Part shown: positions 1-47,989 of the stretch, piece after piece
Layout: the number at the start of each line of letters is the position of its first letter
Position numbering within the stretch: position 1 is the stretch's first letter
Origin: Candidatus Thorarchaeota archaeon
GTDB taxonomy: Archaea; Asgardarchaeota; Thorarchaeia; Thorarchaeales; Thorarchaeaceae
Length of the DNA stretch: 47,989 nucleotides
Assembly: GCA_029856425.1 (NCBI GenBank)
Contig: JAHQWZ010000001.1
Location: 1-47,989 of the forward strand
Direction: 5' to 3'
The notes under the pieces: model-generated
The model's database searches: none
Told to the model about the DNA's origin: nothing
The model's input: only the letters and a program-made list of their open reading frames with translations
Position numbers and translations under genes: made by a program

Positions 1-843
1 GCACAGCAATTTAACATGACAGCAAATGCCGTTAAGAAGCGAGTTCAGAAGCTGATTGATACAGGTGTGATTGTACAATTTACTGCCGAGCTATCCCCCG
101 CTATGGTTGATGGTGAGAATTTCCTCGCTGTAATTTCCACTGATGGAGGAGAGAACGAGGAGGAATTCCTCCATCTAATAGGATCGCACACGCTAGTGAG
201 AGAGGTTGGTATATTATCTGGTTCTTCGTATCTAACAATGGGTACATCCATCGGCTCAGAGAGCCTTAGAGACCTTGGCAGCTTTCTTCGAGGATTTGAG
301 AATGTAAGGAGTGTTGAGTTGCACACCCTCGTGAAGGATGCGATTCATGGAAAAAAGACCGACCTAACCAAACTCCAACTCAGAGTCTTGAGGTGCCTCG
401 TCAAAAATCCGCGAATGCCCACCAAAGAAATCTCAGAGCTTACAGGACTTACAGTCAGAAGAACACGAACAAATATCAACAAGCTTCTAGAGAGCGGAGC
501 AGTTTCTCTCGGGATTAGATGGAATCTAAGCGCAGGAGATGGCTTTGTATTTCTTTTGAGAATTCATTGGGATGAGAAAACTGGGAGTCTGGAAGATGTG
601 CTCGTTTTTATTGGTCAAAACTTCCCTGTGGCATTCTACGGTCCATTGATATCAGCTACTGAGCCAATAATTTTCGCGGTTTTTGTGGTTGAACAATTCA
701 AGGATGCGGATTTAATATCAAAAAGGATTGCTGGGGCACCTTTTGTGGCATCTTGTCAGGCGCTTTTTGGCAGACCGTCGGTAAGCTTTCCTGATATACG
801 CAATGCTCGTCTTGAAGAAATCCTCAAGGGTGCTGGACTTTAG
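1..843 (+). CDS. Lrp/AsnC-family regulator with tandem (HTH + RAM-like) x2 architecture; 5' end cut by window edge
   Basis: Frame 1 is open from base 1. AQQFNMTANAVKKRVQKLIDTGVI looks like the end of an AsnC-type HTH and is followed by a RAM-like segment. A second complete unit follows: LQLRVLRCLVKNPRMPTKEISELTGLTVRRTRTNINKLLESGAV plus a second RAM-like segment. Confidence 0.6.
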   Translation, partial: AQQFNMTANAVKKRVQKLIDTGVIVQFTAELSPAMVDGENFLAVISTDGGENEEEFLHLIGSHTLVREVGILSGSSYLTMGTSIGSESLRDLGSFLRGFENVRSVELHTLVKDAIHGKKTDLTKLQLRVLRCLVKNPRMPTKEISELTGLTVRRTRTNINKLLESGAVSLGIRWNLSAGDGFVFLLRIHWDEKTGSLEDVLVFIGQNFPVAFYGPLISATEPIIFAVFVVEQFKDADLISKRIAGAPFVASCQALFGRPSVSFPDIRNARLEEILKGAGL

Positions 844-983
844 ACTCTATCAATCATTAATGTGAACTTTTGGGTTCACAGAATACGTTTCTCCAATACA
901 TTGTCAAGCCCTTACTGAACTTTCTGGCACACACGAATAGAATTGCAGTTTCTACCTATTCTTGGTATAGGTGATATGGAAAA

Positions 984-1763
984 ATGCAGTTCACGATTGA
1001 ACAGACATTGAAGGAAGCCAAAGGATCTGCTATTGAAATGAAGAATCTAACTAAGAGATTCGGGAACTTCACAGCAGTTGATGGGCTTCGTCTTGACATT
1101 GGATGGGGTGAAATCTTTGGCCTTCTAGGACCAAATGGGGCCGGAAAAACAACCACAGTCAACATGCTCTCTACTTTGCTGGATCCAACTGAAGGTGAGG
1201 CTACGGTAGCTGGGCACGATGTTGTGAAGAACGCCAATGAAGTTCGGAAGGTGATCGGCCTATGCCCCCAACAACCAGCGTACTTTCCATACCTAACTGG
1301 TCGGGAAAACATAGAGCTATTTGGCCAGCTCTTTTCCTTGCCTTCAAAACTACTGAATGAACGAATCGAGCTTTTAGCTAAAAGGGTTGGTATGGAGGAT
1401 GATATCGACCGTCGTGCTAGCCATTATAGTGGTGGTATGATACGTCGAGTCAGCACAATCATGGCACTGATTCATAATCCCTCTGTTGCTCTGCTTGACG
1501 AGCCAACAGTCGCAATGGACCCAGTGTCTCGTCGTTCAGTCTGGGACTTCATCAAGGAACTAAGAAGTCAAGACAAAACAATCATCCTCACAACTCATTA
1601 CATGGAAGAAGCGCAGGAACTCTCAGACAGAGTGGGGATTATCGATGAAGGCAGATTGATTGAACTTGGTCCACCTCAGGAGCTGATAGACAAATACGAA
1701 GTCGAAGACTTGGAAGAGGTCTTTGTACTGAGAACGGGCAAGAGGCTGAGGGAGGGGGTCTAG
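984..1763 (+). CDS. ABC transporter ATP-binding protein (ABC-2/DrrA-like)
   Basis: Walker A GPNGAGKTT, signature YSGGMIRRV, Walker B LLDEPT. The stop abuts the permease start. Confidence 0.9.
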   Translation: MQFTIEQTLKEAKGSAIEMKNLTKRFGNFTAVDGLRLDIGWGEIFGLLGPNGAGKTTTVNMLSTLLDPTEGEATVAGHDVVKNANEVRKVIGLCPQQPAYFPYLTGRENIELFGQLFSLPSKLLNERIELLAKRVGMEDDIDRRASHYSGGMIRRVSTIMALIHNPSVALLDEPTVAMDPVSRRSVWDFIKELRSQDKTIILTTHYMEEAQELSDRVGIIDEGRLIELGPPQELIDKYEVEDLEEVFVLRTGKRLREGV

Positions 1764-2927
1764 ATGGACTCGCGACGGGTTCTAGCCTTGGTAAAGAAGA
1801 ACATGAAGAAGCTAGTCAGAGATCCCGGTACTTTGTTCCTGCTAGTGCTGTTCCCTGTTGTTCTCACAACCGTATTTGGATTCGCATTCGGAGGGATTGG
1901 TGAGTCTGGACCACAGAGCTTTGAGATTGGACTAGTCAACTTAGACGACTCATCAGTCCATCCGGAATGGGCTGATGGGTTCATGGCGAATCTGTCAGAA
2001 AAAGATGATATCATTTTAGTGATTTATGATGATAACGAAACGGGACAGGCAGACCTTCTTCAAGGCGGCATAGATGCACTAATTGTAATTCCCAATGACT
2101 TCGGTGACAGCTGCCAATCCTACTGGTCCTCTCCGTTTGATGGAAGCAGTTGGACAAATACATCAATTGGGCTCTACCTTGACAGTGGATCATTAATAGC
2201 TACCATTGCAGTTCCATCGATTGTCCAACAGGTCTTTCTGAGCACACTATTTGGGAACGCACAGATATCACTCGAGGTACCAGTTGACCTCACAAAGCCT
2301 CAGTTCATATCTGCGAATGCATTCTCGCAATGGGACTATATGGTGCCAGGTATGTTTGCATTCTCTGCGATTTTCATCACAGTAATCGTCGCACAGTCGA
2401 TGACGGTGGAGAGAAGTGAGGGACTTCTTAGAAGAATGTCGACTACTCCCTTGACATCTTCAGATTACATGCTTAGTCAAAGTATCTCCTACATGGTCGT
2501 TGCTATTCTTCAGGTTGCGATGATATTTCTGACATCGTATCTGATTGGTTACAGACCTGCCACAGGAATAGCTGGAATTGGATTTGCGTTGATGATACTT
2601 GCAGTCTTTTCCCTATCTTGTGTCGGTTTGGGGCTTATTGCAGCGACATTCTCGAATTCTGCAGATGGGGCTACGGGTTTGGCCTTCATGATTGCTATGC
2701 CGCAGATGTTTCTTGGAACATTCATGCCACTTGGCGGAATAGCTGATACGATTGCTTCCATGATGCCTAGTAAGTATGTGACAGATGCGCTGACTACTTT
2801 ATTCCTGAGAGGCGCAGCAATTGTCACTCCTTCCATTTGGATTGATCTTGCTCTTGTGATTACAGCTAGTATTGCAGTAGTTTTTGCTGGAATACTCGTC
2901 TTCGAGAGATGGGGAAGAGGAAAGTAG
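1764..2927 (+). CDS. ABC-2 type transporter permease
   Basis: N-terminal TM helix, large extracytoplasmic loop, then a C-terminal bundle of about 5 TM helices. Starts immediately after the ATPase gene. Confidence 0.8.
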   Translation: MDSRRVLALVKKNMKKLVRDPGTLFLLVLFPVVLTTVFGFAFGGIGESGPQSFEIGLVNLDDSSVHPEWADGFMANLSEKDDIILVIYDDNETGQADLLQGGIDALIVIPNDFGDSCQSYWSSPFDGSSWTNTSIGLYLDSGSLIATIAVPSIVQQVFLSTLFGNAQISLEVPVDLTKPQFISANAFSQWDYMVPGMFAFSAIFITVIVAQSMTVERSEGLLRRMSTTPLTSSDYMLSQSISYMVVAILQVAMIFLTSYLIGYRPATGIAGIGFALMILAVFSLSCVGLGLIAATFSNSADGATGLAFMIAMPQMFLGTFMPLGGIADTIASMMPSKYVTDALTTLFLRGAAIVTPSIWIDLALVITASIAVVFAGILVFERWGRGK

Positions 2928-2928
2928 A

Positions 2929-3372
2929 ATGGAACTCTCCGATTTGGTTGAGGGGTACGAGCTTCTACGCTCTACCTCTCAACTCGACCCTCTATATTCT
3001 GAAACCGGACGAACGGTCCTCCTTCATGATGATGGATATGTTAGAGTCTATCTCACTAAAGGACCCGATAAATGGGAGGAGATTAGTCTTGAGATTGATG
3101 TCTTCATGGGGATTGGCCGTAGCCCGGAATCAGATCAGTCCAGATCAATTAACGATAATGCTGACGATGTGAGCTTATCGAGATCTCAGCTGATTGAATG
3201 CATTTCCTACATAGAATACATGCTTCGTTTGGAGGAGGCGGGATTCAATCTGGAGGTCGTATTGGATGGATGCATTTGGACTGCACGTTACACTATTGGA
3301 AGAAATCCTGACTCTCAGTTGCTTAGGACAATAGCCCCTCCAAATCACTATGATTCAGGTGAACGAAAATGA
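2929..3372 (+). CDS. hypothetical protein
   Basis: ORF 2884..3372. The internal ATG at 2929 (MELSDLVEG) avoids overlap with the permease. ATGA overlap with the next gene. Confidence 0.45.
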   Translation: MELSDLVEGYELLRSTSQLDPLYSETGRTVLLHDDGYVRVYLTKGPDKWEEISLEIDVFMGIGRSPESDQSRSINDNADDVSLSRSQLIECISYIEYMLRLEEAGFNLEVVLDGCIWTARYTIGRNPDSQLLRTIAPPNHYDSGERK

Positions 3373-3872
3373 GTGAATACACAAAAATGAAACAAGAAGT
3401 TGACGAAGTAAAGCTCGAAATACGAGAATTAGAACCAAACCAACTAGCCTCAATATCAAGACGAGCAGTAGCCCAGATGATTGATTTCGCGGTCTTGGCG
3501 ATAGTTTTCATACTAGCTACCTACCTAGTAAAAGGTGTCTGGCTCATGCTACCCGGCGACCACTTATGGATAATCTTTGATCCTATCTGCGGAGTTTTCT
3601 TGATAGCCATCTTTGCTTATTTCATAGGAATGGAAGGACTATTTGGATTCACCCTTGGGAAACGCATCACTGGGATTCGTATCGTCAGCGAGCAAGGCAA
3701 GAAGATAACCATGAAGCAGTCTGCGAAACGAAACTTGTTCAGACTCGTTGATGGCATTGCGATGTACATCATTGGAATATGGATTGCAAGAAAGTCCGCG
3801 CTGCTTCAAAGATATGGTGACAAGGCTGGACAGACAGTTGTCATTCGACCATTGGCTATCAAATCCATCTAG
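3369..3872 (+). CDS. RDD-family membrane protein
   Basis: RRAVAQMIDFAVLAIVF and GKRITGIRIV motifs are typical of RDD domains. Three hydrophobic helices. Confidence 0.7.
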   Translation: MSEYTKMKQEVDEVKLEIRELEPNQLASISRRAVAQMIDFAVLAIVFILATYLVKGVWLMLPGDHLWIIFDPICGVFLIAIFAYFIGMEGLFGFTLGKRITGIRIVSEQGKKITMKQSAKRNLFRLVDGIAMYIIGIWIARKSALLQRYGDKAGQTVVIRPLAIKSI

Positions 3873-3970
3873 ATAAGCCAACTGTTCGTTTCACAAAATA
3901 AATAGATGCGGAGGCCAATCTAAGAGAAGCAGCAACCTCCGCCAGTTCTTATGCGCTGAAATTGACAAAA

Positions 3971-4144
3971 TCACATCTTCGCTTCAAAGGCTTCCATACA
4001 CTTCTCTGTGTCGAATTGGTAGCTTTTGCCCCCTACATCGAGCTGGTAGTGTCCGCCCGGACGCATTTTGCTTCCACACTCATCGCAAGTGATATCGAGC
4101 TTCCCACCAATAACGCTCACAAATTTCTTGATTCTCTCGGCCAT
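3971..4144 (-). CDS. small TRASH/YHS-like zinc-ribbon protein (57 aa, below ORF-track cutoff)
   Basis: Reverse strand reads MAERIKKFVSVIGGKLDITCDECGSKMRPGGHYQLDVGGKSYQFDTEKCMEAFEAKM. Pattern is CxxCG ... Y.F....C..F. GGAG lies 8 nt upstream of the ATG. Confidence 0.5.
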   Translation of the reverse strand: MAERIKKFVSVIGGKLDITCDECGSKMRPGGHYQLDVGGKSYQFDTEKCMEAFEAKM

Positions 4145-4169
4145 TGACAATTCTCCATTCGACTTAGCC

Positions 4170-4188
4170 GGTACTCAGAATGAGTACC
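4170..4188. promoter_or_regulatory. perfect 8-bp inverted repeat GGTACTCA-GAA-TGAGTACC
   Basis: Read directly. Lies 26-44 nt upstream of the small TRASH-like ORF start (4144, minus). Could be an operator or a hairpin. Confidence 0.4.
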
Positions 4189-4344
4189 TTTGACCACATC
4201 GAATGCCAAATAATGCCGAAACTTCTACATAAACCATTGGAGTAGAACCCTAAACAGAGAGAGGCAGAGGGGGCGGCGGTAGAGTATTAGGGAATCGCCT
4301 AGGAATCATGACTGAGAACCCTCTCTTTTTACATTTTCAGTTTC

Positions 4345-5034
4345 TCAAGGGTGTCCGTATGGTCCAAGAGGGATGAGGTCGAGCAACCCTGGAGGACTTA
4401 CTGTTCCAAACAAGGCCCAGCCAATGACTAGTGAAAGCCCGAAGAGAATCAAAGGTACAATTGCTCTGTTCCACGAAAGTCCGTACAGATAGTGAGCTGT
4501 CGCACTGAACTGTAAGAACCCTGTCCAAAGGAGTCCAATTGCAGCGGAAAATGGCAAGAAGCCGAAAAGGAGCGAGGGCAGATCGCCATAGCACACGCCA
4601 GCAAGTGCGTATCCATACATGCCTTTCCCACCCATGACACGGCTGTATAGAACATGGATGAAGAATGCAAAAAAGAGGGCGGTGAGGATTGTTTCAAAAT
4701 AGACGACAGGAACGCAAATGAGCCATGAAATAGCTGAGTTTCCCATGTACGAGTAGATAAGTGGGAACCAATCCTTATGGATTGATAAGAACACTTGGTT
4801 GCCGTAATGAAAATCCAGTATTGGCCATACAGATACCCCAAGAATCCAGTCGTTTATGGCAATCCATAATGGTATGGCAGCACAGTAGACAACTAGGAAT
4901 ATTGCAAGGAATAGAATGGGATGTTTTATGTTCTCCATTCTGGTTTGAACATCTTCTCGCTCTGGTAATCTCCTAAAGAATTCAGTTGGATTTGCGAGAA
5001 TCATCTGTGCTTTGGACAGAGCCGTATTCATCAT
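4345..5034 (-). CDS. Yip1-domain-like polytopic membrane protein
   Basis: MMNTALSKAQMILANPTEFFRRL followed by about 5 TM helices. Start chosen at 5034 because AGAGGGTG lies just upstream. Alternatives are 5052 and 5181. Confidence 0.5.
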   Translation of the reverse strand: MMNTALSKAQMILANPTEFFRRLPEREDVQTRMENIKHPILFLAIFLVVYCAAIPLWIAINDWILGVSVWPILDFHYGNQVFLSIHKDWFPLIYSYMGNSAISWLICVPVVYFETILTALFFAFFIHVLYSRVMGGKGMYGYALAGVCYGDLPSLLFGFLPFSAAIGLLWTGFLQFSATAHYLYGLSWNRAIVPLILFGLSLVIGWALFGTVSPPGLLDLIPLGPYGHP

Positions 5035-5054
5035 AATCCACCCTCTTTTCATTT

Positions 5055-5071
5055 TAATGCAAATTGCATTA
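5055..5071. promoter_or_regulatory. perfect palindrome TAATGCAA-A-TTGCATTA in a divergent promoter region
   Basis: 8-bp arms with a 1-nt centre, between the Yip1-like gene (minus) and the wHTH gene (plus, ATG 5114). A/T-rich TATA-like stretch GATATATTTATC lies at about 5080-5091. Confidence 0.5.
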
Positions 5072-5113
5072 TGATGCAAAGATATATTTATCTTGCTTTT
5101 ATAGCAATACAAC

Positions 5114-5587
5114 ATGTCTTCCCTTGTCGAGATGAGGTTGCAGGCAATACTAGCAAAGATTGCTGTTGCAAGAGGATTCATTGCTGTCGAGGGGTCAATT
5201 CTGGGGGCTCTACTACTCCACCCTCAACCAAGGACTCAACGAGACATCGCGAAAGCAGTTGGGCGCAGCCAGTCTACTGTTTCGAGAGCCTTGCGCCGCC
5301 TGACAGAGAGGGGAGTTGTCGAATGGCACCGAAAGATTGGTTCAAGAGAGATGCTTTTCACACTCGTGAGTGACAGTCCCAGAGGGTTAATTCTCTCAGG
5401 ATTACTCAGATGGATCAATACTAATTCAGTCTTGAGAAATGAGTTGATGATACTAATTGGTGAGCAGGACTCCAAACTCGATGTTAGAGTCGAACGGGTT
5501 GCAAGAGAGATGATTGAAACGATAGATTATGCAAGTCATGTTCTCAAACCGGTAATCAGCGATCTTGAAATGGACGAACCAAGGTAA
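5114..5587 (+). CDS. MarR/TrmB-like winged-helix transcriptional regulator
   Basis: QRDIAKAVGRSQSTVSRALRRLTERGVVEWHRK is a classic HTH plus wing. Confidence 0.65.
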   Translation: MSSLVEMRLQAILAKIAVARGFIAVEGSILGALLLHPQPRTQRDIAKAVGRSQSTVSRALRRLTERGVVEWHRKIGSREMLFTLVSDSPRGLILSGLLRWINTNSVLRNELMILIGEQDSKLDVRVERVAREMIETIDYASHVLKPVISDLEMDEPR

Positions 5588-5870
5588 AGAAATCGGTAAT
5601 TAATCACTGCACTGGCTCGTAATCATTCTTTTAGCCCCTTCTCATTTTGCGGCATAACCATGGGCATACTAATCGAATGGGGATTCTCAATCGTTCATTG
5701 CTGAGTACCTATCATTTTGTGGAAACTTATCATCGTCTAGAACTTATGCTTTCGAGAACTAGAATGAGGCTTGATTGTTTCTAAAAACACAATGATGTAC
5801 CGCCAAACCCACGATTCATTTATATATCGCAATTATTCGATGAATTAAGGAACATGCGCTGGTGTAGAAA

Positions 5871-6950
5871 GTGAGTGAGGATATTCAAACTAAGCTTGAG
5901 CTGAATACTGATATTGAGAAGCCTATGCAATCAGGAAAGGCACTTGGAATCTTCGAGAAGTACCTGCCCCTCTGGGTTGCAATCTGCATGGTTATTGGAA
6001 TTCTTCTTTCACTGACTATCCCCGGCATAGGAGAGGCAATCGATTCTTGGAAGGTTGGGAATATCTCAGTGCCCATCGGGATTTGTCTATTCCTGATGAT
6101 GTATCCAGCAATGCTCAATATCCAAGCATCCGAGTTGAAGAAACTTGGTCGAAATCCAAAGCCCATCATTCTAACATTGTTCTCAAACTGGATCATTGCC
6201 CCCATTGTTGGATTTGCCCTTGCGAATCTTTTCTTAGCTGGGAATGAGCAACTGATAGTGGCGATAATCCTGCTTTCCTCAAGTCCTTGTACTGCAATGG
6301 TCCTAGTATGGGGATACCTAGCTGAGGGAAACCAAGAACAAAATGTAGTAAATACAAGTCTTAACACAGCCACAATAATCATCCTCTATGCACCCATTGT
6401 TGCACTTCTCACAGGAATATCAGCCATTCCTCTCGATCAATGGGCATTGTTTGTTTCAGTGCTTGTATTCATAGGAATCCCTTTGGTGCTTGGAATCATT
6501 ACAAGGAAATCACTCATCCCTTGGAAAGGAATAGAATGGTTTGATAACAAGTATCGTCCAGCTGTAGGTAAACTGGCACTGCTAGCCCTCCTGACCACTC
6601 TGGTTGTGCTTTTCTCCTTGAACGGGAGAGTCATGCTGGAGAATCCGGACCTCCTAGTTCTGATTTCAATCCCACTCTTGATTGGATTTGCCATAGTCGT
6701 CTGCTATAACCTCCTTGTGACACGAATGGCAAACCTCGCCTACAGAGAGGGTGTGATTACTGTCATCATTGGCTCGTCAAGCCACTTTGAGATCGCTATC
6801 GCTACAGCAATCGCAATCTATGGAGTTGGATCTATAGCTGCACTTGGAACAACTATGGGGCTATTCTGGGAAGTGCCAGTGATGTTGGGCATTGTCTATT
6901 TAGGCAAGTATCTGCGAAAGAGAAGCTATTGGAAAGGAAAACCACTGTAG
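5871..6950 (+). CDS. acr3: ACR3-family arsenite efflux permease
   Basis: GTG start. FEKYLPLWVAICMVIG, LMMYPAM, SNWIIAPIVGFAL and SSSPCTAMVLVW (conserved Cys) are typical of ACR3. About 10 TM helices. Confidence 0.85.
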   Translation: MSEDIQTKLELNTDIEKPMQSGKALGIFEKYLPLWVAICMVIGILLSLTIPGIGEAIDSWKVGNISVPIGICLFLMMYPAMLNIQASELKKLGRNPKPIILTLFSNWIIAPIVGFALANLFLAGNEQLIVAIILLSSSPCTAMVLVWGYLAEGNQEQNVVNTSLNTATIIILYAPIVALLTGISAIPLDQWALFVSVLVFIGIPLVLGIITRKSLIPWKGIEWFDNKYRPAVGKLALLALLTTLVVLFSLNGRVMLENPDLLVLISIPLLIGFAIVVCYNLLVTRMANLAYREGVITVIIGSSSHFEIAIATAIAIYGVGSIAALGTTMGLFWEVPVMLGIVYLGKYLRKRSYWKGKPL

Positions 6951-6979
6951 TTTCGAATCATTATAGAGAGTGATACTAG

Positions 6980-7276
6980 ATGACCATTAATAAGGAGAAT
7001 TTATGGAGAGCGAATTTTCACAAAGCCCTTGGCAACCCGGTGCGGTTAGAGATTGTGGACTTTCTATTGGGTGGTGAACAATGCCAGTGTGATATCTTCC
7101 CTCGCATTGGTCTGGCTCAGTCAACAGTTTCTGCATATCTAACTCAGATGGTCCGAGCTGGTGTATTGCGTGTGCGAAAGGATGGTGTCAGGAAGCTCTA
7201 TAGAATCAGTGATCTCAAAGTTCAGAGGCTGATAGAGCAGAATCGCAATCTTGCTCGAGAGATGGTAGATCTATAA
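6980..7276 (+). CDS. arsR: ArsR/SmtB-family metalloregulator
   Basis: FHKALGNPVRLEIVDFLLGGEQCQCDI (CxC metalloid site in an ELCVCDL-like position) followed by an HTH. Directly downstream of acr3. Confidence 0.85.
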   Translation: MTINKENLWRANFHKALGNPVRLEIVDFLLGGEQCQCDIFPRIGLAQSTVSAYLTQMVRAGVLRVRKDGVRKLYRISDLKVQRLIEQNRNLAREMVDL

Positions 7277-7328
7277 TCATCATTCTGAACCGACCAGACG
7301 CAGGAATTAATTTACATAGTAGAGGTTT

Positions 7329-7785
7329 CTATGAGATAGAGCATTTGTAGAAACACGTTTCTCTCACTGCTGAGTACTCTCTCATTTGCTGGCCGTCCGA
7401 CCTTGTGAGCCTAAATGCTCCCACGAAAAGAATCAATGGGCCAATAACCAGGATGGGTGTAATGGCGGCAAGCATACCAAGAATGACACTCTCCAAAAAG
7501 ATGCCTGACCTGAATTCGATGGTAAAGTCAAGTATGGTGGCGAACATGGGGATGATTAGAGCTGAAACTGTATTCGTAGTGAAGGCTGAACTCTTTGTGT
7601 CTTCGTACGCCGGATTTACAGCTGTGATTCGAATACCGAATAGTATTGTGATGCAGAGAACCAGATATGCGTGTACCAGTACCATTGGTTTCCTTGACTT
7701 GAAGAGTTAGACTATCAATTGCATGAATCTTACCAAAATGCTTAGTCAACCCCTCAGCCAGAAAAACAGCGGCCTCTGTATTCAT
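7329..7785 (-). pseudogene. deletion remnant of an ABC-2 transporter operon (ATPase N-terminus joined out of frame to a membrane-protein tail)
   Basis: ORF 7528..7785 begins VFLAEGLTKHFGKIHAIDSLTLQVKE, the pre-Walker-A strand of an ABC ATPase. No Walker A follows. About 100 nt in, a different frame (7329..7685) encodes a 3-TM hydrophobic tail. Confidence 0.45.
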
Positions 7786-7937
7786 GGGACTTCACCTGAT
7801 TCCTATCTACTAGATTCCTCCATCTCGGCATTGGTGCTGCTCAACGCTGTTTCAGCATCTTCCAAATGAAGGAGCTTTTAATATCATGCAGCGGAGGGAG
7901 ATGCGTCTGCAATTTCTGAGGTCATGATAGCGTGAGC

Positions 7938-8354
7938 CTATTTTTCAAGGAGTGTACGGAAGATGTTATGATGGTCTTCCTCATCAGCCAGAATGTCTTC
8001 AAACAACTCTCGTGTGACGTAGTCCTTCTCGTTCGCTGCCTTCTCGATAATTGTGCGATAGAAATCCATTGTCTCCTCTTCAGCCATCATATCGTTGGTG
8101 ATCATCGATTCCGGAGTGTCACCAACAGTGATTTTTGCAGGATTTGTTGTGGGTATACCTCCAAGGTAATCCACACGTTCAGCTATGCTTTCTGCATGCT
8201 GCATCTCCTCAATTGCAATCTTCTTGAGTTCCTCAGCGATAGCGAGGTGATTGAATCCATAGATCCTCACATGCTGCCACATGTATTGGATGGATACTTG
8301 TAGCTCCAAACTGATCGCCTTGTTCAACATTTCAATAAGGTCTTTCGATGTCAT
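7938..8354 (-). CDS. bacterioferritin/ferritin-like four-helix-bundle protein
   Basis: LNKAISLELQVSIQYMWQH ... EEMQHAESIAERV ... AEEETM ... ADEEDHH gives di-iron E/ExxH ligand spacing. GGAGGT lies 5 nt upstream of the ATG. Confidence 0.8.
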   Translation of the reverse strand: MTSKDLIEMLNKAISLELQVSIQYMWQHVRIYGFNHLAIAEELKKIAIEEMQHAESIAERVDYLGGIPTTNPAKITVGDTPESMITNDMMAEEETMDFYRTIIEKAANEKDYVTRELFEDILADEEDHHNIFRTLLEK

Positions 8355-8968
8355 GACTCAACCTCCATAGTCAGCTACACGAGGTCTTAGCTTTTACTTA
8401 TGGCTTTCCAAAATTATCTTCTGACAAAAGGATAGGAGTTCCTCTCTTGGTCGGCTGTGTATGTTTTTATCAGAGTGCTCCGGAGTATAATGCACCATGA
8501 CATCGTCCGATAACACCACCGCTTCTGCCACTAGAAATGAACAGCTGATGCTGTTTGAGGCCATTGTCCTTGGAATTTATGGCAATTGATTAGTCACATT
8601 GATTCAATTGGTATCCTTCACAGCAACTCTGATTGCAATTCAAGTTGCCTTATCCCTTGTTTCTCTTGTGAGTCTAATAGCTCTATTTGGCTATTGGAGT
8701 GTTTGGAGGCAAACTCGAAAACCATTATGTTGTATTGATGCTTGCTTTTCTACATTTCATTCCACTTTGCATCACACTGGTAATGGAAAGGTTGCTGATT
8801 CAAGATGCCTTTTTCCTTATGATAGGAGGAATCCTCTTTTCGATGATATATATGGCAGAGCACACGAGAGCCAGAAATGTCGAACGAATGAGAGTCACCA
8901 GCTAAAAATCATGACGCAGCAGATGAGCAGCCGTTCAATTTCTAGAAACCATATGTGTTCCCATACAA

Positions 8969-10276
8969 TTAGGAATCTATTCCTCTATGTCGCTTGAATT
9001 GGTTTCTATCCTTCACCGGATCATCAGCTTTTAGAAGTGCAAAGAACGCCGCTATGAGGATAATTGATGCCACCACGAAAGGGAGCATCCCGATTAGACC
9101 GGAGTGGGACGCTCCAACTACAGGGGTGGCAGTTAAGTCTGCTATGAAACCAAGTAGAAGAGGTCCCACCACGAAACCGAAGTCACTGATCATACGATAG
9201 AGTCCCATAGATATCTCCAGCTTGTCCTGCGGCGACAAATCAGTCACATATGCCGCACTAGGTCCTGAGAAACCAATCACTGCTCCATATACTGCCAAGG
9301 CAACTGATAATGTAAACAAGTCTGTAGAAATGGGGATTAGTAGAGTAATTCCTGCAGTTAAAACTAGACATAATGCTAGGGGAACTTTTCTTCCTATTTT
9401 GTCAGAAACACTTCCCATGGGTGTCATTGTAAGTGCAGTTGTTATTCCTCCAATAGTCAGAACGAAACCAATAGCGCTTGAATCCAGACCTAGATTATTA
9501 GCAGCAAATAGTGGTACTAGTGTAGTCCTTACACCAGTACGTAGTAGGAACATCGTGAAGACTGCGAAGGTCACTAAAAGGAACGAGGGATTGGATAGGA
9601 CTTGCCGCATGTCACGCATAATTCCCCCTAGGGAAAGGGGGGTTGTCATATTCCCAGAATTTGTTAATTTGGGTAAAGCAAATGTTGGAATAACACCCAA
9701 GCCTGTGATTATTGCGTAGGCGAAAAAGGGTGCACGGATATCATAATTGTCGGCAATAATGCCACCAAATGTAGGTCCAAAAATGGCTCCGAGAAGTAAC
9801 ATGCCCATGTAAAGACTCATCCACTGTCCTCTTTTCTCTTCTCCAGAAATTTGAGCAAGGAAAACTGTTGCTGTGGTAACATACAGAGCTGAACCTGCGC
9901 CCTCGATCATCCGAGCCATTACAAGAGTAATATAGTTAGGAGCGAAACCGGCTAGTACAGATGAAGTCGAGATGAGAACTAGGCCTGACACCATGATCTT
10001 CTTCTTATCAAATCTCCTCGATAACAGTCCTGCAGGTAAATCGAGAACCATTCGTGTAACTGCAAAGGATGAAACTACGAAACCAACGAGAGTATATGAA
10101 ACCTGAAAGCTCTCTGCATAGGTGGGGAGAATTGGAGCGACCATGCTTAAACCAAGAAGCACTAGGAATGTCACCAAAGAGAGATTCAGAACTGTGAGTA
10201 CACTCCCTTCATGAATTGAATTTGGAGTACTTCTCTCATCCAGTTCTTTATGCTTTTCTGCCATCTTGAATGACAC
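8969..10276 (-). CDS. MFS transporter
   Basis: 12 predicted TM helices. GLLSRRFDKKKIM resembles MFS motif A between TM2 and TM3. Confidence 0.8.
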   Translation of the reverse strand: MSFKMAEKHKELDERSTPNSIHEGSVLTVLNLSLVTFLVLLGLSMVAPILPTYAESFQVSYTLVGFVVSSFAVTRMVLDLPAGLLSRRFDKKKIMVSGLVLISTSSVLAGFAPNYITLVMARMIEGAGSALYVTTATVFLAQISGEEKRGQWMSLYMGMLLLGAIFGPTFGGIIADNYDIRAPFFAYAIITGLGVIPTFALPKLTNSGNMTTPLSLGGIMRDMRQVLSNPSFLLVTFAVFTMFLLRTGVRTTLVPLFAANNLGLDSSAIGFVLTIGGITTALTMTPMGSVSDKIGRKVPLALCLVLTAGITLLIPISTDLFTLSVALAVYGAVIGFSGPSAAYVTDLSPQDKLEISMGLYRMISDFGFVVGPLLLGFIADLTATPVVGASHSGLIGMLPFVVASIILIAAFFALLKADDPVKDRNQFKRHRGIDS

Positions 10277-10464
10277 TCCTTGGTAGCATGGGCCCTAGTT
10301 ATGTGGCTAAAGTACTTTCAGATTGAACCACGCAGTCATTATGGTCAGAATATATGGTCCCGCAAAGCAGAGAAACATAGAGGCGTGGGCGATGGCGTGA
10401 AATCTCTAATGTTCGCCGTTGAACATGCAAATCCCTTATTTGCTATCAGATGGCAGTCAATAAC

Positions 10465-10722
10465 ATGATTGAAGTCTTAATCTATGGCAATATCCGAGAG
10501 CGAGTTAAGGCCAACCATCCTAATGCCAATGCCATTCTGCTATGCGAGTACATTGAAGGAGAGCATCTTCAGGATTTATTGGGTCGATTGGGATTGAAGC
10601 TGGCTGATGTTGGAAATTGCTATGTCAACAATGCTCTAGCAAACCCCAACTATATGATTCATGACCGCGATACTATTGAACTCAATCAACCTGGTCATTT
10701 AGCAAAAGAGGGGTTCAATTAG
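10465..10722 (+). CDS. ThiS/MoaD-like beta-grasp (ubiquitin-like) small protein without C-terminal GG
   Basis: MIEVLIYGNIRE ... VNNALANPNYMIHDRDTIELNQPG follows the ThiS/MoaD pattern (vN..v.....l.dgD.iEl). The tail HLAKEGFN replaces the GG terminus. Alternative start at 10450. Confidence 0.4.
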   Translation: MIEVLIYGNIRERVKANHPNANAILLCEYIEGEHLQDLLGRLGLKLADVGNCYVNNALANPNYMIHDRDTIELNQPGHLAKEGFN

Positions 10723-10808
10723 TCACGCAAGGCAGTCTATTCATCCTAAAATTTAGTGAGGCGATCTCGTGCATGGAAGACCTGTGATTGGTATCTTCCA
10801 CTTCTCAA

Positions 10809-11039
10809 TCAGATTGCAATACAGGTTTCTGTTCTGGTTATACCCTTTATCCTGTGGATGCGGTCTAGGAATGGGCGCAAGTCATTCGCTGTGTTCAGTT
10901 CTGCATATGCAATTACATCAAATGTTCCAATTACGACCTTCACATTCTTGATCCCATCAATCCCCTCGATTTCTTGGCAGATTTCCCATATTTCCTTTCC
11001 AACTGCCTGTATCAGCACACTTATTCTAAGACTCTTCAT
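10809..11039 (-). CDS. stand-alone Lrp/AsnC ligand-binding (RAM) domain protein
   Basis: 76 aa: ISVLIQAVGKEIWEICQEIEGIDGIKNVKVVIGTFDVIAYAEL ... IHRIKGITRTETCIAI. This is a beta-alpha-beta-beta-alpha-beta RAM pattern with no HTH. Confidence 0.7.
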   Translation of the reverse strand: MKSLRISVLIQAVGKEIWEICQEIEGIDGIKNVKVVIGTFDVIAYAELNTANDLRPFLDRIHRIKGITRTETCIAI

Positions 11040-11085
11040 TATCTATATCCCTCTGTTCATGTGCCCATAATACTTGGAGCAGTCT

Positions 11086-11105
11086 TTATGAATTAACATT
11101 CATAA
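11086..11105. promoter_or_regulatory. palindromic operator TTATGAAT-TAAC-ATTCATAA (site 1)
   Basis: Perfect 8-bp arms with a 4-nt spacer, 47 nt upstream of the RAM-domain gene start (11039, minus). Confidence 0.6.
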
Positions 11106-11121
11106 TGTATGACTAGGACTT

Positions 11122-11141
11122 TTATGAATTTTGATTCATAA
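11122..11141. promoter_or_regulatory. palindromic operator TTATGAAT-TTTG-ATTCATAA (site 2)
   Basis: Arms identical to site 1. Centre-to-centre distance is 36 bp. Confidence 0.6.
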
Positions 11142-11217
11142 TTCAATTGGGTGAAAGAGAATTGGGTTTCCACGCCGGAAGCCGCATATCTCCTAAAATA
11201 TATCTTCACAAAGATAA

Positions 11218-11433
11218 TCAGTCAGACAGGTTTATTCTGGAGAAAGCAGCTCTTGATGTTCGAAATCTAGTATAATCCCCGTTCATGAAATGGCGCAAAT
11301 CATCGAAAAGGAACTTCACCCAGTTGTACACCTCCCTACTATGATTGAGATAGGTGGAGAGGTCAAGAGGACAGAATCTAGCTTGTAGCCTTACATTGAA
11401 GATGCCTCTTATCAGCTTCTGGGGGCTCATCAT
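11218..11433 (-). CDS. hypothetical small protein
   Basis: ORF only. No recognisable motif or SD. Confidence 0.25.
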   Translation of the reverse strand: MMSPQKLIRGIFNVRLQARFCPLDLSTYLNHSREVYNWVKFLFDDLRHFMNGDYTRFRTSRAAFSRINLSD

Positions 11434-11483
11434 ACATGTTGATTATGCAAAGAGAGATATGAAGCGAAGGCAGTAGGCGATGT

Positions 11484-12017
11484 ATGTCATCTTATCCAAC
11501 TAATACTCGCATATTGGAGTTACTCGTCGGTCTAACACTAGTCATATTGGGTTCATGGGCAATACTAGATGGAACACTCGCAGAGGGCATAATTCTCCTT
11601 ATCTTTTCAATTGGCCTTTTTCTCATTGGACTTGCTAGAATTGTGAAGGGCGCAACTATAACGAGTCTCAAGCAAACAAGCAGAGTAATACATATAGTCA
11701 CAGGCTTTCTGACTATTGTCCTTGCCTCCGTAGTTTTGGTATTTCCAGCGTTCGGCACCAATCTATTAATCTCAGTTGTGGCATTAGGGCTTTTCTTCAC
11801 AGGAATTGCCAGAATCCTCATCTTCTACAGTGAATCTGAGATGAGTTTGAAGACACGCGCATTTCATCTAATTGTTGGAGCAATTGGGACTGCAATACCT
11901 ATTCTAATCTTAATTGTCCCCGGTCTGGGCTTTCTCACACTTGTCCTATTCGCTTCAATTGCTTTCATCATAGTGGGAGCCGCACGCATTGTTAGTGGGG
12001 TTTTTGGTGAGTTCTAA
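11484..12017 (+). CDS. DUF308/HdeD-like membrane protein
   Basis: Six TM helices with repeated G..xI..G...I units, ending GAARIVSGVFGEF. Paralogue of 12820..13362. Confidence 0.65.
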   Translation: MSSYPTNTRILELLVGLTLVILGSWAILDGTLAEGIILLIFSIGLFLIGLARIVKGATITSLKQTSRVIHIVTGFLTIVLASVVLVFPAFGTNLLISVVALGLFFTGIARILIFYSESEMSLKTRAFHLIVGAIGTAIPILILIVPGLGFLTLVLFASIAFIIVGAARIVSGVFGEF

Positions 12018-12201
12018 TTATCGTGATACAAATAGATTGAGAAGTGTTTCAGCAATCAGATGGCTCCTGACTTTCAATTTCCAAATATCTTCGAAGACGG
12101 CTTCAAAAGATATCTGACCTATTCATGCGCTTGCTGCAAAAGGGAAGGAAATCTGGACAGAGTGATACTCTTCCAGAAATCCTTTTTCAAGGCAAGTGTA
12201 G

Positions 12202-12783
12202 CTAAATTGCCACCGTTTTTGACTTCTTTTTATCCCAGCCTAACTTCTTTGCCTTCTTGAAGGCAGAGCTCGCCTCATCGTATCGACCCAATATCCACAG
12301 GGCAAGTCGAAGCTGATTCCATAGCTCGGGATCATTTGGCTTCTTTTCAAGCTCGACCGATAGTCCCTTTTCCATTCTTCCGTATCTTTCAATCTCTCTT
12401 TGACTTGCTACCTGAGCCGCCCTGAGAACTCCGCTTACGAACTCTCCAGGGCGTTCTAGAACATAGGATTGAAATTCCATGGGTGTTTCTTTGAGAAATG
12501 AGCTGATCGTAGCTCCAGGTGTGTCCTTCTCCCGCCGAAGGTCGCCGTCTAATAATCGACGCTCATAATCACTTTGCATGAAATTGAGAAGTTCCTCCAA
12601 ATGGACTACAACTGGATCATTCTCACCAAGATTCTCGTTAGCCCTCTGCCACTCATAGTATACTACTTCAGTACCAATTGTGTATAAACCGCTAGGCGTT
12701 AGATTCATTTTCTTCAAGTCATTAAGGAGAGTCCTCACAGTATAGATATCTCTGATAGGAATTTTACGGCTCATTTCATTCAT
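12202..12783 (-). CDS. hypothetical protein with TPR-like C-terminal helix pair
   Basis: C-terminus reads PELWNQLRLALWILGRYDEASSAFKKAKKLG, which is TPR-like. The N-terminal domain is unassigned. Confidence 0.5.
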   Translation of the reverse strand: MNEMSRKIPIRDIYTVRTLLNDLKKMNLTPSGLYTIGTEVVYYEWQRANENLGENDPVVVHLEELLNFMQSDYERRLLDGDLRREKDTPGATISSFLKETPMEFQSYVLERPGEFVSGVLRAAQVASQREIERYGRMEKGLSVELEKKPNDPELWNQLRLALWILGRYDEASSAFKKAKKLGWDKKKSKTVAI

Positions 12784-12819
12784 CTCATTTCAAATCAGTA
12801 CAATCACTACAAAGCACTT

Positions 12820-13362
12820 CTATCTCAGCTCTCCAGTTATCCCACTCACAATTCGAATGATTCCCACGGTTATCATCGCAGCAGACAGTAGTAGAATCAG
12901 GGTATAGAAGCCTAGGCCTGGAAATACTGCTGCTAGGAACCCGAAGCTGAATGCGATAATACCTCCACCTATGTAGAGAGCTCTAGCCCATGTGGCCATT
13001 CCCTTCTCCAAATGACCTACTACTATTCTTGACATTCCCATTAGCATGATTGCAAAGGTCACCATTGTAACCAAGAATGTGATTGCGAGGTCAGGAAATA
13101 GAATCACACCCATTGATAGCACCGTTGCTAAAACGCCTACAGTTCCTTTGGTAATACGGGCTCTAGTGTCAAGTCGCTTCATGAATATGGTCTTAATAAT
13201 CCTGACGAATCCCACAACTGCCAAAGCAATTGCAATCGTCAAGACTATGGTTCGTTGTGCCAAGGAGGGGTCCAAGACAATCCACAAGCTCACCGCAACT
13301 ATAACAAGCCCTATCACTAAATCAAGGCCTCTTGACCAGCTTGGATAATACTCAGAAGACAT
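12820..13362 (-). CDS. DUF308/HdeD-like membrane protein (paralogue)
   Basis: Same six-TM architecture, ending GIIRIVSGITGELR. Confidence 0.65.
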   Translation of the reverse strand: MSSEYYPSWSRGLDLVIGLVIVAVSLWIVLDPSLAQRTIVLTIAIALAVVGFVRIIKTIFMKRLDTRARITKGTVGVLATVLSMGVILFPDLAITFLVTMVTFAIMLMGMSRIVVGHLEKGMATWARALYIGGGIIAFSFGFLAAVFPGLGFYTLILLLSAAMITVGIIRIVSGITGELR

Positions 13363-13447
13363 ATTTCATCACTGGCAACACTTCATAATGAGGATTTTGT
13401 CTTGCCATTTCCTCAGGTCATTCTGCAGTCTAGTTTCACAGGACAAA

Positions 13448-13885
13448 CTATGAGACCTCCTCTTGCCCTTCATATTGATTTAGTCCTATTAGGAACTCAA
13501 ATGGATCTCCATCCACCATTTCCGCTGACAACCGAAGAGCGAATATATCATGTTGCATTGGTGCGAAATTCAGTTCAACATCACCTGATATCAGTACTCT
13601 CTTCAAGCTCATGTGGGGCGGCCATTGACCAGTCCTTTGGATGTAGTCCATAGCACGATTTGACAGAATCTCGCTGGCAATTCTTTTGTTTATTCTAACT
13701 AGGCCTTTTTCACTTACGATGCCGAAGGAAGTGTTACTATCGCTCATTCCGCGTTTGGAAATTGTGTTTGTCTTTCTCAAGATAATTGAGTTGATAGAAG
13801 CGCGTTTCTTGACTCGTTCAACAGCGAAAGTATCGGCATCTATCGAGTATGCTCGACCAAAATCAATCTCCACCCAATCTACCAT
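13448..13885 (-). CDS. hypothetical protein; paralogue of the N-terminal domain of the zf-PARP protein
   Basis: MVDWVEIDF..VKKRA..SFGIVSEKGLV..AMDYI..WPPHMSLKRVLISGDVE aligns by eye with IVDWVAIES..VKKRA..SLGIVGETGIV..ALDYM..WPPFTSMKRVLNSGDVE of 14423..15181. Confidence 0.6.
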   Translation of the reverse strand: MVDWVEIDFGRAYSIDADTFAVERVKKRASINSIILRKTNTISKRGMSDSNTSFGIVSEKGLVRINKRIASEILSNRAMDYIQRTGQWPPHMSLKRVLISGDVELNFAPMQHDIFALRLSAEMVDGDPFEFLIGLNQYEGQEEVS

Positions 13886-13977
13886 TGATTTGCACTCTCT
13901 GCCTTCTTGCCAAGTATTACAGATACTTCGCTATTCTCAGTATATAATCTGGGGGATTGATTTCAAGGAATCCCAAT

Positions 13978-14400
13978 CTAGTCTATCCTGACCTTGTACC
14001 CCTTGCCTTCCTTCGTGTCAGTAGTCTTTAGCGTGATTTCTAGAATTCCATTGTTGAAACTAGCTTTGACCTTTGTAGGCTCAATTTCCTTCGAAAGGGA
14101 GAAAATTCTCTTATACTTCCGGGTTTCACTCTCAGCTACAATAATCAGAGTCGACCTGGTGACCGTGATTTCTATCTCATCTTTGCTAACGCCCGGTAGC
14201 TCAAATGTCACTATGGTGTCACCGGTCTTTTCGTCAACTCTCATCTCAGATAGCGGAGTTCGAAAACCTTCCTCCAGTCTTTTTGTCCATTCCAATGGAT
14301 ATCTCATCATTGACCTGAATGCTCTTTCTAAATCTGACAGACCAAATACATCGAATGGATTTCGTCTTTCAACAATGTCTCTTTTCTCGTCATCACTCAT
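13978..14400 (-). CDS. hsp20: Hsp20/alpha-crystallin small heat-shock protein
   Basis: IVTFELPGVSKDEIEITV ... FNNGILEITL is an alpha-crystallin domain. Start chosen at 14400 (MSDDEKRD) because GGAGGGGG lies upstream. Confidence 0.85.
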   Translation of the reverse strand: MSDDEKRDIVERRNPFDVFGLSDLERAFRSMMRYPLEWTKRLEEGFRTPLSEMRVDEKTGDTIVTFELPGVSKDEIEITVTRSTLIIVAESETRKYKRIFSLSKEIEPTKVKASFNNGILEITLKTTDTKEGKGYKVRID

Positions 14401-14422
14401 TGATTGTTCCCCCTCCGGGTTC

Positions 14423-15181
14423 CTAATTTGCAAGAAGCCGTTTCAGCCGCTGTCTATCTTCTGATTTGAGAAAATCATATCCATCCAGCTTTTCGATTTC
14501 AGATGCGTCTATCCTTTTCGCAACACATCTTGGATGGTGCCATCTGTAAGAGAGCTTTTCTTCATAGAAATAGGGTTCACCTATTCGTAGTCTACGCTCC
14601 AAAATAACATCTTTGCACGTGCGGCATTTTGACCTTCCAGATTTAGCAGTTTCAACTTTCCATAATGGTTCTTTTGGTGTTTCATGTTTCTTTAACCGAC
14701 TTAGAAAATCGCTTGGATCTTCCCCAACCATCTCTTTAGTCAATGGGAGTACAAAGGAGTCATACTCAGTGGGCTCATAGTAGACCTCCACGTCTCCCGA
14801 ATTTAGGACTCTTTTCATTGAAGTGAATGGCGGCCATCTCTTCTTCCAGCGCATGTAATCAAGAGCCTGTTTGGCAAGTGTATCACTTGCATCTTTCTTT
14901 TTTAACGCGACTATTCCCGTTTCTCCAACTATGCCCAATGAAGACTTGACATATGTTCTCTCTTCATCATCAAGCGTTTCCCTGCTCTTCAACACAATGA
15001 CTGTGCCAACAGGAGCACGTTTCTTCACATGCTTGAAGCTGAAGGATTCTGGGTCTACCCAGTATGCCCACTCGGATTCAATAGCAACCCAATCCACTAT
15101 TCCCATGTTTTGTTGATTTCCTTTAGGTCGAGAATGGTTTACACTTCCCTTCAGCACGTCGTCCACCCATATTGCATACAA
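14423..15181 (-). CDS. unknown N-terminal domain fused to a C-terminal PARP-type zinc finger
   Basis: C-terminus AKSGRSKCRTCKDVILERRLRIG...YRWHHPRCV...LDGYDFLKSEDRQRL gives CX2C-X26-HX2C. By homology with the paralogue, the start may instead be MGIVDW at 15106. Confidence 0.7.
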   Translation of the reverse strand: MYAIWVDDVLKGSVNHSRPKGNQQNMGIVDWVAIESEWAYWVDPESFSFKHVKKRAPVGTVIVLKSRETLDDEERTYVKSSLGIVGETGIVALKKKDASDTLAKQALDYMRWKKRWPPFTSMKRVLNSGDVEVYYEPTEYDSFVLPLTKEMVGEDPSDFLSRLKKHETPKEPLWKVETAKSGRSKCRTCKDVILERRLRIGEPYFYEEKLSYRWHHPRCVAKRIDASEIEKLDGYDFLKSEDRQRLKRLLAN

Positions 15182-15201
15182 TTGTATTCATACGTATGCA
15201 A
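15172..15201. promoter_or_regulatory. nested palindromes TTGCATACAATTGTA / CATACGTATG (outer arms TTGCATAC...GTATGCAA)
   Basis: Read directly. Lies just downstream, in the minus sense, of the TATA-like TTATAAAT at 15217-15224, at the head of the zf-PARP/hsp20 genes. Confidence 0.5.
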
Positions 15202-15294
15202 AATGTAATCAAATAGTTATAAATCTGTTTACAGACTATTTGGTGGCCGCTGTCTTTACAATGCCTGAATTTACAGAGATAATACTCAGGAACC

Positions 15295-15465
15295 TCAAGA
15301 AGACCTCCGATTGTTAGCCCTATCAATTTCCTCATGATGATCGAGATGAGATCGTATTGCTTCTCTCACAAAGGAGGCAAAGCCCTTCCAGGATTCTTTC
15401 TTCTCCAAATTCTCAAAACGATTCTTTAGTTCTTTTGGCACTCTAATCATAATGTCGCTAGTCAT
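15295..15465 (-). CDS. ribbon-helix-helix (CopG/Arc/MetJ-type) DNA-binding protein
   Basis: MTSDIMIRVPKELKNRFENL ... SFVREAIRSHL is an RHH pattern. The internal start at 15465 has AGGAAG 8 nt upstream. Confidence 0.65.
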   Translation of the reverse strand: MTSDIMIRVPKELKNRFENLEKKESWKGFASFVREAIRSHLDHHEEIDRANNRRSS

Positions 15466-15496
15466 ACGGTCAGCTTCCTTAGATTCATATACCGAT

Positions 15497-15545
15497 TTGC
15501 ATACAATTGTAGATATATTTATATACATTTTGTTTACATACGTAT
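15497..15545. promoter_or_regulatory. second copy of TTGCATACAATTGTA plus an ATACGTAT palindrome flanking a TATA-like box
   Basis: 15497-15511 is identical to 15172-15186. ATATATTTATATA is at 15513-15525 and ATACGTAT at 15538-15545. Upstream of the RHH gene, divergent from 15586..15960. Confidence 0.5.
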
Positions 15546-15585
15546 ACATTGGTTCTGATGACTTCATAGTCAGAGCCAGATTGAG

Positions 15586-15960
15586 GTGAATTCTACATTG
15601 CCATTGAGATTCCTAACAAGACTGAGAAAGGGTGCCGGTCATTACAATGTATTCTATGTGCCGAGATATGTTAAGGAGTTCTATGGTCTCAGGACCGGGA
15701 GCTATAAGGGTGGAGTTACTTTGAAGGATGGTACAACGGCGGGCTATAGGATTAGCCTATCACCACATAGGAATACCTTTCGGGGTCGTGTTCCAGAGTC
15801 AGCAGGTTTTCCTGGAAGCATTGTTGAGGTATGGATGTACCCACACACATGGATGCAATCTATCAACATACCGATTCAATCTCTTGAAATTAGATCCGAA
15901 GGGCCAATACCGAGCTTTGCATATCCTGATACATTCAGAACAAATTACAGGCAAAGATGA
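15586..15960 (+). CDS. hypothetical protein
   Basis: ORF with a GTG start (or in-frame TTG at 15598, preceded by GAGGTGA). No confident family assignment. Confidence 0.35.
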   Translation: MNSTLPLRFLTRLRKGAGHYNVFYVPRYVKEFYGLRTGSYKGGVTLKDGTTAGYRISLSPHRNTFRGRVPESAGFPGSIVEVWMYPHTWMQSINIPIQSLEIRSEGPIPSFAYPDTFRTNYRQR

Positions 15961-16009
15961 GTACCCATAACGCATTCTCGATTAGTAAAGCCAAGGGGGG
16001 AAATGCAAG

Positions 16010-16222
16010 ATGAGCACAGTCACGACGCGAAGGAGGACAGTCCCTGTCAAGGAAACACGTGAAAGGGAAAGCATGAGTCAACGGAAGCGGGGGCCAAAAA
16101 ATCGCACGACGAATCAAATGACTGCTGAGGAATTCTTCTCATACTACACACTGGTGGTTATTATCTTCCTATTCCTCACAATCATCTGCACATGTATGCT
16201 GGGAGGAGGCGCCTCAATTTAG
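16010..16222 (+). CDS. hypothetical small protein with basic N-terminus and one C-terminal TM helix
   Basis: ORF only. G-rich SD-like stretch upstream. YTLVVIIFLFLTIICTCML is a TM segment. Confidence 0.3.
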   Translation: MSTVTTRRRTVPVKETRERESMSQRKRGPKNRTTNQMTAEEFFSYYTLVVIIFLFLTIICTCMLGGGASI

Positions 16223-16363
16223 TACCGAATCAAAGCGAGTCAATGATTGAATAATCTGTAGACGCCTCCAGCTATCATATGAGGAGTTCCTCTCATTCTA
16301 TTCATCAGGACAAGCTAAAGGATACGAAACACTAAACCATCCCTGATAAGTAATAAGCGGGAA

Positions 16364-17389
16364 ATGCCTACTATCTTTTTCATGTCATCCGACGATTCTG
16401 ATATCCGACTAGAAGATTCTGCGATAATCACTATGATTGATTTTAGTCCAACTGAACTGATAGTACATGACAAGTGCTCTATCAGTGATATTGTGAAACC
16501 AACAGATTCTACTCTGATAAGATGGGTGCATCTTGCAGGGCTCCAGGATAAGCAATCGGTTGAGCAGCTTGGCAGACAGTTCGGAATTCACTCTCTTCTT
16601 GTTGAAGACATTCTAAATACCAAGCATCGACCCAAGCTTGACGCCCGGTCTGATCAATTTCTTCTTATTCTGAGAGATTTTAGACTAGCTTCATCACTAC
16701 AAATGGAATCTGAGCAGGTTAGTGTATTAGTTGGTTCCGAGTTCGTCTTATCATTTCAAGAAAGCAATATCGAAATATTCTCTCATATCAGGACAAGGCT
16801 TTCAAATCCAAAAGGCCGAATACGAAACAGCAAGTCCGATTTCTTGGGGTATTCGTTGATTGATGCCTTGGTTGATAGATACATAGACGTAATGGATGAA
16901 CTTGATGACCGAATCCAAGCACTCGAGGACACATCAGAATCATGGGACAAAACGTCACTCAATGAGATATACAAGCTACGACATACAGTAGGAGTCTATC
17001 AGAGAAATGTCAGGCCGCTCCGAGAAGCAGTTTCAAAACTTATACGAGAAGAGTCAGAGATTGTTGTGGAAACATCACACCCATACTTCAGGGACCTCTA
17101 CGATCATCTGCTTCATGTTGGAGAGATGGCAGATGCCTATAAGGAGAATCTGGCTAACATGCTGGAAATTCATCTCCTGCGCCTTGATGCGAAGACGAAT
17201 GAAACAGTCAAGATTCTGACAATTGTATCAACCATTCTCATGCCCCTCACATTCATTGCAAGCATTTTCGGGATGAATTTTGAAAATATGCCCTTTCAGA
17301 TTGACTATGCTTATCCAATTGTTGTCATTACAATGCTTGTGATTGGCCTGCTTCTCATAATTGCCTTCCGCAGAAGAAAATGGATTTGA
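16364..17389 (+). CDS. corA: CorA-family Mg2+/Co2+ transporter
   Basis: Signature FGMNFENMP between two C-terminal TM helices. Length is typical of CorA. Confidence 0.9.
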   Translation: MPTIFFMSSDDSDIRLEDSAIITMIDFSPTELIVHDKCSISDIVKPTDSTLIRWVHLAGLQDKQSVEQLGRQFGIHSLLVEDILNTKHRPKLDARSDQFLLILRDFRLASSLQMESEQVSVLVGSEFVLSFQESNIEIFSHIRTRLSNPKGRIRNSKSDFLGYSLIDALVDRYIDVMDELDDRIQALEDTSESWDKTSLNEIYKLRHTVGVYQRNVRPLREAVSKLIREESEIVVETSHPYFRDLYDHLLHVGEMADAYKENLANMLEIHLLRLDAKTNETVKILTIVSTILMPLTFIASIFGMNFENMPFQIDYAYPIVVITMLVIGLLLIIAFRRRKWI

Positions 17390-17470
17390 ACTTGCGAATC
17401 TGAATATCCTCCATCAAAATTCGATTCTCTACTGAAGTTTCTTTGCTAATTCTTGATCCGGCCTTCCATT

Positions 17471-19012
17471 TCACTCAACATGGTCCTCTTGACCGGCTGG
17501 TCTTGGGTCGACGGATTGGTCGTCCCGCTTCTTGGTTCTCTTTCGTCTAACTGCTTTACGTGTCAGTTTAATTGGTGCTTCAAATGTATGACGGAGCCCA
17601 TCGACTGTTGAAATCGTCTTTACATTCCGCCTGGTTTCAGCCATTATTGCATCTATTACGACTCTCTCATCTACTTCGCCTTGTTCCTCTACATATGCCA
17701 GCCTATAGAGGGCCAAGATTCCGAAGATTACGGAGAGTATGAGGATGAAGTCAAGTCCCATGAGTCGATATGCATCTACTACTACCACACCCGTTGGGCT
17801 GACCCATGTGATAGAAAATGATAGCTGATACAGGTCAAAGAAGTCAGCCAATGCACCTGCCAGAATGGGCGCAATTGTGCCTGTGGCTGCCGCCACAACT
17901 CCTTTTGCAGCAATAAAGACGGATGACTGACCTCTGGGGGAGAGCTTTAGTCCAATATTGTTAGACGTGAGATTAACACCAGCGGCGGAGAATCCCGTAA
18001 AGATATGAATTATGACTAGGAGAGGGATGGTGAGATTATAGTCAGCTGCTATCGAGGAGAACGTCCAGAGAAAGGTTCCTAACATGAATAGTGGCACTGT
18101 CACCTGAAGTATGGATTTATTGCTTAAGCGATCAGACAATCTTCCCCAGAATCTGAAGAAGATGACACTTGTCAGTTGAGTCAGAGCCGCTAGAGCTGCG
18201 GCGATAGGGATGTCAAGTCCCAGCCTCACAAGTAGATATACTGTGAAGAATGGTGCTGCCAGTCCTGTGCTAAAGCCCCACGTTGCAGAGAACCACAACA
18301 GGTTTCTAAAGTTCTTATTTTGAAATGGTTTAGCCATGAGGTCTGAATAGCTCATCTTCTCATGGGTTGTGAGCATTGGTGGTTCAGGCGTCGTTATGGT
18401 ATAGTAAATTGCAATTATCCCTGCCAAGAATGCAAAAAAGAAGAGTATGGAATATCCCCACATAATGCCATCAGGATTCCTGATGGTCCAGTCACCAATG
18501 AATAGGCCTCCAAAAACTGACACAATAATACCTACAATCCCCATGACCGCCATTCTAATCGCGAAGAATCTGCCTAGCCTTTCCTGCGGTACTAGGTCTT
18601 TTAGCCATGAGTTCCAACTGGGCGATCCGAGAGCCGTGAAAACAGCTTGAATGCCTAGCGCTCCCATAAGAAGGAATATCCCAAACTCTAGGGTTGAGAT
18701 GAATGGTATCAGTGCCATAAGGAGAACGCCAAATCTGTTACCAAGCTGTGTGATGAAATTAAATCGTCGTCGATTCTTGTACCTCTCAATGAGAATCACC
18801 GCAGGCATCTGCAGAAACTGGGTTACTGCTGGAATTGCCGCAAGGATGCCTATCACAGTATTTGGAGCGCCCAAGAGAAGGGCGAATGCAACTAAGAAGA
18901 CGCTTTCTGTAAGAGTGACCCTGATTTGAGCAGCAGTGCCCTGTTTCACCATGTTCCGTAAAGCTCTCTCTGTTTCTTCAGGTGACAGCTCAGTTTCACG
19001 CCGTGGCATCAA
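17471..19012 (-). CDS. MFS transporter with cytoplasmic C-terminal extension
   Basis: 12-14 TM helices and MFS-like loops. The basic C-terminal tail is not hydrophobic. Confidence 0.75.
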   Translation of the reverse strand: MMPRRETELSPEETERALRNMVKQGTAAQIRVTLTESVFLVAFALLLGAPNTVIGILAAIPAVTQFLQMPAVILIERYKNRRRFNFITQLGNRFGVLLMALIPFISTLEFGIFLLMGALGIQAVFTALGSPSWNSWLKDLVPQERLGRFFAIRMAVMGIVGIIVSVFGGLFIGDWTIRNPDGIMWGYSILFFFAFLAGIIAIYYTITTPEPPMLTTHEKMSYSDLMAKPFQNKNFRNLLWFSATWGFSTGLAAPFFTVYLLVRLGLDIPIAAALAALTQLTSVIFFRFWGRLSDRLSNKSILQVTVPLFMLGTFLWTFSSIAADYNLTIPLLVIIHIFTGFSAAGVNLTSNNIGLKLSPRGQSSVFIAAKGVVAAATGTIAPILAGALADFFDLYQLSFSITWVSPTGVVVVDAYRLMGLDFILILSVIFGILALYRLAYVEEQGEVDERVVIDAIMAETRRNVKTISTVDGLRHTFEAPIKLTRKAVRRKRTKKRDDQSVDPRPAGQEDHVE

Positions 19013-19216
19013 GTCATTTCATAACTCCATTCTGTGAGGGCTATCTGCTGTTCAGTCTAATGAAGTGAATGGTGAATCATACTCTTGACCGTGTGAAATT
19101 TCTTGGCATGAATTACTTCTCCTAGCTGTTTCTAGGCACAATTGCATTATGATTTCTAGTCCTGACAGCGATGCGATACACAAATATGCTCTCAAACAGG
19201 AACCTATCATCTCAAC

Positions 19217-19717
19217 ATGACGTCAAATGATTCGAATCCTCCTGAGGTGGGCGAGCCAGCCCCAGACTTCGCCTTGCTATCCACTGAAGGTGAAACGTTA
19301 CAACTGCTTTCTCTAGAAGACAGTCCCATTGTCTTGTTCTTTCTTACTGATACCTTCACCTTCTTCTCGCGCGGGTTCTCCAAGATTTTCGAATCTCTTC
19401 ATGAATCACTCCGTATGGTTGAGGTGACTGTTGTTGGTGTATCTACTGAACCAGTTGAAACACTGTGCACATTCGTTGAGCATGCGAAGATTCCTTACAT
19501 TCTGCTCAGTGACTTTGACCGTCAGGTATCTAAAGCATATGGCACGCTGACAGAGCGAATCGCAGGACTGACGATGGTCACCCGTGCAGGGGTGTTTGTT
19601 ATAGACAAGAAGGGGAAGATCGCATACAAATGGATTCATGATGAACAGAGTCCTGCTCCAGATGCTGACCAGATAGTTGATTTGATCTCAACACTCCAAA
19701 GCCAGGAAGGCAGCTAG
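19217..19717 (+). CDS. AhpC/TSA (Bcp-like) thioredoxin-fold protein lacking the peroxidatic Cys
   Basis: GEPAPDFALLSTEG ... VLFFLTDTFTFFSRGF ... VVGVS ... ILLSDFDRQVSKAYG aligns with Bcp. The TxxC position reads TFFS. Confidence 0.65.
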   Translation: MTSNDSNPPEVGEPAPDFALLSTEGETLQLLSLEDSPIVLFFLTDTFTFFSRGFSKIFESLHESLRMVEVTVVGVSTEPVETLCTFVEHAKIPYILLSDFDRQVSKAYGTLTERIAGLTMVTRAGVFVIDKKGKIAYKWIHDEQSPAPDADQIVDLISTLQSQEGS

Positions 19718-20817
19718 AATCCGAGTTGCAGAATGCTAAAGACTGTAATTTGGAAGAAGATATAACACAGTATAAGAACAACCCCCTCCCTCCTTGTCAC
19801 CCGCCAGTCTCTCCTGATGATATAGTAGAATAGAATTGCGATTAGGAACGAAAGTCCAACCAACAATCCAGCAGTCAGTAGGTCTATTGAAGCTGGAACG
19901 GCCAAGACCACGAAGCCCAATCCCAAAGTGATGTTAACGATGTTGCTACCAATAACGTTGCCAATGAGGAGTCTGCCAAATCCTTTTCGCGCACTGTTTA
20001 TTGAAACCATGATTTCAGGCAGAGATGTTCCCAATGCAATCACTGATAGTCCTATTACCCCCTCACTTATTCCCCACGAAAGGCTGATGTAGACTGCTCC
20101 TTGGACGGCAATTTGAGCCCCTAATATGACAAATATCCCGGCGAGAACGACGATTATGATATCACGATAGGGTCGATTGGCATGCTTTTGTGACGTCGAT
20201 TTGCCATCAACTTCTTGATTATGGTATTCAGGTATGACAGCTTCGTGTGGAGAGGGTCTACGAGCAAGGCCGCGGAGAGTTGTGAGGAATCTTAGCCTGA
20301 TTAGGAAGTCGACGAATACCTCAAATTGGTAGCACGTTTCGCATTCATCTCGGCTATCATACAGAAATAGAATATAAGTGACAAAGAGGAGCAGCAGAAT
20401 GATACCTTCATAGGCTGTAATTTGCGCAGGTGTGAATGGATCAAATAAAGCGAATCCTAGAAAGAGAATAATGAATATCATTATCTTAGTATCTCGATCT
20501 AGTATCACTGCGTTCGACGCCAGGGGTGCAAAGATGGCACTTAGACCAACCACTAATGTCAGATTTGCAACACAACTCCCGAGAATATTTCCGACAGCCA
20601 AGTCTGCACTTCCCACAGCAATTGCCAAAGAACTCGAAACTATTTCGGGCAAAGAGGTGCCAATGGCCACAAGCGTGAGGCCAATGATCAGCTCAGAAAC
20701 ACCAGCTGCTCTTGCTAGCTTTGATGCTGCCTCAACAAAATACTCAGAACCTTGACTGAGCATGATAAGGCCCAAGGCAAGGAGTCCGATGTTGAGGAGT
20801 ATTGCCATGGCCTGCAA
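19714..20817 (-). CDS. Ca2+/cation antiporter (CaCA, YrbG/NCX-like)
   Basis: Two alpha-repeats, GTSLPEIVSS and GTSLPEIMVS, separated by a cytoplasmic loop. Confidence 0.85.
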   Translation of the reverse strand: MQAMAILLNIGLLALGLIMLSQGSEYFVEAASKLARAAGVSELIIGLTLVAIGTSLPEIVSSSLAIAVGSADLAVGNILGSCVANLTLVVGLSAIFAPLASNAVILDRDTKIMIFIILFLGFALFDPFTPAQITAYEGIILLLLFVTYILFLYDSRDECETCYQFEVFVDFLIRLRFLTTLRGLARRPSPHEAVIPEYHNQEVDGKSTSQKHANRPYRDIIIVVLAGIFVILGAQIAVQGAVYISLSWGISEGVIGLSVIALGTSLPEIMVSINSARKGFGRLLIGNVIGSNIVNITLGLGFVVLAVPASIDLLTAGLLVGLSFLIAILFYYIIRRDWRVTRREGVVLILCYIFFQITVFSILQLGF

Positions 20818-20937
20818 GTAGAATCACCAGTGAAGCACATTCTAATAAGGGCGCCAATCTTGAATCTATCTCTTTCCATTTAGCCTAACCTTCCCGTACT
20901 GGGCAGCTGTGCCTTTTGTCCTCTACCCCCAAATTAT

Positions 20938-20992
20938 AAAAACAAAAATCAATTTATGTGAGAAACAGCACGAGACGCGCATTAAGCGCATC
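20938..20992 (-). terminator. hairpin (GATGCGC-TTAAT-GCGCGTC on the minus strand, one G-U pair) followed by TTTTTGTTTTT
   Basis: Read directly. Begins 13 nt downstream of the Lys-rich micro-ORF stop. An oligo-T tract is the usual archaeal termination signal. Confidence 0.4.
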
Positions 20993-21004
20993 CCAGTTAC
21001 AATG

Positions 21005-21082
21005 CTATTTCTTCTTCTTCTTAGATTCAGCTGCCTTTGGTTCAGCTTTCTTCTTCTTTGCTGCTGGTTTCTTCTTTGCCAT
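21005..21082 (-). CDS. 25-aa poly-lysine micro-protein
   Basis: MAKKKPAAKKKKKAEPKAAESKKKK. The ATG is preceded by GGAG at 8-nt spacing, and a hairpin with oligo-T lies downstream. Below the ORF-track cutoff. Confidence 0.45.
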   Translation of the reverse strand: MAKKKPAAKKKKAEPKAAESKKKKK

Positions 21083-21167
21083 TTGCTTATCTCCAATTTT
21101 TTCAAAATGGAAAGCGATGATGGAGGATGATCAATGAAATGGATTTTGAGAATACTAGACTATTCTA

Positions 21168-21248
21168 TTATTCATCGTCATCTTCCCAATCATCGTCGTC
21201 CCAATCGTCGTCATCATCAGCCCAGATGTCTTCATCGTCGAAATACAT
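21168..21248 (-). CDS. 26-aa hyper-acidic Trp-containing micro-protein
   Basis: MYFDDEDIWADDDDDWDDDDWEDDDE. The ATG is preceded by AGGTGA at 5-nt spacing. Below the ORF-track cutoff. Confidence 0.45.
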   Translation of the reverse strand: MYFDDEDIWADDDDDWDDDDWEDDDE

Positions 21249-21487
21249 GAAGCTCACCTCATACAATGTTAATCCGATAAAAAGTAAAGAATGACTGTTC
21301 AAAACACGACTCGAAAGAACTCTTAAAATCAAATTTCAAGCATAATGAGGGCTTTTTTCAATTATATGACAATTATCAAGCGAGTTACTGAATTAATGGG
21401 ACTAATAGCATCGTAGACAAGAATATTAGCGAATATGATATGCGAGTTGATGTGTCACTATTTGTCCTTTTGGAGAACTGATCTATA

Positions 21488-22315
21488 GTGAGCGATACGG
21501 ATGTATCCGATTCCAGTGTACTTGGCACCACAATGAGAGGGCAGTCACGGCTCATTGTAGTTCTTGGAGATGCACAGACAATCAAGGAATCAGCGAAGAA
21601 AATCAAAGCTCTTGGGAATATAGTCAGAGTCGCAAGAGGGGTATTTCTCATACATGGTCAATTAATAAAAAGCCCATCAGTTTTGCATACTCTGCCAACG
21701 ATTTTCTTTCAGAAGGCTCGTGAAATCCCCAGCGTCAGTGAACGTGGGGAAGATGCCAGTAGCAGACGTGTCTATGCAGTCATCTCCTACCGGTTCAAAA
21801 ATCCCACCGCAATCCAGAAGAAGAGAGTTGAACGACTAGTCAGGAAGTCGATTTCCATTCGTCTCCGGCCTGGAGTTCTCCTATTCCCCGTTCTCAAATC
21901 AAAGGACAGACGAAGAATCCTGGAATCTGATGAAACGAATAAGTTGATGTCCTCAAGAAGAGTAAGTGAGGAGTTACGCGTTCTTGGAGCAGATGTATCA
22001 CGATGGACTAGGCTGAAACTAATGAATAATCATTCTAATGTACATGATGCTGTTGTTCGAACGCTTTCGCAAGACATATCCTATATAGAAACGCTGGCCA
22101 AAGACTTGCGTACACAAGCTAAAGCTCCTGATGCACAATTAACGACCCTTAGAAAACGATATTCGATTCTCTCTAGAAGGTATCGTGAACTGAAAATCAA
22201 GTGGAGTCTTTCCAATAAGGTGTGGAACTATGATGCGGTTAAACTTCTCACACGTGCATACAATCTGGTGATTGCTGCAAGAAGAGCTATCGAGGCATCT
22301 ACCTGGGACGGCTGA
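21488..22315 (+). CDS. hypothetical protein (two beta-alpha-beta units plus a basic helical C-terminus)
   Basis: GTG start with GGAGAA upstream. RLIVVLGD..AKKIKALGNIVRVARGVFLI and VYAVISYRF..KKRVERLVRKSISIRLRPGVLLFP look like repeated ferredoxin-like halves. Confidence 0.5.
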   Translation: MSDTDVSDSSVLGTTMRGQSRLIVVLGDAQTIKESAKKIKALGNIVRVARGVFLIHGQLIKSPSVLHTLPTIFFQKAREIPSVSERGEDASSRRVYAVISYRFKNPTAIQKKRVERLVRKSISIRLRPGVLLFPVLKSKDRRRILESDETNKLMSSRRVSEELRVLGADVSRWTRLKLMNNHSNVHDAVVRTLSQDISYIETLAKDLRTQAKAPDAQLTTLRKRYSILSRRYRELKIKWSLSNKVWNYDAVKLLTRAYNLVIAARRAIEASTWDG

Positions 22316-22335
22316 GAAAAGGAAAAGCAGCTGAG

Positions 22336-23163
22336 CTATTCTTGAAGCCCTATTATTTCACTGATTTGATTGACTATTGAGCCAAAGGCTTTGGCCGACA
22401 CGGACTCCGGATCCTCCACCACAAACGGTATCCCCCTATCAGACAGGCTGATGATTCGGGGATCCAGAGGTAATGACCCTAAATGACGCACTCCGAAATC
22501 TTCCGCTGCCTTTTGAGTCACTCCTTCTCCAAACAGCTTGTATGTTTCACCACATTTTGGGCACACAAATTCGCTCATGTTCTCAATGATGCCCAAGATA
22601 GGCACACCCATTCTCTCCACAAGTCTAATCGCCCGGCGAGCATCAAGCACAGCTACTTCCTGAGGTGTCGATACTATAATCACACCATCAATATCCGGGA
22701 TTGACTGAAGAATGCTCAGTATCTCATCTCCTGTACCAGGAGGTAAGTCCACGACCAGAACCTCCATTTCGCCCCACATCACGTCACTTAGGAACTGACG
22801 AATGGCTTTTCCGACAAGTGGTCCTCTCCACGCAATTGCGTCATCTGTCTGCCTGAGCAGAAATCCCATGCTCATTACTTTGAGATTGAGTGGCCCAATC
22901 ACAGGGCGAATTCTCTCATCATCTGCCTCTGGATGAATGCCCTCGAGACCCAATAGCTTTGGTACGTTTGGCCCATATATGTCAACATCAAGAATCCCGG
23001 ACATCAATCCTTTCCTAGCAAAGGAAATCGCCAGATTTGTAGCCACTGTGGTTTTTCCAACTCCGCCCTTGCCAGAAAGCACCACAATCTTATGCTTCAC
23101 ATTTTTCATGTTTTCTCTAACTTCGGGTGGTACCAAGTCTTTTGCGTCATTCATAAAGGACAC
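22336..23163 (-). CDS. mrp: Mrp/NBP35/ApbC-family Fe-S cluster carrier ATPase
   Basis: Deviant Walker A GKGGVGKTTV, DLPPGTGD, and the CPKCGE Cys pair. Confidence 0.9.
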   Translation of the reverse strand: MSFMNDAKDLVPPEVRENMKNVKHKIVVLSGKGGVGKTTVATNLAISFARKGLMSGILDVDIYGPNVPKLLGLEGIHPEADDERIRPVIGPLNLKVMSMGFLLRQTDDAIAWRGPLVGKAIRQFLSDVMWGEMEVLVVDLPPGTGDEILSILQSIPDIDGVIIVSTPQEVAVLDARRAIRLVERMGVPILGIIENMSEFVCPKCGETYKLFGEGVTQKAAEDFGVRHLGSLPLDPRIISLSDRGIPFVVEDPESVSAKAFGSIVNQISEIIGLQE

Positions 23164-23205
23164 CTGTTTCCTATCAGTCTATGAAGAACGAATCATCGAA
23201 TTAAA

Positions 23206-23225
23206 TAATGAATCTTGATTCATTA
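23206..23225. promoter_or_regulatory. palindromic operator TAATGAAT-CTTG-ATTCATTA (same family as 11086 and 11122)
   Basis: Perfect 8-bp arms, overlapping the TATA-like TTATAAAT (23223-23230), 43 nt upstream of the mrp start. A degenerate copy, ATGAAG-AACG-AATCAT, is at 23181-23196. Confidence 0.6.
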
Positions 23226-23361
23226 TAAATGGCCCGATACAGGAAACACATCCGACCTCAAAAATCGGGAGAATCTGCCTATCTCCCATAGATCGCTTGG
23301 CATAGCCTTTGTCGAAAAACTTCGTGAAAACAGCTTATATAACTAAAAAGCAAGACGCTAC

Positions 23362-24168
23362 TTGATGTTAAAGATGAACACATTGCGGGGACATGATGAA
23401 GGTGTGCTGAAGGCTCTCTCAAACTCCACGAGAAGAGAGATTATTCGTCTGATAGCAACAAAGGGAAGTGCTTCATACACACAGATAATGCAGGTGTTAG
23501 GTTTAGATCCGTCTCTTGAGAGCGGTACATTCAACTATCATCTCAAGGAGCTCGTAGAAGCGGGCTTGATTGAAAGCGTGAACGGCGAGTACAAAATAAG
23601 CGCTCTTGGCAAGAACGCCCTTATCCTCATCGACCAAGTCAGAGAAGAACCTCAGGTTGACAGATACGGTGTGTTATCAGCAGCCCTCTCCATGAAGCCC
23701 AGAGAGGAACTTGAACTGTTTAAGATGCAGATGGGAATCGGTATTGGATTCGCTGGCACCATTTTTAGTTTTATTATAGTGCTACTGACACTAGGAAGTC
23801 TTGGATATGTTGCAGCCTTTGTTTCTTTTGTGGTTTGTTTCATACTGACGATAGGCTCAACTATAAAGATGATTAATCTCGCACGGGACTATGACCTCGG
23901 ACTTTCTGTTCTTCTTTTCATCTCCGAGAGCTGGTTTCTCCTTCGGTCTCCCAATAGAGGGAATTTCTTGGCGCTTCAAGGCTTTGCTTTAATATCCGCT
24001 ATATTCACAGCACTCTATTTCATCTCTGTTGCTGCTGGAGCGGGATGGGTTTCGGCTCCTGGAGTCGCAGCGCTCATGATTTTGATGTTTTCTATTACCT
24101 GTGCTCTTATTCTCGCAGATACAGTCGTTAAGAAAGTAGAGGAACTGGAGTCGATGGAGGGTGAATAA
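23362..24168 (+). CDS. ArsR-like winged-helix domain fused to a 4-5 TM membrane domain
   Basis: LKALSNSTRREIIRLIATKGSASYTQIMQVLGL...FNYHLKELVEAGLIE followed by hydrophobic helices. TTG/ATG start cluster at 23362-23374. Confidence 0.65.
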   Translation: MMLKMNTLRGHDEGVLKALSNSTRREIIRLIATKGSASYTQIMQVLGLDPSLESGTFNYHLKELVEAGLIESVNGEYKISALGKNALILIDQVREEPQVDRYGVLSAALSMKPREELELFKMQMGIGIGFAGTIFSFIIVLLTLGSLGYVAAFVSFVVCFILTIGSTIKMINLARDYDLGLSVLLFISESWFLLRSPNRGNFLALQGFALISAIFTALYFISVAAGAGWVSAPGVAALMILMFSITCALILADTVVKKVEELESMEGE

Positions 24169-24325
24169 GCGTGAACAGACAGAGGACGAACTTGACAAAC
24201 TACTCCTATTGCTGTCAAAGCCATTGACAAGATTGATTCTTTCTGTTCTCACCGGCAAAGATCCCTGTTTTAGCCGAAACAAGACTTCTGAACGAATTGA
24301 ATCATCAGAAGAATCACGCGGCTGA
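24161..24325 (+). CDS. 54-aa ORF resembling the N-terminal part of a wHTH protein; possibly a truncated or frameshifted gene
   Basis: GTG overlaps the upstream stop (GTGAATAA). DELDKLLLLLSKPLTRLILSVLTGK resembles the opening of an ArsR-type HTH. The +1 frame stays open to about 24392. Confidence 0.25.
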   Translation: MNKREQTEDELDKLLLLLSKPLTRLILSVLTGKDPCFSRNKTSERIESSEESRG

Positions 24326-24495
24326 TCGTTTCATAATCTCATTACTCTCTAGGTATGTGAAAAACCTCGAATTGAAGTACATGTGCTATGTCTAACTATG
24401 GGGGATTACACTGGTAGATGATCGTCATGAAGATGCGGTCGGGACTCTCCACAGCTGTAATCAATAGCTCAATCAGACTTGGAGTGAGTCATTCA

Positions 24496-24999
24496 ATGAA
24501 ACGTCGCTGGACAAAGAAGAGAATCTTAGAAAGCATCAATACTGAACGGCGGAGGCTTGAGAAAAACCTCGCATCTATTTCAGACGAAGATATGTTGGTC
24601 CGTGGTGTTATTGGAGAATGGTCGGTGAAGGATATTATGGCGCACCTCTTTGATTAGGAGCAAAGATTTCTTGGATGGTATGAAGCTGGACTTCGTGGCG
24701 AAGCTCCTGAAACGCCTGCACCAGGACTGAAATGGAGTCAACTACGCATTTTGAATCAACAGGTATTCGAAAAACATCAGAATCGTACCCTTGCTGATGT
24801 AAAGTCAGAGTTTCAGTCCTCATATGAAAGACTGCTCGACACACTCAACGGAATCCCCGAAGAAGACATGTATGAGGTTGGCAGATTTGAATGGACTGGA
24901 ACTGGAAACATTGCAGGCTTTATTCTTGCTAACTCTGCTAATCATTATCGGTGGGCAAAAACAAGGATTCGAAGATGGATAAAGGCCACTAATCGATGA
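24496..24999 (+). pseudogene. ClbS/DfsB (DUF1706) family gene interrupted by an in-frame TAG at 24655-24657
   Basis: ORFs 24418..24657 and 24751..24999 are in the same frame. Read through, the sequence is WSVKDIMAHLFD*EQRFLGWYEAG...GLKWSQL...ANSANHYRWAKTRI, which parallels E. coli ClbS (LVSYLIGWGELVLHW...GFKWNEL...). GGAGTGA lies 8 nt upstream of the ATG at 24496. Confidence 0.6.
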
Positions 25000-25017
25000 A
25001 AGGAAGTCATTTGAAAA

Positions 25018-25503
25018 TCACTTTAGTCGATAATAGTGGTCGCAGCAGGCATCCCCGTTCATCAGCTTCTTTGTAATTCTAAATTCCATTTCAGGGTTGA
25101 ATCCAGCTACAATGTGCGGATCAGTGCTGCAATGAAATATCAGTCCATACTCAGGCCTTCCAATCGCAAGATAGGTGTCCGCCACTGGGCACTTCGTGCA
25201 ATGAATCTGTGCCGAGTCTTCAGACCTTTCGACAGCAAACTCTCCACCAGCAGACTCAAAGGCCTTCCAGAGTGTATCAAGAATGCCATCGATATCATTA
25301 CGTTCTTGCTCCAGAGCAATTTCAGCCCAAGCCTCTCTGGTCTTCTCGGCGATTATCTCCAGAACTCTTTCATTGGCTTCAGTCCCATAATCCTTCTCAT
25401 ATATGTCGAGTAAAGCATTTAGCTTCTTAGGATTTGAACGAGCCGCTCTGATATCATGTACAAGTTCTCGTAGATCTTTGTCAGCGGACTCTGATTCATT
25501 CAT
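25018..25503 (-). CDS. L-2-amino-thiazoline-4-carboxylic acid hydrolase-like protein
   Basis: C-terminal CTKCPVADTYL...YGLIFHCSTDPHIVAGFNPEMEFRITKKLMNGDACCDHYY matches my recollection of the ATC-hydrolase family pattern. Confidence 0.5.
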   Translation of the reverse strand: MNESESADKDLRELVHDIRAARSNPKKLNALLDIYEKDYGTEANERVLEIIAEKTREAWAEIALEQERNDIDGILDTLWKAFESAGGEFAVERSEDSAQIHCTKCPVADTYLAIGRPEYGLIFHCSTDPHIVAGFNPEMEFRITKKLMNGDACCDHYYRLK

Positions 25504-25616
25504 TCATCTCACAACCCTCTGCAGAGATTTCTGAGCATAAAAGAATACATCTCTGAGTAGAACGAAACTGAACCTGTCTTGTTGGAATCTGACCCCTACA
25601 GAAAAGATGATCCTCT

Positions 25617-26012
25617 TTACTTCGACTTGAAGTACTCTTTCATAGGATCGAAATAGAATTCCTTCCACCCGGTCTTGTAGTCCTCCCTCTGTCCCTCTGG
25701 AATATCTGTGTGAATCAACACCACCTTTGTCCCATTCTCAACTTCTTCCAGAACGACTTCAACTACAGAATCAGGGCTGTTCGATGGAAAATCGGTTGTA
25801 CGCCATCTTTGAACGATCCTACGATTCAGTTCCATTTCTATGGTAGTTCCCTGAATATAGCCATCCCATGCCGTGAATTTTCCATTGATTCTAGGGAGGA
25901 CTTTCGCCTCGCTTCCTGTCATCTCACTATGCTTCCTACTATCTAACCAAGATTCGTAGATTTCATCTGGTTTTGCAGGGATAGTTGCAGAAAGTCTTAG
26001 TTTCTCCGCCAT
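25617..26012 (-). CDS. SRPBCC/AHSA1 (Aha1-like START fold) protein
   Basis: LSATIPAKPDEIYESWLDSRKHSEMTG...FTAWDGYIQGTTIE...RIVQRWR. GAGGTG lies 5 nt upstream of the ATG at 26012. Confidence 0.7.
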   Translation of the reverse strand: MAEKLRLSATIPAKPDEIYESWLDSRKHSEMTGSEAKVLPRINGKFTAWDGYIQGTTIEMELNRRIVQRWRTTDFPSNSPDSVVEVVLEEVENGTKVVLIHTDIPEGQREDYKTGWKEFYFDPMKEYFKSK

Positions 26013-26108
26013 AATTGCACCTCGTAAGTCACATCGAGGCTCGTAGCGAGCTATTGAATTAATGATGAAGAACAATGTTGATAGGTTCTACTGTATGACA
26101 ATGAAGTC

Positions 26109-27239
26109 CTACTCTGTTTCTGAACCCTCTGCTCTCTTGATACGCTCTCGAATAGCCTCTATATGTTTACCTTTCTGCTCTAATTCATCCTTCTTTCGCT
26201 GGTTTGTCTTCACATATTCGTCATATGCATCTGCCCACTCTTGCCTTGTCTTACTGATTTGCCGTTTCAGATGTTCATACATCATTCTCTTGACATGCAC
26301 AGTATTTCTCAAATTGAGAAGGGCTGTATCCAGTCCCGATATGACGTTCGTTAGTTCCGATTCAGCTCTCTTCAGCTCAGCATGTAGATTGACAATCTCG
26401 GCTGATGGTCGTTCAACCTGTTCTATTTGAGGAGCAGAATCGGATGCTGACAATACAGTTCTATCAACTTCAGGTCCACTCTTCTCCAAAGGAAATACCG
26501 TTTCACTGCTTCTAGCCTCATCTGGTATTGAAGGTGCTATGAAATCAGAATTGGGCGTCTGCTGGATCTGAGCTTGCTCTGGAGAAGTAGGTTGTACATC
26601 TTCTATGGGAGTGGGCTTATCTTCTCGAAGTTTTGTAGGTGCAATCTTCTTCAAACCAATGAGACGGCCATCTGCTTTGTCAATCATCATTTCAGCAAGT
26701 TTCTTGAAGGCCTCATCTATATTCTCTCCAGTCAATGCTGATGCCTCGATGAAGATGGACGGGGTATTCATCTTCTCACCAAATCTCTCCGTGAATTCCA
26801 ACCCTTCCTCGTATGATACGGTTTCTTCTTTCGGATGATTTGGCCTTAGGTCGATCTTGTTACCAACGATAATGAGAGGGGGTAGATCGCCCATGAATCC
26901 GTGGGCTTCAACAAGCCATTTTGATGCATTGTCGAAGGATTCTCTGTCTACCACGGAATACACAAGAATCAGACCACTACTTCCATCATAATACCGTCTT
27001 CGGAGGCCTTGAAACAGAGGTTGGCCAGCGATGTCCCAGATTATCAAATAAATGGGTTTCTTATCCATCTGAAGAGTTTTCTGGGCAAAATCCACTCCCA
27101 GAGTCGCGATGTAACTTCTCTTGAATACTTGGCCTAAAAATGTTCGACGAATACTCGTCTTTCCTACAAATCCGTCGCCAATCAAGCAAACCTTGAACTG
27201 CTTACGGAGAGGGTCGAGTGAAATAGATATTCCCTCCAT
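26109..27239 (-). CDS. Rab/Ras-superfamily small GTPase with a roughly 190-aa linker and coiled-coil C-terminal extension
   Basis: G1 GDGFVGKTS, switch I TLGVDF, G3 WDIAGQ, G4 GNKIDL, G5 EASALTG. A P/S/E/Q-rich linker and a heptad-rich tail follow (NLHAELKRAESELTN...EQKGKHIEAIRERIKRAE). No CaaX or CC terminus. Confidence 0.85.
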   Translation of the reverse strand: MEGISISLDPLRKQFKVCLIGDGFVGKTSIRRTFLGQVFKRSYIATLGVDFAQKTLQMDKKPIYLIIWDIAGQPLFQGLRRRYYDGSSGLILVYSVVDRESFDNASKWLVEAHGFMGDLPPLIIVGNKIDLRPNHPKEETVSYEEGLEFTERFGEKMNTPSIFIEASALTGENIDEAFKKLAEMMIDKADGRLIGLKKIAPTKLREDKPTPIEDVQPTSPEQAQIQQTPNSDFIAPSIPDEARSSETVFPLEKSGPEVDRTVLSASDSAPQIEQVERPSAEIVNLHAELKRAESELTNVISGLDTALLNLRNTVHVKRMMYEHLKRQISKTRQEWADAYDEYVKTNQRKKDELEQKGKHIEAIRERIKRAEGSETE

Positions 27240-27376
27240 TCATGTGAGGCAGCGCGGTTATACTAGCTTTTTGTCACTTATAGTGATATTTCGGCTATGC
27301 AAATGAGCCGTGTGAGCCTTCTATTGTATCACCCTAGTATCACCTTGAAGTTATTCGAGAACTGCTTCGAGTGATG

Positions 27377-28093
27377 CTACTCCTCGACAGCCCCACCAAT
27401 CTTTCTGAGGTGTTGTCTAAATGTGACAGATGGGTTCTTCTCTCTAGCAAGTAGGTAACTCTTAAGCTGCAATTGTTCACTTAGACTCTTTCCATCTCTA
27501 ATTCTCCGTGACTGGCTCTGTTCTCTTTCCATTATGCGATTCGCAACTTCCAATACATTGGGAGTGTTCTCGATTGATATGAAGAGGACACCATCAGAAT
27601 CTCCGAATACAACATCTTCACGAATCACAGTCACCCCTCCAAACCTAGCTAGATCTAGGGCATCTGAACTGCGGGGGTCGACTCTTTGGGGTCCAGCAGG
27701 ATATGTGCCATAACTCATGATTGGAAGCCTCATATCCATCAGTTCCTTGGTGTCCCTGTGCGAGCCCCAGACAACAATTCCTCCAAGTCCACGTTCTTTC
27801 GCCTCTAATGCAATGAGGTCTCCTATACATCCTTCATCGTTTCTACCACCGTTGTCAACCACTAGCACGTCTCCATTATTTGCATCCTCCATGATCTCAA
27901 GGAAGATGTCTACACTCCCAAAGTGCTGGCATGGAAGTGATCTGCCTGCAATTCGCATCTTTCTATCAATCAGCTTGATGCCAGGCGGCCCTATTCTTGG
28001 AGGCAGCCCAAGACGAATACAGGCATCAGCCAATAGTGGTGTTGACAGCAATGAGAAGGATTTCGAAATCTTGTCATTCTCCAAGGTTGTCAC
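27377..28093 (-). CDS. RraA-family protein (RraA / HMG-CHA aldolase-like)
   Basis: LLADACIRLG ... GDVLVVDNGGRNDEGCIGDLIALEAKERGLGGIVVWGSHRD matches the RraA/aldolase fold signature. Confidence 0.75.
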   Translation of the reverse strand: MTTLENDKISKSFSLLSTPLLADACIRLGLPPRIGPPGIKLIDRKMRIAGRSLPCQHFGSVDIFLEIMEDANNGDVLVVDNGGRNDEGCIGDLIALEAKERGLGGIVVWGSHRDTKELMDMRLPIMSYGTYPAGPQRVDPRSSDALDLARFGGVTVIREDVVFGDSDGVLFISIENTPNVLEVANRIMEREQSQSRRIRDGKSLSEQLQLKSYLLAREKNPSVTFRQHLRKIGGAVEE

Positions 28094-28334
28094 CTCTGTA
28101 TTGAATCATTATGACTTAGCCCGGGTTACCTCGCCTTAGAGTATTGCGCTCCTTGCTGATTGGGCCTACATTGAGACATATTGTACAATCGATGAAGCTG
28201 GTCACTGTTGGGCGGCGAACAAGTTTTCTCTCAAGTTCTTTCACACTTTCAGTAAGCGAAGCCATCCCACAAAACCTCTGATGAAAAATACATGATTTGC
28301 TATTTGACTCTTCAACCATCATATGACGGTTTTC

Positions 28335-28508
28335 TCAATAGCGATATGCAGAGCCAAGCACGCCTGCCTCAATTTCTCGTCTTACTACCCCTGGACCGAA
28401 ATCGATGATGTATGGATATCCTTCTACTATGACAGCAACAGCCGGTCCATGACGAGTTGGATCAATATTGGGCGTGCCAGTTCCCAAGAGAACGACTCTT
28501 GTGGCCAT
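28335..28508 (-). pseudogene. N-terminal fragment of a metallo-beta-lactamase-fold (RNase Z-like) gene
   Basis: MATRVVLLGTGTPNIDPTRHGPAVAVIVEGYPYIIDFGPG is an MBL N-terminus. It ends after 57 aa, before any HxHxDH motif. Confidence 0.45.
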
Positions 28509-28674
28509 TTCTAGCCACATTCCAAGAAACGCGACTGTACTCTTAAACCCGATTGCTCGGTAATTCTGAGAATAATAGCACTCATCTAACTGATTTTGCC
28601 ACAACTAGGTTGATTATGCAATTCAGAATCGGCATCGATCATTCGCGCTCAAAGAAAACACCCAAATAGTGGCA

Positions 28675-28694
28675 TAATGAATACTGATTCACTT
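28675..28694. promoter_or_regulatory. near-consensus copy TAATGAAT-ACTG-ATTCACTT of the ATGAAT-N4-ATTCAT palindrome
   Basis: 14 of 16 positions match the consensus. Overlaps the first ATG (28677) of the hdrC ORF at the head of the hdr cluster. Confidence 0.3.
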
Positions 28695-29285
28695 GACACC
28701 AGTCGCTTAATGAGGAACCAATTTAAGCTGCGGTTCGCAAAATGCGAGTTGATAGATTTGACTCCTAGTAGCGTATCGTCTGACCTTGAGTTTAGGAACT
28801 GGATTCTCAGACAACCAGAAGGGAAAACACTGCGAAGATGTTATCAATGCGGACGGTGCACTGGGGCATGTCCAATCGCTGAGATTGACCAATCGTTCAA
28901 TCCACGTCTTTTCCTTGAGAAAGTCATATTGGCAGATGAGTCTCTTGCGGAGAACCAACTCATCTGGACTTGTCTGACCTGTGAGCAATGTGAGGTGAGA
29001 TGTCCCGAACATGTCAAGATACCTCAGATATTGATACTCGCTAAGGTCAGGGGTTTGGTGGCAGGCAACACTCCCCAAACTGCATTAGACAGAGCCCGGA
29101 CCATCTTGTCAGAGGGTCGTACAATCCAAGTCAGTGACCCTATGCTCAAGACTCGTGATAAGATGGGTCTCCCTTCTCTTGGAAGCCCACCTGTTAAGCA
29201 GCTTGCTGAGGCTCTCAAGGACCTAGGTCTTGTTGAGAAGCTCGAGAATATCGAGTCAATTTATGGAGGCGATAGGGATGAGTAA
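28677..29285 (+). CDS. hdrC: heterodisulfide reductase subunit C-like (2x[4Fe-4S])
   Basis: CYQCGRCTGACP and CLTCEQCEVRCP. The start is uncertain; the in-frame ATG at 28710 is possible. Confidence 0.8.
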   Translation: MNTDSLDTSRLMRNQFKLRFAKCELIDLTPSSVSSDLEFRNWILRQPEGKTLRRCYQCGRCTGACPIAEIDQSFNPRLFLEKVILADESLAENQLIWTCLTCEQCEVRCPEHVKIPQILILAKVRGLVAGNTPQTALDRARTILSEGRTIQVSDPMLKTRDKMGLPSLGSPPVKQLAEALKDLGLVEKLENIESIYGGDRDE

Positions 29286-30180
29286 AGCGATTGAATACAC
29301 TTACTTTCCCGGCTGCATGATCCCCTTCAGACTTCCGCACTTTGAGCTAACAATGCGCGAGGTTCTAAGGCGTCTGAATATCGAGCTGATCGCGGACGAA
29401 GGACACACTTGCTGTCCTGAGCCAACCACCTTTACAGGAGTGGATTATGAGGCATGGCTGACTGTTGGGGCTAGAAACATTGCAGTTAGTGAGTCCACTG
29501 GAAGAGACACAATGGCACTGTGTAGTGGTTGTTTCCATACTCTATCTATGGTCAGGTACACACTTCAATCTGACAATGAAACTCGAGAGCGGCTAAATAA
29601 GAGGCTAAAAAGAATCGGCATGATAGCCACGGGAGAGGTAGCTGTAAAAAACATCTTGCATGTCTTGCATGAGGATGTAGGCCTAGAAAGGATTCGAAAG
29701 AGCATAGTTCAACCTCTCAAGAACCTCTCTATTGCAGCCCACTATGGGTGTCATCTCGTAAGGCCAATTGAAGCGACCCATATGGATGATGCAGAGGACC
29801 CGATGTGGATGGAAGATCTGATTGAGGTGACAGGTGCCAAGCCAGTAGACTATCCTGATAAGATGGCATGCTGTGGAGCGCCAATCTCTCCCTCGGATGA
29901 GTCTAAGTCTTTTGTTCTAGCGGGTGAGAAGTTGCTAAAGATACGAGATGCAGGTGCTGATGCCATCGTGTTAGTGTGTCCAACCTGTTATACCCAGATG
30001 GAGATGCAGCAGAAGAAGGCTATCGAACATCTGGACCCAGAATTTAGCCTTCCTATTCTCTATCTGGGTGAGATGATGGCTCTTGCGATGGGAATGTCCG
30101 ACCTGGTTGTAGAAAATGCCAGGAGATACCATCGAGTGAAGATTCAGCCTTTGCTGGAGAAGATGGGAGTTGGTAAGTGA
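29278..30180 (+). CDS. hdrB: heterodisulfide reductase subunit B-like (two CCG domains)
   Basis: FPGC...CCPEP...CSGC and YGCH...CCGAP...CPTC. GGAGG lies 8 nt upstream of the ATG at 29278. Confidence 0.85.
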   Translation: MSKAIEYTYFPGCMIPFRLPHFELTMREVLRRLNIELIADEGHTCCPEPTTFTGVDYEAWLTVGARNIAVSESTGRDTMALCSGCFHTLSMVRYTLQSDNETRERLNKRLKRIGMIATGEVAVKNILHVLHEDVGLERIRKSIVQPLKNLSIAAHYGCHLVRPIEATHMDDAEDPMWMEDLIEVTGAKPVDYPDKMACCGAPISPSDESKSFVLAGEKLLKIRDAGADAIVLVCPTCYTQMEMQQKKAIEHLDPEFSLPILYLGEMMALAMGMSDLVVENARRYHRVKIQPLLEKMGVGK

Positions 30181-31445
30181 TGGGGGATACAGTCATAGTT
30201 GTTGGCGCTGGCCTAGCAGGAATACAGGTTTCCCATCAACTGGCTGATTTGGGCTTGAGAGTCCACCTTGTAGAGAAAGAGGCCACTGTGGGAGGGCTCT
30301 CTGCACATCTTGGAAAGGTATTTCCCACAGATGACTGTGCTCTATGTCTTGATGCATGTGAAGAGTTGTTTAGTGGGCATCATCGGAGATGTCAGTATCG
30401 AAGCCTTCTAGGAACTCAGAAAAAGCTAAGTCTTCATACTCTGACTGAAGTAAGATCAATCAAGCACGAGGGTGACAAATTTTCTGTCTCTCTAAAAACA
30501 ACGCCAAGGTATGTACTACTCGATAGGTGTGTTGTCTGTCTAGAATGCATCAATGTCTGTGATGTTGAAGTTCCTGATGAGTTGAATCTAGGTAGAGTTC
30601 TTAGAAGGGCTGTGTATCGCCCAATTCCACAAGGAGTTCCTCTCGCTCCTATTATTGACATGAACTCATGCACAAAGTGCAGCAAGTGCGTTGATGTTTG
30701 TAAAGTCGATGCCATCGACTTGGAGCAGAAGTGCAAAACCCGGACCATTAAGGCTGATGCTGTGGTCTTGGCGACAGGAGTAGAGGAAAGTTCTCCTAGT
30801 GTACTACCTGGTTATGCTTATGGCCATTGCGAAGACGTTCTTACACAGAGAGAGCTCGGTCGTCTTCTGGACTCAGCGGGACCGAGCAATGGAAAAGCCC
30901 TTACCGCATCAGGAAGGCAAGTAGGGTCAGTAACAATGATACTCTGCGCTGGCAGCAGAGACCTGAATGCAGTAGAGTATTGCTCACGGGCATGTTGCAC
31001 ATATAGCCTGAAACATGCAATCATGCTCAGAGAACAGGGTGTAGATGTGACGATTTGCTACATGGATCTTCGTGTTCCAACTCATAGCCAGAGTTTTCTC
31101 GAGCGTGCAAGGGAATCAGATGTGACTTTTGTGAGAGGGAAGCCAGATCATGTAGTAGTCCGTGAAGGATCTCCTGTGACCATTGTTGAAGACACTGAAT
31201 CTCAGAAACGCTTAGAGATAGAATCAGACCTTGTCGTTCTTGCCTCGCCATTAGTACCTCATGCCGCTGAGCGTGAAGTCTTCAATTCATTTCTTGACAA
31301 GTATGGATTTGCTGCACGTCACAATGCACTAAAGGGTATCTACGCCTGTGGGACCTCTACGGGTGCAAATGACATTCCCGGAAGTGTTGCAGAGGCCAAT
31401 TCCGTTGCGTTAGAAGTCTACATGGCCCTGAAAGGAGGTGCTTAG
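30177..31445 (+). CDS. HdrA-like FAD-dependent oxidoreductase with inserted 2x[4Fe-4S] ferredoxin domain (short form)
   Basis: VIVVGAGLAGIQVSHQLADLGLRVHLVEKE (FAD/NAD Rossmann), CVVCLECINVC and CTKCSKCVDVC. Confidence 0.75.
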   Translation: MMGDTVIVVGAGLAGIQVSHQLADLGLRVHLVEKEATVGGLSAHLGKVFPTDDCALCLDACEELFSGHHRRCQYRSLLGTQKKLSLHTLTEVRSIKHEGDKFSVSLKTTPRYVLLDRCVVCLECINVCDVEVPDELNLGRVLRRAVYRPIPQGVPLAPIIDMNSCTKCSKCVDVCKVDAIDLEQKCKTRTIKADAVVLATGVEESSPSVLPGYAYGHCEDVLTQRELGRLLDSAGPSNGKALTASGRQVGSVTMILCAGSRDLNAVEYCSRACCTYSLKHAIMLREQGVDVTICYMDLRVPTHSQSFLERARESDVTFVRGKPDHVVVREGSPVTIVEDTESQKRLEIESDLVVLASPLVPHAAEREVFNSFLDKYGFAARHNALKGIYACGTSTGANDIPGSVAEANSVALEVYMALKGGA

Positions 31446-33410
31446 ATGAAGAAGCTGTTCCTCTGCACCTGCAATGGTACTCTGAATAAGCTGTTAGACT
31501 TCACGAGAATCGGGAAAGAAGCAAAAGCCATCTATGATGTAGTTGAGGTTGCAGACAATCTCTGTCTAGAGGAGGGGCTTGCGGAACTGGAAAAAGGGCT
31601 CTCAGGAGACGACAGACTCGTCATAGGCGCCTGTAGTTCCCAGATTATTGGTGTCCCTATGAAGCAAAGAATCAAGAATGACCTTGTTGCGTTCGTTCCA
31701 CTGAGAGAGCAAGTGGGATGGGTCCACCTTGAAGAGGGGGAGTCTGCCACCAACAAGGCGATTGTGCTACTATCTGATGCAGCAGTGCAATTGGATTATA
31801 TGGAGTCACAAGCCGAGTTCACTGAGAACATGGTAGGTCGAGTTCTTGTCATAGGGGGCGGTATTGCAGGTTTGAAAGCGGCCTCAGACCTCCATCGACT
31901 GGGTGTTGAGGTAACTCTCTTAGAACCATTCAAGCTGGATAAACACCACTATCTCCAGACCAGTGTCTTCATGAGCGACGCTGACACACTCAGGAGTGAG
32001 ATTCAAGAAATTCAGAAGACCATCTTAGATGTAGAAAGGATTCGGGGCGAAATTCGTGAGGTCAGAGGGCAGCTGGGCTCCTATGAAGTCACTATAAATG
32101 GTGCTAAGGATGGCAGCATGACCCAAGAATTTGGTGCCATAATAATCGCTTCGGGAAACCAACAGTCTTTGCCAAGTTCAGCAAAGAAGATGCGTTACGG
32201 GAAGTCCGAACGTGTTGTAACTCTTGATAGTCTTATATCAAATTCAAAGAAGAAACGTGCCAAGGATAGATCCACAATCCTCGTGGCAGTTGATTTTGAT
32301 GCCCCTATGTCCTCGGTGGAGGGGAGCCATCTCCTTAGAACCACCAGGGACCTAGCAGCTCGGGGCAACACAATCATTGTCGTATACTCTGACATTCAGA
32401 CTGAGGATGAAAACCTCTACCGAGAGGCACGTGACTCTGGAGTCATATTCATACGCGGTAGGGTAACTCGTATCAAGGAGAATGATAAGGGCCTCTCCTG
32501 CCGTATCGAGAATACTCTGGAGTCAATGCAGAGAGATGTCATAGCAGATCGTGTAGCAATCCCTCGGCTGATTGGGCCAACTATTGAAACAACACAAATT
32601 GCTGAAAAACTGGGAGTGGAATGTGACGATAGTGGTTTCATCAGAACCAGATATAGCAAGATGAAGCCAGTCCAAACCTCTAGACGTGGCATCTTTGTGG
32701 CTGGTGGTGCGAAGATGCCAATGAGTCTATCTGATGCCATGGCTTCTGCTCAGAATGCTGTCCTTGAGGCCTTCAAGATAGTACGATCCCCCCTGGTCCG
32801 CTCGGGATGGATTCCAGTTATAGACGATGAGGAATGCGATGTCTGTAAGGCATGTTTGGATGCATGCCCGAATGATGCACTACGACTGATGGATGATCGA
32901 ATAGTGCATATTCCAGCACACTGTGAATTCTGTGGTATCTGTGTGTCTGCATGTCCGACTCGGGCAATCGAGTTTCAGTCTCACAGTAAAGAGAGCTGGT
33001 TTGCACGGTTTGAGGCAATAGCAGCCACTCATAAACGACTTGAGGGAAAAAAGCCATTCTCACTCGTATTTGCATGTAGCGAGTGTGCCAATGCATCAAT
33101 TGACCAGGCCGGGTTTGTCGGCAAGCAGTATGGCACAGGAAGTTACGTCATTCAATTTCCATGTGCTGGTATGGTTTCACCAATTGAGATTCTCAAAGGT
33201 CTAGTTGTTGGGGCCAATCGTGTCATTGTAGCACATTGCCCACCCGGTGGATGCCATCACCAGACTGGTGATCATCTCTCAGAGCTCGTTGTCAGCCTTA
33301 CCAGAGATATGTTACGAGAGATAGGACAGAATCCAGACCGTGTTCGAGCCACATACATGATGGCAGCAATGCCTGACAAGATGCAGAAGGAGGTGCCAGT
33401 CCGTGGATAA
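31446..33410 (+). CDS. HdrA-like flavoprotein fused to a C-terminal MvhD-like domain
   Basis: N-terminal FLCTCNGTL, Rossmann VLVIGGGIAGLKAASDL, ferredoxin CDVCKACLDACP/CEFCGICVSACP. The C-terminal FACSECAN...FPCAGMVSPIEILKGL...VAHCPPGGCHH is MvhD-like. Confidence 0.8.
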   Translation: MKKLFLCTCNGTLNKLLDFTRIGKEAKAIYDVVEVADNLCLEEGLAELEKGLSGDDRLVIGACSSQIIGVPMKQRIKNDLVAFVPLREQVGWVHLEEGESATNKAIVLLSDAAVQLDYMESQAEFTENMVGRVLVIGGGIAGLKAASDLHRLGVEVTLLEPFKLDKHHYLQTSVFMSDADTLRSEIQEIQKTILDVERIRGEIREVRGQLGSYEVTINGAKDGSMTQEFGAIIIASGNQQSLPSSAKKMRYGKSERVVTLDSLISNSKKKRAKDRSTILVAVDFDAPMSSVEGSHLLRTTRDLAARGNTIIVVYSDIQTEDENLYREARDSGVIFIRGRVTRIKENDKGLSCRIENTLESMQRDVIADRVAIPRLIGPTIETTQIAEKLGVECDDSGFIRTRYSKMKPVQTSRRGIFVAGGAKMPMSLSDAMASAQNAVLEAFKIVRSPLVRSGWIPVIDDEECDVCKACLDACPNDALRLMDDRIVHIPAHCEFCGICVSACPTRAIEFQSHSKESWFARFEAIAATHKRLEGKKPFSLVFACSECANASIDQAGFVGKQYGTGSYVIQFPCAGMVSPIEILKGLVVGANRVIVAHCPPGGCHHQTGDHLSELVVSLTRDMLREIGQNPDRVRATYMMAAMPDKMQKEVPVRG

Positions 33411-34317
33411 ACGGGGGCGTCTTATTCAAAAGATTCGTAACATCGCAGTGCAGACTCCTACTCATATCTTGGAAGTCCCTGAGAAGGTGGAGGGATTTGG
33501 GAGCATCAATTACAAACCGGAGTCATGTAGTGCATGCAAGAAGTGCATTGAGGCATGTGAGGTTGAAGCTCTGGACATAGACCTCATGGTGCAATTGCCA
33601 GCTTATCTGAGTGCCATAATACCTGAAGAAGGGTTCAGGTCCAAGAACCGTGAAACATTGATATCTCTTCTTCAGATTCTGAAGGGGGAGGGCGATGTTC
33701 AGGCAATCCCAGTTCCTTCTGGTCTGTCTGGATATGGATCAGTGGTCTGGATCACTGAGAAATGCATAGCATGCAACAAGTGCGTTGAAGCTTGTCCAGA
33801 AGACTGCCTCGACCTAGAGAAGAAGTATGACCTACCAACAATCATTGGCAATGTAGTGACTCCTCCTTCAATTTCCATTACTGAGTGGGAGCCGTTCGTA
33901 ATTTGCTTTGTATGCTGGGAGTGTTCCCATGCAGCCGCTGACCTAGCAGGACTCATGCACCTACATTATCCTGCCAACATACGAACTGTGAGGGTGCCGT
34001 GTAGTGGTGCAGTTGAGCCTATCCAGATAATGACCGCCATGGAGAATGGTGTCGATGGGGTATTGGTCACGGGATGCCTTCTCTCCGAGTGTCATTATGG
34101 TGGTGATGATCCTCTAGCTGGCAACTTCATGCAGCAAGACTTTGTTCACTTCTGGCAAAGCGTGTTTAAGGAGATAGGTCTAGGCGGGCGACTGCATATC
34201 GATTTCGCATCTGCTGCTATGGGAATTAGGTTTGCAGAGATAGTCACAGAATTTGTTGAACAAATTAGGAAGATAGGACCGAGCCCCTTGAGAGGAAAAT
34301 TGGAGGTGGAATCCTAG
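33403..34317 (+). CDS. 2x[4Fe-4S] ferredoxin domain fused to an MvhD-like domain
   Basis: CSACKKCIEACE and CIACNKCVEACP, then FVCWECSHAAADLAG...VPCSGAVEPIQIMTAM...VTGCLLSECHY. GTG start with GGAGGT 7 nt upstream. Confidence 0.8.
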   Translation: MDKRGRLIQKIRNIAVQTPTHILEVPEKVEGFGSINYKPESCSACKKCIEACEVEALDIDLMVQLPAYLSAIIPEEGFRSKNRETLISLLQILKGEGDVQAIPVPSGLSGYGSVVWITEKCIACNKCVEACPEDCLDLEKKYDLPTIIGNVVTPPSISITEWEPFVICFVCWECSHAAADLAGLMHLHYPANIRTVRVPCSGAVEPIQIMTAMENGVDGVLVTGCLLSECHYGGDDPLAGNFMQQDFVHFWQSVFKEIGLGGRLHIDFASAAMGIRFAEIVTEFVEQIRKIGPSPLRGKLEVES

Positions 34318-34318
34318 A

Positions 34319-36349
34319 ATGCCTAAGAAGAAGGATGAGCATCGAATTGGTGTCTTCATTTGCAGTTGCGGGACCAATATCGGAGGAGTAATCGACGTCA
34401 GAAAACTTGCCCGAGATTTCAAGGATTATCCTGGGGTTACGTTCACAACCTCCAATATGTTCACCTGCTCAAAGGATGGTCAGGACAAGATAGCTGAGAT
34501 GATCAAAGAGAAGGATCTAACAGGAGTCGTCATTGGGGCATGCACACCCAAGCTCCACGAACAGCTATTCAGAGAGATTCTGGAGGAGAATGACCTCAAT
34601 CCATTCCGGCTAGCCCAAGCAAATCTGCGTGAGCATGATACTTGGGTTCATGGTGATGATCCAGAGGTCGCCTATAAGGTCGCTTACGATTTGGTGGCGG
34701 GTGCAATTGAACGAGCCAAAACACTCGAGGACATTGGATTTGAGGAGTATCCAGTGGACAAGAGTGTCCTCGTGATAGGTGCGGGAATTGCAGGAATTCA
34801 ATCTGCTCTCGATTTGGCAGACAAAGGAATCAAGGTCTGTCTTGTAGAGAAATACACGTCAATCGGAGGCTACATGGCGCGTCTGGAGAAGACATTTCCA
34901 ACACTCGACTGTTCAATGTGTATTCTCTCTCCAAAACTATCAGCAGTTGAACGCCACAAGAATATTGAGATACTCAGCTATTCAGAAGTCATCGAAGTCG
35001 AGCGCGACTATGGGAATTTCAACGTCAGGGTCAAAAAGAAGCCCAGATACGTTAGTATTGAGGACTGTATCAACTGTGGAGCCTGTGAACGCAATTGCCC
35101 TGTTACAGGCCGAGCTGAGTGGAATCTCGGGCTCGGAGATCGAAAAGCAATCTACAAGCCCTTCCCGCAAGCGGTCCCTGGTGTTTTCTTCCTTGATAAG
35201 GACTCATGTACGCATTGGACAGATGGGTGCACCATCTGTGCTGAGAAGTGTCCACGCGACGCCATCTCGTATGACGTGGAGATAGAAGAGATTGAAATCA
35301 AAGTGGGAGCTATAATAGCCGCTACCGGCTTTGTCGAGATGGATATTGAGGAGCTATCTGAATATGGCGGAGGCAAGTTTACCAATGTATTGACCGCAGG
35401 CCAGTATGGACGCCTCCTGAGTCTCGTTGGGCCAACTGAGGGAAAGATTCTCCTACCTCCAAGCTTTGAACAGAGTCCTAAACGCATTGCCTATATCAAT
35501 TGTGCGGGATCGCGTGATGAGAACCATAGACCGTGGTGCTGCAACTTCGGCTGTATGTACACACTCAGGCATGCTGAGATGACACACAGACTCTACGGTG
35601 ACGACATTGACCAGTGGATAATCTATCATGAGCTTCGTGCAGGTGGCAAGGAATACGAGCAGTTCTACAGAAGAGTGAGAGAGAGTGGCGTACGATTCGT
35701 CCGAGGCTTTCCAAGCGAAATGATTGAAGAGAAGGATGGTAGTATCAGCTTCTCGGTGTTTGATCAAGGGACTGGGAGTCTGCTACGCCTTAACTTCGAC
35801 ATGGTGGTTTTGACAATGGCCATTGATCCATCACCAGGAACGGCACATCTTGCGCACATGCTGGGTGTAGACCGGAGTGAAGGTGGCTTCATGAAGGAAC
35901 TCCATCCGAAGCTCGAGCCAGTCAATACGAAGTCTAGGGGAGTTTTCATTGCGGGAGCCTGTCAGAGTCCCAAGGACATACCTGCAAGCGTTGCTGACGG
36001 CAAGGCTGCAGCGAGTGCAGCAGCATCACATGTTCTCAAGGGAAAGGTCCGTGTACAGATGGACAAAGCAGTTGTAGATGAAACTCTATGCATTGGATGT
36101 GGGCTATGCGAAAAGGTCTGCCCGTTCGATGCAATCTCCATGACCGTGCGTGATGACGAGCGTCAGCTTGCTGAAGTAAGTTCAATACTGTGCACTGGCT
36201 GCGGCAAGTGTCAGGTGGTTTGCCCAATAGGAGCCATCAAACGAAAGCACTTCACGACTGAACAGATAGAGGCTGAGGTCCTAGGTCTCATCTCCGCACA
36301 CAGGAAACGAGAACAGTCTGCGAAGACATCCGGAGGTGTATCATCATGA
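34319..36349 (+). CDS. hdrA: heterodisulfide reductase subunit A (full length)
   Basis: IGVFICSCGTNIGGVIDV, VLVIGAGIAGIQSALDLADKG, several ferredoxin CxxCxxCxxxCP motifs. 676 aa. Confidence 0.9.
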   Translation: MPKKKDEHRIGVFICSCGTNIGGVIDVRKLARDFKDYPGVTFTTSNMFTCSKDGQDKIAEMIKEKDLTGVVIGACTPKLHEQLFREILEENDLNPFRLAQANLREHDTWVHGDDPEVAYKVAYDLVAGAIERAKTLEDIGFEEYPVDKSVLVIGAGIAGIQSALDLADKGIKVCLVEKYTSIGGYMARLEKTFPTLDCSMCILSPKLSAVERHKNIEILSYSEVIEVERDYGNFNVRVKKKPRYVSIEDCINCGACERNCPVTGRAEWNLGLGDRKAIYKPFPQAVPGVFFLDKDSCTHWTDGCTICAEKCPRDAISYDVEIEEIEIKVGAIIAATGFVEMDIEELSEYGGGKFTNVLTAGQYGRLLSLVGPTEGKILLPPSFEQSPKRIAYINCAGSRDENHRPWCCNFGCMYTLRHAEMTHRLYGDDIDQWIIYHELRAGGKEYEQFYRRVRESGVRFVRGFPSEMIEEKDGSISFSVFDQGTGSLLRLNFDMVVLTMAIDPSPGTAHLAHMLGVDRSEGGFMKELHPKLEPVNTKSRGVFIAGACQSPKDIPASVADGKAAASAAASHVLKGKVRVQMDKAVVDETLCIGCGLCEKVCPFDAISMTVRDDERQLAEVSSILCTGCGKCQVVCPIGAIKRKHFTTEQIEAEVLGLISAHRKREQSAKTSGGVSS

Positions 36350-36888
36350 CGGAAACTGGTGAAAAGAAGGGATTACCAGATGTCTTCATAGAACCTATCA
36401 ATATGTCTGAACTTGACAGAGGCTTTAGGAAAGAGATTCAGAGCATGCCAAATGGAGAAGAGCTGTCAGCATGCTTTGCCTGTTCGACCTGTACCTCTGC
36501 TTGTCCAGTTGCAAATATCTGGGAGATAAAACCACACCAGCTGATTCGGATGATCATCCTTGGCATGCGTGAAAAGGTTCTTTCCTCCAAAGAGATCTGG
36601 CTCTGTCTGACTTGCTTTGAGTGTCAGGAAAGATGTCCACAAGGTGTTCGGGTCACAGACATTTTCTTTGACTGCAAAAATCTTGCCGCTGAAGAGAATA
36701 TGATACCTGACAGCATAGTCGCCCTCGGGAAGGAGCTCCTTGAGAAAGGTCAGCTCTATATTGTGACTGCTGACTGGGAACGAGAAGATTTGGACTTGGA
36801 ACCCGATGTTCCTGGACTGTCCACTGATGCGGTAAAACGAGTCCTTGGTGGGACTCGTACGGGACGACTTGTCAAAGGAGGCAAATAG
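36346..36888 (+). CDS. hdrC: heterodisulfide reductase subunit C-like (second copy)
   Basis: CFACSTCTSACP and CLTCFECQERCP. ATGA overlap with hdrA. Confidence 0.85.
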   Translation: MTETGEKKGLPDVFIEPINMSELDRGFRKEIQSMPNGEELSACFACSTCTSACPVANIWEIKPHQLIRMIILGMREKVLSSKEIWLCLTCFECQERCPQGVRVTDIFFDCKNLAAEENMIPDSIVALGKELLEKGQLYIVTADWEREDLDLEPDVPGLSTDAVKRVLGGTRTGRLVKGGK

Positions 36889-36889
36889 G

Positions 36890-37756
36890 ATGTCTATCTA
36901 TAGTCTCTACATGGGCTGCAGTGTTCCTGCAAACTACCCCAATTATGAGGCCTCGATGCTCAAGGTTGCCGAGTCCTTTGAACTGACCCTAGAATACCTG
37001 AATGATGTGGCATGCTGTGGTAGTCCAAATCTGAGGGCTATGGACTACTGGGGATGGGCTCTGGTTAATGCACGAACACTAGCATTGGCTGACATTACAG
37101 AGCATGACATTGTGACTCCCTGTAACGGTTGTTTTGGCAGTCTAAAGGATGTATATCATCTACTAAAGCATGATACAGAATATAGAACCAGCATTAATGT
37201 CGAGCTCGAAGCAGAGGGTCTTGAGTTTACAGGGACAAGTAGGCCGCGACATTTCATTGAGGTCCTCTATACAGATGTGGGTCTTGATTCAATAAGGAAG
37301 AAGATTTCAAAGCCACTTGATGGTGTTGGTATAGCAATTCATTATGGATGTCATCTTCTGCGCCCTGGGGACGTGACTGAGATCACACCAGAAGTCCTAA
37401 GCGAGCTCGTCAGAGTCACAGGCGCACACGTAGTCGAGTATCCACTATGGAAGCAATGTTGCGGAGCCACTGTACTACCGGTTGATGAGGCTCTGGCAAT
37501 AAGACTTGCTCGAGATAAACTCAAGTCAATGAAGGAAGCAGGTGCTGCATTTGTCACAGTTGTCTGCCCTGCATGCTGCAATCAATTGGATCTTCAGCAG
37601 CTAGGACTACGAGAGTTATATGGTGAGAAGTTCGACCTTCCAATCCTGTTCTACCCTCAAATACTCGGCCTTGCATTGGGTTTTGATGAGGATGAGGTGG
37701 GCCTTGGCATGAATAGAGTACCCGCGAAGCCGATTCTCCAGCACTTCTCCAAATGA
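36890..37756 (+). CDS. hdrB: heterodisulfide reductase subunit B-like (second copy)
   Basis: MGCSVP...CCGSP...CNGC and YGCH...CCGAT...CPACC. GGAGG lies 8 nt upstream of the ATG at 36890. Confidence 0.85.
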   Translation: MSIYSLYMGCSVPANYPNYEASMLKVAESFELTLEYLNDVACCGSPNLRAMDYWGWALVNARTLALADITEHDIVTPCNGCFGSLKDVYHLLKHDTEYRTSINVELEAEGLEFTGTSRPRHFIEVLYTDVGLDSIRKKISKPLDGVGIAIHYGCHLLRPGDVTEITPEVLSELVRVTGAHVVEYPLWKQCCGATVLPVDEALAIRLARDKLKSMKEAGAAFVTVVCPACCNQLDLQQLGLRELYGEKFDLPILFYPQILGLALGFDEDEVGLGMNRVPAKPILQHFSK

Positions 37757-37766
37757 CCGTATAACC

Positions 37767-38417
37767 TTATTCTCCAAGCCTATAGCCGCAATCTTCCCAA
37801 GCCTCTCGCATCACTGGGTTTCGTCTGAGGAATGCATCCGCTTTTTCCCTTGAGACACTATTCAATGGGCATGAGAAGTTCAAACACCTCGGACAAATCT
37901 TGAATTTCAAGACACTCAACCAAACTCCAATTCCGGTAATCGTCAAACCCAGAAAGAGCAACTGGTTGCTCAGAATAAGAAATGGAATTGGATAGCCTCC
38001 AAAGATGGTCAGCGCGATAATGAACTGAATCTGATGAGAACGACTCATTGGACTTGGATTATACGGCCAGGTCTTATACAGACCATAGTTTGCATAGCAG
38101 TGTAGTGTATGACCCTGACCACCATCTTCAGCGTAGAATGGACAATGACTGCAAAGGACTCGGTTCTCCCAGATCTCGAAGAAGAATAGCCAGTAGATAA
38201 AATAACCAATGACCCACGGCCACAAACCCCCGAGAAGCATGCCCCCAATTGAGGGAACGAAGAACAGCATTGCGCTCCCGCCAAACATCAATGTGTCACT
38301 TCGATGCATCTCGCAATGTATCTCATTGTGAAGTGAGCAGTTTCCACACTCCTCCTTTGGTTTCCAGATGCATATTTTGAATGGGTTCTTTTCGAGTTGG
38401 TCGATTTCATCATTCAT
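37767..38417 (-). CDS. Cys-rich polytopic membrane protein, unknown function
   Basis: CGNCSLHNEIHC, CSHCPFY and CPRCLNFSCP motifs are interleaved with about 4 TM helices. Start chosen at MNDEIDQ. Confidence 0.5.
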   Translation of the reverse strand: MNDEIDQLEKNPFKICIWKPKEECGNCSLHNEIHCEMHRSDTLMFGGSAMLFFVPSIGGMLLGGLWPWVIGYFIYWLFFFEIWENRVLCSHCPFYAEDGGQGHTLHCYANYGLYKTWPYNPSPMSRSHQIQFIIALTIFGGYPIPFLILSNQLLFLGLTITGIGVWLSVLKFKICPRCLNFSCPLNSVSREKADAFLRRNPVMREAWEDCGYRLGE

Positions 38418-38551
38418 ATCCGTGCACCAGCACACCATCAACACGTCTGCCACAACGACCATTTAACACCTGTTGAAGACAACCTCAATTAATTCGCTTC
38501 AATCAGACAGACTAATAGGCCGCTGAACTGGAATGGATTTGGGTGTGATGA

Positions 38552-38980
38552 ATGAAGATTGAGCCACTCTTAAATTCGCTAAAGGGGATGCCACCGGGTT
38601 TTCTGTCGACTGTGTTGGACACACTTCCTGTAGAATTCACCATAATCGATGCTGATGACAATGTCCTATTCTGGAACAGGCATGGTATCCGTGTCTTCAA
38701 ACGAGGGCCTGCGGTCATTGGGAGAAATGTCAGGATGTGTCATCCGACGGTGAGCATGGACAAGGTTGAGCTAGTCATAAAGCGCTTGAAGAGCGGGGAG
38801 GAGGACTTCATTGACTTCTGGATAGACCTTCCCGATGCAGATGCTCCTCGAAAGCTTTTGATTAGATACTATGCCCTTCGCGACGACGAAGGCAATCATC
38901 TAGGGATATTAGAAACAACGATTAATCTGACACCACTCCAAGCTTATACTGGTGAATTTCGTCTTGGTGATCAAAAGTAG
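38552..38980 (+). CDS. PAS-fold protein of the DUF438-associated (PAS_10-like) type
   Basis: LPVEFTIIDADDNVLFWNRHG..VFKRGPAVIGRNVRMCHP...FIDFWIDL...YYALRDDEGNHLGILETTINLT matches my recollection of that family. Confidence 0.6.
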   Translation: MKIEPLLNSLKGMPPGFLSTVLDTLPVEFTIIDADDNVLFWNRHGIRVFKRGPAVIGRNVRMCHPTVSMDKVELVIKRLKSGEEDFIDFWIDLPDADAPRKLLIRYYALRDDEGNHLGILETTINLTPLQAYTGEFRLGDQK

Positions 38981-39006
38981 CTCACAATAGGGCGAGGCGG
39001 CGAAAA

Positions 39007-39753
39007 ATGAAACTGAAGGGTAAGACTGCCATTGTGACTGGTGTGGGAGCAGGTATTGGTGAGTCTACTGCTCGACTATTCGCTAAAGAGGGTGCAGATG
39101 TAATCGGAAATGACATCCTGGAAGAAGCTGAAAGCGTTATCAATGCTATCCGCTCTGATGGCGGGTCTGCTGCTTTTGTGATAGGGGATGTTTCGGACAT
39201 TGAAGCTGCAAGGAAGATAATTGAGACCGCCGTTGATACATTTGGCAGGTTGGACATCCTAGTAAACAATGCCGGAATCGTCTTGCCTGGGCGTGTCGAT
39301 AACACTAGTCACGAGGACTGGGACCGTACGATAGCAGTCAATGTTCGTGGACCATATCTTCTATCAAAATTCGCCTACCCTTATTTGAAGGAGAACAAGG
39401 GCACCATCATTCACGTTGCATCGGTTGCAGCTTTGACAGGGCTATGTAATCGCGCTGTCTATACTGCCTCAAAGGGGGCTCTAACTTCCTTGACTCGTGC
39501 GATGGCTATGGACTACAAAGACGATGGAATCCGTGTGAACTGCATCTGTCCGGGTACTACTGATACCCCCTCACTGGCAGATCGTCTATCCCAGCTACCA
39601 AACCCTGAGGCAGCCCGAAAGGAATTCATTGCAAGACAACCAATGGGACGTTTAGGCGCTCCTTATGAGATAGCAGAGGGCATTCTCTATTTGGCACTTG
39701 CTGAGTTCTGTACAGGGACCATCCTTTCCGTTGATGGAGGAATGTCGCTCTGA
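39007..39753 (+). CDS. short-chain dehydrogenase/reductase (FabG-like)
   Basis: TGVGAGIG cofactor motif, NNAG, catalytic YTASKGAL. Confidence 0.9.
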   Translation: MKLKGKTAIVTGVGAGIGESTARLFAKEGADVIGNDILEEAESVINAIRSDGGSAAFVIGDVSDIEAARKIIETAVDTFGRLDILVNNAGIVLPGRVDNTSHEDWDRTIAVNVRGPYLLSKFAYPYLKENKGTIIHVASVAALTGLCNRAVYTASKGALTSLTRAMAMDYKDDGIRVNCICPGTTDTPSLADRLSQLPNPEAARKEFIARQPMGRLGAPYEIAEGILYLALAEFCTGTILSVDGGMSL

Positions 39754-39832
39754 GTTGCGGTGAACGGCGATATCAGAATCGAATGGTATATACTTAATGA
39801 AAGGTAAATGGGTTTGCTAGTCTTTCAAGCAG

Positions 39833-40327
39833 GTGTACCCAGTGGAGATTAACATACGCCCGATAGGCAGAATTAAGACCCCTTTTGAGTCCGGAAAGTG
39901 GATCCCAATCCAATCCAGCAAATCCGATGTCCTTGGAGAGGTTATCATCAAAGAAGAGTTCATAGACGGATTGGACTCCCTGGACCTATTCTCTCATGTG
40001 ATTCTTGTGTATTGGTTCCATCGAGCGAGTCCGCTGAAACTCAGGGTCGTGCCATATCTCGATAAGAATGAACGAGGGCTTTTCTCGACACGATCACCTT
40101 CACGTCCAAACCCAGTTGGCATCTCAATAGTTGAGCTAATCAAAATAGAGGGCAACCGCATATTCTTTAGAGGTGCAGACATGCTTGATGGCTCTCCCTT
40201 GATTGACATCAAACCATTCGTCCCTGAGTTTGACTGCAGGTCCGATGCCAATTCAGGATGGTTAAGGGAGTTTCTGGACAAAAAGGGTCAGAGTTATCTT
40301 GCTGATACGCGTTTTCAAGGAGAATAA
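39833..40327 (+). CDS. tsaA: TsaA/TrmO-family tRNA methyltransferase-like protein
   Basis: IRPIGRIKTPFE...EEFIDGLDSLDLFSHVILVYWFH...RPNPVGISIVELI...LDGSPLIDIKP. Confidence 0.8.
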   Translation: MYPVEINIRPIGRIKTPFESGKWIPIQSSKSDVLGEVIIKEEFIDGLDSLDLFSHVILVYWFHRASPLKLRVVPYLDKNERGLFSTRSPSRPNPVGISIVELIKIEGNRIFFRGADMLDGSPLIDIKPFVPEFDCRSDANSGWLREFLDKKGQSYLADTRFQGE

Positions 40328-40333
40328 TCTAGC

Positions 40334-40495
40334 ATGACAAGGAAAGTTGATGGACTGTATCTCTGTGAGGAGTGTCACTTACTGTATAAAGAAGAACATT
40401 GGGCACAGAAATGTGAAGAATGGTGTAGAGAAAGAAGATCATGCAATCTTGAGATCACTAAGCATGCAGTGAACAAGTCAGAACTTACACTCTAG
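40334..40495 (+). CDS. 53-aa Cys-rich small protein (below ORF-track cutoff)
   Basis: MTRKVDGLYLCEECHLLYKEEHWAQKCEEWCRERRSCNLEITKHAVNKSELTL. CxxC plus three further Cys. Starts 6 nt after the tsaA stop. Confidence 0.45.
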   Translation: MTRKVDGLYLCEECHLLYKEEHWAQKCEEWCRERRSCNLEITKHAVNKSELTL

Positions 40496-40584
40496 CCCCT
40501 CACTCTATAGACCAGCTCATTGATGCAAATCCACTTATATGGAAACCCAATTAACTATAATGAAATTAGATATGGAGGCAAATA

Positions 40585-41286
40585 ATGGAAGGCATACAAG
40601 CATTCACAGGCTTTCCAAAAGAAGGTCTAGGATTCCTCGCCGAGCTAAAGGAGAACAACTATCGTGAGTGGTTCAATGAGCGGAAGAACGACTACCAGGA
40701 GTATCTAGTGAAACCTGCACTGAGCTTCGTGGTTGCCCTTGGCAAACGACTTACCACTGTTTCTGAGGACATGGTCTATGATACCCGTACCAATGGTAGC
40801 GGGTCGTTATTGCGCATCTATCGCGATATTCGATTCAGCAAGGACAAATCTCCTTACAACACAAGGCTTCGAGTTCGGTTCTGGGAAGGACCTGGAAAGA
40901 AGAAAGAGAGACCTGGTTTCTTTGTAGGATTGGATGAAACTGGTGGAGGAATCCATGGTGGATTGTGGATGTTTCCGAAGCGGCTCCTCGAGAAATACAG
41001 GAAATCTGTTCTAAACAATGAACTCGGCACAAGATTGGTCGAGGCAATTGACAATGTCAAATCCTTCAAAGGGTATGAGGTTGGAGGTGAGCACTACACA
41101 CGCGTACCAAGAGGATGTGATGCAAATCACCCGCGGGCTGCTTTGCTCCGTTTCAATGGCCTCTATGTTAGTTCGCCTAAGATACCTGTAGGCGTTTTGA
41201 AGAAACCGGAACTGGTCGATGTCTGCTTCGACCACATACAGAAAATGATGCCAATTCATGAATGGCTGATTCAATTGCTGGGATGA
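40585..41286 (+). CDS. DUF2461 (TIGR02453) family protein
   Basis: FTGFPKEGLGFLAELKENNYREWFNERKNDYQEYLVKP...RIYRDIRFSKDKSPY. GGAGG upstream. Confidence 0.8.
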   Translation: MEGIQAFTGFPKEGLGFLAELKENNYREWFNERKNDYQEYLVKPALSFVVALGKRLTTVSEDMVYDTRTNGSGSLLRIYRDIRFSKDKSPYNTRLRVRFWEGPGKKKERPGFFVGLDETGGGIHGGLWMFPKRLLEKYRKSVLNNELGTRLVEAIDNVKSFKGYEVGGEHYTRVPRGCDANHPRAALLRFNGLYVSSPKIPVGVLKKPELVDVCFDHIQKMMPIHEWLIQLLG

Positions 41287-41397
41287 CTCGTCTAGGATTT
41301 CTTTGCTCTTTTCTCAGACTTGGGAACATCCTGACAAGCATATCCTTTAACAAGCCCGCAGACTTATCAGAAGCCTCTATGAGTAGACAGCAGAACG

Positions 41398-42894
41398 GTG
41401 GTGCTATTCCTGTCTGGGTTGGAAGACCGAGTAGTTGAAACGGTGAGAAACTCTCTTACGATAGGTATCACACTCAAACAGATTGCACAAGCGATAGATG
41501 AAAATCTAGAAGCAGTAGACGGATGTGTCCAAGCTCTTCGGGACCGGGGCAAAGTTGTAAGGATGGGAAGAGGACTATGGGTTCTAAAGGAATATGAGCA
41601 AATCGATAATGATCCCGAGTTCATCAGTCCTGCAACATATAACGAGAAATTCGCAGATCTATATGGTGTTCAATTATCTGAGTACAGTGGTAGTAGCATT
41701 ACATTCTCTGCAAACCATCTCATGGAGAAGAAAGTTCAGAGATGGACTCCATATGTGCAGGGATTCTCGGCAGACTTTGTTGATAACATGTTACAGCGCT
41801 ATGATGTGAAACCTGGACAGAGAGTGCTCGATCCTTTCGCGGGTAGCGGAACCGTCCTCGTAAGCGCCAAGATGAAAGGCATAGACGCCATTGGTGTGGA
41901 CCTGATGCCACTGATGTCATTCATGGCTCGTGTAAAGACTGAATGGGATTTGGATGTGAAAGCCGTCAGACGCGAATTTGAAGGATTGGACTGGAATCAA
42001 GAACCAAAACTCAGCTCACCCGCTTTTCTCAAGAGATGGAAATCACACTTCAATGCCGGGGTGTTAAGGAACCTGCTCCTTCTCAAGCAATCAATATTGG
42101 CCGTCAAGCAGCCAAAGATAACGGATCTGTTCAGATTAGCTTTTGCAAGTATCTTGGTGGACTGCAGCAACTTGAACCGTTCCCCATGCTTGGGTTATGA
42201 CAGAACCAAGGCAGTCTCAGATGATACACCCCTCATTCTATTCAGAGCAAAGGTGCAGGACATGATCGAAGATCTTGTGTATGTCAGGGAAAAGGCGCAA
42301 GGACATGTTGAAGTAATAACAGGCGACTCGAGACTAGTTCGATACGAGCCCGAGTCTATCGACATCGCCATAACAAGCCCTCCATATGTTAATGGATTGG
42401 ATTATGTCATTAACTACAAGATTGAGATGGCTTGGCTTGATATGGTACACAGCTATGATGAACTCGGCCAACTGAAGGATGAAATGGTGGCTTGCGACAA
42501 TGTTTCTCGATCTATCATCAGAGGATTTTCAGAGAGATTAGACAGCTATGAAGATGTCTGGGTAGAAGAGATAGCAGAGAGAATCGCCCATCGGATTACG
42601 TCAAAGGAAGGCTACAGACGAAAAGACATGCACAATGTTGTCCGGAAGTATTTCGATGATGTTTATCGAGTCTTCAGAAATGTATACGAGGGTCTCAAGA
42701 CTGGCGCTCGCTTCATCATCGTCATCGGTGACTCTCTTATTGCTGGGGTGTATATCCCTGCAGACCTCATCCTGGCACAGATGGCGAAGGCTATTGGTTT
42801 CAAGATTGAGAATGTCGAAATAGCTAGGTCTCGCCGTTCCGGACAACGAAGATCATTCAAGCTCAGAGAGAGCGTCGTCATTCTCTCAAAGTGA
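41398..42894 (+). CDS. amino-(N6-A/N4-C) DNA methyltransferase with N-terminal winged-helix domain
   Basis: Motif I VLDPFAGSGTVLV at about aa 143. Motif IV ITSPPYV at about aa 326. N-terminal ITLKQIAQAIDENLEAVDGCVQALRDRGKVVRMGRGLWVL is wHTH-like. GTG start is uncertain. Confidence 0.75.
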   Translation: MVLFLSGLEDRVVETVRNSLTIGITLKQIAQAIDENLEAVDGCVQALRDRGKVVRMGRGLWVLKEYEQIDNDPEFISPATYNEKFADLYGVQLSEYSGSSITFSANHLMEKKVQRWTPYVQGFSADFVDNMLQRYDVKPGQRVLDPFAGSGTVLVSAKMKGIDAIGVDLMPLMSFMARVKTEWDLDVKAVRREFEGLDWNQEPKLSSPAFLKRWKSHFNAGVLRNLLLLKQSILAVKQPKITDLFRLAFASILVDCSNLNRSPCLGYDRTKAVSDDTPLILFRAKVQDMIEDLVYVREKAQGHVEVITGDSRLVRYEPESIDIAITSPPYVNGLDYVINYKIEMAWLDMVHSYDELGQLKDEMVACDNVSRSIIRGFSERLDSYEDVWVEEIAERIAHRITSKEGYRRKDMHNVVRKYFDDVYRVFRNVYEGLKTGARFIIVIGDSLIAGVYIPADLILAQMAKAIGFKIENVEIARSRRSGQRRSFKLRESVVILSK

Positions 42895-42962
42895 AATTCA
42901 TCTGTGAAACGTTATATCGTAGTGAGTGTATAACTTAAGAACAGAAACAGGAGACTCATTTC

Positions 42963-43484
42963 TTGAGAAGCCGAATGACAACCTTTGCACCAATTCTATC
43001 AATCATTGCGGTTTCTTTCATTGTATCCTATATACTCTATACAACTGGCAGTTTTGCTGTTTCTGCTTATCACAATACAAGGGTTGAAGCATCAGGTTAC
43101 ACGTCTTATCAGGTATGGACAATAGAGAACGACACCCTGTCAGGAAGTCTTGAAGTCACCACTGATGGTGTCGTAGACTTCTATATCATGTCCGAGAATG
43201 ACTATAGAATCTGGACTGTACATGGTGGAAATACAGGATCGCTATTCTCACGAACGGGCGTTGAATCGTTGGATTGGAACGTTTTGATTCCTGCTGACGG
43301 CACATATTTCATTGTATACAGCAATTGGGGCAGTTCTGTACCAGAACATGTTCAGGCTTCTCTACATGTGACGACATCTAGATCCATACTCTGGCCCGTC
43401 ATCGTTACTGGGACCATTCTTTCGGCGGCACTCCTGATATGCATGACAACAATTCGAAAAGCAAAAGATGTATTGAGTTATTGA
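42963..43484 (+). CDS. bitopic membrane protein with a beta-rich ectodomain between N- and C-terminal TM helices
   Basis: TTG start with GGAG 8 nt upstream (ATG alternative at 42975). TM helices at ILSIIAVSFIVSYILY and WPVIVTGTILSAALLICM. Confidence 0.55.
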   Translation: MRSRMTTFAPILSIIAVSFIVSYILYTTGSFAVSAYHNTRVEASGYTSYQVWTIENDTLSGSLEVTTDGVVDFYIMSENDYRIWTVHGGNTGSLFSRTGVESLDWNVLIPADGTYFIVYSNWGSSVPEHVQASLHVTTSRSILWPVIVTGTILSAALLICMTTIRKAKDVLSY

Positions 43485-43532
43485 CGAGGTTCTGTTATCA
43501 TTCGAATGAAATCCCATTTGGAGGTTTGCTGA

Positions 43533-43637
43533 ATGACGGGGAATTGCGATGAATTAGTCACGCTGGTACACGAACCGATAGCTGAGAAAGCCAAGGAAAG
43601 ACACAAGAGCTTCTGGAGGAGCGAGGGGCGTTCATGA
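43533..43637 (+). CDS. 34-aa small ORF (below ORF-track cutoff)
   Basis: MTGNCDELVTLVHEPIAEKAKERHKSFWRSEGRS. GGAGGT lies 7 nt upstream of the ATG. The stop is 4 nt before the next ORF. Confidence 0.35.
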   Translation: MTGNCDELVTLVHEPIAEKAKERHKSFWRSEGRS

Positions 43638-43641
43638 AGCA

Positions 43642-43842
43642 ATGAGTGACATAGACCCACACTCCTTCAAAACCCTCTCAGAAACAAAGACAGAGGATGG
43701 TGACACCTTGATTAGGTGGAATGTGGTGGAATTTGTCACAACCGAGCTTACAGTAGGTGCGCCTCATAGGTTCGAGCGAAAAGGAATTCTTATCCTCAGG
43801 AATGATGGAAGTAATGAACTATTTTATTGGCTATCTGCGTAG
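43642..43842 (+). CDS. hypothetical small protein
   Basis: ORF only. Possibly coupled to 43533..43637. Confidence 0.35.
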   Translation: MSDIDPHSFKTLSETKTEDGDTLIRWNVVEFVTTELTVGAPHRFERKGILILRNDGSNELFYWLSA

Positions 43843-43845
43843 TCG

Positions 43846-44349
43846 CTAGACCATTGCAATTCTATATGGGACATAGTCTGTCATCTGCACTTCTTTGCCA
43901 AGTAGTCGTAGCCCCATAGCAATCTGACCTCGATGATAGGCTGCATGATTGACAAGGTGGAAGAAGATCTCTTCGAAGCCTATTGTGATGTCTTTGCCTT
44001 TGCTATCAAATGTAATCTCGTTTGCTAGTCGGTCTTCAATCATGTCGATGAACTTGTGCATGTAATCAGTTAAGAACCCAAAGAGTGCCTCTCTCTCCAT
44101 TCCCTCGAAATTCGGTTTGTTTTGCGGATCCTTGTCAATCCAGTCGTAATACCACTCCCAGGTGTCCTGTGCAAGATGGATATACCGCTTCTTGATGCTG
44201 CCACCCCTTTCTCCAAGAGGTCTATCGAATTCCTCTTTACTCAGCCTTTGTACTAACTCCCAAATCGTTTTGTCAGCCCAGACAAGATACTGACCCATTC
44301 TCTGTAGAAGATTCATGCCACACATCCCGTGATTCATCCAAATAAACAT
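43846..44349 (-). CDS. DinB-family four-helix-bundle protein
   Basis: YLVWADKTIWELV...YIHLAQDTWEWY...FFHLVNHAAYHRGQIAMGLRLLG. The exact start is uncertain. Confidence 0.75.
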   Translation of the reverse strand: MFIWMNHGMCGMNLLQRMGQYLVWADKTIWELVQRLSKEEFDRPLGERGGSIKKRYIHLAQDTWEWYYDWIDKDPQNKPNFEGMEREALFGFLTDYMHKFIDMIEDRLANEITFDSKGKDITIGFEEIFFHLVNHAAYHRGQIAMGLRLLGKEVQMTDYVPYRIAMV

Positions 44350-44542
44350 CTAGTCAATCATACCAGAAATTCATCGTCAGCATTCTGAATCATATTACTC
44401 CTGAATTAATAATATGCCATGTATCGAACACATTTGTACAGCAAATAGCACACAGGACCTGCCGGGTGTGCTTTCTTTCGAACACTCATCCGCGCCCCCT
44501 TCCGATAGATTAAGTTGGGCATCCACCTATCTTTTGGAAGCC

Positions 44543-45583
44543 ATGACACTCACTTCGAAACAAAAGGAACGATACTCTCGAATGCTTGCCCTCCACGACA
44601 TTTCAGAATCACATATGGAGTCTATAGCTTCGTCAACTGTATCTGTTGTGGGTGCGGGAGGGCTTGGAAGCCCAGCACTTCGCCTTCTGACAGCCATAGG
44701 ATTTGGGACTATACGAATAATCGATCGGGATATTGTTGAGTTATCCAACATTCAAAGACAGACCGTGTACAACACAGTCGACATTGGCATGCCAAAAGCT
44801 GAGGCTGCAGCTGCCAATCTTGCATTACTAAATCCCGATGTCGATTTCCAGCCGATCAGTGCGTCAATTGCGGAGGATAATGCAGCAACGCTCCTAAAGG
44901 GATCTGATATCATTATTGATGGCTTGGATTCTTTCAATACTAGATTCGTTGTGAATCGGGTGAGTGTAGAATTAAAGATTCCATACGTCTTCGCCGGAGC
45001 GATTGAGTATCACAGCAATCTGAGCACTTTCATTCCCGGCAAGACCGGCTGCCTTCACTGCCTTGCTGGGGACGCTCAGGATAATTCTGACTATACCTGT
45101 GCCAATGTGGGCGTTTCCACGGAACTCTTGTCAATAGTCGCATCTGTGGAGGTTAGAGAATCAGTTCTTCTTGCTACAGGACAATCACCCCGTCTCGCTA
45201 ATCGTCTCATGGTAGTCGATATCGCTTCCCTAAGCTTTGATTTCTTTGACATTGGACGCGATGATAATTGTCCTGTCTGTTCAATTCATGCGACTCCCCC
45301 ATCAGTCGAGCAGTCTGAAGTGCCGAGGGTGACCACCTTATGTTCTGGCACCTTCAACTTGACTCCTGGATCTCCAGTTGAGATTGATATGAACTTGATT
45401 GCAGAACGTCTTGCCAGTTCATATGAAGTGAAGCAGGCAAAGAGGTGGCTCAAGCTTCGCTCGTCATCAGGGATTGAGGTGACCATCATGCCACAAGCCA
45501 ATGCAATAATCAAGGGAGTCAAGTCAGAAAAAGAAGCGCTCGAGATCTATGAAACGATTCTGAGGGCAGAATCTAGCTACTGA
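44543..45583 (+). CDS. ThiF/MoeB/HesA-family E1-like adenylyltransferase with a roughly 95-aa C-terminal extension
   Basis: YSRMLAL...VSVVGAGGLGSPALRLLTAIGFGTIRIIDRDIVELSNIQRQ, Zn motifs CLHC and CPVC. Start chosen at the ATG at 44543 (MTLTSKQKERY). Confidence 0.8.
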   Translation: MTLTSKQKERYSRMLALHDISESHMESIASSTVSVVGAGGLGSPALRLLTAIGFGTIRIIDRDIVELSNIQRQTVYNTVDIGMPKAEAAAANLALLNPDVDFQPISASIAEDNAATLLKGSDIIIDGLDSFNTRFVVNRVSVELKIPYVFAGAIEYHSNLSTFIPGKTGCLHCLAGDAQDNSDYTCANVGVSTELLSIVASVEVRESVLLATGQSPRLANRLMVVDIASLSFDFFDIGRDDNCPVCSIHATPPSVEQSEVPRVTTLCSGTFNLTPGSPVEIDMNLIAERLASSYEVKQAKRWLKLRSSSGIEVTIMPQANAIIKGVKSEKEALEIYETILRAESSY

Positions 45584-45676
45584 AATCTAAGGCAATCCAC
45601 CAACGCAGAACAGCATCCCTACTGTATATTAGGCGGATGCACCTTATGAGAAGACTCTCAGGGATGTTGGATTCCA

Positions 45677-47632
45677 ATGGACGAAACCTTTGAGTTCGGT
45701 GGCGAAATAGTCTGGCGTCCCCCATCTGATTATGTGGAGAACGCGCGTTTGACCAAGTTCATGCGGCAGCATGGAATTGGCGATTTTGATGAACTGATGA
45801 AACGTTCAACGGAAGATATTGCCTGGTTTACCGACGCGGTTTTCAAGCACCTCGACATCCAATTTCAAACGGAATATGATACGGTTGTAGACTTATCGCG
45901 TGGAATTGCGTGGCCGCAGTGGTGCATTGGAGGAAGGATGAACATTATCCACAACTGTATTGACAAGTACATTGGCACTCCAGTGGAATCACAAAACGCT
46001 TTGATCTGGGAGGGTGAGGAAGGCGAAACTCGGTCAATGAGCTACGGAGAACTCTACCTGGAGGTCAACAAGGCCGCAAATGCATTGAGGTCTCTTGGCC
46101 TTGGAAAAGGTGATTCGATTGGCCTTTTCATGCCAATGGTGCCTGAGATTGCCGTTGCATTTCTGGCAATTGTAAAGATTGGAGGAATAATTCTCCCACT
46201 GTTCTCGGGATTTGGCGAGAGTGCAATTGTGGACAGATTAGCAGATGCAGATGCGAGAGCTTTGTTCACAGTTGATGGAGCTTCTCGAAGAGGCAAAATT
46301 ATCCCCATGAAGCCGGTTGCAGATAAGGCTGCGGAGAGAATTCCCACCTTGAAGCATATGATTGTACTTAACCGAGCCAATATTCCGGTGGCTATGGAGG
46401 AAGGGCGTGATCATTGGTGGACAGAACTTGTATCAGCACAACCAGAATCTGCTTCAACTGAGCTTACTGACGCTGAAGATCCCCTGATGATTATCTACAC
46501 ATCTGGGACCACTGGTCTTGCGAAGGGTGCAGTCCACACTCACTGCGGATTTCCGGTAAAAGCCGCTCAGGACATGGCTTTTGGTACTGATCTTCATCCA
46601 GACCAAATCATATACTGGATGACTGATATGGGCTGGATGATGGGACCTTGGCTTGTCTTCGGGTCATTGATTCTTGGAGCAACATTCTTCCTATTTGATG
46701 GCGCTCCAGACTTCCCCGGACCTGGCCGCCTCTGGGAAATAGTTGCTCGGCACAAAATCTCTGTGCTTGGTGTTTCTCCAACACTCATCAGGCTCTTAAT
46801 GACTCACGGAGAGAAACCTGTTCAGAAACACGACCTCTCTGCACTGCGTTTCTTTGGCTCCACTGGTGAGCCTTGGAATCCTGTTCCTTGGATGTGGCTA
46901 TTTGAAAAGGTCGGAGAAAAAAGAATACCAATCATAAACTACTCCGGCGGCACAGAGGTGTCTGGAGGGATAGTCATGGGTAATCCACTCCTACCTCTCA
47001 AGGCATGTGCATTTTCAGGTCCCTGCCCTGGGATTGCTGCCGATGTATTTGATGAGGACGGTCAGCCAGTCAGAAATCAAGTTGGAGAGCTTGTCATTAA
47101 GGCCCCTTGGATCGGCATGACACGTGGCTTTTGGAAGGACCCCAAACGTTACGAAGATACGTACTGGTCGCGTTGGCCTAATGTATGGGTGCATGGAGAT
47201 TTCGCCGCCATTGATGCTGATGGCTTGTGGTATATTCTGGGAAGGTCAGACGACATAATCAAGATAGCAGGGAAGCGCTTTGGTCCAGCTGAGGCAGAAT
47301 CAATCATTGTAGCTCATCCTGCAGTGACAGAGGCTGCAGCAATTGGGGTTCCTCACAAGATTAAGCTGAACGAACTTGTAGTCTTCTGTGTTCTGATGCC
47401 AGGGACTGAACCTTCTGATGCGCTGCGTAAGGAGTTGAGGCTAATGGTTGCTGAAGCTATGGGCAAGCCGCTTACTCCCAAAGAAGTTCTCTTCGTCAGT
47501 GACCTGCCAAAGACTCGCAACGCAAAGGTGATGAGACGCATGATACGCGCTGCATACTTGGGAGAGGACCCTGGTGACATGGCCTCATTAGTTAATCCTG
47601 AAGCGGTCGAAGAGATTCGTAGAGCCAAATGA
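45677..47632 (+). CDS. acs: AMP-forming acetyl/acyl-CoA synthetase
   Basis: YTSGTTGLAKG AMP-binding motif, WMTDMGWMMG, YSGGTE, GRSDDIIKIAGKR, and a C-terminal catalytic Lys region PKTRNAKVMRR. 651 aa. Confidence 0.85.
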   Translation: MDETFEFGGEIVWRPPSDYVENARLTKFMRQHGIGDFDELMKRSTEDIAWFTDAVFKHLDIQFQTEYDTVVDLSRGIAWPQWCIGGRMNIIHNCIDKYIGTPVESQNALIWEGEEGETRSMSYGELYLEVNKAANALRSLGLGKGDSIGLFMPMVPEIAVAFLAIVKIGGIILPLFSGFGESAIVDRLADADARALFTVDGASRRGKIIPMKPVADKAAERIPTLKHMIVLNRANIPVAMEEGRDHWWTELVSAQPESASTELTDAEDPLMIIYTSGTTGLAKGAVHTHCGFPVKAAQDMAFGTDLHPDQIIYWMTDMGWMMGPWLVFGSLILGATFFLFDGAPDFPGPGRLWEIVARHKISVLGVSPTLIRLLMTHGEKPVQKHDLSALRFFGSTGEPWNPVPWMWLFEKVGEKRIPIINYSGGTEVSGGIVMGNPLLPLKACAFSGPCPGIAADVFDEDGQPVRNQVGELVIKAPWIGMTRGFWKDPKRYEDTYWSRWPNVWVHGDFAAIDADGLWYILGRSDDIIKIAGKRFGPAEAESIIVAHPAVTEAAAIGVPHKIKLNELVVFCVLMPGTEPSDALRKELRLMVAEAMGKPLTPKEVLFVSDLPKTRNAKVMRRMIRAAYLGEDPGDMASLVNPEAVEEIRRAK

Positions 47633-47694
47633 TATGCCTATGGCGAGGATTTACTAGTATCCTTGTTGAATGTCGAACACATAGAGGGAGATAG

Positions 47695-47989
47695 TTGGCA
47701 ATAGATCAGGAAAAAGTTAGAAAGAAGGCTAGAATCAAGGAGATAGCAACCAGTTCAGCCATGCCAAGGGTATTACGGATTGAGAGCGAATACCTTCCTC
47801 CATCGACCTACATTATCGAGTCCCTCGATGCGCTGCAGATTCTACTCAAACCATGGATAGTGGGTTCTAGATTAACCAAGTTTGCTCGAAATAGTAGCGT
47901 AGACTTCATTCGAGCAGCATTCGATCTTGCACCAGAGCTACGAGAGGCTTCATTGAGTTCTGTTACCGAAGTCGTACCTCTGGCAGGTG
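47695..47989 (+). CDS. hypothetical protein, 3'-truncated by window edge
   Basis: The frame is open from TTG 47695 (in-frame ATG at 47761) to the end of the window. No motif recognised. Confidence 0.3.
   Translation, partial: MAIDQEKVRKKARIKEIATSSAMPRVLRIESEYLPPSTYIIESLDALQILLKPWIVGSRLTKFARNSSVDFIRAAFDLAPELREASLSSVTEVVPLAG

Follow-up and report, generated by a model that had tools for sequence, protein, structure and literature searches.

A C-terminal PARP-type zinc finger fused to a domain of no known family in a thorarchaeal protein encoded beside a small heat-shock protein

Introduction

The PARP-type zinc finger (zf-PARP) lets PARP1 and DNA ligase III locate DNA breaks and is regarded as essentially eukaryotic. 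The characterised fingers of both proteins recognise DNA structure rather than sequence. Asgard archaea are the closest prokaryotic relatives of eukaryotes. A survey from 2014, which predates the Asgard genomes, listed no PARP in archaea (PMC4245714). Eukaryotic zf-PARP proteins that carry neither a PARP nor a ligase domain are already known: a scallop protein combines the finger with PC4 (PMC9223095), and separate PADR1+zf-PARP proteins of Tetrahymena have been proposed to aid finger-less PARPs (PMC6502085).

Here we describe a zf-PARP protein encoded by an archaeon. Relatives of it already bear the NCBI name “PARP-type zinc finger-containing protein”. These entries, from Thorarchaeota, Promethearchaeota and Hodarchaeales MAGs, are orthologues or paralogues with 28% to 62% identity, and the name covers the finger only, not the domain that precedes it (here called X). 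Our literature search for zf-PARP in archaea or Asgard archaea found nothing relevant, and no paper was found on domain X, the wider X family, the X paralogue, the hsp20 operon or the regulatory arrangement described below.

Results

The window (the whole 47,989-nt stretch of DNA that was analysed) comes from Ca. Thorarchaeota SMTZ1-83, and one protein encoded near the gene of interest is 100% identical to a protein of this archaeon. The gene, designated X-zfPARP, lies on the minus strand at 14423..15157 and encodes 244 aa from a GTG at 15157. The mechanical ORF extends further, to a TTG at 15181 (14423..15181, minus strand, 252 aa); this ORF is present as described before, and its C-terminal letters match the earlier quotation exactly. 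The annotated TTG start is probably wrong, and the sequence favours the GTG as the true start, because the GTG fits a conserved “M-L-K/N” start, an alignment of the promoters from 10 loci and a GGTGA resembling a Shine-Dalgarno sequence. In the promoter alignment, an ATG/GTG-TTG-AA start and the upstream GGTGA are kept across all 10 loci. A database protein (P0001) has the same 244-aa length and is 100% identical to the window protein.

The finger occupies 14435..14653 (minus strand), with ligands C178, C181, H208 and C211 in the 244-aa form, corresponding to C186, C189, H216 and C219 in the 252-aa form. Counted on the sequence, the ligands read C186-x2-C189-x26-H216-x2-C219, which is the CX2C-X26-HX2C layout given in the preliminary description. 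The match to PF00645 proposed there as a check scored 57.4 bits against a gathering cut-off of 39.3 (E 2.6e-15; residues 177–249 of the 252-aa form, profile positions 1–86 of 87), and the finger can be called a genuine zf-PARP; the 244-aa form scored 57.6 bits. The second check, conservation of the four zinc ligands, returned all four in 26 of 26 finger-bearing homologues of 40% to 70% identity. When the family profile was searched against the PDB, PARP1 F1F2 was matched at E 2.6e-21 and the DNA ligase III ZnF at E 1.5e-9. When only the finger was used as query, a word-indexed search of proteins returned one fragment.

Structural modelling, also proposed earlier, gave the same result. The AlphaFold2 (AF2) model of X-zfPARP has a mean pLDDT of 90.5, and its finger superposes on crystal structures of PARP1 Zn1/Zn2 (Foldseek E 1e-6 to 1e-5, TM(target) 0.64–0.78, rmsd 2.3–3.1 Å); the match to Lig3 (1uw0) had an E of 1.5e-3. 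The finger is basic (pI about 9.6). In the profile-to-PARP1 alignment, R183 aligns with R18 (the backbone-grip arginine of PARP1), R199 with the second arginine, R34, and Y206 with F44, the aromatic residue in the base-stacking loop (252-aa numbering). R191 (244-aa numbering) is almost invariant even within the divergent alignment. By sequence correspondence only, the finger retains residues that touch DNA in PARP1. Note that the Cys-to-His spacer is x26 here versus x28/x30 in PARP1, making the loop 2–4 residues shorter; given this departure from the characterised fingers, structure-specific binding should not be assumed.

The resemblance to PARP1 Zn1/Zn2 (F1/F2) thus comprises Pfam family, fold, CCHC ligand order, conserved arginines in the R18 and R34 positions, and an aromatic residue in that of F44. 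PARP1, however, has a tandem pair of fingers at its N terminus, whereas X-zfPARP has a single finger at its C terminus, lacks Zn3/PADR1, BRCT, WGR and catalytic domains, and belongs to an archaeal host. DNA ligase III is alike in carrying one zf-PARP finger on a protein that is not a PARP, but X-zfPARP lacks the ligase adenylation, OB and DNA-binding domains and, again, its finger is C-terminal. The eukaryotic PC4+zf-PARP and PADR1+zf-PARP proteins also join the finger to non-enzymatic modules; in contrast to these, Pfam shows no relation of X to PC4 or PADR1, and X-zfPARP is prokaryotic and encoded in an operon.

The preliminary description had placed the finger on a protein with no PARP catalytic or ligase domain, which agrees with zf-PARP being the sole Pfam match above cut-off. 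No ligase adenylation or OB domain was found in the protein or in the 40 largest ORFs of the window, and the same 40 ORFs yielded no PARP, macro, PARG or ligase domain. WGR was absent from the protein by Pfam, and 55 family members gave no WGR match even at E ≤ 10. A by-eye likeness between part of X and the WGR core of PARP1 was rejected: aligning an X profile of 93 sequences with the verified WGR sequence of PARP1 (hhalign) gave a probability of 0.56%. From sequence and model, the gene product is predicted to be a non-enzymatic two-module protein, composed of X and a PARP-type CCHC finger.

Domain X spans 14678..15106 (minus strand). It measures about 145 aa, not the ~170 aa estimated before; its earlier description as a domain of unknown function was borne out by searches of Pfam and NCBIfam, in which no family matched, and by Foldseek searches of the PDB and BFVD, in which no fold matched (best E 0.07–0.1, TM ≤ 0.3). 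The weak matches included PURA (E 0.099, TM 0.22), Dcp1 (0.14), talin F3 (0.3) and XLF (0.32), and the viral structure library (BFVD) contributed nothing significant (best E 0.097). PH-like, PUR/Whirly-like and XRCC4/XLF-head folds are unsupported by such matches (E ≥ 0.07, TM ≤ 0.3). In the AF2 model, X consists of an all-beta N-terminal half, a 19-residue helix, three further strands and two short helices, with pLDDT mostly 88–97. It is acidic (pI about 5.8). Conserved positions are mostly core hydrophobics; the conserved polar or special positions are K57, K87, PP109-110 and D133 only, and the alignment contains no conserved catalytic constellation. X may represent a new protein family and a new fold.

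The family is rare, an X profile search recovering 60 clusters among 1.84 billion representatives. Among 55 members scanned, 36 carry zf-PARP, five carry a SWIM finger instead, and one has an additional RPA32-C winged helix. X thus comes almost always with a finger of a type that binds DNA or protein. A Hodarchaeales protein has a tandem X-X-zfPARP arrangement in a single chain, and TPR-X arrangements occur in P0089 and P0080 (TPR above and below cut-off, respectively). The X matches in P0099 (PKD repeats) and P0102 (LRR, 1613 aa) look marginal or spurious. Members were found in Thor-, Hod- and Kariarchaeal MAGs, and further ones on high-GC contigs with bacterial-type genes, including a contig of 70.6% GC with a T2SS pseudopilin gene alongside. 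The family is likely not confined to archaea, comprising Asgard archaea and a few bacteria. A mobile-element origin of X-zfPARP was rejected, as tblastn against plasmids and phages gave no match.

A second X gene is present at 13448..13885 (minus strand). Its 145-aa product contains domain X only, aligns across the entire X domain of X-zfPARP with 40% identity and was scored by the X HMM at E 1e-49; its AF2 model has the same order of secondary-structure elements. In other MAGs this finger-less paralogue forms a stable subfamily of 145–161 aa, and a second X gene lies downstream both in the window and at loci L001, L004/5 and L009. From gene fusion and gene order only, we infer that X domains may act in pairs.

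Between the two X genes lies hsp20 (13978..14400, minus strand), with the finger-less paralogue just beyond it. The product has an alpha-crystallin domain (Pfam HSP20, E 8.4e-12) and scored 83.7 bits against the NCBIfam archaeal Hsp20 model, below its cut-off of 140. Co-transcription with X-zfPARP, suggested in the preliminary description, is plausible in the window, because the hsp20 ATG follows the X-zfPARP stop by 22 nt, a Shine-Dalgarno-like GGAGGGGG precedes that ATG, no terminator-like site was found on the strand of the two genes, and hsp20 lies within about 22–30 nt after X-zfPARP in 7 of 12 Thor-type genomes. The suggestion does not extend to the whole family, as the adjacency is missing in the other 5 close genomes and in all distant members.

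The remaining neighbours were also compared. A TPR-like protein of 193 aa (12202..12783, minus strand; TPR matches weak and below cut-off) is a conserved neighbour, with an orthologue of 66% to 81% identity near X-zfPARP in 8 of 12 genomes, and is tentatively linked to the X-zfPARP system. No DNA-repair gene was a conserved neighbour among the loci examined, and the neighbourhoods of distant members had no common theme. Some genes of redox-stress type are nearby: a ferritin-like gene adjoins one member of subfamily 2, and ferritin and AhpC genes are present in the window. Note that the genome-locus scan used alignment A1, the divergent alignment A3 being too variable, so the 14 genome loci are biased towards close relatives.

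Upstream of X-zfPARP is a gene for a small, probable ribbon-helix-helix (RHH) protein of 56 aa (15295..15465, minus strand), a candidate local repressor. Such a gene precedes X-zfPARP in all 11 loci having upstream DNA. The window protein scored 15.3 bits against RHH_1 (gathering cut-off 20.5), RHH_1 matched five of 10 orthologues below the Pfam cut-off (best E 0.001), and the top match in a PDB profile search was a CopG-family RHH protein (E 0.018). From the RHH stop at 15295 to the GTG at 15157 is about 137 nt; the interval is about 790 nt at locus L001, where a TPR gene separates them, and ~775 nt at L011. A second RHH copy beside an MFS gene, seen in L001, is absent from the window. A toxin-antitoxin module was rejected, since a separate promoter precedes the RHH gene, which sits ~137–790 nt upstream rather than adjacent or overlapping.

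The promoters of both genes contain conserved GTATAC-type boxes with a 10-bp period. The predicted X-zfPARP promoter/operator (15168..15233, minus strand) has a BRE/TATA-like TGTAAACAGATTTATAAC at 15233–15216, followed by GCATAC (15199–15194), GAATAC (15189–15184) and GTATGC (15179–15174). The arms 15168–15179 and 15194–15205 are 92% complementary, so the hexamers lie inside a near-palindrome of ~38 bp (15168–15205). These elements align across the 10 loci where the sequence reaches them, with the TATA element in 8 of 10 sequences. In the predicted RHH-gene promoter (15497..15548, minus strand), boxes are found on both sides of a TATA-like TGTATATAAATA: GTATAC (15547–15542) and GTAAAC (15537–15532) upstream, and ATCTAC and GTATGC (15514–15499) downstream. 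The two promoters share an exact 15-mer, TACAATTGTATGCAA, of which these are the only two exact copies in the window. Box pairs with at most two mismatches occur only in the two promoters and at one other site in 48 kb; at other places in the window, pairs with three mismatches are about as frequent as chance would give.

Short hexamers at a 10-bp period are typical of cooperative RHH binding on tandem repeats. The locus resembles those of RHH repressors (CopG/Arc/MetJ) in its short palindromic hexamers of that period and in the weak RHH matches of the 56-aa protein. It differs in that this protein stays below the Pfam cut-off and is encoded by a separate transcription unit, not in a toxin-antitoxin layout.

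Discussion

The reading we favour, with a probability of about 0.4, is that X-zfPARP is a repressor-controlled, non-enzymatic adaptor that binds DNA discontinuities and is made with a small heat-shock protein. The finger, by analogy with PARP1 and DNA ligase III, which contain the same fold, would anchor the protein to nicks, gaps and ends. X would be a protein-protein or oligomerisation module and would probably pair with a second X, supplied here by the finger-less paralogue two genes downstream and in Hodarchaeales by the fused X-X. As the conserved non-coding DNA suggests, the upstream RHH protein may repress both its own gene and the X-zfPARP-hsp20 operon through the 10-bp-periodic GTATAC-type boxes at or after the TATA box. 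X-zfPARP and the small heat-shock protein would be co-produced, and the latter is the sole pointer to stress as a possible trigger. The protein would thereby act as a DNA-lesion-binding adaptor or protector, with recruitment or shielding as its output and not ADP-ribosylation or ligation. A role as damage or stress sensor, as proposed in the preliminary description, is possible, judged only from the neighbours and from what zf-PARP does in PARP1 and ligase III.

Alternatively, the finger could be the DNA-binding domain of a transcription factor in which X senses a ligand, unfolded protein or redox state and which regulates the hsp20 operon or a stress regulon of wider extent. Conserved palindromic boxes do accompany the hsp20 operon that the gene heads, X looks like a sensor or adaptor of a non-catalytic kind, and zf-PARP and SWIM fingers are interchangeable in the family, with one member adding a winged helix. 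We nevertheless consider this doubtful: characterised zf-PARP fingers (PARP1, ligase III) read DNA structure, not sequence, the tandem boxes of 10-bp period, present on both sides of the TATA of the RHH gene as well, better suit an autoregulated RHH repressor, and neither hsp20 nor an RHH gene lies beside the distant family members.

The separate PADR1+zf-PARP proteins of Tetrahymena (PMC6502085) offer a precedent for a DNA-sensor subunit that acts in trans for an enzyme encoded elsewhere, such as an ADP-ribosyltransferase, ligase or nuclease. X looks like an interaction module, and the RPA32-C domain on one member is of a recruitment type. No such enzyme was found in the window (40 largest ORFs) or beside any family member examined, and the 2014 survey, though older than the Asgard genomes, had no archaeal PARP (PMC4245714), which makes this an unlikely explanation.

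Still harder to credit is a nucleic-acid chaperone or RNA-binding stress protein acting with Hsp20, its finger binding structured RNA or single/double-strand junctions and not DNA damage. It would account for the operon shared with a small heat-shock protein, and the top Foldseek match of X, a weak one, is the PUR-alpha repeat, a binder of single-stranded nucleic acid. That match is insignificant (E 0.1, TM 0.22), X is acidic and nothing in the data indicates RNA. Finally, the CCHC pattern might be accidental, the ORF mis-called, or the gene a decaying, functionless fragment acquired horizontally. The one argument for this is the prior that short Cys/His patterns arise by chance, and the reading is refuted by a Pfam score 18 bits over the cut-off, a finger structure that matches PARP1 fingers, 39 homologues that keep the ligands and full length, and a conserved promoter.

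Returning to the favoured adaptor, X-zfPARP occurs in several Asgard lineages, Hodarchaeales included. In its most far-reaching form, the proposal would be that X-zfPARP is a free-standing prokaryotic break sensor that predates, and was maybe the donor of, the finger of PARP1 and ligase III, that Thorarchaeota couple damage recognition to a small-heat-shock/proteostasis response under an RHH repressor, and that X is a new fold signalling through protein recruitment; taken as a whole, we regard this as rather unlikely.

What the locus provides is a PARP-type finger in Asgard archaea, and probably in some bacteria, with no enzyme attached and joined to a domain not described before. The RHH gene and operator, conserved in their arrangement, offer a regulatory circuit ready for testing in Asgard archaea, where we found no similar regulator described. 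If the finger still recognises breaks, the protein would be a simple and experimentally tractable model of enzyme-free break sensing, and the origin of the eukaryotic break sensor, whether by Asgard inheritance or by bacterial transfer, would become testable.

The zinc finger

The open reading frame at 14423..15181 (minus strand; 252 aa with a TTG start, by mechanical ORF call) carries the same C-terminal sequence that was quoted in the preliminary description, and the zf-PARP fold proposed there is borne out by Pfam. Residues 177-249 match PF00645 almost end to end (profile positions 1-86 of 87), with a score of 57.4 bits (E 2.6e-15; curated cut-off 39.3). The zinc ligands are arranged as C186-x2-C189-x26-H216-x2-C219. 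Because the Cys-to-His spacer is x26 here versus x28 and x30 in the two PARP1 fingers, the loop is slightly shorter than that of PARP1. From 39 homologues found by searching, 25 were aligned with the window protein, giving 26 finger-bearing sequences. All four ligands are kept in 26 of 26, at identities down to 40%, and loss of a ligand was not seen.

When a family profile was compared with PDB sequences, PARP1 F1F2 was recovered at E 2.6e-21, single PARP1 fingers at ~1e-10 and the DNA ligase III finger at 1.5e-9. An AlphaFold2 model built from the family alignment (mean pLDDT 90.5) was searched with Foldseek, and its C-terminal part matched the PARP1 Zn1 and Zn2 crystal structures (E 1e-6 to 1e-5, target-normalised TM 0.64-0.78, rmsd 2.3-3.1 Å). 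In PARP1, DNA is contacted by R18, which grips the backbone, by R34 and by F44 in the base-stacking loop; in the profile alignment R183, R199 and Y206 occupy these three positions. The finger is a zf-PARP member on every test run, by profile or by model, and these comparisons show a genuine PARP-type finger whose predicted DNA-contact positions are intact.

The protein is neither a PARP nor a ligase. As described previously, it has no catalytic domain of either kind, zf-PARP being its sole Pfam/NCBIfam domain, and a domain scan of the 40 largest window ORFs found no PARP catalytic, WGR, macro, PARG or DNA-ligase domain. Zf-PARP proteins without an enzyme have eukaryotic precedent, since scallop PC4 proteins carry the domain (PMC9223095) and Tetrahymena has PADR1+zf-PARP proteins separate from its PARPs (PMC6502085). 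A survey from 2014 found PARP in no archaeal genome (PMC4245714). We found no paper mentioning a zf-PARP finger in Asgard archaea; database annotation already names the finger.

The real start is most likely the GTG at 15157, which makes the protein 244 aa long. This codon is favoured because an identical 244-aa protein was on record in the homologue search, homologues start with MLK or MLN, and an ATG/GTG-TTG-AA start with a preceding GGTGA is conserved at its position in ten aligned upstream regions.

Domain X and its family

The finger was said to cap a domain of about 170 aa with no known function. That part, here called X, indeed matched no Pfam or NCBIfam family; its size is revised, as the modelled domain spans residues ~18-160 (AlphaFold2 pLDDT mostly 88-97). 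The model has an all-beta first half, then a 19-residue helix, three further strands and two short helices. Searched alone against the PDB and predicted viral structures, X gave nothing better than E 0.1 and TM 0.3; PUR-alpha, PH-like domains and XRCC4/XLF heads were weak structure matches and were not taken as evidence. A likeness to the PARP1 WGR domain, seen by eye, was also rejected: no WGR match occurred in 55 members, even at E<=10, and hhalign of an X profile of 93 sequences with the PARP1 WGR, whose sequence was verified, gave a probability of 0.56%. Conserved positions are nearly all core hydrophobics, and the polar or special ones (K57, K87, P109-P110 and D133) include no recognisable catalytic set. 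X is also acidic (pI ~5.8; the finger is basic, ~9.6). For these reasons we infer that X is a non-enzymatic interaction or oligomerisation domain.

An X profile searched against 1.84 billion cluster representatives matched only 60 proteins at E<=1e-3 (34 at E<=1e-10), and the family is therefore rare. By Pfam scan zf-PARP is present in 36/55 members, always C-terminal to X where coordinates were examined (16/16 multi-domain members). A SWIM zinc finger takes its place in 5/55 (P0092 from Kariarchaeaceae, P0101 and three others; best E 5.4e-7), and TPR repeats occur in two. In one member, the 471-aa metagenomic protein P0090, the finger is followed by an RPA32-C-type winged helix, in the order X-X-zfPARP-winged helix (PF08784; 23.5 bits, cut-off 22.6). 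Domains of this type recruit repair factors in eukaryotes. Tandem X domains are found in several members, including an X-X-zfPARP protein from Hodarchaeales. TPR-X arrangements occur in P0089, above the Pfam cut-off for TPR, and P0080, below it; a 1613-aa LRR protein (P0102) matched X only marginally (E 5e-5).

Close homologues all come from Thorarchaeota/'Promethearchaeota' MAGs, and several bear the NCBI name 'PARP-type zinc finger-containing protein'. When each GTDB species, represented by one genome, was scanned with the close-family alignment, 14 loci emerged, 13 in MAGs titled Thor-, Prometh- or Hermodarchaeota and one in an uncultured archaeon (L020, 30% GC). Members further removed carry the labels Hodarchaeales and Kariarchaeaceae, both of the Heimdall group. 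The family is probably present in bacteria too, judging from relatives on high-GC contigs (loci L021, L025 and L026) among genes for type-II-secretion pseudopilin, urocanase, glutathione S-transferase, HTTM and EF-hand proteins. The L021 member (GCA_029260755.1; 34% identity, 70.6% GC contig) adjoins the first three. Approximately 13 of the 60 representatives show an amino-acid composition of the high-GC type. Every long form (411-581 aa) is among them, and the long bacterial-type forms have 200-350 aa of N-terminal sequence without annotation. No relatives were found in plasmid and phage collections.

Neighbouring genes

The hsp20 gene (13978-14400, minus strand; Pfam HSP20 E 8.4e-12) begins 22 nt past the X-zfPARP stop and is preceded by a Shine-Dalgarno-like GGAGGGGG. 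Co-transcription of the two, proposed earlier, is made plausible by this gap, by the lack of a terminator-like site on that strand and by their adjacency in 7 of the 12 distinct Thor-type genomes; absence of the adjacency in the other 5 counts against it. The comparison shows an operon-like link in most close relatives. A further 92 nt beyond hsp20 lies a finger-less X paralogue (13448-13885, minus strand; 145 aa), which shares 100% identity with a protein from Candidatus Thorarchaeota archaeon SMTZ1-83. Finger-less members make up a stable subfamily that recurs in other MAGs. The closed genome CP070761 has, at the corresponding position, a gene that retains the finger.

At two loci (L004, 6788-8203; L005, 4390-5805) a 471-aa protein without a Pfam family, and not hsp20, lies between X-zfPARP and the finger-less paralogue. 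A 193-aa TPR-like protein (12202-12783, minus strand) accompanies X-zfPARP in 8/12 genomes (L001-L013), in shuffled positions. The neighbours of distant members are unrelated (they encode LRR proteins, peptidases, a VWA protein and an MmeI-type methylase), with LRR proteins adjoining two of them (L019, 2849-4048; L020, 4096-4788); no conserved repair gene was found beside those examined.

The 40 largest window ORFs include transporters, ferritin, peroxiredoxin, a ThiF-type enzyme and acetyl-CoA synthetase. Genes of the ferritin/rubrerythrin-like and AhpC peroxiredoxin kinds occur close to X-zfPARP genes (window 7938-8354, minus, and 19217-19717, plus; L006 5541-5957), and at L006 the gene immediately upstream of a subfamily-2 member is ferritin-like; these neighbours hint at an oxidative-stress neighbourhood. 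Also among the 40 are a 376-aa Ras-family small GTPase (26109-27239, minus; E 9e-41) with a long C-terminal extension, of a type typical of Asgard 'eukaryotic signature' genes, and a nine-gene heterodisulfide-reductase/MvhD-like cluster (28677-37756, plus) with duplicated CCG, Fer4, FlpD and pyridine-nucleotide-disulfide oxidoreductase modules. From the same set, near the far end, are a 498-aa N6/N4 DNA methylase-domain protein (41398-42894, plus) and a DinB-family protein (43846-44349, minus), for which no link to X-zfPARP was seen.

A putative operator

A protein of 53-59 aa is encoded upstream of X-zfPARP in 11/11 loci with enough sequence (in the window, 15295-15465, minus strand). RHH_1 matches in 5 of 10 orthologues are weak, repeated and all below the Pfam cut-off (best E 0.001), and the top PDB match is a CopG-family ribbon-helix-helix (RHH) protein (E 0.018).

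The X-zfPARP promoter region (15168-15233, minus strand) has a TGTAAACA-TTTATAAC element (15233-15216), and after it come three hexamers spaced at exactly 10 bp from one another, GCATAC (15199-15194), GAATAC (15189-15184) and GTATGC (15179-15174). A 38-bp near-palindrome encloses these hexamers and stops shortly upstream of the ribosome-binding site. This layout can be aligned in ten loci, the proteins of which share only 60-70% identity. In the promoter of the putative RHH gene (15497-15548, minus strand) GTATAC-type hexamers of the same kind flank the TATA-like box on both sides with a 10-bp period. The exact 15-mer TACAATTGTATGCAA is common to both promoters and has no other copy in the window, where box pairs with <=2 mismatches occur at both promoters and at one other, probable chance site. 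These boxes resemble an operator for a local repressor, probably of the RHH type; the simplest reading is that one such repressor would control its own gene and the X-zfPARP-hsp20 operon.

Proposed function

We favour, with a probability of roughly 0.4, a protein tethered to lesions by its finger, with X recruiting or pairing, and de-repressed with a small heat-shock protein. By analogy with PARP1 and ligase III, the finger would hold the protein at DNA discontinuities. X would recruit or pair with other proteins, the minimum partner being another X domain in view of the X-X fusions and the adjacent paralogue, and the unit would be de-repressed together with the small heat-shock protein.

It is unlikely that the finger is a plain DNA-binding domain and the protein a transcription factor. 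Somewhat more doubtful is a trans-acting sensor subunit serving an enzyme encoded elsewhere, and a role as an RNA or nucleic-acid chaperone is improbable. Chance or artefact can be dismissed.

What is new is domain X with its family, the exchange between zf-PARP and SWIM fingers, the paralogue lacking a finger, the hsp20 operon and the putative RHH/operator circuit. The function is predicted and automated annotation had partly captured the finding, which is a solid, somewhat surprising domain occurrence of evolutionary relevance.

Follow-up and report, generated by a model that had tools for sequence, protein, structure and literature searches.

A Rab-like GTPase joined to a putative coiled-coil rod module restricted to one family of Thorarchaeia

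The stretch of Thorarchaeial DNA analysed here (the window, 47,989 nucleotides) encodes at 26109..27239, on the minus strand, a protein of 376 aa in which a RasL/Rab-like GTPase is followed by a linker and a C-terminal rod. Judged by sequence comparison, this rod is an undescribed, family-restricted coiled-coil module with no relative in Pfam or the PDB. We give an even chance to the reading that the rod self-associates, probably in antiparallel fashion, positioning the switch via protein contacts in this one Thorarchaeial family. The earlier proposal that the tail may supply localisation or oligomerisation is plausible. New here are the phylum-wide boundary of the module, observations that speak against an obligate hetero-complex, and the finding that both rod ends were lost together. 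Restricted as it is to a single family, and lacking a counterpart in eukaryotes, the module has no direct bearing on eukaryogenesis. It does offer a testable alternative for the localisation of Asgard Rab-like GTPases (a conserved protein rod on a flexible tether), and it represents a domain family not described before, sharply bounded in its taxonomic range and combined with several types of head. Matched constructs for biochemistry are supplied by the family itself: rod alone, rod with GTPase, and rod with zinc ribbon.

The gene and its GTPase domain

The gene is a single ORF with an ATG start, no internal stop, and its stop codon at 26109-26111. AlphaFold2 (AF2), using an alignment of 36 sequences, divides the product into a Ras-like alpha/beta domain, a segment of low pLDDT, and one helix; ORF and model together bear out the three-part architecture (G domain, linker, helical tail) as first described. 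The same architecture in one ORF occurs at 54 loci in species-level genomes, and more than 100 full-length database homologues cover 95-100% of the query, so the tail is indeed kept together with the G domain in relatives. In addition, contigs from two DNA runs belonging to different studies cover the entire gene with substitutions only and no indels. That the fusion arose from faulty assembly, a frameshift or gene calling, a concern voiced in the original prediction, can therefore be dismissed for all practical purposes. A few members of the family show irregularities of their own. One MAG holds two Rab-fused copies with identical scores on two contigs (L005 and L006; G065:C18 and C21), probably through assembly redundancy and not by real duplication. 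An in-frame TAG lies in the conserved rod block of the Rab-fused orthologue L154 (G073:C16:20042-20377, minus strand) at the position equivalent to K325, and a second genome (G031:C154:26937-27263) has two TAG; these codons could reflect a pseudogene, a sequencing error or recoding.

The G domain (aa 13-189; 26673..27203, minus strand) was delimited from Pfam, 7EZB and Foldseek. All the Rab/Ras-style G boxes listed in the original prediction are there: GDGFVGKTS (21-29), TLGVDF (46-51), WDIAGQ (68-73), GNKIDL (126-131) and EASALTG (165-171). Among the 36 homologues their cores are invariant or nearly so: G1 GDGFVGKT (aa 21-28; 27156-27179) is near-invariant, and the columns of G3 DIAGQ including the catalytic Gln (aa 69-73; 27021-27035), G4 NKID (aa 127-130; 26850-26861) and G5 SAL (aa 167-169; 26733-26741), all on the minus strand, are invariant. 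With these boxes so well kept, the domain looks like a working, catalytically competent switch. The family P-loop reads GDG[YF]VGKT (aa 21-28), with an aromatic residue at the Ras G13 equivalent where Thor-Rab has Ala and Rab1 has Gly. Pfam assigns aa 16-185 to Ras (PF00071; E 9e-41, 139.6 bits against a cut-off of 21.6), with far weaker matches to Roc (92.6) and Arf (46.1), and the sole NCBIfam match is the generic small-GTP domain TIGR00231 (72.1 against a threshold of 42.5). The top PDB sequence match is Thor-Rab (7EZB; E 5.6e-34, 120.7 bits), and Rab1A scores 110 bits; after Thor-Rab the best 60 matches consist only of Rab1, Ypt1, Rab4, Rab6, Rab8, Rab14 and Sec4. With Foldseek, Rabs and Thor-Rab fill nearly all of the top 50 places, one Rac being among them (TM 0.74-0.83 on the target).

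MglA-type GTPases have a variant G3 without the Asp of DxxGQ and a cognate MglB/roadblock partner gene. Neither feature was found here: the G3 is the canonical DIAGQ, there is no roadblock gene on the contig, and no MglA occurs among the best 60 PDB matches. Together with the roughly 50 Foldseek matches to Rabs, Thor-Rab and one Rac, this shows that the G domain is not MglA-like, contrary to a doubt raised at the outset. The five RabF motifs reportedly given by Pereira-Leal and Seabra are IGVDF, KLQIW, RFrsiT, YYRGA and LVYDIT. In the alignment to Rab1A the corresponding segments are LGVDF (4/5), YLIIW (3/5), LFQGLR (1-2/6), YYDGS (3/5) and LVYSVV (4/6), so that RabF3 is all but missing; RabF motifs are also mentioned in the Thor-Rab survey (PMC10933270). 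Published trees place Asgard 'RasL' proteins of this kind outside the Rab clade proper: Vargova et al. (10.1101/2024.02.28.582541) report that they group with Rab/Ras/Rho/Ran and Rup1, none of them being specifically sister to Rabs. The label 'Rab-like' given to the protein earlier is sound as a statement of similarity only (best 60 PDB matches, Foldseek). With 7EZB as top match and a Pfam Ras score far above that of Arf, the protein is best classed, on present alignments, as an Asgard RasL/Rab-like GTPase and probably no true Rab.

Nothing in the protein resembles a lipid attachment site of the Rab kind. The only Cys is C18, in strand beta-1, and the C-terminus reads ...GSETE; hence there is no prenylation site, and none of the motifs CC, CXC or CCXX occurs at the C-terminus of the 376-aa protein. 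The reported absence of a C-terminal Cys is accordingly correct. Asgard Rab-like GTPases are without prenylation, and no prenylation machinery was found (PMC10933270). Thor-Rab (PDB 7EZB/7EZD/7EZE) shares with our protein the fold, the G5 'SALTGEN', the lack of a C-terminal Cys and the lineage, and is its best PDB match in the G domain. It is, however, a single domain of 182 aa, described as C-terminally truncated (PMC10933270), to which the present protein adds an 85-aa linker and a 100-aa rod. The same survey (Tran et al. 2024, PMC10933270) lists MKD1 GTPases fused to 'various domains of unknown function' and does not describe the rod module.

Twenty-one Ras-family loci were counted in the genome of the window, a 2.29-Mb MAG of 74.5% completeness. 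Elsewhere in the family, a close tail-less paralogue (L055, 62% identity) stands beside the tailed form (L054) in the same genome, and this coexistence indicates that the tail is a specific acquisition of one particular paralogue. Another close paralogue (L057:5989-6555, plus strand), whose G domain shows 60% identity, comes from a genome in which the tailed form (L017) is present too. Its sequence departs from the family just before G5 (FITRAF for FIETSAL) and ends after some 24 aa more, which may point to a frameshift or a pseudogene.

The rod module and its taxonomic range

Between the G domain and the rod lies a hypervariable linker (aa 190-275; 26415..26672, minus strand) that is predicted to be disordered, with an AF2 pLDDT of about 30 for aa 197-275. 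It is P/S/E/Q-rich as first reported (P 11, S 9, E 8, Q 7; net charge -5), and 85 aa long in place of the 95 or so then given. Among homologues it has no conserved columns and varies in length by about 0-100 residues, a variability like that of the eukaryotic Rab hypervariable region, although the linker here is longer. Its start (aa 190-221; 26577-26672, minus strand) contains a QLREDRPTAI-type motif present in the window's clade only, which reads TKLREDKPTPI in the window and may be a clade-specific linear motif.

The rod module (aa 276-376; 26112..26414, minus strand) is predicted to be one continuous heptad helix, modelled by AF2 without interruption over aa 276-375 (pLDDT 87-96). When the mean hydrophobicity of 52 aligned tails was tested for periodicity, the power amounted to 40.7 at period 3.5, 27 at 3.6, and 0.6-8 off the helical band; with its peak at 3.5, the heptad repeat is real. 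The heptad character claimed for the tail therefore holds, its length being about 100 aa and not 90. The tails alone (52 genomes) align with a mean column identity of 58%, and the residues N312, K317, H323, L324, T331, W335, A338 and Y339 are invariant in all 52. The length of the rod is nearly constant (113 aa in most clades), while that of the linker varies freely.

Conservation culminates in a central signature block (aa 305-342; 26214..26327, minus strand), which is conserved on all helical faces. In the heptad register, positions a are taken by L307, V314, Y321, L328, W335 and Y342, and positions d by L310, K317, L324, T331 and A338; K317, Y321, T331 and W335 are unusual core residues. 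Within the block the large a residues (Y321, W335, Y342) alternate with small d residues (T331, A338). Outward b/c/f positions (L308, N312, H315, V316, I319, H323) are near-invariant too. Such conservation on every face seems to exceed the needs of a plain two-stranded coiled coil, and would fit partner binding equally well. Along the rod the N-half is acidic and the C-half basic, the charge dipole being mild. Most family members also possess a conserved pre-helix cap (DPVTSL..DSxYLxEDxIGxxM) and a C-terminal extension (RxRVxxLDLKK): both are found in 110 members and neither in 29, the window's clade among the latter, and what looked like exceptions proved to be pattern misses, truncated ORFs or, in two cases, intermediates with partial degeneration. 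On a tree of the G domain only, it takes 3 changes to explain the bare state, and supported branches force at least 2 of these. Every other class of the module retains both cap and extension.

Searches of the PDB, Pfam and the ESM Atlas with the tail yielded no significant relatives. Its profile retrieved only coiled-coil noise from the PDB sequences (best E 0.029), and all Pfam matches of the window tail were below the gathering scores (LXG 18.5 against 26.5; MbeD_MobD 15.0 against 21.6). The 52 tails likewise gave only sub-threshold Pfam matches to many unrelated coiled-coil families. We rejected LXG and MbeD/MobD as identities for the tail, the matches being in our view compositional and scoring below gathering. 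No SNARE family was matched by the tail in Pfam, and there is no TM segment that could be the C-terminal membrane anchor of a SNARE; a search of the ESM Atlas with the tail gave no usable match. One full-length family member (P0051) is named 'MbeD/MobD family mobilization/exclusion protein' by NCBI, a name that seems to over-interpret the rod's weak coiled-coil match to PF04899.

To the taxonomic range of the module we applied a survey of the Asgard phylum comprising 379 genomes at least 70% complete. In one GTDB family 69 of 79 genomes contained the module; in 31 other Asgard families, represented by 299 genomes, it was found in none. Of the 87 genomes in the class, 81 contain some copy of it, usually 3-5. 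The Rab-fused class is single-copy and present in 58 of the 87 class genomes and in 11 of the 17 genera; it is missing from entire genera, including genomes that are 97-98% complete. Among 1.84 billion cluster representatives, a profile search turned up only 47 proteins carrying the module, and all those with a named source organism are called Thorarchaeota. The original prediction saw in the tail a coiled coil, as its heptads confirm; it did not bring out that this is no generic coiled coil but a lineage-restricted module that also occurs on zinc-ribbon and stand-alone proteins.

The module falls into at least four paralogous classes: one Rab-fused, two zinc-ribbon-fused, and one short and stand-alone. 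Besides the GTPase fusion, many of the proteins begin with a CxxCG...CxxCG zinc ribbon, which a long linker, acidic or Pro-rich, connects to the module; others are short. Profile-profile comparison (hhalign) aligns the modules across classes over 110 columns with 98.9% probability (E 3e-17). In a tree of 43 modules, the Rab-fused (100/100), the short (100/99) and one zinc-ribbon class (98/87) form clades, each spanning several genera. Closest to the Rab-fused rods comes the second zinc-ribbon class, and a long branch (1.05) separates the Rab-fused rods from the other classes. Proteins of the zinc-ribbon and short types share with the Rab-fused proteins a homologous C-terminal module, the disordered-linker design and the taxonomic range. 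They differ in having a CxxC...CxxC ribbon or no head where the latter have a GTPase, in the separate clades of their modules, and in lacking the Rab-type signature HVK(R/K)IMYEH...TRQEWADAY. In the databases they are annotated as 'hypothetical' or 'zinc-ribbon domain-containing protein'. The window's genome has three copies of the module: this gene, a zinc-ribbon-class gene truncated where its contig, C209, ends, and, on C98, a short form. A word-indexed search with the short form returned one relative and is no evidence of absence elsewhere. New head types were not found in a broad-profile search for longer proteins, which scored 8000 candidates and is not evidence of absence either.

Possible roles of the rod

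According to the model that we prefer, a hypervariable linker without fixed structure would connect a RasL/Rab-like switch to a rod about 15 nm long. This rod would self-associate, most likely head-to-tail (antiparallel), the all-face-conserved central block would pack into a higher-order bundle or dock a partner, and the G domains would be displayed on flexible tethers from a protein scaffold. Three lines of reasoning suggest this. An amphipathic heptad helix of some 100 residues, as modelled by AF2, should be unstable as a monomer and has to be buried in an assembly. The joint loss of cap and C-terminal extension, a coupling that rests on only 2-3 events, suggests that the rod ends touch, as they do in antiparallel pairing. 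Finally, the acidic N-end and basic C-end, together with the alternation of large a and small d residues, favour antiparallel a-d' over parallel a-a' layers.

Linker and rod may in this way be the functional counterpart of the hypervariable region and prenyl anchor of eukaryotic Rabs, in that they would place the switch. Rab1/Ypt1, Rab8 and Sec4 rank first among its eukaryotic relatives both in sequence (about 110 bits) and in structure (TM about 0.8), and they have in common with our protein the order of G domain, hypervariable unstructured region and C-terminal targeting element. They differ from it in that here the prenylatable Cys is lacking, the RabF motifs are partial, and the putative targeting element is a protein rod and not a lipid. 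Single polypeptides that unite a Ras-superfamily G domain with a self-associating coiled coil are known among eukaryotic small GTPases: the large Rabs (CRACR2A/Rab46, Rab44, Rab45/RASEF) and ARL13B. In the large Rabs the EF-hands and coiled coil are N-terminal to the Rab domain and the protein is still prenylated, and ARL13B is Arf-like and palmitoylated. PDB sequence and Pfam searches with the tail detected no likeness of these proteins to the rod, which implies that the architecture arose independently.

Alternatively, the rod could serve mainly to dock a partner that is not one of its paralogues, for example a membrane protein, a component of the cytoskeleton or of ESCRT, or a GAP/GEF; its coiled-coil nature would then be needed for that complex and not for self-association. 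We consider this rather unlikely. The near-invariance of the block aa 305-342 also at its outward b/c/f positions speaks for such a partner, as does the long branch of the Rab-type rods, which look as if adapted to a specific contact. Against it, neither a conserved neighbour gene across the family nor any candidate partner was found, and the regular a/d hydrophobics along the whole 100-residue helix suggest more than a local site.

We regard as improbable a hetero-oligomeric scaffold with several kinds of head, in which the Rab-fused rod would assemble with its paralogues from the zinc-ribbon and short proteins. In its favour are the homology of the modules over 110 columns, the 3-5 copies, belonging to conserved classes, that most genomes encode, and the small GTPase gene that follows the zinc-ribbon-class gene in the window's genus; that adjacency is, however, limited to one genus (7 of 30 loci). 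Against it stands also the distribution of the classes: in five genomes 95-99% complete, from three genera, the Rab-fused rod is the only significant copy, and the genera g2, g10 and g16 have other module classes without a Rab-fused rod. Each can evidently exist without the other, which makes an obligate hetero-complex of paralogues unlikely. Somewhat more broadly, and as a decidedly speculative suggestion, the rod family might be a lineage-specific scaffold in which different heads (switch, zinc ribbons, or none) assemble via the central blocks into homo- or mixed bundles. If the scaffold reading were true, the system would amount to a GTP-regulated, protein-based tethering or positioning machine, evolved independently of the lipid-anchored eukaryotic Rabs.

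Two further readings were considered. Many eukaryotic Rab effectors bind the switch regions via coiled coils, and the long linker would permit the rod to bend back onto the G domain of its own chain and regulate it in cis, by auto-inhibition or by mimicking an effector. We think this very unlikely, because the AF2 monomer model (pTM 0.48) leaves the helix undocked from the G domain, and because the same module occurs on zinc-ribbon proteins and alone, where there is no G domain at all. Just as unlikely is a helix lying on the membrane as an amphipathic anchor and directly replacing the prenyl group. The conserved aromatics Y321, W335, Y339 and Y342, the many Lys/Arg, and the missing lipidation site would suit an anchor of this kind; the periodicity, however, is that of a coiled coil (3.5) and not 3.6, and the hydrophobic stripe is narrow, with acidic and basic flanks and an acidic patch (EWADAYDEY). 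A Thor-Rab-type protein, moreover, was not targeted to membranes in cells, in a construct that had no tail (PMC10933270).

Genomic context and expression

Upstream of the gene, on the same strand and separated by a gap of 137 nt, lies an RraA-like gene; the other neighbours are an AHSA1/SRPBCC gene downstream and an ATC-hydrolase-like gene. The statement that no roadblock/longin gene is adjacent is borne out by this neighbourhood, and the nine roadblock genes of the genome are all on other contigs. No GTPase regulator was found next to the gene in any clade of the family. A conserved operon was considered and rejected, the neighbours being clade-specific (RraA-like at 8 loci, UPF0047 at 20, MFS at 14) and unrelated to GTPase regulation. 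On another contig of the same genome, a roadblock gene (Robl_LC7; G000:C158:857-1072, minus strand) adjoins, in divergent orientation, the best-scoring Ras-family gene of the genome (1323-1808, plus strand). Other RasL paralogues, unlike this gene, thus have an adjacent roadblock partner.

The zinc-ribbon rod gene of the window's genome (G000:C209, L082; 2-508, plus strand) is followed after 120 nt by a small GTPase gene (629-1135, plus strand). This GTPase is a divergent protein of 168 aa with a degenerate G3 (FEFHEQ for DxxGQ) and the G4 TKLD. The pairing is kept only in the window's genus (L083-L089; 7 of 30 loci), and we did not accept it as a Rosetta-stone link between zinc-ribbon rods and GTPases, counting its occurrence in one genus as a single event.

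As to expression, two metatranscriptome libraries yielded short contigs, about 97% identical, that match the tail over 213 nt and the G domain over about 170 nt. They give only a weak hint of expression, and this in a relative, DNA carry-over being possible. The 137-nt gap after the RraA-like gene contains a TATA-like near-palindrome, CACTATAAGTG (27275..27285, minus strand), 39 nt upstream of the ATG, which is a candidate for the gene's own promoter.
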